A stretch of 64,000 bases of DNA from Gammaproteobacteria bacterium (GTDB taxonomy: Bacteria > Pseudomonadota > Gammaproteobacteria > Tenderiales > Tenderiaceae), in contig JACQEP010000016.1 of the NCBI GenBank assembly GCA_016200485.1, forward strand, positions 139,067 to 203,066, given 5' to 3'. The notes beneath the pieces were generated by a model. That model did no database searches. It was not told where the DNA came from and saw only the letters and a list, made by a program, of their open reading frames with translations. How positions within the stretch are numbered: position 1 is the stretch's first letter; each line of letters begins with the position of its first letter. This document shows positions 1 to 64,000 of the stretch, in pieces. A program made the position numbers and the translations under genes.

Positions 1-702
1 TGCACGACAATGGCCGCCCGGTACGGCCGACCATCTCGACCTCTTCCTTGAGGCGTTGATCAAAAAAGCGGCGGTTGTTGATGGCGGTGAGCGTGTCCGT
101 CAGTCCCTGACGTTTGATCCGCTCCATGTTGATGGCATTTTCGATACAAATAGCCACCACGGCGACAAAATGTTCCAGAAAATCGGTGCGTACGCCGCGC
201 ACAAAGCGTGCCGATTCGAAACTGCCGATGTTAAAACTGCCGATCAAACGGCCATAACGCACCAACGGCAGTAATGCGATACTGGAAGGGCGGCGGCCGT
301 GCTGAAAAATTCTGGAATGTTTATCTGCGCGATAGGGGCCCAGCAATGGAAAGAGTGAGGCCACGTGCATGTCCGTCATTTCGTCCACACTGGAGACAAA
401 GATCAGTTGCGGCATGGCTTCGAGCTTGACGCCTTCATCCATCAGTGCGCGGCGGATTTCGTATTCGGGGTCGAATAACAGCAAACTGACCGCATCCCAG
501 CCGCCATGGTCTTCCTGGTTAACGATGGCGCGCAACAGGTCAACCAACGAACTCAAACCGACGAGACGTAACTCCAGCGCCTGGAAACGGCGCATCTTGC
601 GTTCGTTATGACGCCCCTCGGTCATCAGCTCCTGCAGACGTTGCGTCAGCAGGCGATTTTGCGCGGCGAGGTCTTCGCTTTTGTCCCGGCTTTTTTCCGG
701 TG
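1..702 (-). CDS. GAF-GGDEF diguanylate cyclase, 5' part only (3' end runs off the window start)
   Basis: Reverse-strand translation gives a GAF-like segment followed by GLTDTLTAINNRRFFDQRLKEEVE, the canonical start of a GGDEF domain. There is no stop before position 1. No in-frame ATG lies near the 5' end (a TTG near 702 is possible), so the start is uncertain. Confidence 0.5.
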
Positions 703-902
703 CTATCAACGTCCGTTTCCCCCAAATCCAGCTCTGTCACCTAACCACATCTCTGGTGGGTAACAGTTTCCCCATACGCCTTCCTTGGTTATAACGGGCG
801 TTCGCCGCCTACCTTTAGCGAACACCCCACCCAAAATAGACCATTACGGCTTTTTTTGCGACCGTGTGGCTGTTAGCCGGAACACGATATGTATAATCTC
901 AA

Positions 903-2936
903 GTGATGGATGCCGCCACACTGCAACCCTTCTTCGACTGGATTGCCCAACACCCATGGTGGGCGGGTATTGTTGTATTGCTGATCTCAATTAGCGAATC
1001 GCTGGCCATTGTCGGCCTGTTCGTGCCAGGCGTGGCCTTGATGTTCGGCCTGGGCACCCTGATTGCGCTCGGCACCTTGCCCTTCTGGTCCACGGTAGGC
1101 TGGGCGGTTGCGGGTGCTGTTGTCGGCGATGGGGTGAGCTACTGGTTCGGCCGGCATCTTAAAAACCGCGTGCCTGACATGTGGCCGTTTTCGCGCCGCC
1201 CCCGTTTGCTGGAACGCGGCAAGCGTTTTTTTGAGCGTCATGGCGGCAAAAGCATCATTTTCGGGCGCTTCGTCGGGCCGGTACGCGCCGTCATTCCCAT
1301 GATTGCGGGCATGTTGCACATGTCTCCCTGGCGTTTTACCGGTTTCAATGTCTTTTCCGCGATTGTCTGGGCACCACTTTATCTGTTGCCCGGCATTATC
1401 TTCGGCGCATCACTCAACCTGGCCTCTGAAGTCGCCTCGCGTCTCACGACGCTGATCGTCGTGACCCTGCTCATCCTGTGGCTCGGTGGCTGGTCCGGGC
1501 ATCGTGTTTATCGATTCATCGCGCCACGCACCGCGGCCATCATTGAGCGGCTACTGACCTGGAGCCGCAACCACCGCTATTGGGGTCATTTCACTCGGGT
1601 ATTGCTCGATCCACAGCAACCGGAAGCCAAGACCCTGACCATACTCGCGGTGGTCCTGATGCTGGTGGCGTGGCTGATCCTCAGTCTGTTTCAGCAATTC
1701 AGCGCCGGGCCACCGCTGGCGCGGCTGGATCAGAGCGTTTACAACCTGTTACAGGAACTGCGCACGCCGTGGGGAGATCAAATCATGATCACCATCTCCC
1801 AATTAGGCGAAGGCGTGGTTGCGACTTCCTTGGTGATTACATTAGCGGCGTGGCTGATCCTGAAACGACACTGGCTGGCGCTTGCGCATTGGCTTGCAGC
1901 GGGCGCCTTTGCCGCGATTGCCAGCTGGACGCTAAAACAAACACTGCATATGACACGCCCCGGCAGCGCAATGTATGACGGCAGCATGAGTTTCAGCTTC
2001 CCCAGTGCCCATGCTGTGCTGGCCACCTGCCTGTATGGTTTCCTCGCCACCATGATCGCACGCGAAGTTTCCTTCAAATGGCGCTGGCCGATTTATTCCT
2101 GCGCCTGGCTGATCATTCTCAGCATCGGCTTTTCGCGCCTGTATCTCGGCGCGCACTGGCTTTCGGATGTGATCGGCGGAATTGTGTTGGGCCTGCTGTG
2201 GACCATCGCCCTGGGCACTGCTTATCGGCGCCATCTCATCCCCAAGATCTCGCTGATTGCGCTGTGCGTGATTCCTGTTCTCACTCTCGCCACGTTAGGT
2301 GCCTGGTATGTCGCCGACACACGCGCTGAAAATCTAGCCCGCTATGAACGCCACTACACGGTCACCACCCTGCCAGCCCAACGCTGGCGGGATCGGAATT
2401 GGCATGACATACCTGTTTACCGTATTGACGCCGGTGGCAAGTTAACTCAGCCGCTTAATTTGCAATGGGCAGGCCCTCTGGATGAACTCAAACAGCACCT
2501 GATTGAACTCGGCTGGCAAACTCCAAAACCATTGACCTGGACCTCGGCCCTGCTCTGGCTGACGCCATCTCCCAAACTGGATCAATTGCCGCTATTACCC
2601 AACGTCCATAACGGCCGTCATGCGGCACTTGTGTTAACGCTTCCCGAAAATCAATTGCTACTCAAACTCTGGCCCGCAGATATCACTCTGGACAATAACG
2701 CGCGTACACTATGGGTGGGATACGTCGCTCGCCAAGCCCTGACGCAATACGCCTGGCTGAGCGCGCCAATCACAGCGCTTGATTTCGATACGCCGTTGCA
2801 ACAGTTCAAACCCTTCATCGCAACCTTGCCCTCGCAGATTGTGCATCGCACGGCGCAGGAACGCACGGGCAAACTCTTCTGGCGCGGCGAAGTATTACTG
2901 CTCTGGTCACCTAATGCGGGACCTCCCGCACCTTGA
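903..2936 (+). CDS. DedA/VTT-domain membrane protein fused to a PAP2 lipid phosphatase
   Basis: 677 aa. The N-terminus has the DedA motif FGRFVGPVRAVIPMIAGM. The mid region has PAP2 motifs KQTLHMTRPG, SFPSAHA and SRLYLGAHWLSDVIGG. Multiple TM segments. Confidence 0.75.
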   Translation: MMDAATLQPFFDWIAQHPWWAGIVVLLISISESLAIVGLFVPGVALMFGLGTLIALGTLPFWSTVGWAVAGAVVGDGVSYWFGRHLKNRVPDMWPFSRRPRLLERGKRFFERHGGKSIIFGRFVGPVRAVIPMIAGMLHMSPWRFTGFNVFSAIVWAPLYLLPGIIFGASLNLASEVASRLTTLIVVTLLILWLGGWSGHRVYRFIAPRTAAIIERLLTWSRNHRYWGHFTRVLLDPQQPEAKTLTILAVVLMLVAWLILSLFQQFSAGPPLARLDQSVYNLLQELRTPWGDQIMITISQLGEGVVATSLVITLAAWLILKRHWLALAHWLAAGAFAAIASWTLKQTLHMTRPGSAMYDGSMSFSFPSAHAVLATCLYGFLATMIAREVSFKWRWPIYSCAWLIILSIGFSRLYLGAHWLSDVIGGIVLGLLWTIALGTAYRRHLIPKISLIALCVIPVLTLATLGAWYVADTRAENLARYERHYTVTTLPAQRWRDRNWHDIPVYRIDAGGKLTQPLNLQWAGPLDELKQHLIELGWQTPKPLTWTSALLWLTPSPKLDQLPLLPNVHNGRHAALVLTLPENQLLLKLWPADITLDNNARTLWVGYVARQALTQYAWLSAPITALDFDTPLQQFKPFIATLPSQIVHRTAQERTGKLFWRGEVLLLWSPNAGPPAP

Positions 2937-3292
2937 AAAACCAGTCTTTCAACGCTCGCCTTGGATTTGCCATCGCCGGACTCCGTGCCGCTTGGCACAG
3001 TGAACGCAGTCTGCGCACCCAGGCCTATCTCGCCGCGATATTGCTGATGGTGATGCTGTGGCTGCAACCTGATGCACTCTGGTGGGCAGTGATCGGCATC
3101 ATGGCAACGCTGGTATTTGCTGCTGAATTGATCAACACCGCGCTGGAACAACTGGCGGATCACCTGCACCCGGAGCAACACCCAAAAATCAAAATGGTAA
3201 AAGATTGCGCAGCAGGTGCCGTTCTGATTCTAAGCATTGGGTCATTGTGGGTGGCGGCGTGGATGTTGATTGATACTGTTATTGGAAAATAA
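2933..3292 (+). CDS. dgkA: diacylglycerol kinase
   Basis: 119 aa, three TM helices, ELINTALEQLADHLHPE...KDCAAGAVL resembles the DgkA family. ATGA start/stop overlap with the upstream DedA-PAP2 gene. Confidence 0.75.
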   Translation: MKNQSFNARLGFAIAGLRAAWHSERSLRTQAYLAAILLMVMLWLQPDALWWAVIGIMATLVFAAELINTALEQLADHLHPEQHPKIKMVKDCAAGAVLILSIGSLWVAAWMLIDTVIGK

Positions 3293-3293
3293 C

Positions 3294-4400
3294 CTAATTT
3301 TCCTCTATTAAAAACGAAGCGAACAACCGGTCTTCAATCAAGTAAACACCGTTCGCCGGCTGACTCAGAACCCTGGCCCGTTTCAATCTGGAAAGTGCCG
3401 CGCGCACTTGTGCAATAGTCGCCTCGGATTTCTTTATCTTGCCAAGCAGTGCCAACGTTTCCTTACCGAATGGCGACCCACCTCTTGCCAGCAACACCAA
3501 CAATGCGCGATCAAACGGTGAGAGTCCATTGAGTAGTGCATGCCAGCCAGCCTGTTGATGCGAACTCTTGATCATTCGCTTGACCGCTGCATCAACATCG
3601 GTACTTCCCTCGGCGGACATTGATTTTACAATGTCTTTCATCAGGTCCGGCTTATAACCAATGTACGCGAACACTCGCCTGAGCTCGGAAATGACCAGAG
3701 ATTTTCCCGTGTGGATCTTGGCGAAATGCTGTGCGAGCAATTCGAGATACTCATCACCGAGCACCGGGAAGTCGATAAGCTGCGCGAACTGATACATTGG
3801 CCCGCCCGACGCAACCATCATCGCCGCCAACGTTTCCTGTGACGATCCCGTGAACACGGCATACACCTCTCTATGCCGTTTTTGCAGCACGGCCCGCAAA
3901 GCGGCTATCGCCGACTGTCCATTGGCCAGCGCCCCGAGTTGCTGAACTTCATCAAGCATGAGCAGTACAGGTCTGCCAGCCGCAGCATACAACCTCGCCA
4001 CCAGGGTATCGAACCGCAACTCGGTTTTGGCGGGCAAAGGCCCGGCGCCCGGAACTTCCCCAAGTTCAATGGCAGCCCCAAAGGCACCGATTTTCTTCAC
4101 CGGCGTTTTCGCGGCCTTGCCCAGCGCCGTCTTCGGCACCATGACCGCTTCCAATGCCTCTTCCAAGGCATGAGTGATTGCCGCAAGAGGATCATCCTGC
4201 TGCAACCATAAATCAGCATAAACGGGCACCAGCTTTGCCTTCCGCGCCACCGGGTACAGGTCGTGTAACAGAAAGTAGGTTTTCCCAACCCTTCGCGGGG
4301 CGAAGAGCGCCAGAGGACGACCCGGCTGGGCCTCCAGCAACGTCAGATAACTTTGCGCCAGCTTGGTTCGCCGTACCTTCAAATCGTCGAAAGTTTCCAC
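3294..4400 (-). CDS. AAA+ ATPase (Arch_ATPase/ATPase_2-type) with C-terminal winged-helix-like tail
   Basis: 368 aa, Walker A FAPRRVGKTYFL and Walker B VLLMLDEVQQL. Standalone gene. Confidence 0.6.
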   Translation of the reverse strand: METFDDLKVRRTKLAQSYLTLLEAQPGRPLALFAPRRVGKTYFLLHDLYPVARKAKLVPVYADLWLQQDDPLAAITHALEEALEAVMVPKTALGKAAKTPVKKIGAFGAAIELGEVPGAGPLPAKTELRFDTLVARLYAAAGRPVLLMLDEVQQLGALANGQSAIAALRAVLQKRHREVYAVFTGSSQETLAAMMVASGGPMYQFAQLIDFPVLGDEYLELLAQHFAKIHTGKSLVISELRRVFAYIGYKPDLMKDIVKSMSAEGSTDVDAAVKRMIKSSHQQAGWHALLNGLSPFDRALLVLLARGGSPFGKETLALLGKIKKSEATIAQVRAALSRLKRARVLSQPANGVYLIEDRLFASFLIEEN

Positions 4401-4487
4401 GATGCGCCCCTTTGCTGTTCATTGTCGTTTATAACAACAATTGCTGTCAATGACGACATTACGCCACAACAGCCAGCGATATATTGA

Positions 4488-4522
4488 TAAAAAAGTTCGT
4501 AATTAAGATATAAAGTTTGTAA
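4488..4522. repeat. left inverted repeat (IR-A) AAAAAGTTCGTAATTAAGATATAAAGTTTGTAATT with two tandem TTYGTAATTAA boxes
   Basis: Its reverse complement aligns with 7171-7207 at about 30 of 35 positions. Followed by TAAACACC. Confidence 0.8.
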
Positions 4523-4675
4523 TTAAACACCCAATCCAATGTTCACGTTTTGGTCGCGCTGACCTGCCTCCTCCGTATGTGCATGAAAACATAGGATGGG
4601 AAATGTGAAAGCATAGGTTGGCCAGCGTTTATTGATCCGGCCAAAAGAAGTTTTAACTTCGATCGGCACGGATAC

Positions 4676-4701
4676 CCCCTCTCCCGCGAGCGGGAGAGGG
4701 G
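4676..4701. repeat. perfect 12-bp-stem palindrome CCCTCTCCCGC-GA-GCGGGAGAGGG downstream of brnA
   Basis: Read directly from the sequence, ~40 bp past the brnA stop. No T-tract, so hairpin or REP-like rather than a canonical terminator. Confidence 0.5.
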
Positions 4702-4739
4702 CGATTTCAAACATATTCATGCCGTATCAATAGTGAACC

Positions 4740-5021
4740 TTAGCGTTCAGCCGCGCGCCTTTTGCGTCGGCTGGAACGCTTTGTTAGAGGTTGCTTGTGG
4801 GCCAACGTATATGCATCTAATAGCCGACGGATCATCTTCTGGTATTGGGTATGATGCTTTTCTGCCTCGTCCTTGAAAAAATTAACGCTTTCCTTGCTCA
4901 GGGCAATCGTAACTTTTACAGTATCTTCCTTAAATACAAGCTCCTCCGGTGCGGGTAGGAAATCCGGCACAACCCTTAAGGGGCCAATTGGCTCATCAGT
5001 GTATTTGGTTTTCGCGCTCAT
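4740..5021 (-). CDS. brnA: BrnA-family antitoxin (ribbon-helix-helix)
   Basis: Lies downstream of brnT on the same strand. The VKVTIALSKESVNFFKDEAEKHHTQYQKMIRRLL segment is RHH-like and the tail is basic. The start is placed at the internal Met (ATG at 5021); the longer ORF would start at 5075. Overlaps the brnT 3' end. Confidence 0.6.
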   Translation of the reverse strand: MSAKTKYTDEPIGPLRVVPDFLPAPEELVFKEDTVKVTIALSKESVNFFKDEAEKHHTQYQKMIRRLLDAYTLAHKQPLTKRSSRRKRRAAER

Positions 5022-5283
5022 AGATTTGTTTGCCTTTGCGCCAATAGCCAGCCCCGAAAATTCGGATAAGACCACGGCGATATGTAAAACAGACAGTCAA
5101 AATACCGTCCCCAACTTTCCCGAAACAGTAATACCGTTTTTCGCTATGGCTGTGGGATAAGTCTTCAGCAATAACACGGTCTGGATCTGCGAAAGCATAC
5201 TGAGCTTCGGCGAATGAAACACCGTGTTTAGCTTGATTGACAAGATTCTTCTCGGAATCCCATTCGAAGCCTTCCTTGCTCAT
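4996..5283 (-). CDS. brnT: BrnT-family type II toxin (DUF497)
   Basis: 95 aa, FEWDSEKNLVNQAKHGVSFAEAQYAF...RIFGAGYWRKG resembles BrnT/DUF497. Confidence 0.7.
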   Translation of the reverse strand: MSKEGFEWDSEKNLVNQAKHGVSFAEAQYAFADPDRVIAEDLSHSHSEKRYYCFGKVGDGILTVCFTYRRGLIRIFGAGYWRKGKQIYERENQIH

Positions 5284-5584
5284 GAGACAAACCTAGCAGA
5301 ATCCAAGCTATTTGTCCATATTATTATATGGCTTTTTATATGGCTTGCTCCATGCCAGCTTGGCAACCTCTAACGGCACCCATCAGCCGCGCCGCTTTTT
5401 GGCGTCGGCTGGATAGGTTTAGCCCAAGGCGACGGGTACTCAAGCCTGAACACCAGTTGACGACGATGCCGAAAACGTGCACCAGAGTCAGGCAAAATGT
5501 ATGCCAATGGCGCCGCTTCAGTTTGGGGCTAACGCCAAGCTAAGCCGACGCCCGGAGCAGCGCGGAGGGCGGTTGAGCGCAGGG

Positions 5585-6190
5585 TTAGACCTGATGTGTC
5601 GTAATCCATGCGATGACCTCACGCGCATTATCATTAGGCGGGAATACCGGATAGAAAACCTTCCGAATAAGGCCATTCATTGCAATGATTGTTAACCGCT
5701 TTATCAGGCGTGTGCCCGCATATTCAAATGTTGGCAGTTTCAGCGCTTGAGCTAAAGTAAGTTGCTCGTCATTGAGCAATGCAAAGGGGAGTTGTAGCCT
5801 TGCATGGGATTCTTGTTGGTCTTCCAAACGTTGCGCGCTCACACCAAACACCTCGACGCCAAGCTGCTTCAACTCAGCGTGAGAATCGCGAAAGGCACAT
5901 GTTTGCGGGGTGCATCCCCTGGCGCCGGGTATGTCATTCCAGCCGATGAGAGGAGGGCTATCGGGACGACCCAGCATGGGGTAGAAATAAATAACCAGTG
6001 TGCCCGTATAAGTGCTGAGATCAACGGCTTTTCCTGTGGTGCTAGTCAGTGAGACCGAAGGTAAGGTGCTCCCCAGTAAATGGTCGCATGCGCCGTCATC
6101 TACTGGAACCGGTAAATTAACGGGTAAAGTGTTTAGGTCTTTTATCATTTTCCTATCCGGGGACAATTGTTTCAGGTCTAACGCTTGCAA
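5585..6190 (-). CDS. thioredoxin-fold peroxiredoxin (AhpC/TSA/BCP-like)
   Basis: 201 aa with a CTPQTC redox motif and a thioredoxin-fold pattern (VIYFYP...GCTPQTCAF...LGVEVFGVS). The true start may be an internal Met. Confidence 0.6.
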   Translation of the reverse strand: MQALDLKQLSPDRKMIKDLNTLPVNLPVPVDDGACDHLLGSTLPSVSLTSTTGKAVDLSTYTGTLVIYFYPMLGRPDSPPLIGWNDIPGARGCTPQTCAFRDSHAELKQLGVEVFGVSAQRLEDQQESHARLQLPFALLNDEQLTLAQALKLPTFEYAGTRLIKRLTIIAMNGLIRKVFYPVFPPNDNAREVIAWITTHQV

Positions 6191-6223
6191 TCACGCGCTT
6201 GTCGCGTGCATTGCATTGCCATT

Positions 6224-6706
6224 TCATATGCAGCCTTGAACCTCGATTCTCTCTTCAAAGAGTAATTCCTTCACCCTTTTTATTTCAATAAATTCGTATG
6301 GCGATGTTTGCGATTGGGTGACGATGCAATTGCTCCCCGGCTTTTTGATTACAATCTTGGCTTTAATGTATTCACCAAAGTCCTCAATTTTCTCTACCGA
6401 TATTGAGTGGCCGCCAGTAGAGCGCCCGCCAAGGCTTAGCAATACCACTCTTCTCGACGAGAAATCCACTGTGTGCTCTGTAACTGGGTGAATATATAAG
6501 TACAAGCTCGAATTAAATGATGTCTGACTTGTAAACACCTCTATTTTTCTGTTTTCTGGCAAGCCACTTATTGTTTTGTCACCGGATGCTATCACCGTAA
6601 ACGTTACGATTGGCAGTGGTGTATCCGCATTTGACTCGGGGACACAGCTTACTAACAACGGCGCAAGCATTGTTACCAGAACAACCAGCAGTTTATTGAT
6701 TTTCAT
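6224..6706 (-). CDS. lipoprotein with PrcB_C-like domain
   Basis: Signal peptide plus lipobox (LLVSC). AT-rich. Start taken at MKINKLL (ATG 6706) with an AAGGT Shine-Dalgarno. The domain assignment is tentative. Confidence 0.5.
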   Translation of the reverse strand: MKINKLLVVLVTMLAPLLVSCVPESNADTPLPIVTFTVIASGDKTISGLPENRKIEVFTSQTSFNSSLYLYIHPVTEHTVDFSSRRVVLLSLGGRSTGGHSISVEKIEDFGEYIKAKIVIKKPGSNCIVTQSQTSPYEFIEIKRVKELLFEERIEVQGCI

Positions 6707-6804
6707 AAATTTACCTTGATAAGGCATAACATTGTGTTGAGCGGCGCGGCGCGCAGAGACAACAGGAAACAGTGTGCCGCTTCACCGCTCCCGACTCGAA
6801 CGCA

Positions 6805-7071
6805 TTATGTGCTTTTTGCTTTTTTTGGAAACCGCTCTGGATGCTCAATGATTTCTTGTGTGAGATCGACATCGATTTCCGGCCAATAAAAGCGTCCAGG
6901 TGATGGCTCTTTAACATTCATAATTACCTTTACCGGCTGATCCTTGAACCACGGGAATTCATCGTATGGCATGAATAATTCTTGGTCATGAGCCAACAAC
7001 CAGATTCCGTGAGTAGAGATATTGGTTACTTCAACTGCCGAAGTAGTGTTGCCATGCGCTGATATGCTCAT
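6805..7071 (-). CDS. DUF2442 family protein
   Basis: 88 aa, ISTHGIWLL...ELFMPYDEFPWFKD...KVIMNV...FYWPEIDVDLTQEII matches the DUF2442 pattern. Confidence 0.6.
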   Translation of the reverse strand: MSISAHGNTTSAVEVTNISTHGIWLLAHDQELFMPYDEFPWFKDQPVKVIMNVKEPSPGRFYWPEIDVDLTQEIIEHPERFPKKAKST

Positions 7072-7210
7072 GATAGTGTTCCTCGATAAGTGACTCGACT
7101 TCTTTCAACTGTTGCCGATTGTAACGGTAGGTTTTCGCAAGCTGTAGTTCCGGCTCAAGGATGAGGTCGAAATTACAAACTTTATACCTTAATTACAAAT
7201 TTTTTTATCA
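7031..7210 (-). pseudogene. 5'-truncated DUF4160-family gene fragment (partner of DUF2442)
   Basis: The open frame encodes ...LILEPELQLAKTYRYNRQQLKEVESLIEEHYHEHISAWQHYFGS*, which is like a DUF4160 C-terminus. The frame runs into IR-B with no start codon, and about 45 N-terminal residues are missing. Confidence 0.4.
7171..7207. repeat. right inverted repeat (IR-B) AATTACAAACTTTATACCTTAATTACAAATTTTTT
   Basis: Inverted copy of IR-A. Followed after 5 bp by CTAAACACC. Confidence 0.8.
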
Positions 7211-7277
7211 CTAAACACCAGCATGAGAGCGCCAAAAACGGGATTCAAAGGATAACAAGGCGAAAGAAGCTCAACCG

Positions 7278-7304
7278 TAGGGGTGATTTATGAATCGCCC
7301 CTAA
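7278..7304. repeat. REP-like palindrome copy (GTAGGGGTGATTTATGAATCGCCCCTAA, imperfect)
   Basis: Member of the GGGGCGATTCATGAATCGCCCC family, immediately 3' of the dioxygenase gene. Confidence 0.7.
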
Positions 7305-8339
7305 CTACTGCTCGACCGGATATCCCGCCAACACCCAATGCGGCATCCCCGAATGGCCGACACACACCAGATTGTTCAAGCCCACAATCGTCAGATTGGT
7401 AAACGCGGTCTGCGCCCGGCGCCCTGAGCGGCAATAGAGATATACCTTTTCAAATTTTCTCAATTCATCGATATGCTGCACTTCGGTGCCAAAGGGAATA
7501 TTGCGACTACCGGGCACATGGCCGATTTCATATTCTTCAGGCGTACGGCTATCCACTATCAATGTATTCGCGGGCCGCGCCTGCCATACCTTGTGTAAAT
7601 CGGCCATTGAAAATTCTTCATGTACATAACGCCGGGGGTCAAAATGAATCCCCACACCAAGATTGGCAGGTACGGCCTCATTGATTCTTTTCGGCAATTC
7701 CAGATTAAGGTTGTTCATGAGTGCGACAAATGCCTCGTGGCTCTTGCCCTGACCAATACGCGGATTCCATTTTTTTTCTTCGCCGATCGTTGAACTCATG
7801 CGGCCGTTGTAATCATGCGCCGGGTAAACAATGGTATCTTCAGGCAAGGAAAACAATTTCGAGGTAATGCTAGTGTATAAGCTCGATGGATTTCCCTGCT
7901 GAAAATCGGTGCGCCCACAACCACGAATCAATAACGCATCGCCCGTGAACACTGCGCCATCGATGAGGTAACTAACACAACCATCGGTGTGACCAGGTGT
8001 CGCCAGCGCTTTAATCACATGATCACTGATCATCAAAGTATCGCCATCATGAATCGGAACATCGATCGCTTTCACATCGGCCGCCGCACTATAGACAATC
8101 TTGGCGCCCGTCTTCTGGCGAATAATCCCGGCGGAGGTCACATGGTCGGCATGCACATGTGTTTCCAAGACATAAAGCAGTTCAACTCCCAGCTCCACAA
8201 TCAATTCCAGATCTCGATCCACCCATTCCTTCACCGGATCGATCAGGGCGCCCTGCCGTGTTTCCGGATCAATCAATAAATAGGTATAGGTGCAGGTATC
8301 CCGATCCATCAATTGACGAACTATCAGTGTCGCACCCAT
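7305..8339 (-). CDS. persulfide dioxygenase (MBL fold, ETHE1-like) fused to a rhodanese domain
   Basis: 344 aa with the HxHxDH metal motif (ETHVHADHV), a later GHTDG motif, and a C-terminal rhodanese with an active-site Cys (YLYCRSGRRA). Confidence 0.75.
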   Translation of the reverse strand: MGATLIVRQLMDRDTCTYTYLLIDPETRQGALIDPVKEWVDRDLELIVELGVELLYVLETHVHADHVTSAGIIRQKTGAKIVYSAAADVKAIDVPIHDGDTLMISDHVIKALATPGHTDGCVSYLIDGAVFTGDALLIRGCGRTDFQQGNPSSLYTSITSKLFSLPEDTIVYPAHDYNGRMSSTIGEEKKWNPRIGQGKSHEAFVALMNNLNLELPKRINEAVPANLGVGIHFDPRRYVHEEFSMADLHKVWQARPANTLIVDSRTPEEYEIGHVPGSRNIPFGTEVQHIDELRKFEKVYLYCRSGRRAQTAFTNLTIVGLNNLVCVGHSGMPHWVLAGYPVEQ

Positions 8340-8342
8340 TAC

Positions 8343-8948
8343 TCACACTCCCCAACGTGGAAGCAAATGATGCTCAACGTTCAAATGATCAAGCACCCGC
8401 GCTACGACAAAATCGACCAAATCTTCAATCTTTTGCGGTTGATGATAAAAGCCCGGATTCGCGGGAAGAATGGTGACACCTAGTTGCGACAGTGTAAGCA
8501 TGTTTTGTAGATGAATCGCCGACAACGGTGTTTCGCGATGTACCAGAATCAATTGCCGCCGTTCCTTGATCATGACATCGGCGGCGCGCTCCATGAGATC
8601 ACTGCTGGCGCCGCAGGCAATCGCGGACAACGTGGCGCTGGTACACGGGCACACCACCATCGCCCGTGGCGCGCCAGAACCCGAAGCGACCGGTGCCGAC
8701 CATTGATCCTTGCCGTAGACAAACAACTGATTTGGTTTTGCCTTGAAATAGGCACTCAGCTGTTGTTGTGCTTCTTTGGGGGTGCTCGACAGCTTGAGCT
8801 CTGTCTCCATGGCGATAACGACCTGTGCTGCCTGACTAATCATCAGATGCACACTCTCCCCCGCCTGCAACAAACACTCCAGCAATCGCAAACCATAGGC
8901 GGCACCCGAAGCACCGGTCATGGCCAATGCGATATCGCGACGGCTCAT
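8343..8948 (-). CDS. ubiX: flavin prenyltransferase UbiX
   Basis: 201 aa, [21 protein letters not shown]... resembles the UbiX/Pad1 family. Confidence 0.8.
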
Positions 8949-10321
8949 CGTTGTTCCAACGCCTTGAGCAGTTTGTCGTGGATGCCGCCGAAGCCGCCAT
9001 TGCTCATCACCAGGATGTGATCGCCGCTATGCACACGCGCCACTACATGTTTAACAATATCGGCGACGTTATTAAACACGCGCGCCCCTGGACCAATCGC
9101 CTGCGCCACTTCTTGCAACGACCAACCCAGATCACCCGATTCCATGATCACTACCTCATCCGCCGCCGCCAGTGATGGCGCCAGCGTGTGCCGATGCACG
9201 CCCAGCTTCATGGTATTGGAACGCGGCTCCAGCACGGCGATAATCCGCTGTTTGCCAACACGCTGGCGCAACCCGTCCAGTGTCAGCGTAATCGCCGTCG
9301 GATGATGGGCGAAATCATCGTATACGGTAACGCCTTTTACTGTGCCGAGCACCTCAAGCCTGCGCTTGACGCTGGCAAATTCATTCAACGCCGCGACTGC
9401 TTCACTCGCAATCACCCCCGCGTGCCGCGCGGCAGCAATCGCCGCCAGCGCATTGTGCACGTTGTGTTGTCCGAGCAGATTCCAGTTCACATCACCCACA
9501 TGCTCGTCACCCCAATACACACTAAAGCGACTACCATCGGCGGAGACATCACGCGCATTCCACAACCTTGTTTCGGGCTGCTCGACACCCGCTGTGTCAA
9601 AATATTCCACCGGTGTCCAGCAACCTTGGTTAATGACATCCGCAATATTGGGATCATCCACCGGCGCGATCACCAAACCATTGCCGGGGATCGTGCGCAC
9701 CAGATGATGAAACTGGCGCTTGATAGCATCGAGATCAGGAAAAATGTCGGCGTGGTCGTATTCGAGATTGTTGAGAATCACCGTCCGGGGCCGGTAATGC
9801 ACAAACTTGGAACGCTTGTCGAAAAACGCGGTGTCATATTCATCGGCTTCGACGACAAAAAAGGGGGCATCGCCTAGCCGTGCAGAAACCGAAAAATTAC
9901 CTGGGATGCCGCCGATCAAAAAACCCGGCTTGAGCTTGGCGTATTCGAGTATCCACGCCAGCATACTGCTGGTCGTCGTCTTGCCGTGCGTGCCGGCAAC
10001 GCCCAGCACCCAGCGACCGCGCAACACATAATCGGACAAAAACTGCGGCCCGGACATATACGGCAGATTGCGTTCGAGCACATATTCCACCGCCGGATTG
10101 CCGCGCGACATGGCGTTGCCAATTACCACCAGATCCGGCTCGGGGTTTAGATTTTTAGGGTCGTAGCCTTCAAATAATCGAATACCCTGCGCCTCAAGCT
10201 GCGTGCTCATCGGCGGATAGACATTGGCATCCGAGCCACTGATTTCATGGCCCATCTGCCGGGCCAACACCGCAATGCCGCCCATGAATGTACCGCAAAT
10301 GCCCAGTATATGAACTTTCAT
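8945..10321 (-). CDS. mpl: UDP-N-acetylmuramate:L-alanyl-gamma-D-glutamyl-meso-DAP ligase
   Basis: 458 aa, [15 protein letters not shown]...[15 protein letters not shown]...GTHGKTTT resembles Mpl. 4-bp overlap with ubiX. Confidence 0.85.
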
Positions 10322-10322
10322 A

Positions 10323-10838
10323 TCAACCTGCCCCTGCCGCCTTGAATAAAGAGCTAATGATACTGATTGAAACGTATAAATAGACCAAGGCGATTAAAAT
10401 TCCGATAAAAAACTTGGTCGACAACGCATGCCGCAACACATGTCCGACCACCGCCAGATTCCAGGTCAGCAAACCCATCATCAACATGGTCGACACCATC
10501 GGCATCACCTCCGGCTGTTGCACTTGCCACCACAACACGGGCGCCGCAAACACAGCAAGGATGGCGCCGCTCCCGGCCAATGCCGTCAGCGTCTGCGTAA
10601 AACGGGCACCGAGGTCGCGCACCCACAGCAACAAAAACGTCAGCCCCGACACAATCAACACATCGACTATCCCTGACGCTAGCGCCAGCGCCGGCGTCAG
10701 ACTCATCAAACCCACAACGATGCTGCATAAACCATAAATAATCAGGCTCAATGCCAGCAACACGTTCGAGGACGGCAAATCCTGCGGCGCGAGCCGAAAC
10801 AGGCAAATCTTCCAGAAGGCATTGAGAATAGCGTACAT
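10323..10838 (-). CDS. inner-membrane protein, ~5 TM helices (Yip1-like?), hypothetical
   Basis: 171 aa and very hydrophobic. No recognisable motif. Confidence 0.45.
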   Translation of the reverse strand: MYAILNAFWKICLFRLAPQDLPSSNVLLALSLIIYGLCSIVVGLMSLTPALALASGIVDVLIVSGLTFLLLWVRDLGARFTQTLTALAGSGAILAVFAAPVLWWQVQQPEVMPMVSTMLMMGLLTWNLAVVGHVLRHALSTKFFIGILIALVYLYVSISIISSLFKAAGAG

Positions 10839-10943
10839 GGCAACGCGAGATGACCCGACGATAGACTAGGCTATCATTAGAACATCCCGCCTGACAAAGC
10901 TCAATGGAACTAGCCGTGACAGCCCGCATCGTGTTTAATACCT

Positions 10944-12107
10944 TTGATGCCCAAGCATTTAGCCTCCAAATATCGTTTCCCCTGGCGGGAAGGCAATCAG
11001 TTTCGACTCCTGGTCGACGGTGATCGCTTTTATCCGGCAATGCTGGAGGCTATCACGATCGCAAAACATTCCATTATCCTGGAGATGTATCTGGTACGCC
11101 CCGGCAGCGTCTTTGACCGTTTCACGACGGCTTTGCAGCTGGCCGCCAAACGCGGCGTGCAGGTATTTATTTTGTTTGACGATTACGGCTCACGCGAACT
11201 GCGCCAGATCGACCGCCAACAACTGGCGCATCCCAATATTCGTCTTACCTGGTATAACCCGTTTCACTATGGCCAACTGCGCCGCGCTTTGCTGCGTGAT
11301 CACCGCAAGCTACTAGTCGTCGACAATCGCATTGCTTATGTCGGCGGCGCCGGGTTGACCGATGATTTTATCCAACCCCATCACCGCTGGCATGACATGA
11401 TGATTGAAATCCAGGGGCCCTGCGTCTCGGACTGGCAATCACTGTTCCGCGACGCGTGGCCAGCGGCATCGCCACCGGAATCGGCAGCGCCAATTCCGGT
11501 GGCGATGCCGATTGATGCTGCTATTGGTGCGCAACTGGGCCGTGTCACTTTATCGCAACTTTCCAATCGTCAGGAAATACAGCGCTCATTAGTGCACCGG
11601 ATACGGAGCGCCGAACATTGGGTCTGGCTTAGCACCGCCTATTTCGTTCCTTCCTGGAAATTGCGGCGGGCACTGAGTTCGGCCGCCAAACGTGGTATCG
11701 ATGTGCGCCTGGTGCTGCCCGGCCCGCACACAGATCATCCTGCCATTCGTCATGCCGGAAGGCGTTTTTATTATGGACTGCTACGGCGCGGCGTCCGGAT
11801 TTATGAATATCTTCCGCGGTTTAATCACACCAAACTTTATCTCTGCGATCACTGGATCTCGATCGGTTCCAGCAACGTCGATCGCTGGAATTTATTCTGG
11901 AATCTTGAAGCCAATCAGGAAGTAGATGATCAAACACTCAGCGAAGAGGCGCGGAATCACTTCAACGAAGACTTTACGCATTGCCTGGAAATCACGCTTG
12001 AACACTGGCAGCGCCGCGCCTGGCATCGCCGGTTACTGGAACAATTCTGGGGCTGGGTAGATGCGCGCTTGAATCAATTAAGCCAGCGCTGGCGGCGTAA
12101 ATCTTGA
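10944..12107 (+). CDS. phospholipase D-family protein (cardiolipin synthase ClsB-like), two HKD motifs
   Basis: 387 aa, HRKLLVVDNRIAYVGG and HTKLYLCDHWISIGSSNVD. Confidence 0.7.
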   Translation: MMPKHLASKYRFPWREGNQFRLLVDGDRFYPAMLEAITIAKHSIILEMYLVRPGSVFDRFTTALQLAAKRGVQVFILFDDYGSRELRQIDRQQLAHPNIRLTWYNPFHYGQLRRALLRDHRKLLVVDNRIAYVGGAGLTDDFIQPHHRWHDMMIEIQGPCVSDWQSLFRDAWPAASPPESAAPIPVAMPIDAAIGAQLGRVTLSQLSNRQEIQRSLVHRIRSAEHWVWLSTAYFVPSWKLRRALSSAAKRGIDVRLVLPGPHTDHPAIRHAGRRFYYGLLRRGVRIYEYLPRFNHTKLYLCDHWISIGSSNVDRWNLFWNLEANQEVDDQTLSEEARNHFNEDFTHCLEITLEHWQRRAWHRRLLEQFWGWVDARLNQLSQRWRRKS

Positions 12108-12138
12108 ACGTAGGGGCGGGTTTAAAACCCGCCCGCAA

Positions 12139-12522
12139 TTACCAACGCGTTGACCAATCGATTGAAAGGTCGGATTGAAGGCCAATCTTTAAGGATGAAC
12201 CTGAATCAACAGGATATTCCAGGGTCAGGTGTTTGCCATCCCGCGCCATGCCCGCGCGCGGCAGGTCGGAGGCTGAAGCCCTCAATTCAAGGCGTGGCTT
12301 CTCTGCAAACGAGGCCTTTTCTGATTCGATGACCACATCAGGGATGATTTCCTGCAATCGCTCACGCGGCAACTGTAATGCAATCGATTTGGATTTTTGA
12401 ACGAATGTCTTGGCCGGTACTGCCGCAGCGACCTGTTTTTTTTCCACTGCCACCGCACCCCCGGCCAACCCCAGCAGGGCGACCCCGACGACTGTTGTAA
12501 CTTGCCGTTGCAGTGTTTTCAT
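12139..12522 (-). CDS. secreted hypothetical protein (signal peptide)
   Basis: 127 aa, N-terminal signal peptide VVGVALLGLAGGAVA. Confidence 0.45.
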   Translation of the reverse strand: MKTLQRQVTTVVGVALLGLAGGAVAVEKKQVAAAVPAKTFVQKSKSIALQLPRERLQEIIPDVVIESEKASFAEKPRLELRASASDLPRAGMARDGKHLTLEYPVDSGSSLKIGLQSDLSIDWSTRW

Positions 12523-12660
12523 AACCTACCCTCTCTACCCGTGTAACCCGCCGAGTGGTCTTGGGCTTTGCCCAGACCGGTATTTTTGGTTCTTGGCTTG
12601 ACTGCCCCCACGACAGTGCCACACTCCCCGACAAGGATGACTATGCTACTCATAAGGGTT

Positions 12661-12879
12661 TTAAATGTCTACTCGTTTGTGGTAATCGCGGTTCATCCAG
12701 CACTGGGGCAGGACCTCTCCCGAGGGGAACGTCAATCCGGCCTTGGTAAATCTTTGAGTTTCCTGCATTTCTTCACCGGCATGGAAGCGCCCCTTAATTT
12801 GATCGACGCAGGGATCGATCAGCGACGCCACGTCCATGACCTCAACCATGTCTCCGGTCTTCTTAGCTTTTAGATACAT
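12661..12879 (-). CDS. small hypothetical protein
   Basis: 72-aa ORF with no recognisable motif. Confidence 0.25.
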   Translation of the reverse strand: MYLKAKKTGDMVEVMDVASLIDPCVDQIKGRFHAGEEMQETQRFTKAGLTFPSGEVLPQCWMNRDYHKRVDI

Positions 12880-13081
12880 AGCTCACCTCGGTACCTTTAT
12901 ACTGAACTATAATTTTAATATAGCCTCTTATCTAGTAATTAACAGGGCGAATAAAGAGTGACGCGCAGTGGCTGAAAGATTGACAGTTTTTTAACTGGCC
13001 TGCATCAAGTTCCACCCTGGTTCATCCGATAGCTTCAGAGTACCTAACCATGAGTATCACCCATTGTATTTGGAGGGAAAA

Positions 13082-14221
13082 ATGAGTTCTTTACGCCGGT
13101 TACAGGAGTTCGGCCAAAGCGTTTGGTACGACAATATCCAGCGCAGCATGTTGGGCCCTGGCAAGGAATTGGCACTACTGATTGAGGAGGATGGGCTGCG
13201 GGGAGTCACCTCCAACCCTTCGATTTTCGAGAAGGCCATCAACGGCAGCAAGGATTACGACGACGCCCTGCTGCGCCACGTCAAAGGTGGTCTCAGCGAT
13301 AGCCGCGATCTGTTCTTTGCCCTGGCCATCGAGGATATCCAGGGGGCCGCCGACCAGCTGCTCCCGGTCTATCGCAAGACCAACGGCCTGGACGGTTATG
13401 TCAGCCTGGAGGTCTCGCCGGACCTGGCCTACAACGCCAGCGCCACCATCGCCGAGGCCAAGCGCCTGGCGGAGCGCGTCAATCGCCCCAACTTAATGAT
13501 CAAGGTACCTTCGACCCAGGAAGGCATTGAGGCCGTCGAGGTGTTGACCGCCGCCGGGATCAACATCAATGCCACTCTTCTCTTCGGAGTGGATCGCTAT
13601 GAAGAGATCGCCCGCGCCTATCTGCGTGGTCTGCGTCAACGTCTGAGCCTGGGCCAGCCGGTGACCAAGATCGCCTCGGTCGCCAGCTTCTTCGTCAGCC
13701 GGGTGGATACCCTGGTCGACAGCTTGTTGGAACAAAAAGCCGCTAAAGGCAACGACCGAAGCCGCTGCGACCAATTAATGAACAAGGTGGCCATCGCCAA
13801 TGCCAAAGTCGCCTACGCCCTGTTCCAGCACCTCTACCGTCACGAATTTAGCGACCTGGAAGCAGCAGGCGCCCGGCCACAACGCCTGCTCTGGGCCAGC
13901 ACCGGCACCAAAAACCCGAACCTCAGCGACGTGGCCTATATCGACAACTTGATCGGGGCGGATACGGTCAATACTATCCCGCCCGCCACCTACAAGGCCT
14001 TTAAGGACCACGGCACGGTGGCCGCCACCCTCGAACAGGGGCTGGATGCTGCCCCCAAATTAATGGCTGAACTGAAACAAGTTGGCATTGACTTCAACGC
14101 CGTTACCCGGCAATTGGAAGACGAGGGTGTCAAGACTTTCGACAAGGCCTTCCAAACCCTGTTGCTGGCGATCAACAGCAAGGTGCAGGCACTCACCCCC
14201 GGCAGCCGGGTACGGGCATAA
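13082..14221 (+). CDS. tal: transaldolase
   Basis: Transaldolase-like throughout (SVWYDNIQRSML...GVTSNPSIFEKAI...). Start chosen at the second ATG (13082), which has a GGAGGG Shine-Dalgarno. Confidence 0.8.
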   Translation: MSSLRRLQEFGQSVWYDNIQRSMLGPGKELALLIEEDGLRGVTSNPSIFEKAINGSKDYDDALLRHVKGGLSDSRDLFFALAIEDIQGAADQLLPVYRKTNGLDGYVSLEVSPDLAYNASATIAEAKRLAERVNRPNLMIKVPSTQEGIEAVEVLTAAGININATLLFGVDRYEEIARAYLRGLRQRLSLGQPVTKIASVASFFVSRVDTLVDSLLEQKAAKGNDRSRCDQLMNKVAIANAKVAYALFQHLYRHEFSDLEAAGARPQRLLWASTGTKNPNLSDVAYIDNLIGADTVNTIPPATYKAFKDHGTVAATLEQGLDAAPKLMAELKQVGIDFNAVTRQLEDEGVKTFDKAFQTLLLAINSKVQALTPGSRVRA

Positions 14222-14247
14222 TTCAACGCTTCGCAAATCAATAAACC

Positions 14248-14278
14248 GTGTGCGCCGCAAGGCGCGCACGTGTTTTGG
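14248..14278 (+). terminator. Rho-independent terminator after tal
   Basis: GC-rich hairpin GTGCGCC-GCAA-GGCGCGCAC followed by GTGTTTTGG. Confidence 0.55.
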
Positions 14279-14305
14279 CGTTAGAATATCGTTTTTATCT
14301 GCGCC

Positions 14306-15175
14306 ATGGATATCTGGAACACTATTGATCGTGCTATCAGCACCGCCTGCGGAACACCGTTTCAGGCACAACAACGCCTAGCATTAGGCGGCGGCTGTAT
14401 CAATCACAGCTATAAACTCAGTACTGGCCACCAGCATTTCTTTGTTAAGCTCAACGCTGCCGCCAAGCTAGAGATGTTTATCGCAGAGGCCGAGGGTTTG
14501 CAGGCCCTTGCCGATAGCGCCACCATCCGTGTCCCCACCGTTATTTGTTACGGCATTGCCAATGACCAGGCATATCTGGCGCTTGAATACCTGCCGCTTA
14601 CCGCGCGCGGCGATCAGGCGCAGTTAGGACAGGCGCTCGCCCGACTCCACCGCTGCACGGGTCCACGCTACGGCTGGCACCGCAGCAATACCATTGGCGC
14701 CACGCCACAATACAATACTTATGCGGACAGCTGGCTTGATTTTTGGCGTGAGCAACGTTTGGGATTTCAATTAGCCCTCGCTGCTGAAAATGGCTTTCGC
14801 GGCAGTTTACAAGCGAAAGGCCGGGAATTATTAAATGGACTGGATTTACTGCTGGGCACGCACCAACCGGCGCCATCGCTCGTCCATGGCGACTTGTGGT
14901 CCGGCAATTACGCATTTACTACGGAGGGCTCACCCGTCATTTTTGACCCGGCTGTGCATTATGGCGACCGCGAAACCGACTTGGCGATGACCGAGCTATT
15001 TGGCGGTTTCAGCAATGAGTTTTATCGCGCCTATCAAGCAGAGTACCCGCTGCCTGCAGGCTATGAAACGCGTAAAATACTCTACAACCTGTATCATGTG
15101 CTCAATCATCTACATCTATTCGGCGGCGGTTATCTGCGCCAGGCCGAAACCATGATTGACGAATTGTTACGTTAA
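14306..15175 (+). CDS. fructosamine/ketosamine-3-kinase family protein
   Basis: 289 aa, ...VHGDLWSGNYAF...DPAVHYGDRETDLAM resembles the FN3K/YniA family. Confidence 0.75.
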   Translation: MDIWNTIDRAISTACGTPFQAQQRLALGGGCINHSYKLSTGHQHFFVKLNAAAKLEMFIAEAEGLQALADSATIRVPTVICYGIANDQAYLALEYLPLTARGDQAQLGQALARLHRCTGPRYGWHRSNTIGATPQYNTYADSWLDFWREQRLGFQLALAAENGFRGSLQAKGRELLNGLDLLLGTHQPAPSLVHGDLWSGNYAFTTEGSPVIFDPAVHYGDRETDLAMTELFGGFSNEFYRAYQAEYPLPAGYETRKILYNLYHVLNHLHLFGGGYLRQAETMIDELLR

Positions 15176-15197
15176 TTCAGAACCAAGGAATTTTAAA

Positions 15198-15533
15198 GTG
15201 GCTGCCAAGAAGAAAGTCTACAAAGTGATTTTTCACAACCAGGGCAAGATTTACGAAATCTATGCCCGCAACGTCGAGCAAGGCGATTTATTGGGCTTTG
15301 TCGAGATCAGCGGCCTGATCTTTGGTGAAAAATCCAAAATGTTGGTTGACCCGGGCGAAGAAAAACTGGAAGCGGAATTCTCGGGCGTGGAATCCTGTCT
15401 GATCCCGATGCATGCTGTGGTGCGTATTGACCAGGTCACCAAGGAAGGGCACAACAAAATATTGGCTGAAGACCAAGGCGGCAACATCACCGCTTTTCCG
15501 TCACCGATCATTGCGCCGCGCCGAAACGATTAA
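15198..15533 (+). CDS. DUF1820 family protein
   Basis: GTG start with an AAGGAA Shine-Dalgarno. VAAKKKVYKVIFHNQGKIYEIYARNVEQGDLLGFVEI... Confidence 0.5.
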   Translation: MAAKKKVYKVIFHNQGKIYEIYARNVEQGDLLGFVEISGLIFGEKSKMLVDPGEEKLEAEFSGVESCLIPMHAVVRIDQVTKEGHNKILAEDQGGNITAFPSPIIAPRRND

Positions 15534-15536
15534 CTG

Positions 15537-15562
15537 CAGGGGCGATTCATGAATCGCCCCTG
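15537..15562. repeat. REP-like perfect palindrome CAGGGGCGATTCATGAATCGCCCCTG
   Basis: Sits between convergent genes. Confidence 0.8.
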
Positions 15563-15567
15563 CATAA

Positions 15568-16398
15568 TCACAAACTCCCTTTGAACGTTAACTGCAACAA
15601 CTTGCCATGTGTCTTATCCGCCAGCGATTGATACTCAACCTTGGTTCCGGGGTCTGATTGCCCAATAGGAATCGTAAAAACCGGTGCCGGAATATTCAGA
15701 TAATAGATACGATCGTCCGACGGCTCATCGCCAAGCAGGACATAAGCACCGGGTTTGGGGGCATTTTTCGCCGCGCGCACGAAAGCATCACCGATAGTTT
15801 CATTATTACCCATAAATGGCGCGCCCTTCATGAAACTGTCCAGAATCTCACCCATGGTGCCCTGATAAGTATCGGCATTGCCATCGGCGAACCAGGTCAG
15901 CGCCGAAAGCTCCTTGCCTGAACGAATCACAATCACTCTTAACAACGGCACTAGAAACGTCGCCGCACCGTGCATTGAACCCGTGGCATCGATCACCAAA
16001 TGGATATCCTTGCCCGGAATATCTTTCAATCCTCTGATAAAAACATCAAAGTCACGCCGCCCCGTAGCTGAATCCAGGCCCACGGATTGCAGCACTTTCT
16101 CGATCTGGGCATCCGTACCCATGCCCGCCATTTCGTCCAGCTCGCCATAAAGGCGGCTGTTATCGTTTTCCTTTTGCTTCAGCTCTTCCTTGAGCTCGGC
16201 CAGCTCCTTCTTCATGCGCGGAAAATTCACCTTTTCATTGACGCGCGATGTAATCATGACCACCACTAACACGAAAATAAAAGTACCGAGCATCATCAAC
16301 ACCATGTCGATGAAGATACGCTCATATCCTCCGCTTTCCGTGGTTCGACGTCGGCGTTTCATTAACGTATCCGGAACACTTCCAGCAAACGCACCCAC
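15568..16398 (-). CDS. ExbD/TolR/MotB-like TM anchor, coiled coil, and vWA domain protein
   Basis: 276 aa. The N-terminal TM FIDMVLMMLGTFIFVLVVVM is ExbD-like. A coiled coil follows (KKELAELKEELKQKEN). The C-terminal vWA domain has a MIDAS-like IHLVIDATGSM and TIGDAFVRAA...YVLLGDEPSDD. Confidence 0.6.
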   Translation of the reverse strand: MGAFAGSVPDTLMKRRRRTTESGGYERIFIDMVLMMLGTFIFVLVVVMITSRVNEKVNFPRMKKELAELKEELKQKENDNSRLYGELDEMAGMGTDAQIEKVLQSVGLDSATGRRDFDVFIRGLKDIPGKDIHLVIDATGSMHGAATFLVPLLRVIVIRSGKELSALTWFADGNADTYQGTMGEILDSFMKGAPFMGNNETIGDAFVRAAKNAPKPGAYVLLGDEPSDDRIYYLNIPAPVFTIPIGQSDPGTKVEYQSLADKTHGKLLQLTFKGSL

Positions 16399-17348
16399 CA
16401 GGGACGCTTCAAATGCAACAAGAGACGCATTTCTTCGCGCAACAATTCGCAGTAGGCTCGATGTTCCTTGATCAAGGCTTCGAGTGGCTTACCACCCTCG
16501 GGCGAGTTATCGCTAAGACTGCGAATTTCGCTACGAAAATCGTGCAAGGTTTGCCGCGAGCGATCAAAAGATTCGTGCAGACGCTGAATGTTGACATCCA
16601 GTGCGCGCACCTCTTCATTCAGCAGCCGCACATCCCGCTCCACCGTGCGCACATAATCCGCCGAGCAATACACCAGGCAGATGCGCATCAAATTATCGTG
16701 CAGGCCTTCGACACCATGCTGAGTGATCTGGGCGAAAATGCGCAACAATACGCCACCCAATACCGCCCCCAGCAAGGTCGCATAAAAGGCCGTACCCATG
16801 CCGCTCATGGCATGCTGCAGGCCGGACAACATCATGTCCTGATCCTGACCCAGGGCTTCGAGCGAACTGCTCAATCCGGTCAGCGTCATGGTCAACCCCA
16901 TTACGGTACCGATCAATCCCAGCGTAATCAGCACCGTACCCACTACCTCAATCGAATGACTGATACGCTCGAATGCCGCCAGCTCGACATGGAGCAATGT
17001 TTCCACATCCACGTCACCCTTGGCCTCTACCGTAAATTTTATCGATTTGAAAAAGCGGTCAGCCGCGCGTTTGCCAGAGTGAATGATAATCGCATTCAAA
17101 CCACCTTCGCGCGCCGAATACTCCAACTGAGAAGACCGGACAGCCTCTTTGGTAATCAGCATCGTCAAGGCAAAACTACCGATGATCCCAAGCAGAAAGA
17201 GCCCGGAAATCAGCCAGGTAATATGGCTGGCGTCACGCTCCATGAACGACCAGACCTCGGTGTCCCGGTACAGGGTGAGATACACGACCAGCGCCGTGCT
17301 GGCCCAAATGGTCCACAAAATTAAGGTACGGTAAGGTGTCTGATTCAT
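16362..17348 (-). CDS. MotA/TolQ/ExbB proton-channel family protein with extended coiled-coil C-tail
   Basis: 328 aa, signature ITLGLIGTVMGLTMTL, ~100-aa cytoplasmic tail. Overlaps the downstream gene by 37 bp. Confidence 0.65.
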   Translation of the reverse strand: MNQTPYRTLILWTIWASTALVVYLTLYRDTEVWSFMERDASHITWLISGLFLLGIIGSFALTMLITKEAVRSSQLEYSAREGGLNAIIIHSGKRAADRFFKSIKFTVEAKGDVDVETLLHVELAAFERISHSIEVVGTVLITLGLIGTVMGLTMTLTGLSSSLEALGQDQDMMLSGLQHAMSGMGTAFYATLLGAVLGGVLLRIFAQITQHGVEGLHDNLMRICLVYCSADYVRTVERDVRLLNEEVRALDVNIQRLHESFDRSRQTLHDFRSEIRSLSDNSPEGGKPLEALIKEHRAYCELLREEMRLLLHLKRPWWVRLLEVFRIR

Positions 17349-17474
17349 CCCGATCCGGCGCCCCTCAACGCCTCATCCCTGAATCGTCGCTGGCCGACGA
17401 TTATCGCGATTCTATCGGGTTACTATACCGTTGGAGTGTTTGATCTGGCTAGCATCGTGATCTGGGATATCGCG

Positions 17475-17496
17475 GGGGCGATTCATGAATCGTCCT
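17475..17496. repeat. REP-like palindrome copy GGGGGCGATTCATGAATCGTCC (imperfect)
   Basis: Lies between the sensor kinase and the MotA-like gene. Confidence 0.65.
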
Positions 17497-17533
17497 TACC
17501 TAAACCGTGGGCGACGTTTGCGCAATGTGCCAA

Positions 17534-20500
17534 TCAACTGACGGCAGAATGTTCCAGCACCCGGGTTAACGCCTCATTAAGATCATTGGTCACCACCGGT
17601 TTGAGCATGTATTCTCGAATACCAATTTGCCTGGCCTCTTCCGGACCCACCCGCTGGCTATAACCGGTACACATAATCACTGGCAGCTCGGGCCGCATAT
17701 GCAGCAACTCCCGCGCCAGCATATCGCCCGTCATTTCCGGCATATTTTGATCGGTAATGACCAGATCAAAATCCTTGGGATTTTTTTTGAAAAGGGACAA
17801 TGCCTCACGCGGCTTATTGCAGACCGTGACATGATAGCCCAGGCGCTCAAGCATCCGCTGCATCACCGACGTCTGCAGCTCTTCATCATCGACAATGAGC
17901 AGTCTTTCTTTTCCGGCACGCATCGATTTCGCTTTCTCACTCGCCTTATCCATGGTCTTGGCCGTCACCCTCGGCAGATACACCTCAAAGCGGGAACCTT
18001 TCCCTGGTTCACTAGACACGGCAATCGTACCTTTGGCCGCCGTCACAATCCCATGCACTGCCGCCAACCCCATGCCAGAACCTTGCCCCACCGGCTTGGT
18101 GGTAAAGAAGGGATCAAAAATCCTGGACAACACGTTGGGAGAAATACCACTGCCATTATCCGCAATCAGCAAACGCACGTAATCGCCCGCAGCCAGGTCA
18201 TTGACCTCTTTTTCCTGCAACACAATTTCATCCAGCTGAATATTGATCACACCGGGTCGCTCGCCAATGGCATGACTGGCGTTCACGATCAAATTCATTG
18301 CCACTTGCTGAAACTGACCTGACTCCAACATGACTTCTGCTGCAGGCGCATTCAAACTCGCTTTAATTTCGATACTACTGGGGATCGCGGACCGCAGCAA
18401 AGCAATCACTTCTTGAGTAACCGTTTGCGGGATCACGTTAGTCATCTCTGCTTCGGCTTGGCGGCTAAATGCCAAAATACGTGCCACCAGATTTTTAGCC
18501 CTGTTCGCCGCTGTAATTATTTGCGTCAAATTCTGTTTGGCGACCCCATCGGCGGGCACTTCATCTCGCGTCAACTCCGCAAAGCCCAAAATAGCCGACA
18601 GAATATTGTTAAAATCATGCGCAATTCCACCCGCCAGGGTGCCTATGGCCTCCAACTTCTGCGTTTGGCGCTCACGCTGCTCTTCAACCGCCTCACCGGT
18701 AACATCGCGCACACCGACGATGTAATTTACTATATTGCCCGCATGATCCTTCACTGGTGAGATAGACAATTCCTCACTGTACTCCGACCCACCGCGGCGT
18801 TTTACCTGACGCCGATATTTAAATCGCTCATCTTCACCATAGCTTCTCGCTGCCCCCTGCGCCATCCCCGTTAAGTCAACACCAAACATCGACTCAACGT
18901 CATTGCCAATCACAGCCGCAGGAGTTCGGCCCGAAATTGCATAATAGGCAGGATTGGCATATTCCACACCGCCGATGGTATCCAAGATCAAAACCCCATC
19001 CAATGACTGATCGATCGCCATCACCAGCATGCGTGCTCGCAGCTCAGAATTCTTGCGCGCTGTGACATCCGAAAACACCCCACGATAGCTGACCAGTCCG
19101 TCATCATCATCGAAAACGGGTACCATATTGCACATCAGGCAAATATCTTTATTGCGCCTGCCAACCACCCAGAATTCTTCGTTAAGCAACTTCGATCGAT
19201 TCAACCCTGCGCCCTGGAACAATTTTCTGACTCGCGTCTCGTCATCCGGAACAATCATTTCCAACATCGATTTTCCAATCAGCTCGTTTGCATCATAACC
19301 CAGAATATCCGCCACCTTATCCGAGCAATATATAAATTTGAGGCTGGAATCAAACTCCCAAACCGCGTTCGACACACTATCCACAATCGACCGCAGGCGC
19401 TCCTCTGATTCCATACGCTCCAGCTCTGCCGCTGCGCGCATCGCGCAAATCTGCAACATGGACTCGGCGACCTCTACGCTTGGGGTCGCACTATGACTCC
19501 ACATCGAAATCATGCCAACAACCACGCCATCGACACGAACTATCGGCGTAGTCACATGAGATCTCACCTTAATGACAACCACCGGCTCACCCATCGGCCT
19601 TGGCAGCACCACGTCAAGACCCTGCTCACTCACCGCCACATTTCGTGCCAGACTATGCGCGCCCCCGGTAACGCCGTGGGTAAAATTATCGCCAATGCTT
19701 CCTTCGTTCCACACGGCAAGACTGCGCAATTTATCTCCTTTTGTGGATAACCGCGAAATAGCCACATAATCCATCTCCAGCCCCATCGCCAGCTGCCGTG
19801 CAAGCTCCGCAAAGAAATTTGAACCTTTACCCGCGGGAACGATTTTCGCAATTGCCCGCAACCCCGCCTCAACTCGCCCTCGCTTGTCCTGCTCCAATTT
19901 CAGAGAAATAGAATCCGCCATCGAAGTCGCAAAATTTTGTTCGTCCAGGGCCCAGCCGTATGATGCACCCGATTGCTCACATACAACCATACCTGCAACA
20001 TGCCCCGCCATCCTGATCGCGGAAATCAATACACTACTTGTCTCTTCGTGCAACAATCCATTTTTCTTTATCGCAGCACCCCGTTCATCCTTATCAAGAT
20101 CCACAATCGCCAACACACCACCACGATCCAAGCAATCAATCGCGCCCTTGACGTCATCTAGAAATACATCCTCACGGCTATTATGCTGATGGCCAACATG
20201 ATCGTACGAATCCATGCATGTATAGCCAATCCCCTTGCCATTTGCGATCCACACGCCTACTCGCGATACTTGCAGCGCGGCCGCAGCACCCTCGCTGTAA
20301 TATTTAATCACGCTTGCAAGTGATGTTGAATCAGAAATCTCGATTTTTGCCAAATCACGCAATACCCGATTTTGCCGGCCCAGCCGTTGCTCGGCTGTTT
20401 GTAATGCCTTCTCGTATTCTTTACGTGCCGTAATATCCGTTCTTATCGCAATATATTGCGTATTTTCACCACGTTCATTCTTATATGGCACAATGGTCGA

Positions 20501-21415
20501 ATAGACCCAATAAAGCTGCCCGCCTTTTGCGCGATTCAATACCTGACCATTCCATACTTCACCCTTCGATAGGGTGCGCCACATATGGGCAAAGAACTCT
20601 TTGGGATGATAACCAGAGTTAATTATTCGATGCGTATTTCCCAGTAGCTCTTCACGGCTATACCCACTAATTTCACAAAATTTGTCGTTGACATGGGTAA
20701 TTACCCCGTTCACATCGGTAACGGCCACGATTGAATGCTGATCCAAGGCATATTTCTGCGCTTCCGCCGCACGCAGAACTTCTTCCAGCTGCCTTGCATT
20801 CTGATTATCGTATTGCTGGTATTTTCGCATCGTCCACAGCAACATACCCAGTATCATCACGAACCCTGTCACTGTGACTATTAATGCACTTTCCAGCCGA
20901 TCATGCGTGGCCTCCGCTACTGCATCGACATCATCGGAAACGTGCGCGGCACGCGCTACCAGAATTTCCGAGATATCGCGCAAATCCTTGGCGATCTTAC
21001 TCTGCAGATTCGCGTCACCAGCCGCCTTCTTATATTCCGAGACCAGCGAAGGCAGCTGCATCAGCTCATTTGAATACAACACCAACTCCAGCCGTATATG
21101 CTCCTCCTTGACCGGATCAATCTCGCGGCCATGATATTGCCCCCCCGACACCAGCAAGGTAATGACACGGATGGCCTCATCGGTTTCTGCACGTGCCGAT
21201 TCTAATTTATCTGAAGCCCGTTCCTTGGCAAGAACAGCATCCCCCAGGATCTCCCGGACATTGATTACTTTCAGATAAAACTCTCTGCCGATCCTGATGA
21301 CATCTTCATTGTCTTTGTCCTGCTCCAGAAAATTTAAGGCCGCCACGATGAAGCCCAGCATCAAGGCCACGGCCACCCCCAGCAGGTAATTTGTTTTAAC
21401 GATCCCTTGATTCAT
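17534..21415 (-). CDS. multi-sensor hybrid histidine kinase/response regulator (TM, PAS and GAF domains, HisKA-HATPase, C-terminal receiver)
   Basis: 1293 aa. H-box LEAIGTLAGGIAHDFNN, G-boxes, and a C-terminal REC domain (LLIVDDEEL...DLVITDQNMPEMTG). Confidence 0.8.
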   Translation of the reverse strand: MNQGIVKTNYLLGVAVALMLGFIVAALNFLEQDKDNEDVIRIGREFYLKVINVREILGDAVLAKERASDKLESARAETDEAIRVITLLVSGGQYHGREIDPVKEEHIRLELVLYSNELMQLPSLVSEYKKAAGDANLQSKIAKDLRDISEILVARAAHVSDDVDAVAEATHDRLESALIVTVTGFVMILGMLLWTMRKYQQYDNQNARQLEEVLRAAEAQKYALDQHSIVAVTDVNGVITHVNDKFCEISGYSREELLGNTHRIINSGYHPKEFFAHMWRTLSKGEVWNGQVLNRAKGGQLYWVYSTIVPYKNERGENTQYIAIRTDITARKEYEKALQTAEQRLGRQNRVLRDLAKIEISDSTSLASVIKYYSEGAAAALQVSRVGVWIANGKGIGYTCMDSYDHVGHQHNSREDVFLDDVKGAIDCLDRGGVLAIVDLDKDERGAAIKKNGLLHEETSSVLISAIRMAGHVAGMVVCEQSGASYGWALDEQNFATSMADSISLKLEQDKRGRVEAGLRAIAKIVPAGKGSNFFAELARQLAMGLEMDYVAISRLSTKGDKLRSLAVWNEGSIGDNFTHGVTGGAHSLARNVAVSEQGLDVVLPRPMGEPVVVIKVRSHVTTPIVRVDGVVVGMISMWSHSATPSVEVAESMLQICAMRAAAELERMESEERLRSIVDSVSNAVWEFDSSLKFIYCSDKVADILGYDANELIGKSMLEMIVPDDETRVRKLFQGAGLNRSKLLNEEFWVVGRRNKDICLMCNMVPVFDDDDGLVSYRGVFSDVTARKNSELRARMLVMAIDQSLDGVLILDTIGGVEYANPAYYAISGRTPAAVIGNDVESMFGVDLTGMAQGAARSYGEDERFKYRRQVKRRGGSEYSEELSISPVKDHAGNIVNYIVGVRDVTGEAVEEQRERQTQKLEAIGTLAGGIAHDFNNILSAILGFAELTRDEVPADGVAKQNLTQIITAANRAKNLVARILAFSRQAEAEMTNVIPQTVTQEVIALLRSAIPSSIEIKASLNAPAAEVMLESGQFQQVAMNLIVNASHAIGERPGVINIQLDEIVLQEKEVNDLAAGDYVRLLIADNGSGISPNVLSRIFDPFFTTKPVGQGSGMGLAAVHGIVTAAKGTIAVSSEPGKGSRFEVYLPRVTAKTMDKASEKAKSMRAGKERLLIVDDEELQTSVMQRMLERLGYHVTVCNKPREALSLFKKNPKDFDLVITDQNMPEMTGDMLARELLHMRPELPVIMCTGYSQRVGPEEARQIGIREYMLKPVVTNDLNEALTRVLEHSAVS

Positions 21416-21699
21416 AATGCGATGTTTTATGTCCGGATTTTTGATGTCTCCTTATTTTTACGGTCTAAATTCATTAAACTTAAGCTGAACCGGCTTTTTT
21501 TGGGCATCCCTTTGAATTCAAAAAATTTTTAACCTATTGATATAAATATATTTTTATCTAAAAATTTATATGTTGCCCCTTTTTGCTCAATTATTATGTT
21601 TAAGCTCGATTTATAATCTCTACGTCCGGCGGCCCGAGGTGCAGCCCCTGCCCCCGCTCTCGCGTATAATCACCCTCTTTACTTTAGCGGATAAGCCTC

Positions 21700-22500
21700 G
21701 TGCGCAGAAACAAGCCCCAAACCCCGTCTCGCCATCCACGTAGCCCCACACCTATCCGCCGTGAAGTTAAATACTATGGCCAGGCGGCGTGTTGGGCGCT
21801 CTGGCAAAACCGTGCCCGCGATATCATTCGCATTTATGTCACTGACGAGACCATGGGCTTATTTGGACCCGCGTTGAAGTGGGTCGCCGCCCAGCGCAAG
21901 GCCTATCACATCGTGACCAATGACGATATCGAACGCTTGACCGAATCGATTCATCATCAAGGCGTATGCATTCTTGCCTACGAAGCCAGCGCCTTGGATT
22001 TCTCCGATTTAGTCAAGTTCATCAAGGCCGACGGACGGGCGCAGATGATCGTTTATCTGGATGGGGTTGAGAATCCTCATAATCTGGGCGCCATTATTCG
22101 CACCTGTGCCCACTTTGGCATTCGTTTCATTGTCGGTCCGGAAAAGGCGCTGCCACGTTTATCGTCCTCTGCCTGCCGCGTCGCCGAAGGTGGTGCGGAA
22201 AAGGTTGCACTCTGTTATTTGCAGAACCCAGCCAAGCAACTTAAAGAATTTCAGCAACTCGAATTTAAACTCTGCGCGACAGCCGTTGGCAAGGGAAAAT
22301 CGCTTTATCGCCATCATTTCCCTGGCCGGACATTGCTTATATTGGGTGCCGAGGGGGAAGGTGTTTCGCGCGCTACGCTTGCCAGCGCTGAAACCACGTT
22401 ATGCATTCCAGGCAGCGGTGACGTTGAAAGTTTAAACGTTTCGGTCGCCTTTGGTGTGATTGCAGGCGAGTTTTATCGTCAGCAACATCTTGGCGAATAA
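21700..22500 (+). CDS. TrmH/SpoU-family RNA 2'-O-methyltransferase
   Basis: GTG start. LDGVENPHNLGAIIRTCAHFG...LILGAEGEGVS...ESLNVSVAFGV are SPOUT motifs. Confidence 0.7.
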   Translation: MRRNKPQTPSRHPRSPTPIRREVKYYGQAACWALWQNRARDIIRIYVTDETMGLFGPALKWVAAQRKAYHIVTNDDIERLTESIHHQGVCILAYEASALDFSDLVKFIKADGRAQMIVYLDGVENPHNLGAIIRTCAHFGIRFIVGPEKALPRLSSSACRVAEGGAEKVALCYLQNPAKQLKEFQQLEFKLCATAVGKGKSLYRHHFPGRTLLILGAEGEGVSRATLASAETTLCIPGSGDVESLNVSVAFGVIAGEFYRQQHLGE

Positions 22501-24639
22501 TCAGCGCGCCAGCGAGGGACGTGCCCGTAATGTCGCCGCCTGCGCCTTTTTACTGAACACTATAGCCATCGGCGATTCCACCACCGGCCATTGCCCCTTG
22601 GCGATATTCGTTGGCTCGGCACCATTAAATACCAGAAAACTATATTTACCATAGTGCGGCAACTTGCGCGCCAATCCCGGCACTGCCGCCGCCTGACGTG
22701 TCGCCAACCAGGCGATCGCGTGCGTTGAGTTCGCCTTTGCCCTGGTCGTCAACACGATGCTGTGATCATTCAGATCATATGTGCCTTCAGTCATGGTCAG
22801 CGAATTGCCTTGAGTGATCACCCCCTGCCCTGACAATAACTCGTGCATTTGTGTGGCGAAACGATTCTCCGTCCCCAACAGCCATACCGCCCGATCGCGG
22901 GGCAAGGTGTTAATTTCGTTATCGCGACGTACCTGGATTTCAGAATTTTCCTGGCGCCAGACATCAATCAACGATTGAAACGCCGTCATCATTTCCGGGC
23001 TGGCCTTTGCTGGCAGCAGCACCAATATTTTCTCGGCACCGAATATCTGAGACAGGGCTGCCGGGATTTCAGCGCGACTCACGCGCCGAAAGACATCAAA
23101 CTCCGGATCAACATCCAGCCGCAGCGGCTCGGCTGGCAGATCAAGTGCGAACGATATGATTTTAGTTTTCATCTCGATCACGGATTGCCATGCCTGCGCC
23201 TGCCCGGCCAAGGTAACCGCCACCGGCACCTGTAATGCAAATGCTTCGTCTTTTTGAGTTTGCTGCAGCTCACCCTGAATGCGCCACCTTGTGCCATGTC
23301 GCTGTCGTATCACCTTGCTCAACGCCAGCGCCGGCGCCCCACTACGCATTGTCCATTGCCTGAAGAATTCTGCCTGCTGTTTACCGCTTACCTCGGAAAA
23401 AATCTGTGCGAGATCGCTAAAGCTTGCCGCCTTGAATTGATAACGCCGGTAAAGTTGGCGCAACCCTTCAATAAAGACATCATCCCCAAGCTGTTGGCGC
23501 AGCATATGAAATAGCATTTGCGATTTGCCATACCCCACGGCTTCACTGCTGGAGCCATGGCGCGCGGTAAAAGCTGTCAGCGGAAAATCTTTATTAGTTG
23601 AGACATAGTCAGAATAACCCTGGAGAATATCGCGCCGGTAATTAGTCGCATTACCATTCTGTTCTCTAATGAGATGATCGGCGAGATAGGAGGTCAACCC
23701 TTCCGACCAGTTGCCTTGCCGGTAATCAACGTAAACGCCGTTACCCCACCAGTTATGCAAAATCTCATGCGGATATGAGGTATGCAAAATAAACGGCATT
23801 CGAATCACCTTCGGCCCCAACAAAGTGAATGACGGCATGCCGTAACCTGTCTCCCAGAAATTCTCCACCACGGCAAACTTGGCATAGGGATACGGGCCGA
23901 TCAATTTACTGTACATCTCTATGTACTGCGCTGTGATGTCCAGATATTTTTTGGCCAGTGATTCATCGTTCTGGCGTAGAAATACCATTGCCTCAACATC
24001 GCTCGCTGATTTGTTGAATTCAAAGAATGGAGCGGCAATGAGATATATATCATCCTGGGGATTGGATTCACGCCAAGTAACCTGCTGTTGCCCGTCGGCA
24101 GTTGTCACTTGCTCACGACGCCCCTGACTGACCACTGTCCATGCTGATGGCACAGAAGCTTGTAGCTTAAAAGATACCAGCGCACCTTCGACAAGGGGAT
24201 ACCAACCCGCATTGGCAGCAAGAAATACTCCATCAGCAGATATCAATCCGGCAGGCTCTTCTTGATCCGAACCGGCAAGGCTTTCGATTTGGCCGCTATA
24301 TTTAAGCGTTACTTCTTTGTTTGCGGCGGGAATTGATATTTTGTATTTGCGTAATGCGAGCGCGCCATGTACATGCTTAATGTCCAACGGCTGAATATTA
24401 AACTCAGACTCAAGTTTCAGCGCGGCATTCAAATAGAACTCGATCTCAACCTTGTCCTTAGACTCTTGCGGCAGGTGAATCGTGTCCACAACGCTAATCG
24501 CATGCGATTCTGGAGCAAAGATTACTTTAAGATCGTGAGCAAAAGGTCGTGGCCAATTATCGGTAGCATAAGATACTTCAGTGGCAAGGGCGACGATTAA
24601 TGCCGTAATCAATATTCGCATTTCGCCCCCCCCTGTCAA
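22501..24639 (-). CDS. M1-family zinc metallopeptidase (aminopeptidase N-like), secreted
   Basis: 712 aa, signal peptide, HEILHNWWG...NWSEGLTSY gives HExxH plus a distal Glu. Confidence 0.75.
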   Translation of the reverse strand: MTGGGEMRILITALIVALATEVSYATDNWPRPFAHDLKVIFAPESHAISVVDTIHLPQESKDKVEIEFYLNAALKLESEFNIQPLDIKHVHGALALRKYKISIPAANKEVTLKYSGQIESLAGSDQEEPAGLISADGVFLAANAGWYPLVEGALVSFKLQASVPSAWTVVSQGRREQVTTADGQQQVTWRESNPQDDIYLIAAPFFEFNKSASDVEAMVFLRQNDESLAKKYLDITAQYIEMYSKLIGPYPYAKFAVVENFWETGYGMPSFTLLGPKVIRMPFILHTSYPHEILHNWWGNGVYVDYRQGNWSEGLTSYLADHLIREQNGNATNYRRDILQGYSDYVSTNKDFPLTAFTARHGSSSEAVGYGKSQMLFHMLRQQLGDDVFIEGLRQLYRRYQFKAASFSDLAQIFSEVSGKQQAEFFRQWTMRSGAPALALSKVIRQRHGTRWRIQGELQQTQKDEAFALQVPVAVTLAGQAQAWQSVIEMKTKIISFALDLPAEPLRLDVDPEFDVFRRVSRAEIPAALSQIFGAEKILVLLPAKASPEMMTAFQSLIDVWRQENSEIQVRRDNEINTLPRDRAVWLLGTENRFATQMHELLSGQGVITQGNSLTMTEGTYDLNDHSIVLTTRAKANSTHAIAWLATRQAAAVPGLARKLPHYGKYSFLVFNGAEPTNIAKGQWPVVESPMAIVFSKKAQAATLRARPSLAR

Positions 24640-24654
24640 AACGCTTGTTGTCGT

Positions 24655-26727
24655 TTAGTCGAGCTGTACTTTCAATGACAAAAAGGCTGAGCGCGGATTT
24701 AGATTGCGGTAGGCGAACCGATTAGGGTCAAAATAACGATTGGGATCGGCTCCACTGCGGAGCAGTTCCATTTCCTCGTATGGCCCGAATATATTTCGCA
24801 TTGCCAGCGTCAGCTCAGTTTCATGTCCGAACATCCTGGTTGCTTGGCCAAGGGTTAGATCAAGTCGTTGCACCGGATCCCTGACGTCCGTAGACTCCCA
24901 TCCCTGCAGCTTATCGGTGAAGTAGAAGCCAGCGCTTGCTTTCCACTCGTGATTCAAATGATGCATCAACAATAGACTTAGATTATGTTGCGGTGCAGCA
25001 GCATTATAATCCGCCTTCGGGCCCGAAAAATATATCACCGTATGGTCAACATCTGCGTAGGCGTAGCCAAGATGTAATGAATTGTTTTCAGATAATTTGG
25101 TTCTAAATTCAATTTCAAGGCCATTTATGTAAAATGCATCAAGATTCTCATAACGTTCAACTTCATGATCGACGTTATCCGCCGGATAGGGACGAGATAT
25201 AAGTCGAATTAAATCGCGCACCCTTTCTTGATACAGCTTAATGTCAAAATTTGCGTCCCCAGATGCGCCGTTATAGCCAAGCTCGTAAGCGGTAATGTGT
25301 TCCGGTCTTGTTTGCTGCGTCCCCACCCAGCTCACACTGTTCAGAACCGGACCAGCTCCATGATTAGTCGTAGCATGAATGCCATACTCAGCGGCGTACT
25401 CAAACATCGAAGGTGTTCTGATGGCCTGTGAAGCCGTGAAACGCAGGCTATGCCCTGGCGCCACGGTATAAATCATACCGGCGCGAGGAGAAAAATGTGT
25501 GCCGGTGGTGCTGTAATCTTCAGCAAACAACCCTGCATTGACGCTTAGCGGCCCTTTAACATCCCATTCCGCACTCACAAACGCATCTTTGAGGAAATTA
25601 TCCAGCTCCTTTCCTTTCAGCAAATTTTCCGCGCCCCAGACACGATCCTCTCGTATCCCGCCACCCCATACCAACTGAAAATCAGGTGTCAGGCGCACAT
25701 TTTGTTGCAGTTCGAGATCAAAACGCTGGGTTTTGCGACCAAAGTCTACCAGTGTCTGGTCAACCGTAAATGGCCCTACCGAGAATCCACCAATAGTATA
25801 AGTTTCGTTGTTTCGTTGATAAATGTGATACAGCTGAATCGACAAACTGTTGTCGGCTGCCAATTTCCTTTCCCAACGCAGTTGCTGGTGGTGAGTCAAT
25901 AATTGTTTTTCACGGGGCACATTCAATACGCTGGAATAACTATTGATAACACCCCGTACGCCATCACTTACTCCTAGATCGACCATAATCGCGTCATTGG
26001 CATCAATCGCATAATCACCACGAAAGCCAGCGATTTGTGTTCTTTTGTAATCCCTTCTGACAGGCAAGCCATCGTCGTGGATATAGGCTGCGTTGACGCG
26101 ATAGTCCAGCTTGCCAAGACTGCTGCCGTGCCGGACAAACCCCTCGCGCACACCCTCATCACCTGCGTTCAGCTTGACCGAAGTTCCCCGATCCAGCTGT
26201 GCATGGCGGGTAGTAATACTGATGACGCCGAAGAAAGAATTGGCACCGTAGCTTGCCGAATTGGGGCCACGGACTACTTCAATTTTAACAATATCGTCGA
26301 TCGTGATCGGCAGTTCTGCCCACGGCACTCCGCCGACCGCTGTGACATAGACAGATCTGCCATCGATCAGCACCTGCATGCGGCGCGCATACCGATCCAA
26401 CGCCATGTGGTAACTGACAGAAGGCGTGTGGCCGTCGAAATAACCCACCTGAAACCCCGGTACCAGACGGAATAATTCCGGGATTTCACGCGCGCCACTG
26501 GCCTCGATCATGTCGTGATCAATAATGGTAACCGCAACCGGTGAATTGGTGACAGGCTGCACCAGACGTGTCACTGAGCTAACAACAGGTACATCACCGA
26601 GATACATTTCCTCAGTTGCGGGAGGTATCTCGGTCGCTTCGGCGCCCATCGCCGCCATCGAAAACAAGCTTATCCCCGACACTAATATACAGCGACCCCA
26701 TTCGCGTTCAAGCAACGCCACCGGCAT
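24655..26727 (-). CDS. TonB-dependent outer-membrane receptor
   Basis: 690 aa, signal peptide, plug region, beta-barrel-like periodicity. Adjacent to the M1 peptidase. Confidence 0.65.
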   Translation of the reverse strand: MPVALLEREWGRCILVSGISLFSMAAMGAEATEIPPATEEMYLGDVPVVSSVTRLVQPVTNSPVAVTIIDHDMIEASGAREIPELFRLVPGFQVGYFDGHTPSVSYHMALDRYARRMQVLIDGRSVYVTAVGGVPWAELPITIDDIVKIEVVRGPNSASYGANSFFGVISITTRHAQLDRGTSVKLNAGDEGVREGFVRHGSSLGKLDYRVNAAYIHDDGLPVRRDYKRTQIAGFRGDYAIDANDAIMVDLGVSDGVRGVINSYSSVLNVPREKQLLTHHQQLRWERKLAADNSLSIQLYHIYQRNNETYTIGGFSVGPFTVDQTLVDFGRKTQRFDLELQQNVRLTPDFQLVWGGGIREDRVWGAENLLKGKELDNFLKDAFVSAEWDVKGPLSVNAGLFAEDYSTTGTHFSPRAGMIYTVAPGHSLRFTASQAIRTPSMFEYAAEYGIHATTNHGAGPVLNSVSWVGTQQTRPEHITAYELGYNGASGDANFDIKLYQERVRDLIRLISRPYPADNVDHEVERYENLDAFYINGLEIEFRTKLSENNSLHLGYAYADVDHTVIYFSGPKADYNAAAPQHNLSLLLMHHLNHEWKASAGFYFTDKLQGWESTDVRDPVQRLDLTLGQATRMFGHETELTLAMRNIFGPYEEMELLRSGADPNRYFDPNRFAYRNLNPRSAFLSLKVQLD

Positions 26728-26936
26728 TGGTGATCCCCTTATACTTTTCTTATCTTGATAATCGATCGTGGCCTGCCAACTCAGCTCACATAATAATAGA
26801 TTTATTAATGAATTAGAACGTTCAATAATGCCGATATCGATGCCTGGAGCGATTGCACTATTTTAATCATAGTAATCTTGCGCGCCTGATGTGCGCAAGA
26901 TTGGATGGATAGTACTTGAGAGAAATAAGAAGTTTA

Positions 26937-27803
26937 TTAAACCGCGATGCCGCGATCGCGCAATTCCTGTTTGGCCTCGAGGGCGAGCAAGGCCATTTCG
27001 AGTTCCCGCTCCCAATCATAGGGCTCGGCAAACTGCTCCGGAGCATAACGCTCTATGGCGTGGAAAGGTTCGTCCGCATAGATACGAACAATACGAGTTT
27101 CTTCGAGACTGGGGCTTAAATCCGGCCAGGCTTCGTGCAACATATTTTCTGGCCGCTGGATCGACCATTCATCAACGATCTTATAATTGGATGGCAACTG
27201 ATCGAAGGCCTCCGGCGTACCCGTCTGGCGTTGCTTGCTATATTCATTGACGTGTTCGGTATACACAAACACGATCAATTTTGGTTTGTGCTTGAGAATT
27301 TCAGGAGTGGAATTTATTCCCGAAGGCATCCACGCCGAGAACGCGACATCAAATTCAAAATCAACATCCTCCAGCGTACCAATGCATAGCTCATAAACAT
27401 CGGCATCATAAAATTCGGCGATCTGATTCGGCTTAGCATCCGGATCACGTAGGCCTATCACCTTCAATCCTTCACGCGCCAGCAAACTGCCAATGAACCC
27501 GTTACGCGCATGCACGTCCAGCACGATCGGCGCATTGGCAACGTGCTTGGCATAATAGGCAAACGCGCGGTTTTCTTCGCGCATCGGGTAATAATGCGCA
27601 ATTGTGGGGCCAAACTTCGCCGGATCGCGATCTGGATTGCTGAATATCAGATTATGCAGCGACAGATCTTTAATACGTTCAGCAAACGGCTTATTCACGT
27701 CCCAGGCCGCATGCTCCTTCTCCTGAAACGCGATCATACGGTTGAACATGGCCTCAGTGAAAGGCCCCATCTGTTTCAGTTTTTCAAAGCGTCTGTCCAT
27801 CAT
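26937..27803 (-). CDS. hypothetical protein with degenerate Rossmann/methyltransferase-like motif
   Basis: 288 aa. IVLDVHARNGFIGSLLAREGLKVIGLRD resembles MTase motif I but lacks the Gly-rich loop. Confidence 0.35.
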   Translation of the reverse strand: MMDRRFEKLKQMGPFTEAMFNRMIAFQEKEHAAWDVNKPFAERIKDLSLHNLIFSNPDRDPAKFGPTIAHYYPMREENRAFAYYAKHVANAPIVLDVHARNGFIGSLLAREGLKVIGLRDPDAKPNQIAEFYDADVYELCIGTLEDVDFEFDVAFSAWMPSGINSTPEILKHKPKLIVFVYTEHVNEYSKQRQTGTPEAFDQLPSNYKIVDEWSIQRPENMLHEAWPDLSPSLEETRIVRIYADEPFHAIERYAPEQFAEPYDWERELEMALLALEAKQELRDRGIAV

Positions 27804-27805
27804 AA

Positions 27806-28870
27806 TCAGCGATGATATTGCGCACTCAGTTCATGCACGGCATCAACAAAGGCGCGCGCGCGCTCCGGCTCCACATGTTGATGAATTCCATGTCCAAGAT
27901 TAAACACATGGCCATTACCCGGCCCAAAGCTGGCGAGGATCGCACCGACTTCGCGGTGAATGCGCTCAGGCGACGCATAAAGTACGCTCGGGTCCATGTT
28001 GCCTTGCAGCGCCACTTTATTGCCGACGCGTTTGCGCGCTTCGCCGATATCGATGGTCCAGTCGACCCCCAATGCGTCACAACCCGTCGCCGCCATATCT
28101 TCCAGCCAGGCGCCACCACCCTTGGTAAACAGAATCACCGGCACCTTACGGCCTTCGGCCTCACGTGTCAGACCATCGACAATCTGCGCCATGTAACGCA
28201 GCGAAAATTCTTTGTAGTCACGCGGCGTCAGCACGCCGCCCCAAGTGTCGAAAATCATCAATGCTTGTGCACCAGCGGCGACTTGAGCATTCAGATAACT
28301 GATCACACTGCGGGCCGTAACATCGAGCAACTGATGACACAAGGCGGGCTGGTCATACATCATGCCCTTGATCTTGGCGAATTCCTTGGTGCCACTGCCT
28401 TCGACCATATAGGTCGCCAAGGTCCACGGGCTGCCGGAAAAACCGATCAGCGGCACGCGGCCATTCAATTCCCGGCGAATAGTACGCACGGCATCCATCA
28501 CATACTTCAATTCCCCTTCTGGATCAGGCACGCCAATGCGCTGCACATCGGCAGCGGTGCGTACCGGCTTGTCAAAACGCGGGCCTTCGCCGGTTTCAAA
28601 ATGCAGCCCCAAGCCCATCGCATCGGGAATGGTGAGAATGTCGGAGAACAGAATCGCGGCATCCAGCGCGAAGCGATCCAGCGGCTGAATTGTCACTTCA
28701 CAGGCCAGCTCCGGCGACTTGCACAGATCCATGAAGCTGCCCGCCTTTTCGCGCGTGGCACGATATTCAGGCAGATAACGGCCGGCCTGACGCATCATCC
28801 ACACTGGCGTGACATCGACGGGCTGGCGCATCAGTGCGCGGAGGAAACGATCGTTTTTCAATTCTGTCAT
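27806..28870 (-). CDS. hemE: uroporphyrinogen decarboxylase
   Basis: 354 aa, [16 protein letters not shown]... resembles HemE. Confidence 0.9.
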
Positions 28871-28892
28871 GCAATAAATCTCTCAACGCAGA

Positions 28893-29022
28893 GACGCGGA
28901 GGCGCGGAGACGCAAAGGGAGCTAAAATTGTTAATGGGATATTCATGCTTATCAACCACTAACAAACTGACAAGGACAAACGCCCCAGTTCCAGCTCCTC
29001 TCTGCGTCTCCGCGCCTCCGCG
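28893..29022. repeat. long-stem hairpin element E1 (21-bp stem ACGCGGAGGCGCGGAGACGCA, ~88-nt loop)
   Basis: The arms at 28893-28913 and 29002-29022 are reverse complements. The stem is made of CGCRGAGR octamers. Sits between gltD and hemE. Confidence 0.75.
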
Positions 29023-29030
29023 TTGGGTTT

Positions 29031-30455
<1,425 letters not shown>

Positions 30456-30474
30456 TTACATCATCACGCATCAA

Positions 30475-34923
<4,449 letters not shown>

Positions 34924-35109
34924 AGCGGATCACACTAACTGGTTGATTGATATGAGCTCATCGTTGCGCCAAACCCCGCCTGCCGACGCCTGCATAGTTG
35001 CGGCACAAAAGGGGTCAGGAGTATACCTCCCCTCAGCCCCGGGACGCAAACCACCGACCTCAAACCTGTCTAGCGCATGGGTTTACATTTATATAGACAA
35101 CGATGAAGG

Positions 35110-36612
35110 TTACTTTGCTGCTTGCCTAACACTATCGAAATTACGGATCCAGGGTTTGTTTAACCCCCAGTCCTGCATGACTGTCGTCGCGGCTTTTTGG
35201 GCCTGTTCCTGGCTCGGGTAACTGCCATACACCAATACCGTCAGCAGCTTACCGTTACGCTTCACTTGGAACGTAGCGCTGTCTTTCTCGATCCTGCGCT
35301 CCTTGATGAAATTCTGAACCTTGGCGGCATCTTCCATTGCCATTAACTGCAAGGTGTAATGATTGCCGCCTTGAGCCTGGAGCCAGGCTTGATCCGGTTT
35401 ACCATTGGCGGCGACCTCGAGCTTAGGCTTGGTCGGCGCTTCTGCCGCTGGGGCGGGTGCTACTGGAGCTGCCTTGGTCGCTGCAACGGCAGCAGCAGGC
35501 GCAAACTCTGTTTTTGGCTTGGTTTCAACCATTGGCGCGGGCTTGGTCGTTGCCGTCGAAGCCACAGGGGCATCAATCACTGGTTTTGCTGCTGGCGCAG
35601 TTACTTCGGCCACAGGCTCGGCCGGCGTCGACTCGGCCTCCTCCCGCCGGATATCACCCTTCAATTGCGGCACAGGCAAGGGCTGCACGGCGGCCACTTC
35701 TTGGCTCACTGTCGCTGTAGGCTGCGCCGATGGCGTAAACAGCTGGTTAATCTTGTTCTGCCAAATCAGAACTGCTCCAGCACCCGTAATCAACACACTG
35801 ATCCCCAGCCACCGCCATGGCAGATTCGTGGCAAATCGGCGGCTACCGCCGCGCGACTTGGCCAACACCTCGCGCGCTTGCTGATTGATTTGTGCCGGAA
35901 TCCCTTGCGAACGTTTGTAAATCCGCCGCAGCACTGAGTCACTGAACGCACCCAGCTCATAATCGGCATCGGCGATCGTCAGCCGATGCCGCACATAATC
36001 GGCGGTGGCCCGTTCATCCAGAGGATCAATGCGCACGGTGTATTCAGCCGGTTGCGGCAAAACAGCCAGGAGTTTGGCCAATGACTCGGTCACCCCGGAG
36101 AGAATCAGATCCAAGCCTATCTGGCTGCGTTCATCCCGCAACAACGCTTGTAACAGCGCGATCACTTCCTCGCCTAGCAAATCCGCATTTTCCAGTACAA
36201 TAATGGCACGCCGGCCGCTACGACCCAGCTGCTGCATGTAAAAGCCCAGCTCTTCCAGCGTCTCCTGACGCGACCATTTGGAATTGACCCGCACGCCGAT
36301 TTGTGTGGCCAGATCGCGTAAAAATTCATCGGCGCCGGTCAAAGAATGGCAACGAATCACACCCACGCGCCAATTCTCGCTGGTACGTGCCACAAGTTGT
36401 GCCAACAGACATGACTTACCAACACCAGCCGGACCTTCAACGGCGATCAGGCGATAATGCGGCGCTAAGTGGATGAGCTTATTGAGGCTGAGCTTACGGT
36501 TTTCATCGAGAAAATAACGGTCTTCCACGACCTGATCGGAAAACGGATCGCGCGCTTCTACCAAAAAGGAATCAGCGGCGGTTAGCGGCACACTGTCAAA
36601 ATCGATATCCAT
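35110..36612 (-). CDS. AAA ATPase (ExeA-like) with C-terminal SPOR peptidoglycan-binding domain (DamX-like)
   Basis: 500 aa, Walker A VEGPAGVGKS, Ala/Pro-rich linker, C-terminal SPOR region (GNHYTLQLMAMEDAAKVQNFI...). Confidence 0.65.
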   Translation of the reverse strand: MDIDFDSVPLTAADSFLVEARDPFSDQVVEDRYFLDENRKLSLNKLIHLAPHYRLIAVEGPAGVGKSCLLAQLVARTSENWRVGVIRCHSLTGADEFLRDLATQIGVRVNSKWSRQETLEELGFYMQQLGRSGRRAIIVLENADLLGEEVIALLQALLRDERSQIGLDLILSGVTESLAKLLAVLPQPAEYTVRIDPLDERATADYVRHRLTIADADYELGAFSDSVLRRIYKRSQGIPAQINQQAREVLAKSRGGSRRFATNLPWRWLGISVLITGAGAVLIWQNKINQLFTPSAQPTATVSQEVAAVQPLPVPQLKGDIRREEAESTPAEPVAEVTAPAAKPVIDAPVASTATTKPAPMVETKPKTEFAPAAAVAATKAAPVAPAPAAEAPTKPKLEVAANGKPDQAWLQAQGGNHYTLQLMAMEDAAKVQNFIKERRIEKDSATFQVKRNGKLLTVLVYGSYPSQEQAQKAATTVMQDWGLNKPWIRNFDSVRQAAK

Positions 36613-36682
36613 GGCATTGGCACCCGCAAACTAAGAACGGCAGTGCCACAAATCTAGCATGAAAAACCCTGTAGAGGGGAAG

Positions 36683-36706
36683 TAGGGGCGATTCACGAAT
36701 CGCCCA
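36683..36706. repeat. REP-like palindrome copy TAGGGGCGATTCACGAATCGCCCA
   Basis: Lies at the 3' end of the WGR gene. Confidence 0.7.
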
Positions 36707-36712
36707 ATGCGA

Positions 36713-36964
36713 CTAATTTTCGCGCAGCCCTTCGACAAATACCACCCGGTAACCCTTCTTGACCTGGGCATCACGGGTCGCGAGCAGGGCCGATTCAGCC
36801 TGCTCGCGACTGGGATAATGCTCGCGTTTGAGCCGCCCACCCGAACCCTGATAGCCCCATTCTTTCACCAACGACCAGCCTTCCAGCAAATCCGGCTGTA
36901 AAAACAAGTGGTAAAAGCGCGGCGCCTCTTCGGCAGCGGGCGGGGTTTGTAAATAAATTCTCAT
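36713..36964 (-). CDS. WGR-domain protein
   Basis: 83 aa, PRFYHLFLQPDLLEGWSLVKEWGYQGSGGRLKREHYPSREQAESAL...KKGYR fits the WGR pattern. 12 bp downstream of dgt. Confidence 0.55.
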   Translation of the reverse strand: MRIYLQTPPAAEEAPRFYHLFLQPDLLEGWSLVKEWGYQGSGGRLKREHYPSREQAESALLATRDAQVKKGYRVVFVEGLREN

Positions 36965-36975
36965 GCCATTCTTTC

Positions 36976-38139
36976 TTAGGTGAGCGCCGCCGGACTAAAC
37001 ATCCGATCATGTTCAAGAATGGCATAGCGATCCGTCATCCCGGCGATGTAATCGGCCACCGCCCTCGCTCGCCCGGGCTCTCCCTGCTCGACTTCAAAAT
37101 AACGAGCATGTTCGGCCTGTTCTGGCGGCAACAATTTCGGTTCGGCCATGAACGCGGCAAACAAATCGCGGATGACACGACTGGCCTTGCTGGTCATGCG
37201 CTGTACGCGGTAATGCTGATAGAGATTGTGGCGCAGGAAGCGTTTCAATTCGGAATTCAGCTGCCGCATCGGTTCACTGAAGCTGACTAATGGCTGCTGC
37301 TGTTGACGCACATCATCAATGCTTGCCGGTTGAATCTGAGCCAGCGTGGCGCGCGTGTTGTTGACCAAATCACTGACCTGGGCATTGATCATGCGGCGAA
37401 TGATTTCATGTGTCTGACGCCGGCCACCCAGTTCGGGATATCGCTGCGCCACTTCATCGTGCTGACGGCGAAATAACTCGATTTCACACAACTGCTCGAC
37501 GCTAATCAACCCGGCGCGCAGGCCATCGTCAACATCATGATTGTTATAGGCAATTTCATCGGCCAGATTGGCGAGTTGCGCCTCCAGACCGGGCTGGCGC
37601 TTTTCCAGAAACCGTTGCCCCAGATCGCCAAGCGTTGCCACCTTACCAAGACTGCAATGTTTAAGTATTCCCTCGCGCGTTTCAAAGGTGAGATTCAAGC
37701 CGGGAAAATCGGCATATTTTTCTTCCAGCTCATCCACCACACGCAACGATTGCAGATTGTGTTCGAAACCACCGTAATCACGCATGCATTCATTCAACAC
37801 ATCCTGCCCCGCATGGCCAAACGGCGTATGACCAAGATCGTGCGCCAGCGCAATCGCTTCCGTCAGATCTTCATTCAAGCCCAGCACGCGCGCAATCGAG
37901 CGCCCGATCTGCGCCACTTCAATCGAATGCGTGAGCCGGGTGCGGAACATGTCGCCTTCATGATTGACGAAGACCTGGGTTTTATACTCCAGACGCCGGA
38001 AGGCAGATGAATGGACGATGCGATCGCGATCGCGCTGATATTCACTGCGATACGTGGGCGCGGGCTCGGCATGACAACGTCCCCGCGAACGCTCTGGATG
38101 CGCCGCATAGACAGCAAGTGGCAATGTTCGCTCTTCCAT
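36976..38139 (-). CDS. dgt: dGTP triphosphohydrolase-like HD-domain protein
   Basis: 387 aa. The HD motif is [10 protein letters not shown]...[12 protein letters not shown]. Confidence 0.8.
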
Positions 38140-38142
38140 TGA

Positions 38143-39246
38143 CTACTCCCGACATTGCTCCAACGTTTGGCGCAAGGCATCTGCTTTAAAATCCGCCGTC
38201 ACTACTGCTTCACCGATAGCGCGCAACAACACCAGACGCAACTGGCCTTCTTCAACCTTCTTGTCCACCGCCATCAAATCCAGCATCCGCTCCACACTCA
38301 GCGCCTTTGGCGCGCGCAAGGGTAACTTTGACCGCTGCAACAAGGCTTCGATTCGCTGCACAGCGGCGCGATCAATCCAGCCCAGGCGCGCCGACAAATC
38401 AGCAGCCATCGCCATCCCCGCCGCCACCGCCTCACCATGCAACCAGGCGCCATAACCCATGCCGGTCTCAATGGCGTGGCCAAAGGTATGCCCCAGATTG
38501 AGCAACGCACGCTGGCCTTGCTCGGTTTCATCTGCCGCCACCACTTCCGCCTTGTTACGACAAGAACGCTCGACGGCGCAAGCCAATGCCGCCGGATCAC
38601 GCGCCAGCAACTGATCGATATTATGTTCCAGCCAGACAAAAAATTCCGGATCACGGATCACGCCATATTTAATCACTTCGGCCATGCCTGCCGCCAACTC
38701 ACGATCAGCGAGCGTATTCAAGGTCTCGGTATCGGCAATCACACACCGCGGCTGATAAAAGGCGCCGATCATGTTTTTACCCAGCGGATGATTCACCGCC
38801 GTTTTGCCACCCACGGAAGAATCCACCTGCGACAGCAAGGTGGTGGGGATTTGCACAAACGGCACGCCGCGCTGATAACAGGCGGCGGCAAACCCCGCCA
38901 TGTCGCCGATCACGCCACCGCCGAGTGCGACGATGGTCGCCTTGCGTGAAAAGCGATGCTGCAACAAAGCCGTGAAAATGTCGTTGAGCACGGTCAGCGA
39001 TTTGTATTCCTCGCCATCGGGCAGGATCACTGCTTCCACGCGGCGCCCCGCAAGCGCTGTTTTCACCACATCCAGATACAGGGGGGCAACCGTAGTATTA
39101 GTCACAATCAACACCTCTTTGCCGCCAAGATAGGGCGCGATCAATTCTGCGCGGCGCAATAAATCACGGCCGATAAAAATCGGATAACTGCGCTCACCAA
39201 GCTCCACCGTGAGTGTTTTCATACTGCCTTCATTCCCATGCTTCAT
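38143..39246 (-). CDS. aroB: 3-dehydroquinate synthase
   Basis: 367 aa, AroB-like throughout. Confidence 0.9.
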
Positions 39247-39800
39247 TCGTAATCATGATCGGGGCTGATTCGCCGCACCAGATCACGCACCACCTCGCGC
39301 GCGCCGTGTTTATCGGTATCGATAATGACATCCGCCATTTCGCGATACAACGGATCGCGCTGTTCCAATATTGCCGCCAACCGACTCCGCGGATCATCGG
39401 TCTGCAACAACGGCCGGTTCTTGTCGCGCGCTGTGCGCTCAAAGAGGGTATCCAACGAGGCGCGCAGATAAACTACCATCCCCCGCGCCGCCAGGTGGCG
39501 GCGGTTGTCCGGATCCAACACCGCCCCACCCCCGGTCGCCAAGACGATACCGCGCCGCTGAGTCAGCTCATCAATCACCGCCTGTTCCCGCTTGCGAAAA
39601 CCCGCCTCACCCTCAATTTCAAAAATCAGGGGGATAGAGACGCCGGTACGGTGCTCAATTTCATGATCGCTATCGACAAATTCCCACGCCAGCCGCTTGG
39701 CCAGCTGCCGGCCAATCGTGGTCTTGCCGGCGCCCATCGGCCCGACGAGAAAGACATTCTCGTGTTTGGCGGCGGGGAATGGGTAGGTATCGAAATTCAT
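39243..39800 (-). CDS. aroK: shikimate kinase
   Basis: 185 aa with the P-loop [11 protein letters not shown]. Confidence 0.9.
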
Positions 39801-39906
39801 AGAGGAGAAAATGTATCAGAAACACGGCCCTAACGCTAAATTCTGCAACCCCACAAAAGAACAGGGCCGCTGTTGCGGCCCTGGGTATCCTGCGAATGCC
39901 CACATG

Positions 39907-42123
39907 CTACTGAATCGATGAGCCCTCTTTAACGATCTTGGGCGTGATGAAGATCAGCAATTCTTCCTTGTTATCCGACTTGGTCGTCGAACGGAACATC
40001 CAGCCAATCAGCGGCAGATCACCGAAGAATGGCACCTTGGTCACGCCGTCGTTCTTCGATTGCTCATAAACCCCACCCAGGACCACGGTCTCGCCGTTCT
40101 GCACCAGCACCTGGGTATTGATCTCGCGGGTGTTGATACTGGGCACACCGTTATAAACAGTGCCCACACTGTCCTTATTGACCTTAAGATCCATGATCAC
40201 CCGGTCATCTGGCGTGATCTGGGGCGTAACCCGCAGGCTCAGCACTGCCTTCTTGAACGATACGGATGTTGAACCTGATGAAGAAGCTTCCAGATAAGGG
40301 ATTTCCACACCTTGCTCAATCAGCGCTTCTTTCTGGTTAGCCGTGATCACACGCGGCGTCGAGATCACCTCGCCCTTGCCCTCACTCTGCATCGCCGACA
40401 GCTCGAGATCGACCATGGTGCCAAATGGCAGCTTGGCCAAACCCATGGCGATCGAACCCGCCGGGCTCGTCACCGGCAGATTGACATTGAGCCGGCCCGG
40501 CGCAACCAAAGTTTCATTGTTAATGAGCTGATCGACAGCCGTGATGCTGCCGGACGTGACACTCTCGTGACCGCTGGACGTCATACCGGTATCCCGTGAA
40601 ATACCAAAACGGGCACCCAGATCTCTACCAAAATCGCTATTGGCGATTACGATACGTGACTCGATCAACACCTGCTTCACCGGAATGTCCAGAGATGCGA
40701 TCAGTTTGCGCGCCTGCGCCAGTTTGTCCGCAGTATCCTGCACTAATAAGGTATTGGTACGGGTATCGATGGACACACTGCCGCGCGACGACAAGACGCT
40801 GTTCTTCTCCGCCTTGAGCAGGGTGGCAATATCGGCCGCACGGGCATAATTAATTTGAATCATCTCGGAATACAGTGGCTCCAGCTCCTGGATCTGGCGC
40901 CGCGACTCAAGATCCTGTTTCTCGCGGGCAGCGATTTCATCCGCCGGACCGATGTAAACCACATTATCCGTCTTGCGCATGTCCAGACCCTTCGTCTTGA
41001 GGATGATGTCCAGCGCCTGATCCCACGGTACATTTTGCAAACGCAGCGTTAAGCTGCCTTTGACCGTATCGCTGGTTACCAGATTCATGTTGGTAAAATC
41101 AGCGATCAACTGCAATACTGCACGCACCTCAATATTCTGGAAATTCAGCGACAACCGGTCGCCGGTATAGCTCTTCTTTGGGCCGGCCGCCAGCATCTCC
41201 TTGTCTTTTTCATCGGTCTTTTTGACTTCGATAGTCAGCAGGTTGTCCGATTGAAAAGCCAAATGCTCATAGGCGCCCTTGGCGCTGATCAGCATCCGCA
41301 CACCACTGCCCTGACGCACCGTTTCAATATCCGTCACCGGCGTTGCAAAATCCGTGACATCCAAACGTTGCGACAGCTGTTCCGGCAAGGTGGCATCCAT
41401 GAAATCGACAGCGACCTTACCCGCTTCCTGATGAATATTGACGTTGGTGCCTGGATCGGAGAGCGTAACAATAATTCGGCCTTCGCCTTTCTCGCCACGA
41501 CGGAAATCAACGTTCTTGATCGAGCGGCCAACAGCAGGGGCATGCCCACTGACGACGGCAGACGGCCTGGTTTCGGCCATTGGCAGCATCGAGGTTGCCA
41601 CTTGCTCACTGGAATTGAGCACCACATAAATGTCATTACCCTCAACGCGCGTCTCATAAGGCACCAGACGCACGAGATTGAGCACCACACGAGTCCGGCC
41701 ATTAGCCTCCACTGCGCTTAGACTGCGGGCCACGCCGACGCCAATATTGGTATTGCGTTGTGGCAAGGCATTTTTGGTGCGCGCAAAATCAAAGGCGATG
41801 CGTGCTGGATTATCGATGGTAAAACTCAGCGGTTCGGACGCACCCTGCTTCATGGTAAATTTAATCTGCACCCGATTGCCGGCCAGATTCACAACATCTA
41901 CCGCCTGCAGCGCATTCTGATCCTGATTCGCAGTGGCCGTCTCGACAGGCGCCACAGCCTCCACCACCGGCGCTGTTTCAGCCGTTGCTTCTTCCTGCGC
42001 CAGCGCTACGCTCGGCAACAGCGATGCCAACAGCATCCACGCCAGTCGCGACTGATGCCGCCGCTCTTTAAAATTTGTCAGATCCGCTCGTATCATTGCC
42101 TTGCCCTCTATGGGATCACTCAA
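39907..42123 (-). CDS. pilQ: type IV pilus secretin
   Basis: 738 aa, N-terminal AMIN-like repeats, C-terminal secretin domain. Confidence 0.85.
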   Translation of the reverse strand: MSDPIEGKAMIRADLTNFKERRHQSRLAWMLLASLLPSVALAQEEATAETAPVVEAVAPVETATANQDQNALQAVDVVNLAGNRVQIKFTMKQGASEPLSFTIDNPARIAFDFARTKNALPQRNTNIGVGVARSLSAVEANGRTRVVLNLVRLVPYETRVEGNDIYVVLNSSEQVATSMLPMAETRPSAVVSGHAPAVGRSIKNVDFRRGEKGEGRIIVTLSDPGTNVNIHQEAGKVAVDFMDATLPEQLSQRLDVTDFATPVTDIETVRQGSGVRMLISAKGAYEHLAFQSDNLLTIEVKKTDEKDKEMLAAGPKKSYTGDRLSLNFQNIEVRAVLQLIADFTNMNLVTSDTVKGSLTLRLQNVPWDQALDIILKTKGLDMRKTDNVVYIGPADEIAAREKQDLESRRQIQELEPLYSEMIQINYARAADIATLLKAEKNSVLSSRGSVSIDTRTNTLLVQDTADKLAQARKLIASLDIPVKQVLIESRIVIANSDFGRDLGARFGISRDTGMTSSGHESVTSGSITAVDQLINNETLVAPGRLNVNLPVTSPAGSIAMGLAKLPFGTMVDLELSAMQSEGKGEVISTPRVITANQKEALIEQGVEIPYLEASSSGSTSVSFKKAVLSLRVTPQITPDDRVIMDLKVNKDSVGTVYNGVPSINTREINTQVLVQNGETVVLGGVYEQSKNDGVTKVPFFGDLPLIGWMFRSTTKSDNKEELLIFITPKIVKEGSSIQ

Positions 42124-42679
42124 CTATCGACATGGTTGCCGGGCGCTCCAACCAGCCGCCAAGTCCGTCCGGCACAATTTCAACCAACTCAATCTTTTCT
42201 TCATTCACGTTTAGAATGCGCCCATGGTTCTGGCCGAGATAATTGCCAGGCACCACTCGACTGACCAGTCCATCCGGGGTTTGCACCAGCGCAAACAATT
42301 GCTTGCCGCGCCGCATGGTGCCCACCATATGCAAGGTGTCCAGCGGGAAGCTTTCCATAGGCTCGCGGCGGCGCTCAAAATCAGGGTGCGGTCCAGTACC
42401 GGTATACTTTTTATTAGCACCGTTATTTTCCTGCGATAATTTTGTATCCCAAGTGACAAACGGATCATCCAAATTCATCGCTGCGTAGGCAAAATTCGCT
42501 GGCGGACTAAATTCCGGCATGGGTTCGATGCGACCCTTGTTCTTCGCCTTGACGTCGGCGATATAGCCCTGCAAATCGGCAAACTCACCGCTCGAACATG
42601 CTGCCAACAGCAACGTAGCCAATGACAACACCAATGACGTCCGCCACGACCGGGATCGATTATGATGATGAGCGCTCAC
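42116..42679 (-). CDS. pilP: type IV pilus assembly lipoprotein PilP
   Basis: 187 aa with a lipobox (LLAACSS). Position in the pilMNOPQ operon. Confidence 0.75.
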   Translation of the reverse strand: MSAHHHNRSRSWRTSLVLSLATLLLAACSSGEFADLQGYIADVKAKNKGRIEPMPEFSPPANFAYAAMNLDDPFVTWDTKLSQENNGANKKYTGTGPHPDFERRREPMESFPLDTLHMVGTMRRGKQLFALVQTPDGLVSRVVPGNYLGQNHGRILNVNEEKIELVEIVPDGLGGWLERPATMSIVE

Positions 42680-43328
42680 TTGGCCTTCTCCTCACCCTTG
42701 GCGGATTTATCTTCTTCCATATAACGGAAAGTCTTGGCGGTGGCCGTCATCACCAAACGATTACTCTTCTTTTCCTTACCTTCTTTTGGAGTTATTGCAA
42801 TATCATTCAACGTCACAATCCGCGGCAAGGCTGCCACGTCACTGACGAATTTGCCAAAGTCATGATAGGTGCCTGTGACCTTGATATTGATCGGCAGCTC
42901 GGCATAAAACTCGGCAGGCACCTCGGGCACCGGCTTGAACAATTCAAAATTAAGCCCATTGGCAACGCCGGCCTGGGACACATCTACCAACAAGGCAGCC
43001 ACCTCCGTTTTACTCGGCAGCTGGCGCAGCATCGTGCCAAATGACTGTTCCATTTCCGTCATTTGCTGCTTGTATTCTTCAACATTCACCGCGCGGTAAT
43101 GTTTTTGCTCGAATGTTTGTTTCAGCTCTGCTTCTTTATTCCTGAGCGCCTCCAAGTTCGCCAATTGATTCTGGGTATCAAACCAATAGCCGGCAAACAA
43201 GACGGCGGCGCAGACAACAGCGATTGCCACCACCTTGACCGGCAACGGCCAGGCACCCGCATCGTTGAAATCGAGATTCTTGAATTGTTCGAGGTCAATC
43301 GACTTGAGGTCTTTTAGATTGAGGTTCA

Positions 43329-43329
<1 letters not shown>
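42676..43329 (-). CDS. pilO: type IV pilus assembly protein PilO
   Basis: 217 aa, single TM plus coiled coil. Operon position. Confidence 0.75.
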
Positions 43330-45055
<1,726 letters not shown>

Positions 45056-45250
45056 CTACGGGTTATCGGGCATTCATGCCCATACTTAAGTCTCTTCACA
45101 AGAGCAATCATGCGATAATTCCAATAGTTAGTGCTATCCGTCAATCATTATGTGAACTAGTTATCGGTAACTGCCTGTCAAACATTAGCTGTACTACGGT
45201 AAGATACACGGCCATGTTCACTTTACCTTCGACCTGATCCGAGTCTATAC

Positions 45251-47665
45251 ATGAAACTGTTTAACAATTTTCTGCGTCGCATCCTCTTCGGGATCCTGGC
45301 CTTAGGCCTCCTCGGCCTGGTCGGACTGGGTGCCTCATTCGCCATTCTGATCCCGCAGCTGCCATCGGTGGAAATGCTGCGCGACATCCAATTCCAGGTC
45401 CCGCTTCAGGTTTTTGCCGAGGACGGCCAGCTGATCGCTGAATATGGCACCAAAAAACGCATCCCGCTCAGCTACGATCAAGTCCCGGAGCCGATGATCA
45501 AGGCCGTACTCGCTGCCGAAGATGATCGCTTTTTTCATCATCCTGGGGTTGACTACCAAGGCCTGGTTCGTGCCGCCGTGGTATTGGCCACCACCGGTGA
45601 AAAGGCTCAGGGCGGCAGCACCATTACCATGCAGGTTGCGCGTAACTTCTTTCTCAGCAACGAAAAGACCTATTTGCGCAAACTCAACGAAATCCTGCTG
45701 TCCTTCAAGATCGAACATGAGCTGACCAAGGAACAAATCCTGGAGCTTTATCTGAACAAGATCTATCTCGGCAATCGTGCCTATGGTGTAGGCGCGGCTG
45801 CGCAAATTTATTATGGCAAGCCATTGGCCGAACTAAGCATCGATCAATTTGCCATGATCGCAGGCCTGCCCAAGGCCCCTTCGCGCTACAACCCCATCGC
45901 CGACCCACAGCGCGCCCTGTTAAGACGCGACTACGTCCTCAAACGGATGCGGCAACTGCGATTTATTTCCGACAAGGAATACGAAACGGCAAAGGCGCAA
46001 CCCTCGGGGGCTACCTTGCACGCCTCCGCCATCGGCGCCGATGCACCCTACATCGGCGAAATGGTCCGTGCCGATCTTTACGCTCAATACGGTGAAGATG
46101 CCTATACCAAAGGCCTCAACGTTTACACCACCCTCAACTCATCGCTGCAATCCGCATCCGATACCGCACTGCGCAAGGGATTACTCGATTTCGAACGTCG
46201 CCACGGCTACCGTGGCCCGGTGCGCAAAGTACAAATTGACTCCCGCGCCGATGCCGCCCAGCTGCCCGATCTGCTCGCCTCGGATCCGGACATCGGTGGA
46301 CTCAAGCCCGCATTGATTTTGTCGACTCAAGCCAGCACCGCCACTGCGCTGCTGGCCGATGGCAGCAAGATCAAACTCGAAGCAGATGGCTTATCCTGGG
46401 CCCTTCGTTCTGGCAAAACCAATCCCGTCGCCAGCGGCGATGTGGTCTATGTTGAAAACGTTACCCCCGGCAAGTGGTCTTTGGCACAAATCCCCGCAGT
46501 TTCGGGCGCGACCGTGTCTATCGATCCCGATAACGGCGCAATTCGCGCCTTAAGCGGCGGCTTCGATTTTTACCAGAGCAAATTCAATCGCGTGATCCAG
46601 GCCAAACGCCAGCCGGGCTCCAGCTTCAAGCCGTTTATCTATTCAGCGGCGCTGGAACATGGCTTCACTGCGGCCTCGATTATCAATGACGCGCCTGTCG
46701 TTTTCGACGACCCCAGCCTCGAATCCGCATGGCGGCCGGAAAACTTCAGCGGTAAATTCTATGGCCCGACCCGCATGCGCGAAGCCCTCACTCACTCGCG
46801 TAACCTGGTATCCATCCGTTTATTACAAGCCGTGGGCCCTGATGTCGCCCTCGACCACGCCACCCGCTTCGGGTTCGACCGCAGCCATCTGCCGCGCAAC
46901 TTGTCGTTAGCCCTGGGCAGCGGTGAAGTCACCCCGCTCGAATTGGCGCGTGGCTATACCGTGTTCGCTAATGGCGGATTTCTGGTGCAGCCTTATTACA
47001 TCTCACGCATCGAAGACATGAATGGCAAACTCCTGTTCCAGGCCAAACCCGTCGTCGCTTGTCGTGAATGCGAACCCGTGATCACCCCCAGCGCTGACGG
47101 CACAACGCCCACCGAGACGGCGCCCGCACCCACCACCACTGCCAGCGGCCAACCGCTGGCGAAGCGTACCGTCTCCCCGCAAAATATCTACATCATGACC
47201 AGCATGATGCGTGACGTCATCCGCGCAGGCACCGCCACCCGCGCGATGCAGCTTGGCCGCAACGACCTCGCCGGTAAAACAGGCACCACCAATGATCAGC
47301 GTGACGCCTGGTTCGCTGGCTTTAATAAAGACTTGGTTACCGTCAGCTGGGTTGGTTTCGATGATTCGCACCCGCTGGGCAACGATGAAACCGGTGGCCG
47401 TTCGGCCCTGCCGATCTGGATGGACGTCATGCGCGTCGCTTTAGAGGGCAAACCGCAAATCGATCCCCCGCAACCGCCGGGTATCATTAGCGTTCGCATC
47501 GATCCGGAGACAGGCATGTTAGCGCGCGGCAATCAGGCCAATGCCATTTTTGAAATTTTCAAGGTTGAAGATGCACCGCAACGACAAAGCGACCTGCCTG
47601 ACGATTCCGTCTCCTCAGGCAGCCGCGGGCGCGATGGCGGCACGGCATCGCAGCCGCTGTTCTGA
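45251..47665 (+). CDS. mrcA: penicillin-binding protein 1A (bifunctional transglycosylase/transpeptidase)
   Basis: 804 aa, GT51 motifs (EDDRFFHHPGVD, GGSTITMQ) and transpeptidase motifs SSFKP and KTGTT. Confidence 0.9.
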   Translation: MKLFNNFLRRILFGILALGLLGLVGLGASFAILIPQLPSVEMLRDIQFQVPLQVFAEDGQLIAEYGTKKRIPLSYDQVPEPMIKAVLAAEDDRFFHHPGVDYQGLVRAAVVLATTGEKAQGGSTITMQVARNFFLSNEKTYLRKLNEILLSFKIEHELTKEQILELYLNKIYLGNRAYGVGAAAQIYYGKPLAELSIDQFAMIAGLPKAPSRYNPIADPQRALLRRDYVLKRMRQLRFISDKEYETAKAQPSGATLHASAIGADAPYIGEMVRADLYAQYGEDAYTKGLNVYTTLNSSLQSASDTALRKGLLDFERRHGYRGPVRKVQIDSRADAAQLPDLLASDPDIGGLKPALILSTQASTATALLADGSKIKLEADGLSWALRSGKTNPVASGDVVYVENVTPGKWSLAQIPAVSGATVSIDPDNGAIRALSGGFDFYQSKFNRVIQAKRQPGSSFKPFIYSAALEHGFTAASIINDAPVVFDDPSLESAWRPENFSGKFYGPTRMREALTHSRNLVSIRLLQAVGPDVALDHATRFGFDRSHLPRNLSLALGSGEVTPLELARGYTVFANGGFLVQPYYISRIEDMNGKLLFQAKPVVACRECEPVITPSADGTTPTETAPAPTTTASGQPLAKRTVSPQNIYIMTSMMRDVIRAGTATRAMQLGRNDLAGKTGTTNDQRDAWFAGFNKDLVTVSWVGFDDSHPLGNDETGGRSALPIWMDVMRVALEGKPQIDPPQPPGIISVRIDPETGMLARGNQANAIFEIFKVEDAPQRQSDLPDDSVSSGSRGRDGGTASQPLF

Positions 47666-47683
47666 AAAAACGAGCGAAACCCT

Positions 47684-47762
47684 AACGCGAAGGCGCAAAG
47701 ATAACGCTCAATGAGTGCGTTCGTATTTTTAGCTTTTCTCCGCACCTTTGCGCCTTCGCGTT
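47684..47762. repeat. long-stem hairpin element E2 (perfect 17-bp stem AACGCGAAGGCGCAAAG, 45-nt loop)
   Basis: The arms are at 47684-47700 and 47746-47762. Sits between convergent mrcA and gltA, so probably a bidirectional terminator. Confidence 0.75.
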
Positions 47763-47769
47763 GGATTTT

Positions 47770-49092
47770 CTAACTTCGCTTGTTAATATCCACATAATCC
47801 CGCTCGGCCGCACCAACATACAACTGTCGTGGCCGTGCGATCCGCTGGTTGGGATCGGAGATCATTTCCATCCACTGTGCCACCCAGCCTACGGTGCGCG
47901 CAATCGCAAACATCACCGTAAACATATTCACCGGGATACCCAACGCCTTATAAATGATGCCGGAGTAAAAATCGACATTCGGATACAAGGAACGCTCGCG
48001 GAAATAATCGTCCTTGAGCGCAACCTCTTCCAGCCGCATCGCCAGCTCGAATAACGGGTCATTGGCATCGCCCAATTTCTCCAGCACCTCATGGCACATC
48101 TGGCGAATGATCTTGGCGCGCGGATCATAGTTCTTGTAGACGCGATGGCCAAAGCCCATCAATCGAAAACTGTCATTCTTGTCTTTGGCGCGATCAAGAA
48201 ATTTCTGAATGTGTTTCACATCGCCGATTTCTTCCAGCATCCCCAACACTGCCTCATTGGCACCGCCATGGGCGGGCCCCCACAATGCAGCGATACCGGA
48301 TGCCACGCAGGCAAATGGATTGGCCGCCGAACTACCGGCCAGACGAATCGTGGAAGTACTGGCATTTTGTTCATGATCCGCATGCAGAATAAAAATCAAA
48401 TCCAGTGCCCGCTCGGCGATGGGATTGACATAATATTCCTCGCACGGCACTGAAAACATCATATGCAGCAAATTGCCGGTGTAGCTCAGGCTGTTGCGCG
48501 GATAGACAAACGGCTCACCGATGGAATGTTTATAACTCGCCGCCGCAATTGTCGGCATCTTGGCCATTAACCGATGCGCGGCGATTTCACGGTGCCTGGC
48601 ATTTCGAATATCGGTGGAATCATGATAGAACGCCGACAGCGAACCGACGACACCGACCATAATCGCCATTGGATGTGCGTTGTATTGAAAACCTTGATAA
48701 AAACTCCTCAGGCTTTCACGAATCATCGTATGATGAATAATTCCGGTACTGAATGTTGTTAACTGCTCACGGCTCGGCAACTCGCCATACACCAGCAAAT
48801 AGGCCACTTCGAGAAAGGTACTCTTTTCCGCCAGCTGCTCGATGGGATAGCCGCGATACAGCAACTCCCCCTTGTCGCCATCGATATACGTGATCGCGCT
48901 GCGGCAACTGGCGGTCGACATGAATCCGGGGTCGTATGTGACATAACCGAGTTCTTTGTAGAAAGACATGATATCCACCGCGCCTGGACCATGTGTGCCG
49001 CGATGCACAGGCAACTCGATCTGCTTACCTGTGGCGTTATCAATAACAGTTACTGTGTCTTTTTTCGATTCGCTATCTTTGGCCTTTGCCAT
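47770..49092 (-). CDS. gltA: citrate synthase (type II)
   Basis: 440 aa. Motifs GFGHRVYK and [17 protein letters not shown]. Confidence 0.9.
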
Positions 49093-49269
49093 ACACGCGT
49101 CCTCAACCAGTAAGTTGTTTCTTCACACTCTAGCGGCCAAACGCCATGCCCGCTTTAATCCAACTGCTTGTTTCCATGTCGCTTTACCTGAAAACAAACC
49201 CCGAAATAGTCTTGTTTTTCCTGGCACTGAGTTATACTGCAAAAAATATTAGCCAATCGCCACCTTAAC

Positions 49270-51051
49270 GTGAAGAAGCTTAATAAGAAACATCAAGCCA
49301 GAATTAATACCCTGTTTCAGCAAGCACAGGGTTATTTTAATTCTGGTTACCTTCAACAAGCACGCTCCGGTTGCACGGACATCTTACAGCTCAACCCGCA
49401 ACACGCAGAAGCACTACATCTGCTGGGGCTTATCTGCCATCGTGCCGGCGACACTCAATCCGCCGTCCAGTTCATCGAGCAGGCCGTAGCCGCCAATCCA
49501 AAATCAGAAGCTTATTTGGGCAATCTCGGCACTATGTACAGCATGCTGGGCAATATCCAGGCCGCCGCCCGGGCCTATGAACGGGCACTGGCCATCGCCC
49601 CCCACTCTGCCGCCATTCACATGAATCTGGGCGTCGTCTATACCCGCGAAGGGCGCTATGACGATGCGATTGAAGCCTACCGTAAAGCTATCGCACTCAA
49701 ACCCGGTTTCGCCGAGGCTCATAACAATCTGGGCATGGATCTGGAACGCAAAGCCTTGTTGAATGAAGCGGCAGCACAATTCCAACTCGCGCTCAAACAC
49801 AATCCACAACTGCAGAATGCGCGTCAAAATCTACTCTTCTTGTTGAGTTATTACTGCCTCTCCACCCCCGAGCAAGTGCTTGAAGAACATCGCCAATGGG
49901 ATCGCATCTACGGCGCACATGGCAGGCAACATCAATTCGCACACTCGCGCCACGGCGACCCCCATAAACGGTTACGCATTGGTTACGTGTCGCCGGATTT
50001 TCGCCGCCACCCGGTCAGCACCTTCATCGAACCCTTACTGGCGAAACATCATCGCGATCAGGTTGAAATCTTTTGTTACGCCGAGGTGTTTGAGCCGGAT
50101 GCAGTCACCAAACACCTGCAATCGCTCGCCGATCACTGGCGCTCAACCATCAATACGCCGGATGAACAAGTCGCGCACATGATTCATGACGACCAAATCG
50201 ACATCCTGATCGATCTTGCCGGCCACACTGCATTCAGTCGGCTCCCGATTTTTACCTACAAACCCGCGCCGATCCAGGCGACGTATTTAGGCTATTGCGC
50301 GACCACTGGTTTGCAGGCGATGGACTATTGGATCACAGATAACGTTCTGCATCCTGACAATACTCATGACTGCGCCAGCGAAACCATCTATCGTCTGCCG
50401 CGCTGCTGGGTGGTTTATCAACCGCCCGCCGGCGCACCTGACATACAACCACGCGCCGCCCACGCACCCCTCACCTTCGGCAGTTTTAACAACACACGCA
50501 AACTGGGTGACGCTGTTATTAGCGCCTGGTGCACGATTCTGAATCGTGTTCCGGGTTCACGCCTATTATTGAAGTCCCGTTATCTCGACCAGCCACATGA
50601 ACGACAATTGATTGCCGAAAAATTCCGGCAGCATGGCATCGCGCCAGATCGACTGCAATTGCAAGGTGCCTCACCGTTTCCCGATTACTTAAATGTCTAC
50701 AACGAGATTGATATTGCGTTGGACACTTTCCCCCGCTCCGGCGGCACCACCGCCGCCGACGCGTTGTGGATGGGATTACCGGTAATTACTTTGGCCGGAC
50801 AGCGTTATGTCGAACGGCTGGCGGCGAGCAAGCTCAGCGCCATAAACCGCAGCGAATGGATCGCCAATACCACGGAAGAATATATCGAGATTGCCGTTTC
50901 ACTGGCGAACAATCCGCAACTGCGTGCTGAACTGCGGCAAACACAACGCGCCGCGATGGCGGCCTCGCCGCTGTGCGATGGTGAAGGTTTGGCGACTGCG
51001 ATGGAAGAGGCTTATCGCACGATGTGGCGGGATTATCTTGAACAACCTTAA
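49270..51051 (+). CDS. TPR-repeat protein with C-terminal O-GlcNAc-transferase-like (GT41/SPINDLY-type) glycosyltransferase domain
   Basis: 593 aa with N-terminal TPR repeats. The C-terminal half resembles GT41. Confidence 0.65.
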   Translation: MKKLNKKHQARINTLFQQAQGYFNSGYLQQARSGCTDILQLNPQHAEALHLLGLICHRAGDTQSAVQFIEQAVAANPKSEAYLGNLGTMYSMLGNIQAAARAYERALAIAPHSAAIHMNLGVVYTREGRYDDAIEAYRKAIALKPGFAEAHNNLGMDLERKALLNEAAAQFQLALKHNPQLQNARQNLLFLLSYYCLSTPEQVLEEHRQWDRIYGAHGRQHQFAHSRHGDPHKRLRIGYVSPDFRRHPVSTFIEPLLAKHHRDQVEIFCYAEVFEPDAVTKHLQSLADHWRSTINTPDEQVAHMIHDDQIDILIDLAGHTAFSRLPIFTYKPAPIQATYLGYCATTGLQAMDYWITDNVLHPDNTHDCASETIYRLPRCWVVYQPPAGAPDIQPRAAHAPLTFGSFNNTRKLGDAVISAWCTILNRVPGSRLLLKSRYLDQPHERQLIAEKFRQHGIAPDRLQLQGASPFPDYLNVYNEIDIALDTFPRSGGTTAADALWMGLPVITLAGQRYVERLAASKLSAINRSEWIANTTEEYIEIAVSLANNPQLRAELRQTQRAAMAASPLCDGEGLATAMEEAYRTMWRDYLEQP

Positions 51052-51060
51052 AACATACTA

Positions 51061-51186
51061 AACCGCGAAGGCCGCAAAGTATACAAAGGAAAAAGCGTCA
51101 ATTGACTGAAGGATGCTACGTAAGTTGTCGTGTAAATGTTTTCTCTTTACTGGCTTTCTTTGCGCTCCTTTGCGCCCTTCGCGGTT
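51061..51186. repeat. long-stem hairpin element E3 (19-bp stem AACCGCGAAGGCCGCAAAG with 1 mismatch, ~88-nt loop)
   Basis: The arms are at 51061-51079 and 51168-51186. Sits between the convergent TPR gene and mdh. Confidence 0.7.
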
Positions 51187-51202
51187 AAAGTTTTTATATT
51201 TT

Positions 51203-52117
51203 CTAACTCAAACTCTCACGCACCTGCGCTGCCGAACGCACCAAGGCGTTTTGTTCCTCTGTCGTTAACGGCAACTCAATCACCCGTTCCACCCCACCCG
51301 CACCCAACACCACCGGCACCCCCATCGCCAGATCGCGACAACCATATTCACCCTCAAGCACGGCAACACAAGGCAGAATACGGCGCCGGTCATGGGCAAT
51401 GGCATCGACCATTTCGGCAATCGCCGCAGCGGGGGCATCATAGGCGCTGGCATTTTGTTTGAGCGCGAGGATTTCGGCGCCGCCCTTGCGTGTGCGCTCG
51501 CAAACGCGCTCCACCGTTGCGGCATCAAGAAAGTGAGTGATGGGAATACCGCTGATCGTACTGTAACGCGGCAACGGTACCATGCCATCGCCGTGACCGC
51601 CGATCACCAGCGCGCGCACGTCTTCGATCGAAAGCTTTGCTTCGGCGGCGATGAAACTCGCCATGCGGGCACTGTCCAGCACACCGGACAAACCCAACAC
51701 CCGCTGCCGCGGCCAGCCCGTGCGCTGCCAGGCAAAGTAGGTCAATGCATCCACCGGATTGGTCACCAGCAGCAGCATGGCCTCCGGTGCATGGTGCAAC
51801 ACGTTGTCCATGATCGAGCCGATGACGGTCTTGTTGACCTGCATCAACTCAGCACGCGACATGCCCGGTTTACGCGGCAAACCGGCAGTAACAATCACCA
51901 GATCGGAACCCGCCATCAGCGCCGGATCGGCACCACCAGTTACACGCGTATCAAATTCGAATTGCGGCGCGCTCTCCTGGATATCGAGTGCGATGCCTTG
52001 CGCCACCTGCGCGTCCGTGCCCAACAATACCAGCTCGCGACACAGCTCTTCTTTGGCAAGATTCTGCGCCGTGGACTCACCGACGCGACCGGGACCCACC
52101 ACTGTGATTTTGCGCAT
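51203..52117 (-). CDS. mdh: malate dehydrogenase (LDH-like family)
   Basis: 304 aa, MRKITVVGPGRVG NAD motif. Confidence 0.85.
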   Translation of the reverse strand: MRKITVVGPGRVGESTAQNLAKEELCRELVLLGTDAQVAQGIALDIQESAPQFEFDTRVTGGADPALMAGSDLVIVTAGLPRKPGMSRAELMQVNKTVIGSIMDNVLHHAPEAMLLLVTNPVDALTYFAWQRTGWPRQRVLGLSGVLDSARMASFIAAEAKLSIEDVRALVIGGHGDGMVPLPRYSTISGIPITHFLDAATVERVCERTRKGGAEILALKQNASAYDAPAAAIAEMVDAIAHDRRRILPCVAVLEGEYGCRDLAMGVPVVLGAGGVERVIELPLTTEEQNALVRSAAQVRESLS

Positions 52118-52156
52118 AGCACACCTCCTTGTATGGCTTTTTAGTAAACCCTCCGA

Positions 52157-52280
52157 ACCACAGAGGCGCAGAGTACACAGAGAATAAACATTCTGTATAG
52201 CGCTGATGTGCGCAGGCAGCGGGTGAGCGCAGCGCTAAAATGACATTATGACTTCCTCTGTGCTCTCTGCGCCTCTGTGG
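52157..52280. repeat. long-stem hairpin element E4 (26-bp stem ACCACAGAGGCGCAGAGTACACAGAG, 24/26 paired, ~72-nt loop)
   Basis: The arms are at 52157-52182 and 52255-52280. Sits between mdh and the malic enzyme gene. Confidence 0.75.
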
Positions 52281-52296
52281 TAAGGTTTTTAGGATT

Positions 52297-53547
52297 TCAG
52301 ATTTTTGTCTTATAGTGCGCCGGATACGGCAGACTCGCCACCCCCGTCTCCACCGCTGCACGCGCCACTGCCGCCGGTACGTGATCGATCAGGCGCGCGT
52401 CAAAGGGCTTGGGAATGATGTAATCGGGCCCGAACGCCAGATGATCGAGCTTGTAAGCGGCCAGCACTTCGCGCGGCACGGGTTCTTTGGCCAACGCGCT
52501 CAACGCATGCACGGCACCGATTTGCATCTCGATGTTGATGCGCGTGGCGCGCACGTCCAGCGCACCGCGGAAAATATAAGGAAAACCCAGCACGTTATTC
52601 ACCTGATTGGGATAATCGCTGCGGCCCGTGGCCATGATCATATCCTTACGCACCTGGCACGCCAGCTCCGGACTAATCTCGGGATCGGGATTGGAGAGCG
52701 CGAACACCACCGGCTTCGGCGCCATCACCTGCAACATCTCCGGCGCCACCAGATTCGGGCCTGAAACGCCGACAAATACATCCGCGTCCTGCATCGCATC
52801 CGCCAGCGTGCGCTTGGTCGTATCCAGCGCGAACTGACTCTTCCAGATATTAAGATCGTCGCGGCCGCTGTGTATCACGCCACGCCGGTCGACCAGATAG
52901 ATGTGTTCTTTTTTCGCGCCCAGCGCCACCAATAACCGCATCGAGGCGATGCCCGCGGCACCTGCGCCCAGACAAACGATGCGCGCCGAGGCCAGCGTCT
53001 TGCCCTGCAACTCCAGCGCGTTGAGCAAGCCAGCGGCGACGATAATCGCCGTGCCGTGCTGATCGTCGTGAAAGACGGGAATATCGAGACGCTCGATCAA
53101 TGCATCTTCAATCGTGAAACAATGCGGCGCGGCGATGTCTTCGAGATTAATGCCGCCGAAGGTCGGCGCAATGTTGGCGACGGTTTCGATAAAAGTGGCG
53201 GGATCCTGCGTGCCGACTTCGATATCGAACACATCGATATCAGCAAACTTCTTGAACAGCACGCCCTTGCCTTCCATCACCGGCTTGCCGGCCAGCGCGC
53301 CGACATTGCCCAGACCCAGCACCGCACTGCCATCAGTAATCACCGCCACCAGGTTGCCCTTGCCGGTATAGCGATAGGCGGCCTCCGGATCGGCATCAAT
53401 CTCACGCACCGGCGCAGCGACGCCCGGGGTGTATGCGAGCGAGAGATCGACTTGCGTGGCACAGGGCTTGGTAATCGCCGTCCCGATTTTCCCGGGCTTG
53501 GGATGCTCGTGATACTTGAGGGCGCGTTGCTTGAGGTCATCGCTCAT
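52297..53547 (-). CDS. NAD(P)-dependent malic enzyme (short form, no PTA domain)
   Basis: 416 aa, malic-enzyme N-terminal and NAD-binding domains. Confidence 0.8.
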
Positions 53548-53656
53548 ATCATTAATCCAGTTATGTAGTTGCAGGGATCGATAACATACATTTTACCCGA
53601 CGATCGTAGTCTTGGCGCTACTACTTGATTTGCAGGCAGATAATGCCTGTCACCTG

Positions 53657-53684
53657 TAGGGGCGATTCATGAATCGCCCCTACG
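53657..53684. repeat. REP-like perfect 28-bp palindrome GTAGGGGCGATTCATGAATCGCCCCTAC
   Basis: Lies between the malic enzyme and MFS genes. Confidence 0.8.
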
Positions 53685-53685
53685 T

Positions 53686-54885
53686 TTAATGCGATACCGC
53701 CTCCGCCGCCGGAATCCGCCACCACAAGACCAGTGACGTCACCAACAACGCCAGCTGCCCCAACGCCATATGGCTCGGCGCGAGGCTCAACAATGGCACC
53801 GCCAAGCTCGCAATCAGCGCATTGACCATCATTTGCACAAAACCCTGCAACGCCGACGCTGTACCACGATGATGGGGAAAACAGTCCAGCGACAACACCG
53901 TCATCGCCGGCATCGCCAATCCGATGCCACAGGCAAACAACACCAGCGGCGCCACCGAGGTGACGACCATCGGCAACAGCCACAGCGATTGCGCCACATT
54001 CAATACCGTACCCACCGTCATCAACGTCAACGCCAGTTTCACCGTCCGCTCCGGCGGCCAGCGATGAGCCAGCCGCGCGCTCAACCCAGAACCGGAGATC
54101 ATGCCCATCACCATCGGCACGAACATCAGACCAAAATCGCCGCTTTGCAGATGCAAAAAATCAAAGATCAGCGTCGGCGCCCCAGCAATATAAAGAAACA
54201 TACCGCCGAAATAGCCGCTCACAATAAACACCAGTGACAAAAAACGGCGATGCACCAACGCGCGGCCGTAAACACGGGCCACATTCACTGGATGAAAGGA
54301 TTGGCGCAAGGCTGGGGCCAGCGTCTCCGGAATTCGCAACAACACTAGCAAAAACACCAGGCCGCTATAAATCGCTAGGAAATAAAACACACTGTGCCAG
54401 CCAAAGGCATCGTGCAACCAACCGCCAATCACCGGCGCTATCGCTGGCGCCAGCGCAAACAGCATCATCACCTGCGACATCGCCCGCTGCGCATCCTGCG
54501 GATTGTAAACATCGCGGATCATCGCCCGCCCCGCCACCAAGCCACCCCCGGCCGCCACCCCCTGCAACAGGCGATAGAACAAAAAGCTGCCATAGTCCGC
54601 CGCCATGGCGCAGCCGACCGACGCTGCAATATAAAACAACAACGACCCCAGAATCACTCGCCGCCGTCCCAATCGGTCCGCCAACGGCCCCAACACCAGC
54701 GTCGAAATCGCAAACGCCGCCAGATAAAACGCCAGACTCTGCGACAACAACGCCCGGCTCACCCCAAACTCCGCCTCAATCTCGGGGAAGGAAGGCAAAT
54801 AGGTATCGATGGTAAACGGTCCGATCATCGACGTCACCGCGACGATCAGCGTCAGTCCTTTGGGTGGGGGGATTTTATGGGGCAC
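53686..54885 (-). CDS. MFS transporter (Bcr/CflA-like drug efflux family)
   Basis: 399 aa, 12 predicted TM helices, MFS motif GPLADRLGRRRV. Confidence 0.7.
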   Translation of the reverse strand: MPHKIPPPKGLTLIVAVTSMIGPFTIDTYLPSFPEIEAEFGVSRALLSQSLAFYLAAFAISTLVLGPLADRLGRRRVILGSLLFYIAASVGCAMAADYGSFLFYRLLQGVAAGGGLVAGRAMIRDVYNPQDAQRAMSQVMMLFALAPAIAPVIGGWLHDAFGWHSVFYFLAIYSGLVFLLVLLRIPETLAPALRQSFHPVNVARVYGRALVHRRFLSLVFIVSGYFGGMFLYIAGAPTLIFDFLHLQSGDFGLMFVPMVMGMISGSGLSARLAHRWPPERTVKLALTLMTVGTVLNVAQSLWLLPMVVTSVAPLVLFACGIGLAMPAMTVLSLDCFPHHRGTASALQGFVQMMVNALIASLAVPLLSLAPSHMALGQLALLVTSLVLWWRIPAAEAVSH

Positions 54886-54951
54886 TTAGTTTCGCTTATT
54901 AAAAAACGCCCTCCCTCTGAGGGAGAAAGGACTCATTTTTTCAACAAGTGG

Positions 54952-55263
54952 CTAATGATGAGGCGCATGGGCCGCATCGGGTTTCACTTCGATTTTCAAC
55001 CCAAGACCGTGCATCAGCTTAACGAAACTGGAGAGCTTGGGATTGCCTTTGCTTGAGAGCATTTTATACATGCTCTCACGGCCAAGAGAGGTTCGCTCTG
55101 CCAAGCCGCTAATCCCATCTTCTTGCGCCTCCGCAATATTACGCAGCGCCATCAGAACGACGGCGGGATCGTCACTTTCCAGCGCCTCGTTTAGATATTC
55201 ACAGGCAACATCCAGGTCTTTCAACATCTCATTATGTGTTTGCCGAACGTTTCGGGTCGCCAT
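54952..55263 (-). CDS. HTH-type antitoxin (addiction-module antidote, HigA/TIGR02684-like)
   Basis: Start placed at the internal Met (ATG 55263), which has a GAGGTG Shine-Dalgarno. Sits 10 bp after the toxin stop. Confidence 0.6.
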   Translation of the reverse strand: MATRNVRQTHNEMLKDLDVACEYLNEALESDDPAVVLMALRNIAEAQEDGISGLAERTSLGRESMYKMLSSKGNPKLSSFVKLMHGLGLKIEVKPDAAHAPHH

Positions 55264-55273
55264 CGTTTTCACC

Positions 55274-55603
55274 TCACTTGTTACTTTTGTGCGCTGACCA
55301 ATACGTAAGCGCACGTTTAATATCCTTCTTTTGGCTGGACTTATCGCCACCACACAACAGCAAATAGATATTCACACCATCTTTCGCATAGTAGACGCGA
55401 TAACCGGGGCCGTAATGAATGCGCAATTCGCTCACACCTTCCCCCACTGGCTTGGAGTCGCCAAACAGTCCCAGCTCCATCCGGTCCACTTGCATGATGA
55501 CCTTCGCCTTGGCGCGTGGATCATTCAGCGCTGCCAACCAACCGCCGTAGGGCGAATGGCCCTCATCGTCCAAATATTCGTGGATGATATTTATTATCGG
55601 CAT
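55274..55603 (-). CDS. RelE/ParE-superfamily toxin (addiction-module killer protein, TIGR02683-like)
   Basis: 109 aa. The pattern VSELRIHYGPGYRVYY...IYLLLCGGDKSSQKKDIKRA is typical of this killer family. The toxin gene precedes the antitoxin gene. Confidence 0.65.
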   Translation of the reverse strand: MPIINIIHEYLDDEGHSPYGGWLAALNDPRAKAKVIMQVDRMELGLFGDSKPVGEGVSELRIHYGPGYRVYYAKDGVNIYLLLCGGDKSSQKKDIKRALTYWSAHKSNK

Positions 55604-55610
55604 ATCACAT

Positions 55611-55628
55611 TGTATCCTTTAGGATACA
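55611..55628. promoter_or_regulatory. 18-bp palindrome TGTATCCTTTAGGATACA immediately upstream of the toxin start, putative TA operator
   Basis: Near-perfect inverted repeat that ends 8 bp before the start codon at 55603. Confidence 0.45.
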
Positions 55629-55983
55629 TGAAGTGCAAACCCGCGCTTGACTGCAATAATGCTTACAAAGCATATACATGTAACGATTACCCGCCTCGGC
55701 GAAGGGATAGGGATGATATGTAGAGTAATGAAGTTTGTGTGGAATGTCAGTCGCCATATTTTTCAGAGACTTACCCTGCCACGCAATATTAGCGCGGGCT
55801 AATTTGTCAAAAAGAAGAAATGCAAACATAATCGATTTGCAAAACAAAACAGTGGAGATGGTGCGTGAAATACGCCGTCGGGTGTTCGTTATCGTTGCTA
55901 CAAGATAAGGTGCGAGCAGAACCGCCTAGGTTACGAAATTTAAAGGGTTTTGACCCTGAGGTCTGGTGAGCGACCGACCATAA

Positions 55984-56408
55984 CGGCGGAAGACGCTGCG
56001 CTTTCCGCCCTACGCGCTTCGACATCCAGACGCCAAACGAACCCGGCATCTATCCCTTCCAGTGGCGCATGCAGCAAAAACAGATGGGATTATTCGGTGC
56101 AACGAGTCCGTTGTTGAAGATTGAGGTGAAGAGGGGCGGGAAGTAACTGTACGGGTGATGATGGAGTAGGGTGCAATAAGGCGGTAGCCGCGTTGCATCG
56201 GAGGGTGGTTCATGCGGCGCAAACGCGTAAGGCGTAACGGTAGGGCGGAAAAGCGTAGCGCCTTCCGCCGCATGAAGTTGCATAAATGAATCCCATCATG
56301 CCAAATGATTATTGGAACTGTCGAGCCCAAGAAAAACCTCGCACCTTCGCCTCAAATGGGCCTGAAGAGAACATACGGCGGAAGGCGCTACGCTTTTCCG
56401 CCCTACCT
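55984..56408. repeat. cluster of three copies of a ~33-bp hairpin repeat CGGCGGAAGGCGCTACGCTTTTCCGCCCTAC
   Basis: Copies at 55984-56013 (+), 56240-56272 (inverted) and 56375-56408 (+). The last two are near-identical. The cluster sits inside a 1.5-kb stretch that lacks convincing ORFs. Confidence 0.75.
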
Positions 56409-57115
56409 AAAGAGACTACATCTGCCTTACAAGCAGGGATCCGTCGCCGGTTCTGACGCTGAGCCAAATGTTTGTGTGATCGAATTACCTTGAATGATTT
56501 GAACAATCTGTGACAAACCAAAGGTAATACTGAAAAACTGGCAAAACGAGTTGGGATCGGTCGTCGGCGCACCCTACATAGTAAGCGTAGCCTGGGTTGA
56601 GCGTTTTTTGCGAAACCCGGGTTATTGATGGCTACAACTGTACACCCTGAGTTTCACTTCGTGAAGCCCAGGGTGCACAAGCCAAACATCCTGCATCTTG
56701 ATGTCCTAAGTAGGTATTTACTCAGCTTATGAGTGGTGTCGAAATCGTGATGCTGCGTGTTTGGCGCGGCGTTGGCCATTATGAAAACATGGGCATCGTT
56801 GGTGGCAGTATTTGCTAGTTGAGAGCGATGACTTGAATGTAACCCTAAGTTGTCCATTTTCATTGCCAGTGAAATATTGCTGATAGCAATTTTGGTGATC
56901 GCGTCTAATATGATGTCATGTTCCTTGGTATGTAGAAGCGAAAGGTCAGCGTTTGCATTTGTTTGTCTTGTTGATAATTGCCAAGGTAATGGGGGGTCAT
57001 GCCGTGGCATCAGCGGGCTATTAACGGGGAGTAGTCACTTTATTTGGTTTGTCCGGCATGAGTAAGAAACGAAGGGAATTTGGACGGACGGTTAGAATAA
57101 TCAAGGAGAAATAAC

Positions 57116-57823
57116 ATGTTCGGTTTTCAAGAAAATTATCGCATGTTCTTTAGATTAATCGGAGTTTTGCTGGCGCTTTCTGCCTATGCGGGGGTTGGTG
57201 AGGCGAGCCCGGTGTGGGAACTGGTGCCGGCGAAAGGCAAAGTTGTGTTCTGGTGGACTGAGGAAAGTGCTGCAATTACGCTTCCAGAAGAAAGGCAAAA
57301 TAATACTAATGAGGCGAAGTGGGAAAAATTTGAAAATCCTCCAGCCAACGCAACGGATTGGCGACAGTGGACGGAAGATAAAGACGGCAAGCGCTCCGAC
57401 GTGATCGGAGGGAATATCAAGAAAACCAATCCATGGAATTGGGAGCCACTTGACACTCTGCCTGCTGTGGACTGGCGGATTCCAGACCTCTTTGCGGTAG
57501 AACCGAACTTGCAGACGCTCTATACGGCAGTAAATCTTGATTTGTATTTGGCTAACAATCCATGGCCATTATTGTCGATTGGCGACCTATTATCGATCGC
57601 TGACGGCAAAATATCCGGTCTGCAAGGTATTTATTTGAGTTCGACTGAATTTACGTTTGATCCAAACTCTGAAAACGGGTTTGTGGGAACCGCGTTTAAT
57701 GGCTTGGCGCGAGCTGGTGCTTTTCACAGCAGCGTGCCGGAACCGACGGCAATCTCGTTGCTTGGATTAGGGCTGGCATGCTTGCCTGTGTTCAAGAGAG
57801 TTCGCAGCGCCAAGACGGGCTGA
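57116..57823 (+). CDS. PEP-CTERM sorting-domain secreted protein
   Basis: 235 aa with a signal peptide. The C-terminus VPEPTAISLLGLGLACLPVFKRVRSAKTG is a PEP motif, TM and basic tail. Shine-Dalgarno AAGGAG. Confidence 0.7.
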   Translation: MFGFQENYRMFFRLIGVLLALSAYAGVGEASPVWELVPAKGKVVFWWTEESAAITLPEERQNNTNEAKWEKFENPPANATDWRQWTEDKDGKRSDVIGGNIKKTNPWNWEPLDTLPAVDWRIPDLFAVEPNLQTLYTAVNLDLYLANNPWPLLSIGDLLSIADGKISGLQGIYLSSTEFTFDPNSENGFVGTAFNGLARAGAFHSSVPEPTAISLLGLGLACLPVFKRVRSAKTG

Positions 57824-57989
57824 CATACTGCTCTGACAATTAACCCTAATTTGAAGAACACAAGTTTTTCAACGCGCCTAAGACGTAATGGCAGAGCGCC
57901 AATAGGCGAAGCCGTATTGCGCCGGATGGAAGCGCAACGCGTTTGTGAAAACTTAAACTACCGTAGCTAAGACGCTACTGGCCCAAAAG

Positions 57990-58091
57990 TTATTTTGATT
58001 CATTCTTGTTTTTCTTCGCCGCTTTTTTCTCTTTTGGAGTCATGGCGGGCTTCTTTTTACTCTCTTTATTACTTTTTTGTTCCTTGCCCAT
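57990..58091 (-). CDS. small Lys-rich basic protein, 33 aa (MGKEQKSNKESKKKPAMTPKEKKAAKKNKNESK)
   Basis: Found manually; too short for the supplied ORF track. An AGGAG Shine-Dalgarno lies 7 nt upstream of the ATG. The composition is strongly biased and not like random sequence. Confidence 0.35.
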   Translation of the reverse strand: MGKEQKSNKESKKKPAMTPKEKKAAKKNKNESK

Positions 58092-58448
58092 GGCGCTCAC
58101 TCCTAATAATGAATGGGAAATCTTCGGGTTAGTTATTACAACTCAGTTTAACGGAACCGACAATGATTTTCTGACAACACTGCACAAGATACTGAGATAG
58201 AAAGGGAAGTGATCCCTCCGTCGGTAACTACGGAGTATTTCGCCGTCTGGCATGAGATGAGCCAGCGCTGGCGAAAATAGCAGACGCCAATCCACAATAC
58301 CATGAATATAGACACTGGGTTCCACTCTTTTCGGCAACCCAGACAAGTAGGGTGCGCATAGCGCACCCTACATCTTGGACTTTATGACATATGCTTTCCG
58401 GTGGTGAGTTAAAAATAAATGGGGGCGCAACACCACAACGGGATCAGT

Positions 58449-58481
58449 TCCAACATTCCAACATTAATCTCCCATTGCACT
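58449..58481. repeat. 33-bp direct repeat, copy 1 (TCCAACATTCCAACATTAATCTCCCATTGCACT)
   Basis: 30 of 33 positions match 60036-60068. Lies just past the 3' end of the corC-like gene. Confidence 0.75.
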
Positions 58482-58553
58482 AACGCGTAAGACGTAATGG
58501 CAGGGCTCAAAAGCTCAATCCATTTTGATCGCTCGGCAATCACTCAGTTGCGT

Positions 58554-59870
58554 TTAATCTTCACTATCACTCGTGGCCGTCACATCAGTCGCGTGGGCGT
58601 GGCGGGCGAGCACCTTGTCGATGCGCTTGCCATCGAGGTCGACCACCTCCAGCCGCCAATCCTCCCAGGTGACGATGTCGCCGGTGCGCGGCAGGTGGCC
58701 GAGCAGCCACATCACCATGCCGCTGAGGGTGTGATAGCGGCCGCGCTCCTCTTCGGGGACGCTCTTCAGCGCCAGCCGATCCTTCAGTTCGGGGATCGGG
58801 ATCAGTCCGTCGAGCAGCCAGGAGCCATCCTCGCGCTGTACGGCCCAAGCGTCTTCGAGATGGTGCGATTTGAATTCGCCGGTGACTGCTTCCAGCACAT
58901 CGTGGAGCGTGACCATGCCCTGCACTTCGCCGTACTCGTCGATGACAAAGACCAGATGGGTGCTGGAGGCGCGGAACTGTTCGAGCAGTTCCATGCCGGT
59001 GAGTGACTCGGGCACATAGACGACCGACTGCAACTGGTAAGTGAGATCGGCCCTGGCCCCCTTGAGGGTCTGGTTGAAAAGCTGCTTGGCGGTGATGATA
59101 CCGACGATGTCACCCAGGCCGCCGCGGCAGACAGGGAAACGGGAGTGATCCGATTCCGCCATGCGGGCAAGGTTCTCCTCCAGCGGACGGTTGAGGTCGA
59201 GCCAGACGATGTCGGCACGCGGCACCATCAGGGTGCCGAGCTGGCGGTCATCGAGGCGGAACACATTACGCACCATCTCATGCTCACTCTTATCGATGAT
59301 GCCCGACTCCGACCCCTCTTCCAGCATGGCGTGGATTTCCTCCTCGGTCACCCCCTGCGCCCCCAGGTCGCGGGTGCCGAGCAGCCGCAGTAGCAGAGCG
59401 GTCGAGCGCATCAGCAGCCACACAAACGGGCGCGAAGCAACGGCCAGGGCATTCATGGGGCGCGCCACCAAGCAGGCGATGCGTTCGGGATCCATCTGGC
59501 CGATGCGCTTGGGCACCAGCTCGCCGACAACAATCGAGATATAGGTGATGACCACCACTACCAGCACTGTGGCGCCGATCTCGCTGGGCCGCTGTTCGAA
59601 GCCAAGCTCCTGAAGCCAGAGCGCAAACGGCTCCGCCAGGGCGGCCTCGCCGACGATGCCGTTGAGGATGCCGATGGAGGTGATGCCGATCTGGATGGTG
59701 GAGAGGAAGCGGGTCGGCTCCTCGCCCAGTTTGATGGCCATCGCGGCGGAGCAGTCACCCGCCTCCGCCAGACGGGCCAAGCGCAGGCGGCGGGCGGCGA
59801 TGAGCGCGATCTCGGACATGGCAAATGCGCCATTCAACAGGATCAGGGCAGCGAGGATCAGAATTTCCAT
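58554..59870 (-). CDS. HlyC/CorC(TlyC)-family transporter (DUF21, CBS pair and CorC_HlyC domains)
   Basis: Start chosen at MEILILAALILLNGAFAMSE (ATG 59870), which is the DUF21 N-terminus. CBS and C-terminal transporter-associated domains follow. GC is higher than the surrounding DNA. Confidence 0.75.
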   Translation of the reverse strand: MEILILAALILLNGAFAMSEIALIAARRLRLARLAEAGDCSAAMAIKLGEEPTRFLSTIQIGITSIGILNGIVGEAALAEPFALWLQELGFEQRPSEIGATVLVVVVITYISIVVGELVPKRIGQMDPERIACLVARPMNALAVASRPFVWLLMRSTALLLRLLGTRDLGAQGVTEEEIHAMLEEGSESGIIDKSEHEMVRNVFRLDDRQLGTLMVPRADIVWLDLNRPLEENLARMAESDHSRFPVCRGGLGDIVGIITAKQLFNQTLKGARADLTYQLQSVVYVPESLTGMELLEQFRASSTHLVFVIDEYGEVQGMVTLHDVLEAVTGEFKSHHLEDAWAVQREDGSWLLDGLIPIPELKDRLALKSVPEEERGRYHTLSGMVMWLLGHLPRTGDIVTWEDWRLEVVDLDGKRIDKVLARHAHATDVTATSDSED

Positions 59871-60035
59871 GGGGCAGTTTCCGGAATAGACAATGAAAAG
59901 AAGCGGCTCACGAACGGTAGTCCGAGGCACGGGGCTATATATTACACGAGGCGCTACAGCGACTGTTTTAAGTGCCATTCGGGTCGGAGCCCTTAATCCT
60001 CTCAATAAACCATCAGCACGCGGCCCGGGGCACTT

Positions 60036-60068
60036 CTAACATTCCAACATTGATCTCTCATTGCACCA
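60036..60068. repeat. 33-bp direct repeat, copy 2 (TCTAACATTCCAACATTGATCTCTCATTGCACC)
   Basis: Upstream of the corC-like gene. Confidence 0.75.
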
Positions 60069-60328
60069 GCGTGAAAGAACATTCCTAAACCTGTTCGTCA
60101 CGTGCCTATTGCTTGGCCTCTTGACTTACCTTCATCTATCGAGCGACATATATATTTAACTGACTATAATTATTCTTGCATTGGCGGATATCAGACTGGC
60201 TCAATAAAACCGTGCTAACCGCTTAATTCGAGCGGTTATCTGAATTTAATCGCAACACGCCAGTCAAATCAGAGTGTCATTTTCTTGCGGGTATCAATAA
60301 TCATCAGAAACCCGCATAGGAGGTAGGT

Positions 60329-61198
60329 ATGTTTAAAAATGTAACAACTATCATCCACCATATTTCAATATTAGCCTTGAGCGCTGCTATTGCCCTATCG
60401 CTGCCTTACACAGGTAAATTTGTTGCAGACAATTACCTAACCTATTGGTCACTTATCGAAAGCGAAAAGGTGTTCCCTATTTCCGTGGAAATTGTGTTTG
60501 CAATACTGCTGATCATTTTTCTAAACTTTTTAGGGATGAGCTGGAAAGATAGGAAATTCTCTAGAATGGCTACTGTTGATATGGGCCTTGTGCTTGTAGC
60601 ACATGCAGAAAGTCTTCGCTCGAAAAAGCGAGCGAAAAAACTTAAAGAAGAACATGGCATTGCAAAAGATGTGTTGTTAATTGGCTCAACGGGCTTCGAT
60701 ACATTCGTAACCCAGGAAGGGGATCTACATCAGATAATACAGAATTGCCGTGAAGCGAAGATAATGCTCCTGAATCCCTCTAGCGAAGGGGCAAACTTCC
60801 GCGCAAAGAGCATCCCCAATCCTGACGTAACACCTGAACGTTTCAGGAATCAGATCGCCAAGAGCATTGATTTTTTGAAAAACCTCAAATCTCTCCAGAA
60901 AAATATAAGACTGAAGTTGTACGAGGAGACGCCATTTCTTAAGCTTGTTATCCTCGGAGATTATATGTTTATGAAGTATTATCACGCTGGCCTGAGTGGA
61001 CAGGACATGCCGGAATATATATTTAAACATTCTCCAAACCAAAGCAGTCTGTTCCATCCTTTCTATCAGTTTTTTCTTTCAAAATGGCGTGATCCGAATA
61101 TCCCAGAATATGATTTTGATTCTGATGAGTTGATATATAGGGATACTTCCGGAAATGAGACTAAAAGAGAGAAATTTCTGCAATACATTACAGATTAA
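60329..61198 (+). CDS. hypothetical membrane protein (two N-terminal TM helices plus ~200-aa cytoplasmic domain), AT-rich orphan
   Basis: 289 aa, Shine-Dalgarno AGGAGG, very low GC. No recognisable motif. Confidence 0.5.
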   Translation: MFKNVTTIIHHISILALSAAIALSLPYTGKFVADNYLTYWSLIESEKVFPISVEIVFAILLIIFLNFLGMSWKDRKFSRMATVDMGLVLVAHAESLRSKKRAKKLKEEHGIAKDVLLIGSTGFDTFVTQEGDLHQIIQNCREAKIMLLNPSSEGANFRAKSIPNPDVTPERFRNQIAKSIDFLKNLKSLQKNIRLKLYEETPFLKLVILGDYMFMKYYHAGLSGQDMPEYIFKHSPNQSSLFHPFYQFFLSKWRDPNIPEYDFDSDELIYRDTSGNETKREKFLQYITD

Positions 61199-61430
61199 AG
61201 AGATTATCCGGCCGAAAGTTTGCGCCCCATATCCATATCCCGCAAACGCTGGGTATCACCGAATCTTTGCCATCGACGTAACTCCATAACGGGAACACCT
61301 GCTTCCACATTGGCACAGAGATGGAGCATAGCAAGCGCGGCTTGATGTGATGGGTTGAGAAGAATTAAAGGTGGCAAGGCCCTTAACACTTTATCGAGAA
61401 ATATTCCTTACTGTGGTAAGTTGAAGATAA

Positions 61431-61459
61431 GCGGGGACGTAACCGCCCCCGCTTTTTTT
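61431..61459 (+). terminator. Rho-independent terminator (GCGGGG...CCCCCGC hairpin followed by a T7 run)
   Basis: Read from the sequence. In the plus orientation it lies downstream of 60329-61198. Confidence 0.55.
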
Positions 61460-61928
61460 ATGCCGCTTTAACTGACTCCGCCTGCCCCTCAATAGGCGTG
61501 GCGCCCCCCGCGTTGATCTCGATGCGTTTTGGTTTCATTGCTTCGGGGATCACGCGTTTCAGATCCACGGTCAGCAATCCGTTTTGCAGTTTGGCGCCGG
61601 TGACTTCAACATGATCCGCGAGATTGAATTTGCGCTCAAAGGCACGGGTGGCGATGCCATGATGCAGATAATTGCGTTTTTGATTGTCGTCGGCCTTTCT
61701 GCCTTTAATGCTTAACATGCCGCGCTCGACCTGAATATCAATCTCGGTGTCGGCAAACCCGGCGACGGCGAGGGTGATGGCGTAACGGTTTTCATCAAGC
61801 ACTTCGATGTTGTATGGCGGGTAACCGGGGGCAGTTTGTTCGGCGTGGAAGGCGCCTTCCAATAATGAGGCCAGGCGATCAAAGCCAACGCTGTTGCGAT
61901 ACAGGGGTGTTAAATCGATTGTGGTCAT
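61458..61928 (-). CDS. small heat-shock protein (Hsp20/alpha-crystallin, IbpA-like)
   Basis: 156 aa, alpha-crystallin domain (YNIEVLDENRYAITLAVAGF...GLLTVDL). Confidence 0.85.
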   Translation of the reverse strand: MTTIDLTPLYRNSVGFDRLASLLEGAFHAEQTAPGYPPYNIEVLDENRYAITLAVAGFADTEIDIQVERGMLSIKGRKADDNQKRNYLHHGIATRAFERKFNLADHVEVTGAKLQNGLLTVDLKRVIPEAMKPKRIEINAGGATPIEGQAESVKAA

Positions 61929-62009
61929 GGCATATCCTCCTTTGAAGCGATATGAAAATAATCAACTAGTTAGGTGAGCATGCGCCGATTAGCCCCATGC
62001 CCACATCAA

Positions 62010-62040
62010 TAAAAATGTGGGCGGGGAAAAGAATTTCAAG
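62010..62040 (-). promoter_or_regulatory. putative sigma-32-type heat-shock promoter upstream of the Hsp20 gene
   Basis: On the minus strand CTTGAAA, 13 nt, then CCCACATTT, which approximates the CTTGAA-N13-15-CCCCATNT consensus. An inverted repeat CCCACAT-N8-ATGTGGG overlaps it. Confidence 0.35.
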
Positions 62041-62086
62041 CGTTGATCTTGCAGGAGAGAGGGAGCAGAACCCTTAATGCGTTACG

Positions 62087-62731
62087 TTACGCCCGATCAA
62101 TGGGGCGCAACACCAGCAGCAAGACTATGCTACCGACAAGAAACCACACCGGACCCAGCAACCATAGCGTCAGCGGAATGGCCAGATAAAAACCTCGCAT
62201 CCCCAACGTATAGTGACGGGCACCACGCTCCAGCAAGCGTCTGGCGCTCTCCGCACCGACATCCGGCACATCTTCTCGTGGCGGTACTGTGAGTGCAAAA
62301 CAGGCGTGGTTGTAGTAACGAATTGCCAATGTGAAATTAAAAAAGGCAAAGAAAAAATCGATCGCGAGAAGCATCAGCTTTTCCAGCCACAACGCAGGAG
62401 CCACTGCCTCCACCCGATGCAACAGACCGGCCAATTCTCCTTGCCTGTCGGCAGTGAGGGCAAGATTGAAAACACCGAGCGCAATCAGAATGGCAGCTGA
62501 AGCAAGAAAGGTCGAGGCCATCGTCCAATTGCGCAAGGTTTGCACTGCCAGGATGTCGCGCTTGCGCGCGATGACGTCCTCAACCCAACGAGCACGGACC
62601 TCGTCGGCAGCACCGATGGCAGTCGCCAGTGGTGTTAAACGCACTTTGCGGTAGAGATGAACATGATAAAAAACCAAGAGCAACAAGGCCAATGGACTTA
62701 ATCCGAATTCAATCGCGCGCATAAAATCCAT
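62087..62731 (-). CDS. DUF599-family membrane protein
   Basis: 214 aa, multiple TM helices. Confidence 0.5.
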   Translation of the reverse strand: MDFMRAIEFGLSPLALLLLVFYHVHLYRKVRLTPLATAIGAADEVRARWVEDVIARKRDILAVQTLRNWTMASTFLASAAILIALGVFNLALTADRQGELAGLLHRVEAVAPALWLEKLMLLAIDFFFAFFNFTLAIRYYNHACFALTVPPREDVPDVGAESARRLLERGARHYTLGMRGFYLAIPLTLWLLGPVWFLVGSIVLLLVLRPIDRA

Positions 62732-62834
62732 TATGTGTTGTTCCTTACGATAAAGGGATGGGATCCTTTAATACTTTACTTTAATTCGTTAATCATGCCC
62801 ACGATAGAGCGTCTTTACAGCCTACCATTAACGA

Positions 62835-64000
62835 TTACTGAATCTTTTGCGCCTTGAAATACCGCCCCTTGATTTTTCCCGTTGTGAGTTGCTGCAGCGC
62901 CTGATTCGCCACGGAACGCTCGATAGCAACATAGGCTTGGTGATCAAAGATGTCGATCTTACCCACCTGACTTCCGGCGATGCCGGATTCGCCGGTCAAC
63001 GCGCCGAGGATATCGCCCGCACGCACTTTGCCTTTGCGTCCGCCTTCGATGCACAGCGTGACCATCGGTGGCTTGAGATCATGCTTGTTATTGACTTGCA
63101 AGGTGTCGATGGCAGCGATGGTGACCGGGCTTTTTTGATAATCTTCGATGGCATTGACACGATACGATTCGGCGGCGGTATACAGACTTAAAGCCAGCCC
63201 TGCTTTTCCGGCGCGACCGGTGCGCCCGATGCGATGGATGTGTACTTCCGGATCTTGACTCAATTCAAAATTGATCACGGCTTCCAGGTCTTTGATATCA
63301 AGTCCACGCGCGGCGACGTCGGTTGCAACCAGAATTGAACAGCTCTTGTTGGAAAAACGTACCAACACTTGATCGCGATCTTTTTGTTCCAGGTCACCAT
63401 GCAGCGCCAGCGCGCTAAAGCCTTTGGCTTGCAGCGTATCGGCGATCTCCTGGCATTGCAGTTTGGTGTTGCAAAAGATGGCGCATGACGCCGGATGATA
63501 ATGGCCTAATAGCGTGACCAGCGCCGCGAGGCGATGGCTGTTGCTGCTCACTTCATAAAACACTTGCTCGATCTTGGTCGAGGTGTGCGTGGCCTCAACA
63601 CTGACCCGGCTCGGGTTATTCTGCATCGATGCGCTGACTTGTTTAATTGCATCCGGATAAGTGGCAGAAAACAGCAAGGTTTGGCGCTGGCCGGGCGTGG
63701 CAGCGACAACTTCGGCGATGTCATCGTAAAAGCCCATGTCGAGCATGCGATCCGCCTCATCCAACACCAACACTTTCAATCGATCCAACTTGAGCGCACC
63801 CTTGCGCAAATGTTTAAGCACCCGCCCCGGTGTGCCGACGATGATATGCGCGCCGTGCTCCAACGAGCCCAACTGCGGGCCGGAGGGCACGCCACCGCAC
63901 AGCGTGAGCAGTTTTACGTTCGGGATGTACGTCGCCAGACGCCGGATCTCCTTGCTCACCTGGTCGGCAAGTTCACGCGTCGGGCATAACACCAAGGCTT
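62835..64000 (-). CDS. dbpA: DEAD-box ATP-dependent RNA helicase, DbpA-like (N-terminus off the window end)
   Basis: Motifs PTRELA, DEAD (LVLDEAD), SAT and HRIGRTGR, and a C-terminal DbpA RNA-binding domain. The N-terminal Q and Walker A motifs must lie beyond 64000. Confidence 0.8.
   Translation of the reverse strand, partial: ALVLCPTRELADQVSKEIRRLATYIPNVKLLTLCGGVPSGPQLGSLEHGAHIIVGTPGRVLKHLRKGALKLDRLKVLVLDEADRMLDMGFYDDIAEVVAATPGQRQTLLFSATYPDAIKQVSASMQNNPSRVSVEATHTSTKIEQVFYEVSSNSHRLAALVTLLGHYHPASCAIFCNTKLQCQEIADTLQAKGFSALALHGDLEQKDRDQVLVRFSNKSCSILVATDVAARGLDIKDLEAVINFELSQDPEVHIHRIGRTGRAGKAGLALSLYTAAESYRVNAIEDYQKSPVTIAAIDTLQVNNKHDLKPPMVTLCIEGGRKGKVRAGDILGALTGESGIAGSQVGKIDIFDHQAYVAIERSVANQALQQLTTGKIKGRYFKAQKIQ

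Follow-up and report, generated by a model that had tools for sequence, protein, structure and literature searches.

The interval between the converging genes for persulfide dioxygenase (PDO) and diacylglycerol kinase (DAGK) in the 64-kb window, the whole stretch of DNA that was analysed and to which all positions refer, is an accessory-gene hotspot. In close relatives the PDO gene abuts the DAGK gene, and therefore ~4.0 kb of the present sequence (3276–7277) constitutes a strain-specific island. The island is made up of a ~1.27-kb ATPase gene module and a 2,732-bp block (4482–7213), which is inserted in the leader of this module and has a GC content of 0.47 versus about 0.54–0.57 in the flanks. 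The left part of the module (3276–4481) carries, on the minus strand, a gene assigned by Pfam to the ATPase_2 family (3294–4400) and the leader of that gene, which was delineated by homologue comparison as a conserved promoter/operator region (4401 to about 4472). The outer part of the island is a 64-bp minus-strand segment (7214–7277) that extends from the host REP/terminator to IR-B, the right arm of the repeat bounding the block, and is absent from the relatives. The right edge of the island is formed by a host REP-like palindrome (7271–7303) that is the terminator of the PDO gene and is present in four copies in the window.

Comparison with orthologous loci, which had been proposed when this DNA was read from its sequence alone, identified empty sites in two relatives (L070 and L073), and a different ATPase occupied the position in a third (L071). 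Without the block, the island measures 1270 bp, versus 1279 bp for the ATPase module of L067, which is bounded by 48-bp direct repeats. The ATPase leader is kept in four homologues (L066, L067, L076 and L077) up to ~10 nt from IR-A, the left arm of the repeat, and none of these four leaders contains such AT-rich boxes or a palindrome of this kind. An outer edge of IR-A that lies within ~10 nt of the start of the conserved leader fits a repeat-bounded insertion. The block is foreign DNA and forms a discrete insertion. The sequence-only reading, which placed an insertion between a standalone ATPase gene and the PDO gene, was hence correct as regards a discrete foreign block, but the ATPase gene belongs to the same strain-specific island.

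Inverted repeat at the ends of the block

A repeat search of the 64-kb window revealed an inverted repeat with 43-nt arms, complementary at 39 of 43 positions (91%) and separated by 2646 nt, which was the longest and best of its kind in the window. IR-A (4482–4524) reads TA-T-TGATAAAAAAGTTCGTAATTAAGATATAAAGTTTGTAATT, and IR-B (7171–7213) is its inverted copy; the arm ends are TA(T/G)TGATAAA, and the core repeat spans from a TG at 4485–4486 to a CA at 7209–7210. The arms as originally described (4488–4522 and 7171–7207, with ~30 of 35 positions identical) were real but had been drawn too short. Each arm contains two AAAGTTYGTAATT boxes at a spacing of 20 bp, and not of ~21 bp as first estimated, within two tandem 20-bp units that have a 13-nt conserved core. 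A box search localized them to 4492–4506 and 4512–4526 in IR-A and, on the minus strand, to 7189–7203 and 7169–7183 in IR-B, the innermost of the latter having a degenerate end (AAAGTTTGTAATTTC). When the 15-nt box AAAGTTYGTAATTAA was searched for with up to two mismatches, four matches were obtained in the 64-kb window versus 0.13 expected, all four within the two arms, and none of 100 shuffled sequences gave four matches. On inspection, the boxes repeat directly every 20 bp and lack dyad symmetry, and no promoter-like site was predicted in the arms. Tandem boxes of this type resemble transposon ends with arrays of transposase-binding sites, and the layout may suit binding by a multimeric recombinase or transposase, as had been suggested.

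The IR-A junction was confirmed by Logan contig L003, which corresponds to window positions 3036–4620 and is 100% identical, and the IR-B junction by L001 (6076–8954, 100%) and L068 (5996–7829, 99.4%). These junction-spanning contigs are independent assemblies from two sequencing runs, and the junctions at IR-A and IR-B are not assembly chimeras.

No second copy of the arms was present within the 64-kb window. In exact-pattern scans, a 29-nt end pattern was absent from 185,579 GTDB species genomes and gave two matches in JGI metagenomes, both of them AT-rich chance matches, and a looser 26-nt end pattern was absent from IMG/VR. A blastn search of PLSDB with the IR-A arm and its flanks (4470–4545) returned only chance matches in AT-rich DNA; terminal repeats in PLSDB showed no similarity to the arms, the presence of Tn402, Tn21 and Tn7 ends in that collection being unconfirmed. 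The expectation that the end sequence would recur was thus not borne out in the window or in any of these collections, and the single-copy result applies to these; of the source genome, which comprises a 301,862-bp contig and others, only the 64-kb window was covered. A repeat found nowhere else, together with syntenic genomes that keep the genes but lack the repeats, had been named as evidence for a mere regulatory palindrome pair; no other copy was found, but the syntenic genomes lack the genes as well as the repeats. No target duplication of at least 3 bp was detected within 3 nt of the arm ends, where TA alone occurs on both sides, nor was there a 5-bp duplication at the block ends. The 5-mer CCAGC occurs offset, 4 nt from each arm end.

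Gene and cassette content of the block

Pfam searches agreed with the gene content first assigned to the block, although the match to BrnA was weak and that to DUF4160 only partial. From the IR-B side, the following minus-strand features were observed: (i) a 3′ fragment of a DUF4160 gene (7022–7170; Pfam profile positions 27–65 of 65), (ii) a DUF2442 gene of 88 aa (6805–7071; Pfam), homologues of which show up to 89% identity in Sedimenticola and related genomes, (iii) a PrcB_C-domain lipoprotein gene (6224–6727; Pfam) in a cassette running from 6729 to 6182, (iv) a peroxiredoxin gene (AhpC/TSA, Redoxin by Pfam; 5585–6148) in a cassette from 6181 to 5533, (v) a gene-less cassette of 159 bp (5532 to 5374), and (vi) brnT (4996–5283; Pfam BrnT, E = 5.6e-23) and brnA (4740–5075; Pfam BrnA, E = 0.0017, below the Pfam cut-off), a toxin–antitoxin pair that makes up one cassette (5373 to 4738).

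The five cassettes are accompanied by five attC or attC-like sites, which lie within 2.1 kb; sites and cassettes alike are on the minus strand. The site after DUF2442, attC1 (6724–6811; R′ G|TTATGC, crossover 6730|6729), is attC-like, has a non-canonical R″ (CATAAT) and was recognized by inspection and folding only. The likewise attC-like attC2 (6172–6224; R′ G|TTAGAC, crossover 6182|6181), which follows the PrcB gene, is supported by its fold and was the top non-training match of covariance model R1 in the 64-kb window (16.5 bits, E about 0.1). The site of the peroxiredoxin cassette, attC3 (5527–5590), was missed by this narrow model; it has a canonical R″ (GTCTAAC) and the R′ G|TTAGCC, and the start of its cassette is complementary to its own R″ (14 nt, 93%). 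The gene-less cassette has attC4 (5368–5423), which is homologous to attC5 (4732–4789; R″ CTCTAAC, R′ G|TTCACT), the site of the brnTA cassette and, with a covariance score of 76 bits, a training site of model R1. The start of the brnTA cassette, G|TTAGAGGTTGC, likewise complements the R″ of that cassette, GCAACCTCTAAC (12 nt, 100%); such complementarity of the cassette start (TTRRRY...) is characteristic of integron cassette arrays. The bottom strands of attC4 and attC5 fold into hairpins with single T and G bulges, in keeping with an attC architecture of R″/R′ boxes, an imperfect L″/L′ stem and extrahelical bottom-strand bases, and both sites show homology to an attC of canonical type (GCCTAAC...GTTGAAC) on the Thiolapillus brandeum plasmid pTBH10, with which attC4 has 33 identical nt in common; the consensus attC stem shows compensatory changes at 5 of 15 pairs. 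In order, the R′ boxes are GTTATGC, GTTAGAC, GTTAGCC and GTTAGAG, with the divergent GTTCACT at the end of the array.

These sequence features show the cargo to be part of an integron cassette array that has no integrase in its vicinity, i.e., a CALIN, for which at least two attC sites on one strand and less than 4 kb apart are required, as is the case in this array. The earlier view of the cargo as a free-standing stress cassette has to be abandoned, since attC sites lie between the genes and the DUF4160 gene is truncated at IR-B. Towards IR-A the array terminates in a normal G|TT junction, and from the last attC crossover (4738|4737) a 213-bp non-cassette backbone (4525–4737, minus strand) extends to IR-A. 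This backbone contains a 65-aa ORF (4523–4720) for which Pfam returned no family match, a perfect 12-bp GC hairpin (4676–4701) and a half copy of a REP-like palindromic repeat (AGGGGCGATTTCAAAC, 4696–4712). At the IR-B side the array is cut within the DUF4160 gene, as evidenced by comparison with an intact Sedimenticola pair: the fragment is without a start codon and about 35 N-terminal codons, and its frame meets the inner edge of IR-B. Since unambiguous homology to the intact Sedimenticola DUF4160 gene at the DNA level starts at 7159, positions 7160–7170 are filler or diverged sequence.

The block had been described as being without a recombinase or transposase, and Pfam analysis upheld this, no integrase (Phage_integrase) or transposase being found among the ORFs of the island and 21 larger ORFs from other parts of the window. 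No tni or tns genes were present among the ORFs scanned in the window. A tblastn search with approximate query sequences of IntI1 and VchIntIA gave no match better than E = 0.17, and intI was not found within 10 kb or more of the array.

Possible origins of the repeat-bounded block

The explanation that we tentatively favour, with a confidence somewhat short of even, is that the block is a decayed integron-carrying transposon that is movable only with a transposase acting in trans. Its ends are 43-bp imperfect terminal inverted repeats of the form TG...CA with two 20-bp tandem units each, a layout that would be expected if a DDE transposase bound cooperatively. A deletion beginning beside IR-B may have led to the loss of intI, attI and any transposition genes, along with the first cassette's 5′ half. 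Movement, if any, would then need a transposase from trans, and an integron integrase in trans could still excise cassettes. The original proposal of a non-autonomous mobile cassette is retained as far as the real repeats, the discrete block and its lack of a recombinase are concerned; because no second copy of the end sequence was found in the window or the collections searched and there is no target duplication of at least 3 bp, however, mobility as a unit is something that we infer and not a finding.

It is unlikely, though to be taken seriously, that the ATPase leader already contained a palindrome, or acquired an inverted duplication through repair, and that a random array fragment was captured there by illegitimate recombination. 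The repeat would then have no role in mobility and might be a protein-binding or fragile site. A cargo cut within a gene at IR-B, the absence of a target duplication, arms that are single-copy in everything searched and the position of the block in a recombination hotspot beside a REP element are all in keeping with such a history, but the four ATPase-family leaders have neither AT-rich boxes nor a palindrome, and removal of the whole block restores approximately the module length of L067. Both the lack of a predicted promoter-like site in the arms and the array end on the IR-A side, which is a normal G|TT junction and not a random break, count against it.

A further reading, which we consider distinctly unlikely, is that the arms mark the ends of small trans-mobilised elements of a family not described so far, which carry cassette-array fragments and whose mobilising enzyme, a transposase or a host recombinase, would act much as for IMUs or pdif modules. 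If this were true, marine sulfur-oxidising Gammaproteobacteria would exchange array fragments between their chromosomes by way of such elements, with accessory-gene hotspots as the places of insertion, and an integrase-independent route to CALIN formation would exist.

The 8-mer TAAACACC occurs beside both arms on the plus strand. Copy 1 (4524–4531) lies inside the block and adjoins the GTAATT end of IR-A, and copy 2 (7212–7219) lies outside the block, its TA overlapping the outermost two bases of IR-B; the pair is therefore not symmetric with the repeat. The earlier statement that both repeats are followed by this 8-mer is hence true on the plus strand but does not describe a symmetric feature of the ends. 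The asymmetric pair is not accounted for by a defective transposon and counts against that reading. We regard it as improbable that the 8-bp direct repeats are the crossover core of an insertion by a site-specific recombinase, with an insert of about 4532–7219 (2,688 bp), IR-A belonging to the target site, IR-B to the incoming circle, and the tandem boxes serving as accessory (arm-type) binding sites. The circular junction expected would be TTGG-GTGTTTA-GTGATAAA. Arm-type sites are typically direct-repeat boxes spaced about two helical turns, a spacing that the arm boxes have, and TAAACACC lies directly against each arm, both times on the plus strand, with a 16-nt stretch matching at 13 of 16 positions, the chance of this adjacency being roughly 0.003–0.01. 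The 8-mer is, however, relatively common, with six occurrences on the plus strand of the 64-kb window; no recombinase was found in the window, and on inspection the flanks of the putative core are without inverted core-type half-sites. Target and donor would also have to share the 43-bp module in opposite orientations, and this module is absent from the ATPase-family leaders.

An invertible 2.65-kb segment, with the arms acting as crossover sites and the gene of the DNA invertase located elsewhere, is very unlikely. In geometry, a 43-bp inverted repeat around 2.6 kb is like the Mu G-segment and similar systems, and recombinases acting in trans are known in some bacteria. In the present case no invertase gene was found adjacent or elsewhere in the window, flipping would activate no obvious promoter and offer no obvious alternative gene end, a single orientation was seen in all four independent junction-crossing contigs from two samples, and each arm is a tandem direct repeat and not a dyad-symmetric crossover site. 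Although the window comes from a metagenome-assembled genome, a chance match or assembly artefact is effectively refuted, since 39 of 43 is far beyond chance, the four box matches were not reproduced in any shuffle, and both junctions were recovered independently in the Logan assemblies of two runs.

Returning to the defective transposon, no partner transposase is known for these arms from the window and the collections searched. A single copy with no partner enzyme is currently an anecdote and not a mechanism, and the locus is a modest curiosity and not a new kind of element. It is a concrete environmental case of a cassette-array fragment bracketed by transposon-like ends.

Relation to known mobile structures

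In mobile insertion cassettes (MICs), an ISfinder concept, IS-type terminal repeats flank passenger genes and there is no transposase; they are recognized by ends in common with an autonomous IS of the same genome and by target duplications. The block has the same order of terminal repeat, passenger genes and terminal repeat, also without a transposase, but neither an autonomous IS with the same ends nor a target duplication was found here. The pdif modules of Acinetobacter plasmids have their cargo, in many cases brnTA, enclosed by XerC/D sites of inverse orientation; a dif-type site (28 bp) follows an 11-6-11 arrangement in which the XerC and XerD half-sites are inverted and a 6-bp spacer separates them. 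The block is similar in that a small cargo with a toxin–antitoxin pair lies between inverted sites with no recombinase in cis. A pdif or Xer module was rejected, since the arm boxes recur directly at 20-bp intervals and have no dyad. Transposons of the Tn402/Tn5053 and Tn7 types were also rejected, as there are no tni or tns genes among the ORFs scanned, the ends are not TGT...ACA (Tn7-like) and a 5-bp duplication is lacking; the arrayed-box layout alone is in common with the block.

According to Cury et al. (2016; PMC4889954), CALINs are clusters of attC sites lacking an integron integrase and are thought to come from loss of intI or from rearrangement; several routes by which they arise are given. 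Loot et al. add integrase-mediated insertion at attG sites as a further route. The array resembles CALINs in its small promoter-poor cassettes, which include a toxin–antitoxin pair, and, like those of mobile integrons, its attC sites are heterogeneous. It differs in being truncated in the first cassette and bracketed by a 43-bp inverted repeat, which is outside the CALIN definition; the available excerpts of the integron literature contain no mention of such bracketing.

The defective class 1 integrons offer another comparison. According to PMC3575428, the majority of class 1 integrons are defective transposons of the Tn402 type, which are bounded by IRi and IRt and move only with tni in trans, and a defective integron between 288-bp IMU copies showed no target duplication, yet transposed when given a transposase. 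The present locus differs from these in that intI and attI are wholly absent, and from IMU- or MITE-flanked integrons in that its arms are bare 43-bp ends, present in a single copy, and not 288- or 439-bp MITE copies. The likeness consists in integron DNA within inverted repeats, no internal transposase and deletion of parts of the integron platform; such elements are mobilisable only in trans, and the IMU example is also without a target duplication (PMC3575428). With the present locus, the theme of integron DNA on defective transposons, as known for class 1/Tn402 and IMU elements, would extend beyond clinical resistance integrons.

Structure of the inverted repeat and search for its ends

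A repeat scan of the whole window identified the arms IR-A (4482–4524) and IR-B (7171–7213) as its longest and best inverted repeat. The arms are 43 nt long, complementary at 39 of 43 positions (91%) and separated by 2646 nt, and the inverted repeats claimed in the sequence-only reading are thus real. Each arm is made up of two tandem 20-bp units with a conserved core, AAAGTTYGTAATT; a 15-nt box gave four matches at two or fewer mismatches, against 0.13 expected, and none elsewhere in the 64 kb. The core of the arms extends from TG (4485–4486) to CA (7209–7210), and outside it on both sides lies one mismatched base followed by TA. No target duplication of 3 bp or more was found at the repeat ends. 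Independent Logan contigs from two runs (L003 across IR-A; L001 and L068 across IR-B) reproduced the junctions at 99.4–100% identity to the window, so that MAG assembly did not create them; an artefactual or chance origin of the repeat, excluded by these contigs and by the statistics, has next to no probability. A Logan contig break at 4467 was dismissed as a sign of population heterogeneity, since contigs in these samples break every ~1.5–3 kb anyway.

The 8-mer TAAACACC, said to follow both repeats, does lie on the + strand 3' of both arms (4524–4531 and 7212–7219), but asymmetrically: it is within the block (4482–7213) at IR-A and beyond it at IR-B, and so is not part of the repeat symmetry. 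Because it is present six times on the + strand of the window, the chance of its adjoining both arms is roughly 0.003–0.01.

Written as a search query, the end sequence of the arms is TGATAAAAAARTTYGTAATTAAGRTATAAAGTTTGTAATT. The proposed search for more copies yielded none. An exact scan with a 29-nt end pattern gave 0 matches in GTDB species genomes and two in JGI metagenomes, both attributable to chance in AT-rich DNA (one in a tandem repeat of L004, the other between genes in L005), and a looser 26-nt pattern, also scanned exactly, gave 0 in IMG/VR. The IR-A arm with its flanks produced chance matches only in a blastn search of PLSDB, no second copy of the arms was present in the 64-kb window, and the similarity of the arms to the intergenic region of the syntenic contig L071 was not significant. 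No end family was recognised for the arms.

An integron cassette array between the arms

The genes of the block, all encoded on the minus strand, comprise a 65-aa ORF that matched no family, BrnA (a weak match) with BrnT, a peroxiredoxin, a PrcB_C lipoprotein, DUF2442 and a DUF4160 fragment. The attC sites found between them identify the block interior as an integron cassette array. The cargo named earlier is hence present, except that DUF4160 is only a fragment and the genes belong to an array. In array order the R' boxes read GTTATGC, GTTAGAC, GTTAGCC and GTTAGAG, then a divergent GTTCACT (crossover 4738|4737). The sites attC4 (5368–5423) and attC5 (4732–4789), both on the minus strand, are homologous (repeat-scan pairs D2 and D6), and their predicted bottom-strand folds are hairpins with single T and G bulges. 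Thirty-three bases of attC4 are identical to a site on the Thiolapillus brandeum plasmid pTBH10 that has textbook boxes, GCCTAAC...GTTGAAC; when attC4, attC5, the pTBH10 site and one site of L012 were aligned, the consensus stem showed compensatory changes in 5 of 15 pairs. A covariance model trained on these four sites, all of one attC subfamily and too narrow for attC1 and attC3, returned attC2 (6172–6224, minus strand) as its top non-training match in the whole window (16.5 bits, E ~0.1). The attC3 site has canonical boxes of a different subfamily, and attC1 was identified by inspection and folding alone.

The peroxiredoxin cassette starts with G|TTAGACCTGA and its own attC with TCAGGTCTAAC (I10, minus strand); for the brnTA cassette the corresponding starts are G|TTAGAGGTTGC and GCAACCTCTAAC (I14, minus strand). 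Judged by sequence, complementarity of a cassette start to its own attC is the classic hallmark of a cassette that can circularise. A blastn search of PLSDB and phages with the whole block matched only the peroxiredoxin stretch and one attC; Rfam gave no match at gathering or E-value thresholds, no tRNA genes were found, and the island proteins gained no further annotation from PADLOC or NCBIfam.

Three further observations concern these sequences. The canonical attC of pTBH10, a 10.5-kb plasmid dense with IS elements, is located at 2693–2775, ~70 nt upstream of a gene with an IS91-family transposase annotation. In L012, a distant locus of the persulfide dioxygenase gene PDO (44% identity) from an uncultured Pseudomonales-type MAG, attC-like sites (8827–8900, 10521–10590 and 12944–12996) and small ORFs occur a few kb downstream of PDO. 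Within the 5' part of the peroxiredoxin gene (6026–6075), the window differs from the second-sample contig L068 by 11 substitutions in 50 nt, the other 1.8 kb being identical, a sign of microdiversity or of a local recombination tract.

No integrase was detected by Pfam among the ORFs scanned, and tblastn with two IntI sequences found no IntI remnant in the window. The claim that the block lacks a recombinase was borne out, in that neither integrase nor transposase was found among the scanned ORFs. By the definition of Cury et al. (PMC4889954), the array is a CALIN, a cluster of attC sites without an integron integrase, and shows the features of membership.

The two inner junctions of the array are dissimilar. 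Between the crossover 4738|4737 and IR-A, 213 bp (4737 to 4525) are devoid of cassette features and contain a perfectly paired GC hairpin and one half of a palindromic repeat of REP-like type, AGGGGCGATTTCAAAC (4696–4712); the divergent GTTCACT followed by this stretch resembles, in its motifs, a distal array end meeting backbone DNA. At IR-B, the DUF4160 frame covers only profile positions 27–65 of 65, with ~35 codons and the start codon absent. DNA homology to the intact DUF4160–DUF2442 pair of Sedimenticola hydrogenitrophicus starts at 7159, only 11 nt from the inner edge of IR-B. Since the first cassette is broken at IR-B, whatever preceded the array would have been deleted against it; the lost sequence would be attI and intI, as an integron would have there.

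The island and its ATPase module

Syntenic contigs were reached via PDO homologues of 81–90% identity, and usable empty sites came from protein homologues and contig look-ups only; the closest PDO relative in GTDB was 64% identical and showed no synteny. The comparison with loci lacking the insert, as had been suggested, was achieved: in L070 and L073 nothing separates the PDO terminator hairpin from the end of the diacylglycerol kinase gene (DAGK), which converges on PDO, and ATPase, cassettes and repeat are all absent; L071 carries at the same position an unrelated STAND-type ATPase (AAA_16/nSTAND1, weak mad8 match). The two empty sites and the different ATPase define 3276–7277 (4,002 bp) as a strain-specific island, the PDO–DAGK junction being an accessory-gene hotspot across these three contigs. 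The location first proposed, between a standalone ATPase gene and PDO, needs amending, as the ATPase_2-family gene (3294–4400, minus strand) belongs to the same island and the block lies in its leader.

The right edge of the island is a host REP-like palindrome, GTAGGGGCGATTCATGAATCGCCCCTA, with four copies in the window (7271–7303, 15530–15562, 17466–17498 and 53650–53682), the first of which is the PDO terminator; a cognate hairpin lies 3' of PDO in L070, L072 (PDO 90% identical) and L073, and AGGGGCGATTTCAAAC in the block is a half-copy of this family. At 56217–56407, 57875–57902, 58445–58514 and 60031–60078 the whole-window scan also recorded a 36-nt inverted repeat (56239–56274 and 56372–56407; 97%, 97-nt spacer), a 28–38-nt family present three times and a direct repeat of 48 nt whose copies are 1586 bp from each other. 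These may represent another MITE/REP-type element.

The ATPase family is widespread and accessory, with many ~60% identical homologues among Beta- and Gammaproteobacteria, which often neighbour toxin-antitoxin genes; single-sequence and alignment queries found no relatives in IMG/VR. In L067, a homologue (64% identical) lies between 48-bp direct repeats (3138–3185 and 4417–4464; 90% identical, 1279 bp apart) and is followed by ccdAB; the ATPase gene thus has the look of an independent mobile module of one gene. Without the repeat-bounded block, the island measures 1270 bp. The promoter/operator leader of the family is conserved in four homologues, the alignment stopping ~10 nt short of the outer edge of IR-A, and none of the four has the AT-rich boxes. 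At 4401–4472 it is operator-like (TTGACA, a GCAATTG palindrome and TTGTCG/CGACAA repeats), and homologues from Cupriavidus, Polaromonas and two metagenome contigs share it.

Origin of the block and comparison with known systems

The simplest history has two steps: a ~1.27-kb ATPase module would have entered the PDO–DAGK hotspot, and the 2,732-bp block would then have inserted into the ATPase leader. The outer ends of the repeat coincide with the block limits, and the GC content is 0.47 in the block versus 0.54–0.57 in the flanks. We tentatively favour, at somewhat under even odds, a defective integron-carrying transposon, on account of the terminal repeats with arrayed 20-bp units, the cassette cargo, a normal array end at one arm versus truncation at the other, the lack of integrase and transposase, and the insertion into a leader. 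The 20-bp units would bind a DDE transposase; intI, attI and transposition genes would once have adjoined IR-B before their deletion; movement now would need a transposase in trans, and the cassettes could still be acted on by an integron integrase supplied in trans. A substantial body of evidence speaks against this: no second copy of the arms in the window or in any collection searched, no duplication of at least 3 bp and no recognised end family. Of the non-autonomous mobile cassette initially proposed, the repeat-bounded insertion without recombinase is supported; given the first two of these points, its mobility as a unit is an inference. The favoured mechanism does not explain the TAAACACC pair.

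That a pre-existing palindrome, or an inverted duplication made by repair, caught a random array fragment is rather unlikely; the single copy of the arms and the broken DUF4160 gene would fit, but the box-free leaders of the four ATPase homologues and the matching module lengths (1270 versus 1279 bp) do not. Site-specific insertion with TAAACACC as core would account for the 8-mer pair, yet donor and target would both have to carry the 43-bp module, oppositely oriented in the two, and neither a recombinase nor core-type half-sites were seen, which makes it decidedly unlikely. Very improbable is an invertible segment, whose geometry fits but which has neither invertase nor functional logic and was found in a single orientation in four contigs. 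The predicted junction differs by model: an empty site ...CATGCTGGTGTT(TA)TCGCTGGCTG..., a solo-arm site ...GGTGTTTAATTACAAAC..., an inverted order of ATPase leader, IR and DUF4160 fragment, or a circle joining the outer ends of IR-B and IR-A or reading ...GGATTGGGTGTTTAGTGATAAA... Replicative intramolecular inversion was rejected because it predicts reverse-complement target copies and the TAAACACC copies are direct, and IntI-mediated junctions because no G|TT crossover occurs at either end of the block or of the 4-kb island. The box layout ruled out dif/Xer sites, Hin/Gin-type sites, REP/RAYT doublets and promoter elements.

According to PMC3575428, most class 1 integrons are defective Tn402 derivatives bounded by IRi/IRt and mobile only when tni genes are provided, and a defective integron between two copies of the 288-bp MITE-type unit IMU had no target duplication, yet transposed with transposase supplied. 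That the ends studied here move cassette fragments around is unlikely, and the locus would gain importance only with evidence of such movement from further copies or a partner enzyme. The block is not a dif/Xer module, and it differs from named transposon families in genes, end sequence and target duplication. Most probably it works like the Tn402-type, IMU and MIC-like defective units, unable to move itself, and the most suitable place for it is within a known kind, integron cassette DNA carried by mobile DNA that is defective and bounded by repeats, here with an unrecognised end sequence.

Follow-up and report, generated by a model that had tools for sequence, protein, structure and literature searches.

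A two-gene MotA/ExbB-vWA module of uncultured Gammaproteobacteria, a candidate variant of a predicted class of ion-driven motors

Two adjacent genes in the window (the whole stretch of 64,000 nt analysed here, from a member of the Tenderiaceae) encode a membrane subunit of the MotA/ExbB superfamily and a single-helix membrane protein that carries a coiled coil and a predicted vWA domain. The two proteins, here called A and B, probably form a self-contained 5:2 ion-driven motor with a vWA head and a housekeeping role in the envelope. Known 5:2 ion-driven motors power flagella, gliding, the Ton/Tol functions of the envelope and Zorya defence.

An architecture of this kind has already been described computationally (PMC12204202, 2025), although no system of the kind has been characterised experimentally. 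In that description a TolQ-like gene is accompanied, with no tolR or exbD, by a gene for a trans-pore helix joined to a vWA domain (TPH-vWA). The helix is TolR/ExbD-like with a conserved Asp and lacks the SHLS motif of TonB/TolA, and the protein is the predicted dimeric partner in a 5:2 motor (PMC12204202). Most often, though not always, two heterologous TPH-vWA genes lie next to each other, and the reference proteins of the class are from Idiomarina loihiensis (PMC12204202). A preceding sequence-only reading of the window had been aware of no characterised system with a vWA output; this is true of experimental work, but the architecture itself is the one predicted in 2025. The MotAB diversity paper makes no mention of vWA, and no Tenderia locus tags were found in the literature.

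Features of the locus are listed below, with the grounds for each.

15535-15564, no strand: perfect 30-nt REP-like palindrome, between the convergent stops of B and a DUF1820 gene
15568-16362, minus strand: gene B, 264 aa from ATG 16362, predicted dimeric axle/anchor subunit (junction sequence, homologues, A upstream)
15598-16011, minus strand: B residues 118-255, predicted compact vWA domain of ~140 aa (MIDAS residues, fold)
16021-16233, minus strand: B residues 44-114, predicted periplasmic coiled-coil stalk (44-80), then a helical linker (AF2, periodicity)
16234-16323, minus strand: B residues 14-43, single N-in TM helix, the putative trans-pore helix (hydropathy, N-terminal charge, invariant columns)
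16362-17348, minus strand: gene A, 328 aa, MotA/ExbB/TolQ-family membrane subunit, predicted pentameric ring (Pfam, Foldseek, homologues)
16365-16718, minus strand: A residues 211-328, cytoplasmic helical tail (AF2 helices, periodicity, conservation)
16722-16964, minus strand: A residues 129-209, channel core of TM3, a conserved 25-aa periplasmic loop and TM4 (invariant alignment columns)
17476-17495, no strand: second copy of the REP-like palindrome, in the gap between a kinase gene and A

The MotA/ExbB-type subunit

Gene A was recognised in the sequence-only reading as MotA/TolQ/ExbB-type from its GLIGTVMG signature, which falls at residues 144-151. Pfam MotA_ExbB (PF01618) matches residues 116-216 at 35.2 bits, against a cut-off (gathering score) of 22.9 bits, and is present in all the listed homologues of A; 532 homologues were found, each of ~330 aa. 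The top Foldseek matches in the PDB are ExbB, TolQ, MotA, PomA and ZorA chains, with probability 0.95-1.0 and TM-scores, normalised to the target, of up to 0.62 (model pLDDT 78), and the best PDB sequence-profile matches, to residues 73-161, are MotA chains at E about 1e-3. By profile and by fold, A is a member of the MotA/ExbB superfamily, as had been proposed.

Four hydrophobic segments are present (8-27, 42-68, 129-159 and 184-209). The channel core holds the GLIGTVMG signature, which is invariant, and invariant Thr residues in TM3 (T142, T148) and TM4 (T186, T191), with mean column conservation of 0.86 in TM3, 0.79 in the loop and 0.94 in TM4. The tail that follows had been called a coiled coil, and residues 211-328 are indeed helical with a 3.5-residue hydrophobic periodicity (AF2 helices at 170-232, 236-280 and 289-313). 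It carries a CxxxC pair, of which C224 is near-invariant and C228 invariant, an RDVRxLNxE motif and a C-terminal PWW. A 303-aa antisense ORF at 16413-17324 (plus strand) was treated as spurious, as it lies on the opposite strand of a conserved gene.

The vWA-bearing subunit

Both ORFs of the sequence-only reading were found where it had placed them, but the 37-bp overlap that it reported arose because it began B at the first GTG (16398). Homologues of B are ~260 aa long and all start with MKxRRR, so the start is ATG 16362; the A/B junction is then TAATG, an overlap of 1 nt onto the A stop. The motifs FIDMVLMMLGTFIFVLVVV, DATGSM, ETIGDAF and LLGDEPSDD were found in B.

The N-terminus of B has a charge of +4 and residues 14-43 form its only hydrophobic segment, indicating an N-in helix. 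Within it F17 and D19 (codon 16306-16308) are invariant across 46 diverse sequences, and the helix is the most conserved part of the protein (0.82), which agrees with the earlier description of an ExbD/TolR/MotB-like start. There is no SHLS motif and no His in residues 14-43. The ExbD/TolR domain PF02472, the MotB plug PF13677 and the OmpA-like PF00691 are all absent from B at E<=1, and the N-terminal matches that do appear, to ZorB1 and MotB-like proteins, are weak. From its sequence, the membrane part of B is expected to work like that of MotB, ExbD, TolR or ZorB, with B itself outside those families. Nor did profile searches place B in an ordinary BatA/BatB-type or TolR family, the assignment that the sequence-only reading had held would count against it.

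Beyond the membrane, the AF2 model of B has a continuous helix at residues 13-79 followed by helices at 83-93 and 99-114. The stalk region shows 3.5-residue (heptad) periodicity and a near-invariant P48; its conservation is lower (0.52), as would be typical of a spacer. The C-terminal domain is modelled as a vWA fold with a complete MIDAS of the DxTxS variant (D125-A-T127-G-S129, T189 and D212), placed relative to strands 119-125 and 206-211 of the model. D125, S129, T189 and D212 are invariant, and T127 is kept in at least 90% of the B sequences. The vWA assignment draws on this single-chain model, whose confidence is moderate (pLDDT 73.7), and on an hhalign comparison with a second family described below, in place of a direct VWA sequence profile. 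No VWA match to B was obtained from Pfam or NCBIfam even at E<=1, or from a profile search of PDB sequences, and Pfam, NCBIfam and PADLOC returned nothing for B beyond coiled-coil noise and the weak N-terminal ZorB matches. The model thus bears out, at its own level of confidence, the suggestion that a coiled coil and a vWA domain replace the usual periplasmic domain.

Pairing and distribution

The pairing is obligate. A lies directly upstream of B and in the same direction in every one of the 81 loci having upstream sequence, the gap between them is -8 to +69 nt in 67 of 70 measured junctions, and the identities of A and B co-vary (rho 0.74). The window has one B gene, as does every other locus of this family (family 1), and no tolR, exbD or motB gene adjoins the pair in the surveyed neighbourhoods.

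Family 1 is very narrow, being found in 162 species genomes, all of uncultured Gammaproteobacteria. Ca. Tenderia electrophaga carries it as the Tel_04585 pair. An exhaustive HMM search of 1.84 billion representatives gave 29 matches, mostly fragments; ordinary vWA proteins are therefore beyond the reach of sequence search. Viral contigs, plasmids and phages gave no family-1 matches. The identity of B rises and falls with the identities of Mpl, Tal and DUF1820, core genes that flank the pair (rho 0.66-0.89), and base composition at the pair is normal. Family 1 appears to have been inherited vertically among housekeeping genes.

A second family of TM-coiled-coil-VWA proteins (family 2) is homologous to B (hhalign probability 98.4%, E 6e-15), and its MotA-like partner is homologous to A (99%, E 7e-18), with 39% identity over A residues 129-209. 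Family 2 itself reaches VWA_2 or VWA, below threshold or by precomputed annotation. Its A proteins are 252-261 aa and lack the tail, its B genes are paired (seen at locus L089), and its operons encode a PG_binding_1 protein. One host, Nitrosomonas nitrosa, is cultivable.

Matched by architecture and description, both families fit the TPH-vWA/TolQ-like class of PMC12204202, and we consider it fairly probable that the window's pair is a divergent variant of that predicted class of 5:2 motors. The window's pair shares with it the close linkage of the vWA gene to a tolQ/motA homologue, the absence of tolR, exbD and motB, and a trans-pore helix with the Asp (D19) and without SHLS. The window's family differs in its single B, whereas heterologous pairs are the main form in the paper and occur at L089; in a compact vWA domain (~140 aa) invisible to Pfam; in having no accessory operon; and in its limitation to one gammaproteobacterial clade with core-genome synteny. 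Relative to family 2, the window's A adds the 118-aa cytoplasmic coiled-coil tail with its Cys pair. With no such tail and with its B genes in pairs, family 2 may work by a mechanism that does not apply to the window's family.

Gene neighbourhood

ORFs were clustered from 86 loci, and context was counted over ~80 genomes or neighbourhoods. The pair is surrounded by housekeeping genes in four different synteny arrangements, with conserved positions between gltBD-hemE and FN3K-tal-mpl. The clustering revealed no conserved third gene, effector, ligand or partner beside the pair. Three clade-specific neighbours recur: a 288-aa protein (X), a 496-aa polytopic protein and a 148-aa lipoprotein, none with a Pfam or other informative match; X alone of these is in the window. 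The sequence-only reading had weighed against itself a core-genome location adjacent to known Tol/Exb components. The housekeeping synteny is there, but no tol-pal or TonB genes, nor flagellar genes, adjoin the pair in the surveyed neighbourhoods. Neither phage-defence islands nor a link with the neighbouring sensor kinase, the two associations that it had raised, is conserved in the ~80 neighbourhoods.

The palindrome GGGCGATTCATGAATCGCCC lies on both sides of the pair (15540-15559 and 17476-17495), which agrees with the REP bracketing reported earlier. However, further copies occur at 7281, 36686 and 53660, so that the window holds five where 0.01 would be expected. The palindrome is a REP-like element scattered through the window and not specific to the module, and we rejected the bracket as a signature of a mobile element. 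The copy downstream of B may serve as a terminator. Neither an Rfam nor a tRNA scan of the window gave any match.

Proposed mechanism and alternatives

In our preferred model, five A subunits with the MotA/ExbB/TolQ fold would encircle the trans-pore helices of two B subunits. Protons would enter between the conserved Thr residues of A TM3 and TM4 and be taken up at B Asp19, and this uptake would drive rotation of A relative to B. In the periplasm a dimeric coiled-coil stalk of ~6-10 nm would bear two compact vWA heads, whose MIDAS would bind, roughly at the height of the peptidoglycan layer, an acidic group of a ligand through a divalent cation. Such a setting is suggested by the fact that, among proteins without a TM helix, this vWA subtype has its closest relatives in LysM-vWA proteins, one of which bears a signal peptide, and by the PG_binding_1 protein of family-2 operons. 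The vWA head would replace the OmpA-like peptidoglycan-binding domain of MotB and ZorB. With B fixed by its head, the A ring would turn and its conserved helical tail would be the moving output. The motor would serve the cell envelope in a housekeeping capacity, in a single clade of uncultured Gammaproteobacteria that mostly oxidise sulfur or iron.

Features shared with the MotA-MotB and PomA-PomB stators are the four-TM topology of A and a B subunit anchored outside the membrane. Unlike those stators, the pair has no MotB plug or OmpA domain and no flagellar genes nearby, and the TM2-TM3 cytoplasmic domain of A is short, at ~60 aa, and lacks a torque-generating interface.

Domains of the vWA/MIDAS type are classic force-bearing adhesion modules, integrin I domains among them. 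This lends some weight to the view that the module is a Ton/Tol-like force transducer, an unlikely alternative in which the A ring stays effectively static, perhaps kept still by its conserved tail, while the B dimer turns and its MIDAS-bound vWA heads put tension on an outer-membrane or other envelope target. The same architecture has drawn an AF3-based proposal to this effect, with the vWA subunit as the rotating part that exerts a pull on the outer membrane (PMC12204202). The best structural matches of A are to ExbB-ExbD/TolQ-TolR (5sv0, E 8e-4; also 9ddm and 8odt), and the F-x-D motif of B resembles the TM helix of ExbD/TolR. However, A has four TM helices plus a tail, and the pair lacks both an ExbD-type periplasmic domain (no PF02472) and a TonB/TolA partner. 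The stalk of B is short and rigid, with ~40-70 helical residues or 6-10 nm, and has no Pro-rich or extensible domain like domain II of TonB/TolA. Since the peptidoglycan lies about 9 nm from the inner membrane (Zorya paper, PMC11946911), a stalk of this length would bring the vWA heads to the peptidoglycan and not to the outer membrane. No conserved outer-membrane partner was found in the surveyed neighbourhoods; a TonB-dependent receptor gene at 24655-26727 was rejected as a partner because it is unique to the window.

A rather improbable variant is a core-genome transmembrane signalling motor. Metal-dependent capture of a ligand by the vWA domain at the peptidoglycan would unlock proton flow. 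The short ZorA-like tail would then rotate, and through it the condition of the envelope would be signalled or restored; its conserved CxxxC pair may bind metal or have a redox function. If true, this would put the sensing logic of Zorya to use in housekeeping and not in defence.

We regard it as quite unlikely that the pair is no motor at all. In that case A would be a channel that has degenerated, or a scaffold, and B an adhesin or chaperone of BatA/BatB type whose periplasmic vWA domain is tied to the membrane, the two being co-transcribed by chance. The membrane Asp of B and its flanking motif are invariant, and the polar Thr residues are kept in the strongly conserved TM3 and TM4 of A. 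Adjacency in all loci, with junctions of the translational-coupling type, also argues against chance. B differs from BatA/BatB in having a single Asp-bearing TM helix and a MotA-like partner gene and in showing no sequence-profile match to them, and no MoxR, DUF58 or TPR genes of a Bat operon were found near the pair.

A Zorya-like anti-phage sensor, hinted at in the sequence-only reading, is very improbable. Here B would sense envelope perturbation and the rotating A tail would activate cytoplasmic effectors encoded elsewhere in the genome. Features in common with Zorya ZorA5B2 (PMC11946911) are a ring (predicted here) of MotA-like subunits that end in a cytoplasmic coiled coil, a B subunit whose N-terminal helix bears the Asp and which has no plug of the MotB type, and acidic residues in the periplasmic loop of A that face basic residues just past the TM helix of B. 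The best defence-library matches of A and B are likewise ZorA and ZorB (PADLOC ZorA1, 30 bits, 4.7e-8, and ZorB1, E 0.004; NCBIfam ZorA_2, 20.3 bits, E 2.4e-4), and one family-2 locus, next to a Shedu-type gene, is carried by a conjugative element. However, the matches of A cover the TM core only, and the ZorA_2 score is far below its cut-off of 100 bits. The tail of ZorA is about 500 aa and 70 nm long (PMC11946911) against 118 aa in A, and ZorB ends in an OmpA-like peptidoglycan-binding domain where B ends in vWA. Zorya needs ZorC/ZorD-type effectors and is found in defence contexts, whereas no zorC/D/E-like or other defence gene, zorF/zorG included, was found in ~80 neighbourhoods. Conserved housekeeping positions, normal composition, identity tracking core genes, and absence from viral contigs, plasmids and phages all point away from defence.

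Finally, the pair is most improbably an accessory input or output device of the 1293-aa multi-sensor PAS/GAF/HisKA/HATPase/REC hybrid kinase. As the sequence-only reading noted, this kinase is encoded directly upstream of A, and it is on the same strand, but it has this position in only 2 of ~80 genomes (the window and UBA5122). In the window a 185-nt gap carrying the REP element runs from the kinase stop to the A start, and the kinase gene belongs to a group with genes for a TonB-dependent receptor, an M1 peptidase and a SpoU methylase, which is an insertion when compared with locus L001, where the order is gltBD-hemE-X-A-B.

Significance

A new output domain for 5:2 motors would be another route from proton flow to mechanical work or signal. 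With a MIDAS-vWA B subunit, peptidoglycan anchoring would be swapped for a specific, metal-dependent and potentially force-sensitive protein contact. The form described here is the simplest found, with two genes, a single B and no accessory operon, and combines a vWA head with a ZorA-like tail. The family could therefore serve as a minimal system for structural work on a class so far only predicted. For annotation, about 260 'hypothetical proteins' would be B subunits missed by current profile libraries.

The paired genes

Gene A encodes a MotA/ExbB/TolQ-family channel subunit and gene B its partner, a TM-coiled-coil-vWA protein; both lie on the minus strand and are read in the same direction.

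16362-17348 (-), gene A, 328 aa, Pfam MotA_ExbB
16365-16718 (-), cytoplasmic tail of A, residues 211-328
15568-16362 (-), gene B, 264 aa from the ATG at 16362

The sequence-only reading began B at a GTG at 16398, which overlaps A by 37 bp. Homologues are about 260 aa long and all have an MKxRRR start, so we place the start at the ATG, leaving an overlap of 1 nt (TAATG).

A scores 35.2 bits against Pfam MotA_ExbB (cut-off 22.9 bits) and has four hydrophobic segments (8-27, 42-68, 129-159 and 184-209). The structures closest to its AF2 model (pLDDT 78) are ExbB, TolQ, MotA, PomA and ZorA chains, and the solved proteins nearest by sequence profile are flagellar MotA chains (E ~1e-3). Among 46 diverse homologues the GLIGTVMG core, T142, T148, T186 and T191 are invariant, and conservation peaks in TM3 (0.86), the 25-residue periplasmic loop (0.79) and TM4 (0.94). 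The tail is modeled as helices, with a hydrophobic period of 3.5 residues. It carries a CxxxC pair just below TM4 (C224 near-invariant, C228 invariant) and a partly conserved H296-x3-C300 in the returning helix, which could be a candidate metal or redox site.

B starts with a positively charged segment (+4) and has a single hydrophobic helix, residues 14-43, so the N-terminus should lie inside the cell and the remainder in the periplasm. This helix, with F17 and D19 invariant, is the best-conserved portion of B; after it come a near-invariant P48, a helix with heptad periodicity that runs to about residue 80, and a linker, also helical, as far as 114. The C-terminal domain gave no match in Pfam, NCBIfam or PDB-sequence profile searches, even at E<=1. 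The MIDAS positions (D125-x-T127-x-S129, T189 and D212) fall where they do in vWA domains, at the ends of strands beta-1 and beta-4; all are invariant except T127, which is nearly so. Because MIDAS-type residues occupy vWA positions and nearly all are invariant, the earlier call of a vWA domain with a MIDAS is correct, being confirmable at the structure level only.

Pairing and distribution

We compared 86 loci from metagenomes and GTDB species genomes. Each of the 81 loci with upstream sequence has A immediately before B on the same strand; the other five begin at a contig edge. The gap between the genes is -8 to +69 nt in 67 of 70 measured junctions, and the sequence identities of A and B co-vary (rho 0.74).

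The window's pair and its close homologues (family 1) are very narrow in distribution. A word-indexed search found 264 cluster representatives for B and 532 for A, and 162 of 185,579 GTDB species genomes were positive, all uncultured Gammaproteobacteria (Tenderia, Chromatiaceae, Thiotrichaceae and Ectothiorhodospiraceae labels) except one labelled Zetaproteobacteria; an exhaustive profile search gave only 29 matches among 1.84 billion representatives. One MAG, UBA5122, has two A-B pairs on separate contigs in different synteny arrangements (L019 and L028, ~60% and 59% identity to the window's B); the two may go back to an old duplication, or the bin may be mixed.

Genomic context

ORF clustering of the loci revealed four recurring arrangements around A-B, all of housekeeping genes, and no constant third gene beside the pair.

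Arrangement 1: gltB-gltD-hemE-X-A-B, then on the opposite strand DUF1820, fructosamine kinase, transaldolase, PLD and mpl
Arrangement 2: phosphoribulokinase, DUF2846 and Zn peptidase upstream of A-B
Arrangement 3: cytochrome c and oxidase genes upstream, a 496-aa polytopic protein downstream
Arrangement 4: a small lipoprotein gene adjoining A-B

The window has arrangement 1, interrupted by a block between X and A.

26937-27803 (-), X, conserved 288-aa protein without a Pfam match, adjoining hemE
17534-26727, block between X and A, comprising:
24655-26727, TonB-dependent receptor
22501-24639, M1-family peptidase
21700-22500 (+), SpoU RNA methylase
1293-aa hybrid histidine kinase, upstream of A

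X is a recurrent upstream neighbour of A-B in 13 loci (66% identity to the L017 copy), and its sequence suggests a putative Rossmann-type methyltransferase motif. Since X is followed directly by A in L001 and related loci, the block appears to have been inserted into a conserved gene order. The kinase, to which the pair had been linked, lies upstream of A in just one other genome.

The 64 kb contain five copies of a REP-like palindrome with core GGGCGATTCATGAATCGCCC, where chance predicts 0.01.

7281-7300, palindrome copy
15540-15559, palindrome copy (this one, as 15535-15564, is perfectly palindromic over 30 nt and separates two convergent genes)
17476-17495, palindrome copy
36686-36705, palindrome copy
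53660-53679, palindrome copy

Copies do flank the pair, as had been read from the sequence, but the element is dispersed through the window.

Identity of B to its window copy tracks the corresponding values for the neighbouring Mpl, transaldolase and DUF1820 (rho 0.66-0.89), and B is conserved about equally with them. GC and GC3 of the region are unremarkable, and family 1 had no match in the viral contigs, plasmids and phages searched. Housekeeping synteny, the identity correlation, normal composition, the lack of viral, plasmid or phage matches and the dispersed palindrome together point to a vertically inherited chromosomal module without sign of a defence island. The suggested Zorya-like conflict system gains no support from the housekeeping neighbours or from the empty viral, plasmid and phage searches.

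A Thiotrichaceae MAG (L003/L004/L027) has an Eco57I-type N6-methyltransferase and small ORFs (~10887-14755) between A-B and the fructosamine-kinase gene, and a phage-type integrase ~9 kb upstream; this insertion is a local island not common to other loci. Elsewhere in the window, the GC skew reverses near 56 kb, and two stretches, 56-58 kb and 60-62 kb, dip in GC content (0.45-0.49). Two features lie within 56000-62000.

57116-57823, PEP-CTERM-tagged protein
60329-61198, 289-aa ORF without a Pfam match

Relatives of the vWA head

The informative relatives were the weakest significant matches of the exhaustive profile search with B. Two proteins, P0267 and P0268, join a LysM peptidoglycan-binding domain to B's vWA subtype, sharing the DxTGSM and GDEPxDD motifs (DxTGSM ... 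GDEPGDDW), and one has a signal peptide. Secreted or periplasmic, they are the closest relatives of the B head without a motor-type TM helix.

A second family (family 2) was reached through a planctomycete fragment that combines a MotB-like helix, coiled coil and vWA. The B proteins of this family (~305-318 aa, some with Pfam VWA matches) are likewise encoded downstream of a MotA_ExbB gene. Profile-profile comparison between the families gave 98.4% (E 6e-15) for B and 99% (E 7e-18) for A, with 39% identity over TM3-TM4, which shows that both subunits are homologous. Unlike family-1 A, family-2 A has no tail. Family 2 is broader, and its operons have 5-8 genes, most of which match no family: a second, paralogous B gene often comes after B, then several unannotated genes, among them one for a PG_binding_1/Gly-zipper protein.

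L087, 7213-13812, family-2 locus of a tubeworm endosymbiont, downstream of a Pil-Chp chemosensory cluster
L089, 7172-12451, family-2 locus
L090, 7174-12048, family-2 locus
L091, 7412-15093, family-2 locus carried by a conjugative element that encodes a TrwC relaxase, coupling protein and integrase, with a Shedu-type SduA_C gene as neighbour

Proposed mechanism

The best-supported prediction is an A5B2 proton-driven motor with the B helix as axle, whose periplasmic end would be a coiled-coil stalk bearing two MIDAS vWA heads. We infer that E164, D169 and D171 in the A loop face R49, K51 and K52 just after the B helix, a pairing that would recall the ZorA Glu164-ZorB Arg49/Arg52 lock (PMC11946911). 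The stalk has ~40-70 helical residues (6-10 nm) and the peptidoglycan is ~9 nm from the inner membrane (PMC11946911), so the heads should sit near the peptidoglycan, short of the outer membrane. A published alternative, which is possible, has B rotating and pulling on the outer membrane. Given the stalk reach and the LysM-vWA relatives, we favour the vWA as an anchor in place of the OmpA-like domain of MotB/ZorB; with B anchored, the A ring and tail would be the moving part.

The original observation is confirmed once three points are corrected: where B starts and how far it overlaps A, the REP element being dispersed, and the kinase not being a conserved neighbour. A stator pair with a vWA-bearing B subunit is supported, and the conflict-system and kinase suggestions are unsupported. 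In the literature, this architecture exists so far as a prediction only. A 2025 computational paper (PMC12204202) reported TMH-tethered vWA genes, mostly heterologous pairs, that tightly co-occur with tolQ homologues without tolR/exbD; their products have a TolR/ExbD-like trans-pore helix with a conserved Asp, which AF3 models place inside the pentamer, and their function is unknown. Both A-B and family 2 fit this class, family 2 being likened to the paper's family by architecture, and family 1 is a minimal variant that has diverged and whose tail resembles that of ZorA.

Follow-up and report, generated by a model that had tools for sequence, protein, structure and literature searches.

Results

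Gene content of the locus

Within the 64-kb window (the whole stretch of DNA analysed here), the interval between an MFS efflux gene and an Hsp20 gene contains a toxin-antitoxin (TA) pair, a 1.5-kb ORF-poor spacer, a PEP-CTERM protein gene, a 33-aa lysine-rich ORF, a CNNM/CorC-family transporter gene, a gene for a 289-aa two-TM protein and several kinds of repeats (Table 1).

Table 1. Genes, repeats and segments of the locus (coordinates counted from the first nucleotide of the window)
Feature	Coordinates	Strand	Basis or remark
Bcr/CflA-type MFS efflux gene	53686..54885	-	TIGR00710, 265 bits; backbone, not island
Antitoxin, HigA-like, TIGR02684	54952..55263	-	66.9 bits vs cut-off 53.7
RelE/ParE-family toxin, TIGR02683	55274..55603	-	124.3 bits vs cut-off 62.85; upstream of antitoxin
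ORF-poor spacer filled with REP-type hairpins	55604..57115		Structured spots are hairpins only
REP-a copy (GTAGGGCGGAAAGCGCAGCGTCTTCCGCC)	55984..56013	-	Repeat search
REPIN-like doublet, two inverted REP-a copies	56239..56407		36-nt arms, 97% complementary, 97 nt apart; 0 expected by chance
Two more stable hairpins (56587-56625, 56639-56681)	56587..56681		Folding z -4.4
PEP-CTERM protein gene	57116..57823	+	Signal peptide and C-terminal VPEP-TM-KRVRSAK read directly
Degenerate REP-like element	57875..57971		At indel point versus sister species
33-aa lysine-rich ORF (MGKEQKSNKESKKKPAMTPKEKKAAKKNKNESK)	57990..58091	-	AGGAG 8 nt upstream of ATG
REP-c palindrome GTAGGGTGCGCATAGCGCACCCTAC	58347..58371		Doublet in L096
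DR-A left copy, outer direct repeat	58379..58431	+	Local alignment score 37 vs maximum 24 in 300 shuffles
Two-gene segment missing from sister species, 3.0 kb	58428..61403		L096 junction
DR-B left copy, inner direct repeat	58445..58492	+	Runs into degenerate REP-like motif 58484-58511
CNNM/CorC-family transporter gene, GC-rich	58554..59870	-	CNNM, two CBS and CorC_HlyC domains
DR-B right copy	60031..60078	+	48 nt, 83% identity; score 56 vs shuffle maximum 27 (300 shuffles)
Two-TM protein gene, PLD-like fold, AT-rich, DUF5919-related orphan family	60329..61198	+	Structure model, homologues
DR-A right copy	61388..61443	+	Overlaps Hsp20 terminator hairpin
IbpA-like Hsp20 gene	61458..61928	-	Domain searches; backbone, common to sister species

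The TA pair is of type II and HigB/HigA-like, both proteins exceeding the curated cut-offs and the toxin gene coming first on the same strand, with a gap of 10 nt. At 90% identity, the antitoxin falls in a cluster of 27 member sequences and the toxin in one of 23; some members are named, and these come from other Gammaproteobacteria MAGs and a hydrothermal-vent metagenome. The palindrome TGTATCCT-TT-AGGATACA (55611-55628), just upstream of the toxin gene, looks like a putative operator. The PEP-CTERM protein has the layout of an exosortase substrate, with a hydrophobic N-terminus and the C-terminus VPEPTAISLLGLGLACLPVFKRVRSAK; its Pfam score is borderline (20.4 bits versus a cut-off of 20.7), and no exosortase was found among the about 30 window genes scanned. 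The 33-aa lysine-rich ORF differs from its counterpart in a sister species by about 11 nucleotide changes and just one amino acid change and, on this pattern of substitution, is a real ORF under purifying selection.

The transporter has the same domains as the CNNM/CorC-HlyC transporters of the PaeA and YoaE/YfjD type, that is, DUF21/CNNM (E-value 1e-44), the CBS pair (3e-16) and CorC_HlyC (8e-21). It scored under the NCBIfam equivalog cut-offs for both PaeA (353 versus 500) and CorC (120 versus 379), so that its substrate is not assignable. Its nearest named homologues (about 80% aa identity) are from the Rhodocyclales genera Aromatoleum, Azoarcus and Thauera; the gene contexts of its relatives are unrelated, and nucleotide similarity ends at the ORF.

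The preliminary description of this locus, made from the sequence, had named this gene content in mixed orientation, with a RelE/ParE-type TA pair at the border, an exosortase substrate, a CorC/TlyC transporter of higher GC than its surroundings and a two-TM protein of unknown function, all of which our searches corroborate. As it also stated, integrase and tRNA genes are lacking: no tRNA or tmRNA was found in the 64-kb window, and neither the ORFs of the region nor its six-frame translation gave an integrase or transposase domain. The statement in that description that 57824-58553 holds no convincing ORFs is wrong, given the 33-aa ORF.

A probable membrane-anchored protein with a PLD-like fold

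The 289-aa protein has two hydrophobic segments, predicted to form an N-terminal two-TM anchor, and matched no Pfam or NCBIfam family (PLDc, PLDc_2 and DUF5919 included) and nothing in PADLOC. Its AF2 model (pLDDT 83) gave 28 Foldseek matches in the PDB at E<=1e-3, all of them PLD-fold proteins, among them TrmBL2, PssA, F13, PLD3, NucT, Zucchini and FAM83; the PLD fold is predicted for the soluble domain, about residues 85-285, with a Foldseek probability of 1.0. The family shares the motif [F/L]203-x-K205-x4-G210-D211, in which K205 is conserved and lies in the HKD-like strand. No histidine at the HKD position is conserved across the wider family, and a catalytic HKD PLD enzyme was therefore rejected, despite the fitting fold, for want of this residue and of a PLDc or PLDc_2 match. 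The PLD fold together with a conserved lysine is also found in the non-catalytic branch of the superfamily (the C-terminal domain of the TrmB family, DUF1669 of FAM83, MITD1 and DUF5919), and among 55 distant members of the family, 6 have a match to DUF5919 (PF19319; best E-value 7.8e-5), although the window protein itself has none. The lack of the HKD histidine and the presence of an N-terminal two-TM anchor set the protein apart. Most likely it is a ligand-binding protein of PLD fold, anchored in the membrane and devoid of catalytic activity.

Homologues sharing 55-85% aa identity occur in Thermodesulfobacteriota, Nitrospirota and Syntrophorhabdus. The closest relatives of the gene stand in unrelated contexts, with nucleotide similarity restricted to the ORF. 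The closest homologue on a long contig (L079; 86% nt identity, ORF only) has an integron-like setting: an integron integrase (TIGR02249, 392 bits versus a cut-off of 265) is followed by a row of gene units, of which the homologue is the second and a neighbouring one is an RM pair, and identical hairpin repeats stand between these units. The sequence shared with the window starts within about 5-25 nt of the end of the repeat and covers the gene and its RBS only. The likeness to integron gene cassettes, with gene units lined up behind an integrase and hairpin repeats between them, belongs to L079, although the L079 repeats themselves fail a simple canonical attC box test. No integron integrase is present in the region itself. 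Taking attC as an imperfect hairpin of 57-141 nt with complementary RYYYAAC and GTTRRRY boxes, a box-plus-fold scan returned no candidate in the window; no complementary R''/R' boxes lie beside the transporter gene or the 289-aa gene, and the folding of the sequences around the two genes did not surpass that of shuffled controls.

A 3-kb segment absent from the sister species

A metagenome-assembled contig of a sister species (L096, about 88% nt identity) was the only one that spans the junction discussed here, and coverage of the locus by relatives starts at 57126, with 54952-57125 outside it. L096 carries the PEP-CTERM gene (L096 1-757, window 57126-57891; 88.9% nt identity, dN/dS 0.15), the conserved 33-aa ORF (within 9851-10342, window 57972-58427) and Hsp20 (10306-10698, window 61404-61799; 88.4%); a 9.1-kb GH94 gene segment lies between the counterparts of 57891 and 57972. 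In the junction alignment, position 58427 is joined straight to 61404, and 58428-61403 is missing. The transporter and 289-aa genes are accessory cargo, since they are missing from L096, which has the same flanks.

The composition of the two genes deviates in opposite directions. Average GC in the window is 0.532 (sd 0.044), and it is 0.45-0.52 over 55000-58500, 0.62-0.64 in the transporter gene and 0.41 over 60000-61250. The stretch from the TA pair to Hsp20, for which the preliminary description gave a sharp drop in base composition, is therefore not AT-rich throughout, and further AT-rich patches occur elsewhere in the window (about 6-7.5 kb and 20-27 kb). The DNA of the TA pair, spacer and PEP-CTERM gene is mildly AT-rich. 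At third codon positions (mean GC3 0.60, sd 0.078, 42 ORFs), the transporter gene tops the window at 0.82 (z about +2.4 to +2.9), and among credible genes the 289-aa gene ranks last at 0.41 (z -2.4). The transporter gene also ranks top in codon bias among genes longer than 200 codons, a measure that is noisy for short genes. Low GC is no inherent trait of the 289-aa family: a homologue in a host of 0.57 GC has a GC3 of 0.60.

Two nested pairs of direct repeats mark the segment. The inner pair, DR-B, brackets the transporter gene alone and corresponds to the 33-bp direct repeats of the preliminary description; repeats do exist at these places, but they are 48 nt long and 83% identical. The outer pair, DR-A, consists of imperfect copies (~53 nt, about 75% alike) that duplicate the Hsp20 terminator region. 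L096 has one DR-A copy, which aligns to both window copies, its left side resembling the left copy and its right side the right copy, as fits either gain or loss. Similarity between the two DR-A copies is lower than between the flanks of the window and L096 (about 88%), and a simple recent target duplication therefore does not fit; either one copy came in with the new DNA, or an old duplication was followed in L096 by deletion between the repeats. Under the latter alternative the segment, still originally foreign, would be ancestral to both species and would have been lost from the sister species by DR-A recombination, which leaves a single copy, the very state of L096, and for which an old duplication predicts the greater divergence of the copies. 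We consider such a loss unlikely, as the GC3 extremes of both genes remain un-ameliorated despite a backbone dS of 0.33-0.50 between the two species. Insertion of the segment, as the sole recent addition to the locus, is the reading followed below.

A spacer filled with REP-type hairpins

The lack of convincing ORFs in 55604-57115, as first described, was confirmed: no Pfam match was obtained in six frames even at E<=1, ORFs from this stretch are absent from the protein collection, and the consecutive MAG protein accessions leave no gap between the toxin and the PEP-CTERM protein. Rfam detected no family in the region even at E<=1, and the stretch gave no plasmid match and no tblastx match to the compared loci. 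The short repeat families, also noted earlier, are real and non-random. A half REP-c (56567-56577) adjoins the stable hairpins, and GTAGGG-type REPs are spread over the window and occur also in the relatives L094, L095 and L096. Like REP, REPIN and BIME elements, the window repeats are GTAG-led palindromes, form inverted doublets, belong to several families and are multi-copy and intergenic only; it is from their position at indel junctions only that we infer a part in rearrangements.

We interpret the 1.5-kb stretch as clustered REP/REPIN hairpins of the host's type, among which neither a remnant of a gene nor a known RNA could be detected. A gene-free stretch of this length is unusual in bacteria and several of its segments form much stronger folds than shuffled sequences do (z -4 to -5.6), as a decayed gene or a functional long non-coding RNA might. 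However, each strongly structured segment coincides with a REP-type palindrome present elsewhere in the lineage, the REP-free gaps between hairpins are only about 150-430 nt, and the Pfam, Rfam, plasmid and locus comparisons were all empty, which makes this explanation improbable.

Discussion

The preliminary description took the stretch from the TA pair to Hsp20 for a single AT-rich island. Horizontal acquisition stands for the transporter and 289-aa genes, which are absent from L096, are opposite outliers in composition, and share nucleotide similarity with their relatives over the ORF only and in unrelated contexts. The spread of the TA clusters over other genomes and the lack of integrase and tRNA in the region likewise agree with the preliminary description. 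Acquisition as part of one island does not extend to the DNA that ends at 58427, with the PEP-CTERM gene and the small ORF, since the sister species has it too (88-89% nt identity). Although GC falls at 54950 and recovers near 61450, island borders often hold TA modules, the genes lie in mixed orientation and none of these genes occurs at the locus in L090, the closest relative at the genus level, a single insertion is very improbable and already contradicted by L096, which has 57126-58427 and Hsp20 and lacks only 58428-61403, while the opposite GC3 extremes indicate different donors, the nested repeats suggest separate events, and integrase, tRNA and common ends are lacking. The outcome that the earlier description had named as contrary to its own reading, synteny at equal composition with ORF-less DNA aligning to genes of the relatives, was not observed in the relatives compared.

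Taken together, these results indicate that the interval is probably a layered mosaic plasticity zone on the otherwise housekeeping chromosome of an uncultured gammaproteobacterium, and not one island. Its layers would be (i) a backbone common to the sister species, namely the PEP-CTERM gene, the 33-aa ORF and Hsp20-DUF599, with an MFS gene ancestrally adjoining the malic enzyme gene, (ii) a widely travelled HigB/HigA-type TA pair, (iii) a non-coding spacer that REP/REPIN hairpins native to the host lineage have colonised and that would also have to house the promoters of the TA and PEP-CTERM genes, and (iv) the 3.0-kb segment, as two nested single-gene acquisitions. The cargo was acquired on at least two separate occasions, its donors being opposite in GC. 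The AT-rich 289-aa gene would have entered first, at the Hsp20 terminator, giving rise to DR-A, and the GC-rich transporter gene, from a Rhodocyclales-like donor, would then have entered just upstream of it, giving rise to DR-B.

The window has no attC-like site, integrase or transposase. The most likely mechanism of insertion would be the entry of short gene-sized DNA, by a recombinase or by illegitimate recombination, at intergenic sites rich in hairpins or REPs, leaving no mobility gene behind. Isolated cassettes outside integrons (CALIN/SALIN) and off-site attG insertion have been described (Loot et al., bioRxiv 10.1101/2022.09.11.507474; IntegronFinder, PMC4889954).

Some traits of classical genomic islands are nonetheless present. 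Direct repeats flank the cargo, and composition deviates, oppositely in the two cargo genes and only mildly in the TA and PEP-CTERM genes. Absence from a relative with the same flanks was seen for 58428-61403 but not for 57126-58427 and Hsp20. Whereas a classical island has an integrase, a tRNA target or common ends, the region has none of the three, and its content is layered and partly common to the sister species. It rather resembles plasticity zones or genomic islets, the integrase-less segments between anchor genes, with which it shares conserved flanks (the malic enzyme cluster and the gene beyond DbpA), content that changes from relative to relative, foreign composition, single-gene units and a TA module. 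As such it is a plasticity zone of the ordinary kind, in which the orphan family of the 289-aa protein is of some interest.

Compared across the genus, the variable zone takes in more of the window, from about 53.5 to 64.3 kb, past Hsp20, DUF599 and DbpA. L090 (malic enzyme 93% aa identity) retains the order citrate synthase-TPR-MDH-malic enzyme, and after two unrelated genes its homology does not restart until the gene beyond DbpA. The adjacency of MFS and malic enzyme genes is ancestral, since L090 retains an MFS remnant (24 aa, 71% identity) 93 nt upstream of its malic enzyme gene; more distant outgroups have other neighbours there. The closest relatives of the MFS gene are found in Ca. Tenderia and Thioalkalispiraceae MAGs.

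Results and Discussion

The region between the toxin-antitoxin (TA) pair and Hsp20 is a layered plasticity zone, made up of an old backbone, a promiscuous TA pair (90% clusters with 23-27 member sequences), a spacer colonised by REPs (short intergenic palindromes) and a recent 3-kb insert of two genes from donors of opposite GC. The preliminary description had taken it for a single AT-rich island (54952-61460), which proved wrong; the stretch holds the gene with the highest GC3, that of the CorC transporter. Against a window mean of 0.532 (sd 0.044, 500-nt windows), GC was 0.45-0.52 over 54950-58500, 0.62-0.64 across CorC and 0.41 over 60000-61250, the latter in the lowest 1% of the window. 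CorC had the top GC3 among 42 long ORFs (0.79-0.82, z +2.4 to +2.9) and the strongest codon bias among genes of more than 200 codons, and the 289-aa ORF the lowest GC3 among credible genes (0.41, z -2.4); AT-rich patches are present elsewhere in the window too. The part of that description that held is the presence of accessory cargo without integrase or tRNA: no integrase domain was found in the region and no tRNA by ARAGORN scan. The features it listed are also real, profile searches having confirmed its gene calls. The remaining window genes are housekeeping. Taken as a whole, the region is of a familiar type, a small variable zone of the textbook sort that brings no conceptual change; mildly interesting are the apparently nested, repeat-flanked single-gene insertions at a terminator and an orphan family of membrane proteins, with a His-less PLD fold and a link to an integron-like array.

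Features of the variable region, of the compared contigs and of related sites (window positions unless a contig is named)
Feature	Position	Strand	Remarks
RelE/ParE-family toxin (TIGR02683), then its antidote (TIGR02684)	54952-55603	-	profile match
Perfect 8-2-8 palindrome	55611-55628		TA promoter side
ORF-poor stretch	55604-57115		
REPIN-like inverted doublet in that stretch	56239-56407		chance expectation 0
Two more stable hairpins	56587-56681		
PEP-CTERM protein			Pfam score borderline, C-terminus textbook
REP-like DNA at GH94 site	57892-57971		80 nt
33-aa ORF	57990-58091	-	unannotated, lysine-rich
Conserved DNA upstream of 33-aa ORF	58092-58357		265 nt
DR-A, outer direct repeats	58379-58431; 61388-61443		~75% identical
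DR-B, inner direct repeats	58445-58492; 60031-60078		48 nt, 83%
3-kb segment	58428-61403		
CNNM/CBS/CorC_HlyC transporter (CorC)	58554-59870	-	profile match
289-aa protein	60329-61198	+	matches no family
Hsp20, IbpA-like			profile match
L096 1-757	57126-57891		88.9%
L096 758-9850	absent from window		9.1 kb, 2864-aa GH94 glucan-synthase-like gene, GC3 0.61 (host-like)
L096 9851-10342	57972-58427		two aligned blocks, 88.4% and 82.1%
L096 10306-10698	61404-61799		88.4% (Hsp20)
GH94 / cyclic beta-glucan-synthase-like gene	L096 921-9515		between PEP-CTERM gene and small ORF
MFS efflux gene remnant	L090 3565-3636		24 aa, 72 nt
Integron integrase, then at least four units	L079 4409-11030		GCA_964392915.1, CAYMRS010000057.1; identical 131-139-nt hairpin repeats
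319-aa ORF	L097 3599-4558		Azospirillum brasilense NZ_CP059450.1, ~1.062 Mb; unannotated
Further REPIN-like inverted doublets	28894-29023; 47676-47770; 52157-52281		intergenic
Palindrome GTAGGGGCGATTCATGAATCGCCCCTAC	7277; 15536; 17472; 36682; 53656		five intergenic copies
Two-HKD PLD / cardiolipin-synthase-like gene	10944-12107	+	PLDc_2, PLDc
43-nt inverted repeats	4482-4524; 7171-7213		91% complementary
AhpC/redoxin gene and PrcB_C-domain gene	5585-6727		

Comparison with relatives

A GTDB scan with the MFS gene returned relatives of 70-81% identity, and a JGI metagenome scan with DUF599 relatives of at most 58%, with zero synteny in either case; the informative relatives came instead from a large protein collection. 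On the Logan contig L090, from a genus-level relative, the malic enzyme is 93% identical and the order citrate synthase-TPR/GT41-MDH-malic is retained, while upstream of malic lie BcsG-like and CBS genes and then a homologue (75% aa) of the gene that stands beyond DbpA in the window's genome, as read from L001. From this layout, the stretch from ~53.55 to ~64.3 kb is not conserved at genus level. Just upstream of malic, L090 retains a remnant of the MFS efflux gene, so that the MFS-malic adjacency is ancestral and L090 derived; the remnant marks a deletion or replacement in L090. In more distant outgroups the neighbours differ again.

Contig L096, from a sister species (~88% nt), was found through the 90% cluster of the PEP-CTERM protein in JGI sample 3300037424, which also yielded a 94%-identical malic enzyme. 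Mapping by blastn shows that the PEP-CTERM gene, the small ORF and Hsp20-DUF599 are common to the sister species, and that the latter lacks exactly the 3-kb segment with CorC and the 289-aa gene. The GH94 gene of L096 stands where the window has only REP-like DNA; its host-like GC3 suggests that it was lost in the window lineage, and no direct repeats surround this indel in L096.

Anatomy and origin of the 3-kb segment

The same 37 nt of L096 match both window junctions of the segment, which reveals the outer, imperfect repeats DR-A (local score 37 versus a maximum of 24 in 300 shuffles); this sequence, which L096 has once, corresponds to the Hsp20 terminator region. The inner pair, DR-B, comprises the repeats already noted in the preliminary description and lies around CorC only. 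From the resulting layout, DR-A [ DR-B CorC DR-B 289-aa gene ] DR-A, we infer two nested single-gene insertions. Degenerate REP-like motifs adjoin the left end of the segment as well as the GH94 indel point. The two DR-A copies are more diverged from each other than are the flanks of the two species, which is at odds with a simple target duplication of recent date. Either the inserted DNA already carried one DR-A copy, or an old duplication was followed by loss of the segment in L096; the latter, in whose favor this same excess of divergence speaks, appears unlikely to us, and we retain the recent insertion of two genes.

The top named homologues of CorC belong to Aromatoleum, Azoarcus and Thauera (~80% aa), with identities of up to 87-89% in unnamed MAG proteins. 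The genes surrounding these homologues are unrelated to those of the window and differ from one homologue to the next, and the nucleotide similarity (81-87%) ends at the ORF ends. The dN/dS was 0.15 for CorC and, versus the closest long-contig homologue, 0.21 for the 289-aa gene. Repeat-flanked cassettes were rejected as a family-wide feature, there being no flanking repeats in L082, L085 or around the CorC homologues, and a canonical attC scan found no attC-like hairpin or R''/R' box pair anywhere in the window. The segment offers a base-pair-resolved case of gene-sized DNA from opposite-GC donors stacked at a terminator or REP-rich intergenic site; such stacking, after which no mobility gene remains, bears on the formation of integrase-less "islets".

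ORF-poor DNA and REP hairpins

Six-frame translation of the ORF-poor stretch gave zero Pfam families at E<=1 and no pseudogene remnant, its ORFs are absent from a collection of 15 billion proteins, and the spacer showed no similarity to plasmids (blastn) or to the comparison loci (tblastx). In the source MAG, the protein accessions of the toxin and the PEP-CTERM gene follow on without a gap, hence its annotators called no gene in between. What the stretch contains are clustered REP-type hairpins. The motif GTAGGGCGGAAA(A)GCG.AGCG.CTTCCGCC occurs three times, and two of its copies make up the REPIN-like doublet; the cluster also includes a half copy of GTAGGGTGCGC and the two more stable hairpins. 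A sliding-window fold screen detected significant structure only at hairpin elements, and Rfam gave no real family at the gathering threshold or at E<=1, its sole match, an L20-leader (E 0.19), being spurious. The genome carries several REP families. GTAGGG-led palindromes, also of several families, are intergenic throughout the window and occur in the relatives' contigs L094, L095 and L096, and are therefore a trait of the host lineage rather than imported cargo. Between the hairpins, the REP-free spacers (~150-430 nt) must accommodate the TA and PEP-CTERM promoters; no sigma-54 site above chance was found upstream of the PEP-CTERM gene, and sigma-70 promoter and terminator scans remained at shuffle level. 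Outside the region, the further inverted doublets and the five-copy palindrome listed in the table were observed.

The second stretch described as ORF-poor is not empty: it holds the 33-aa ORF, which is preceded by AGGAG 8 nt upstream and is conserved in the sister species. The two copies show ~11 nucleotide differences but a single amino-acid difference, and the ORF is thus a real gene. The DNA upstream of it is conserved to the same degree (88%) despite frame-breaking indels, and thus may be a leader or regulatory region.

The 289-aa protein family

A first search returned 640 homologues of the 289-aa protein at E<=1e-3, and an exhaustive one ~660 clusters at 50% identity, with full-length members of ~240-420 aa, mostly ~290. 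Its best 120 homologues include none with a precomputed Pfam domain; the PDB searched by sequence gave nothing significant, PADLOC, phage records and IMG/VR viral contigs gave no match, and plasmids gave two weak partial matches only. Pfam DUF5919, of which we found no mention in the literature searched, matched 6 of 55 distant members. Members of 55-85% identity belong to Thermodesulfobacteriota, Nitrospirota, Syntrophorhabdus and Gammaproteobacteria, and in the four distinct contexts seen (window included) the gene is solitary, with no conserved neighbour.

Contig L079 carries the closest long-contig homologue, whose nucleotide identity of 85.7% begins 14 nt ahead of the ATG and ends just short of the stop. 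An integron integrase (TIGR02249, 392 bits versus a cut-off of 265) is encoded 2.2 kb away from it. The gene units in this array are, in order, an RM pair, the 289-aa homologue with a 55-aa ORF, a Na+/H+ exchanger and a 199-aa ORF, and they are set apart by a strongly folding repeat (z -6.5) present in four direct copies. Chromosomal integron cassette arrays are built in this way; however, the repeats did not fit a simple R''/R' box test for canonical attC, and we therefore call the array integron-like only. The A. brasilense ORF on L097, with a TM and PLD-like architecture and 30% identity over the domain, adjoins a muramidase-like ORF and, being from a cultured organism, could provide an experimental handle on the family.

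The AlphaFold2 model, built from a 64-sequence alignment (pLDDT 83), comprises N-terminal helices with two hydrophobic segments (~residues 5-27 and 47-70), followed by an alpha/beta domain. In the PDB, Foldseek matched it to PLD-fold proteins only: the TrmBL2 C-terminal domain, PssA, vaccinia F13, PLD3, NucT, Zucchini, FAM83 DUF1669 and MITD1. In the HKD-like strand the motif is [F/L]203-x-K205-x4-G210-D211. Conservation throughout the wide family extends to K205, R158, T125, G122 and P202 but to no histidine, so the protein is not a canonical PLD enzyme. The canonical two-HKD gene located elsewhere in the window offers a useful contrast. We conclude that the protein most probably has a binding function, with a non-catalytic PLD fold anchored in the membrane, and the family thus delineated is uncharacterised and strongly conserved, with two TM segments and a PLD-like fold devoid of the catalytic His.

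Phage-defence genes were recently found to abound in integron cassettes (bioRxiv 10.1101/2024.07.02.601686), which makes the family an inexpensive and sensible choice for a screen of defence or membrane-stress functions. A possible defence role is suggested by context only, from this finding and from the position of the L079 homologue beside an RM cassette. It is tempting to go further, although we regard the following as quite improbable: the 289-aa protein would represent an unrecognised family of single-gene membrane modules carried in integron cassettes, with a plausible function as effectors against phages or envelope stress, and would move between phyla as gene-sized units. On this view, cassettes inserted off-site by an integrase (attG-type), or targeted to hairpins, would have left the nested insertions with their ~50-nt flanking repeats as scars at the Hsp20 terminator, in a genome without an integron at the locus.

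Elsewhere in the window, a 2.6-kb AT-rich patch (GC 0.43-0.48) with the AhpC/redoxin and PrcB_C-domain genes lies between the 43-nt inverted repeats and could be another small mobile or regulated unit.
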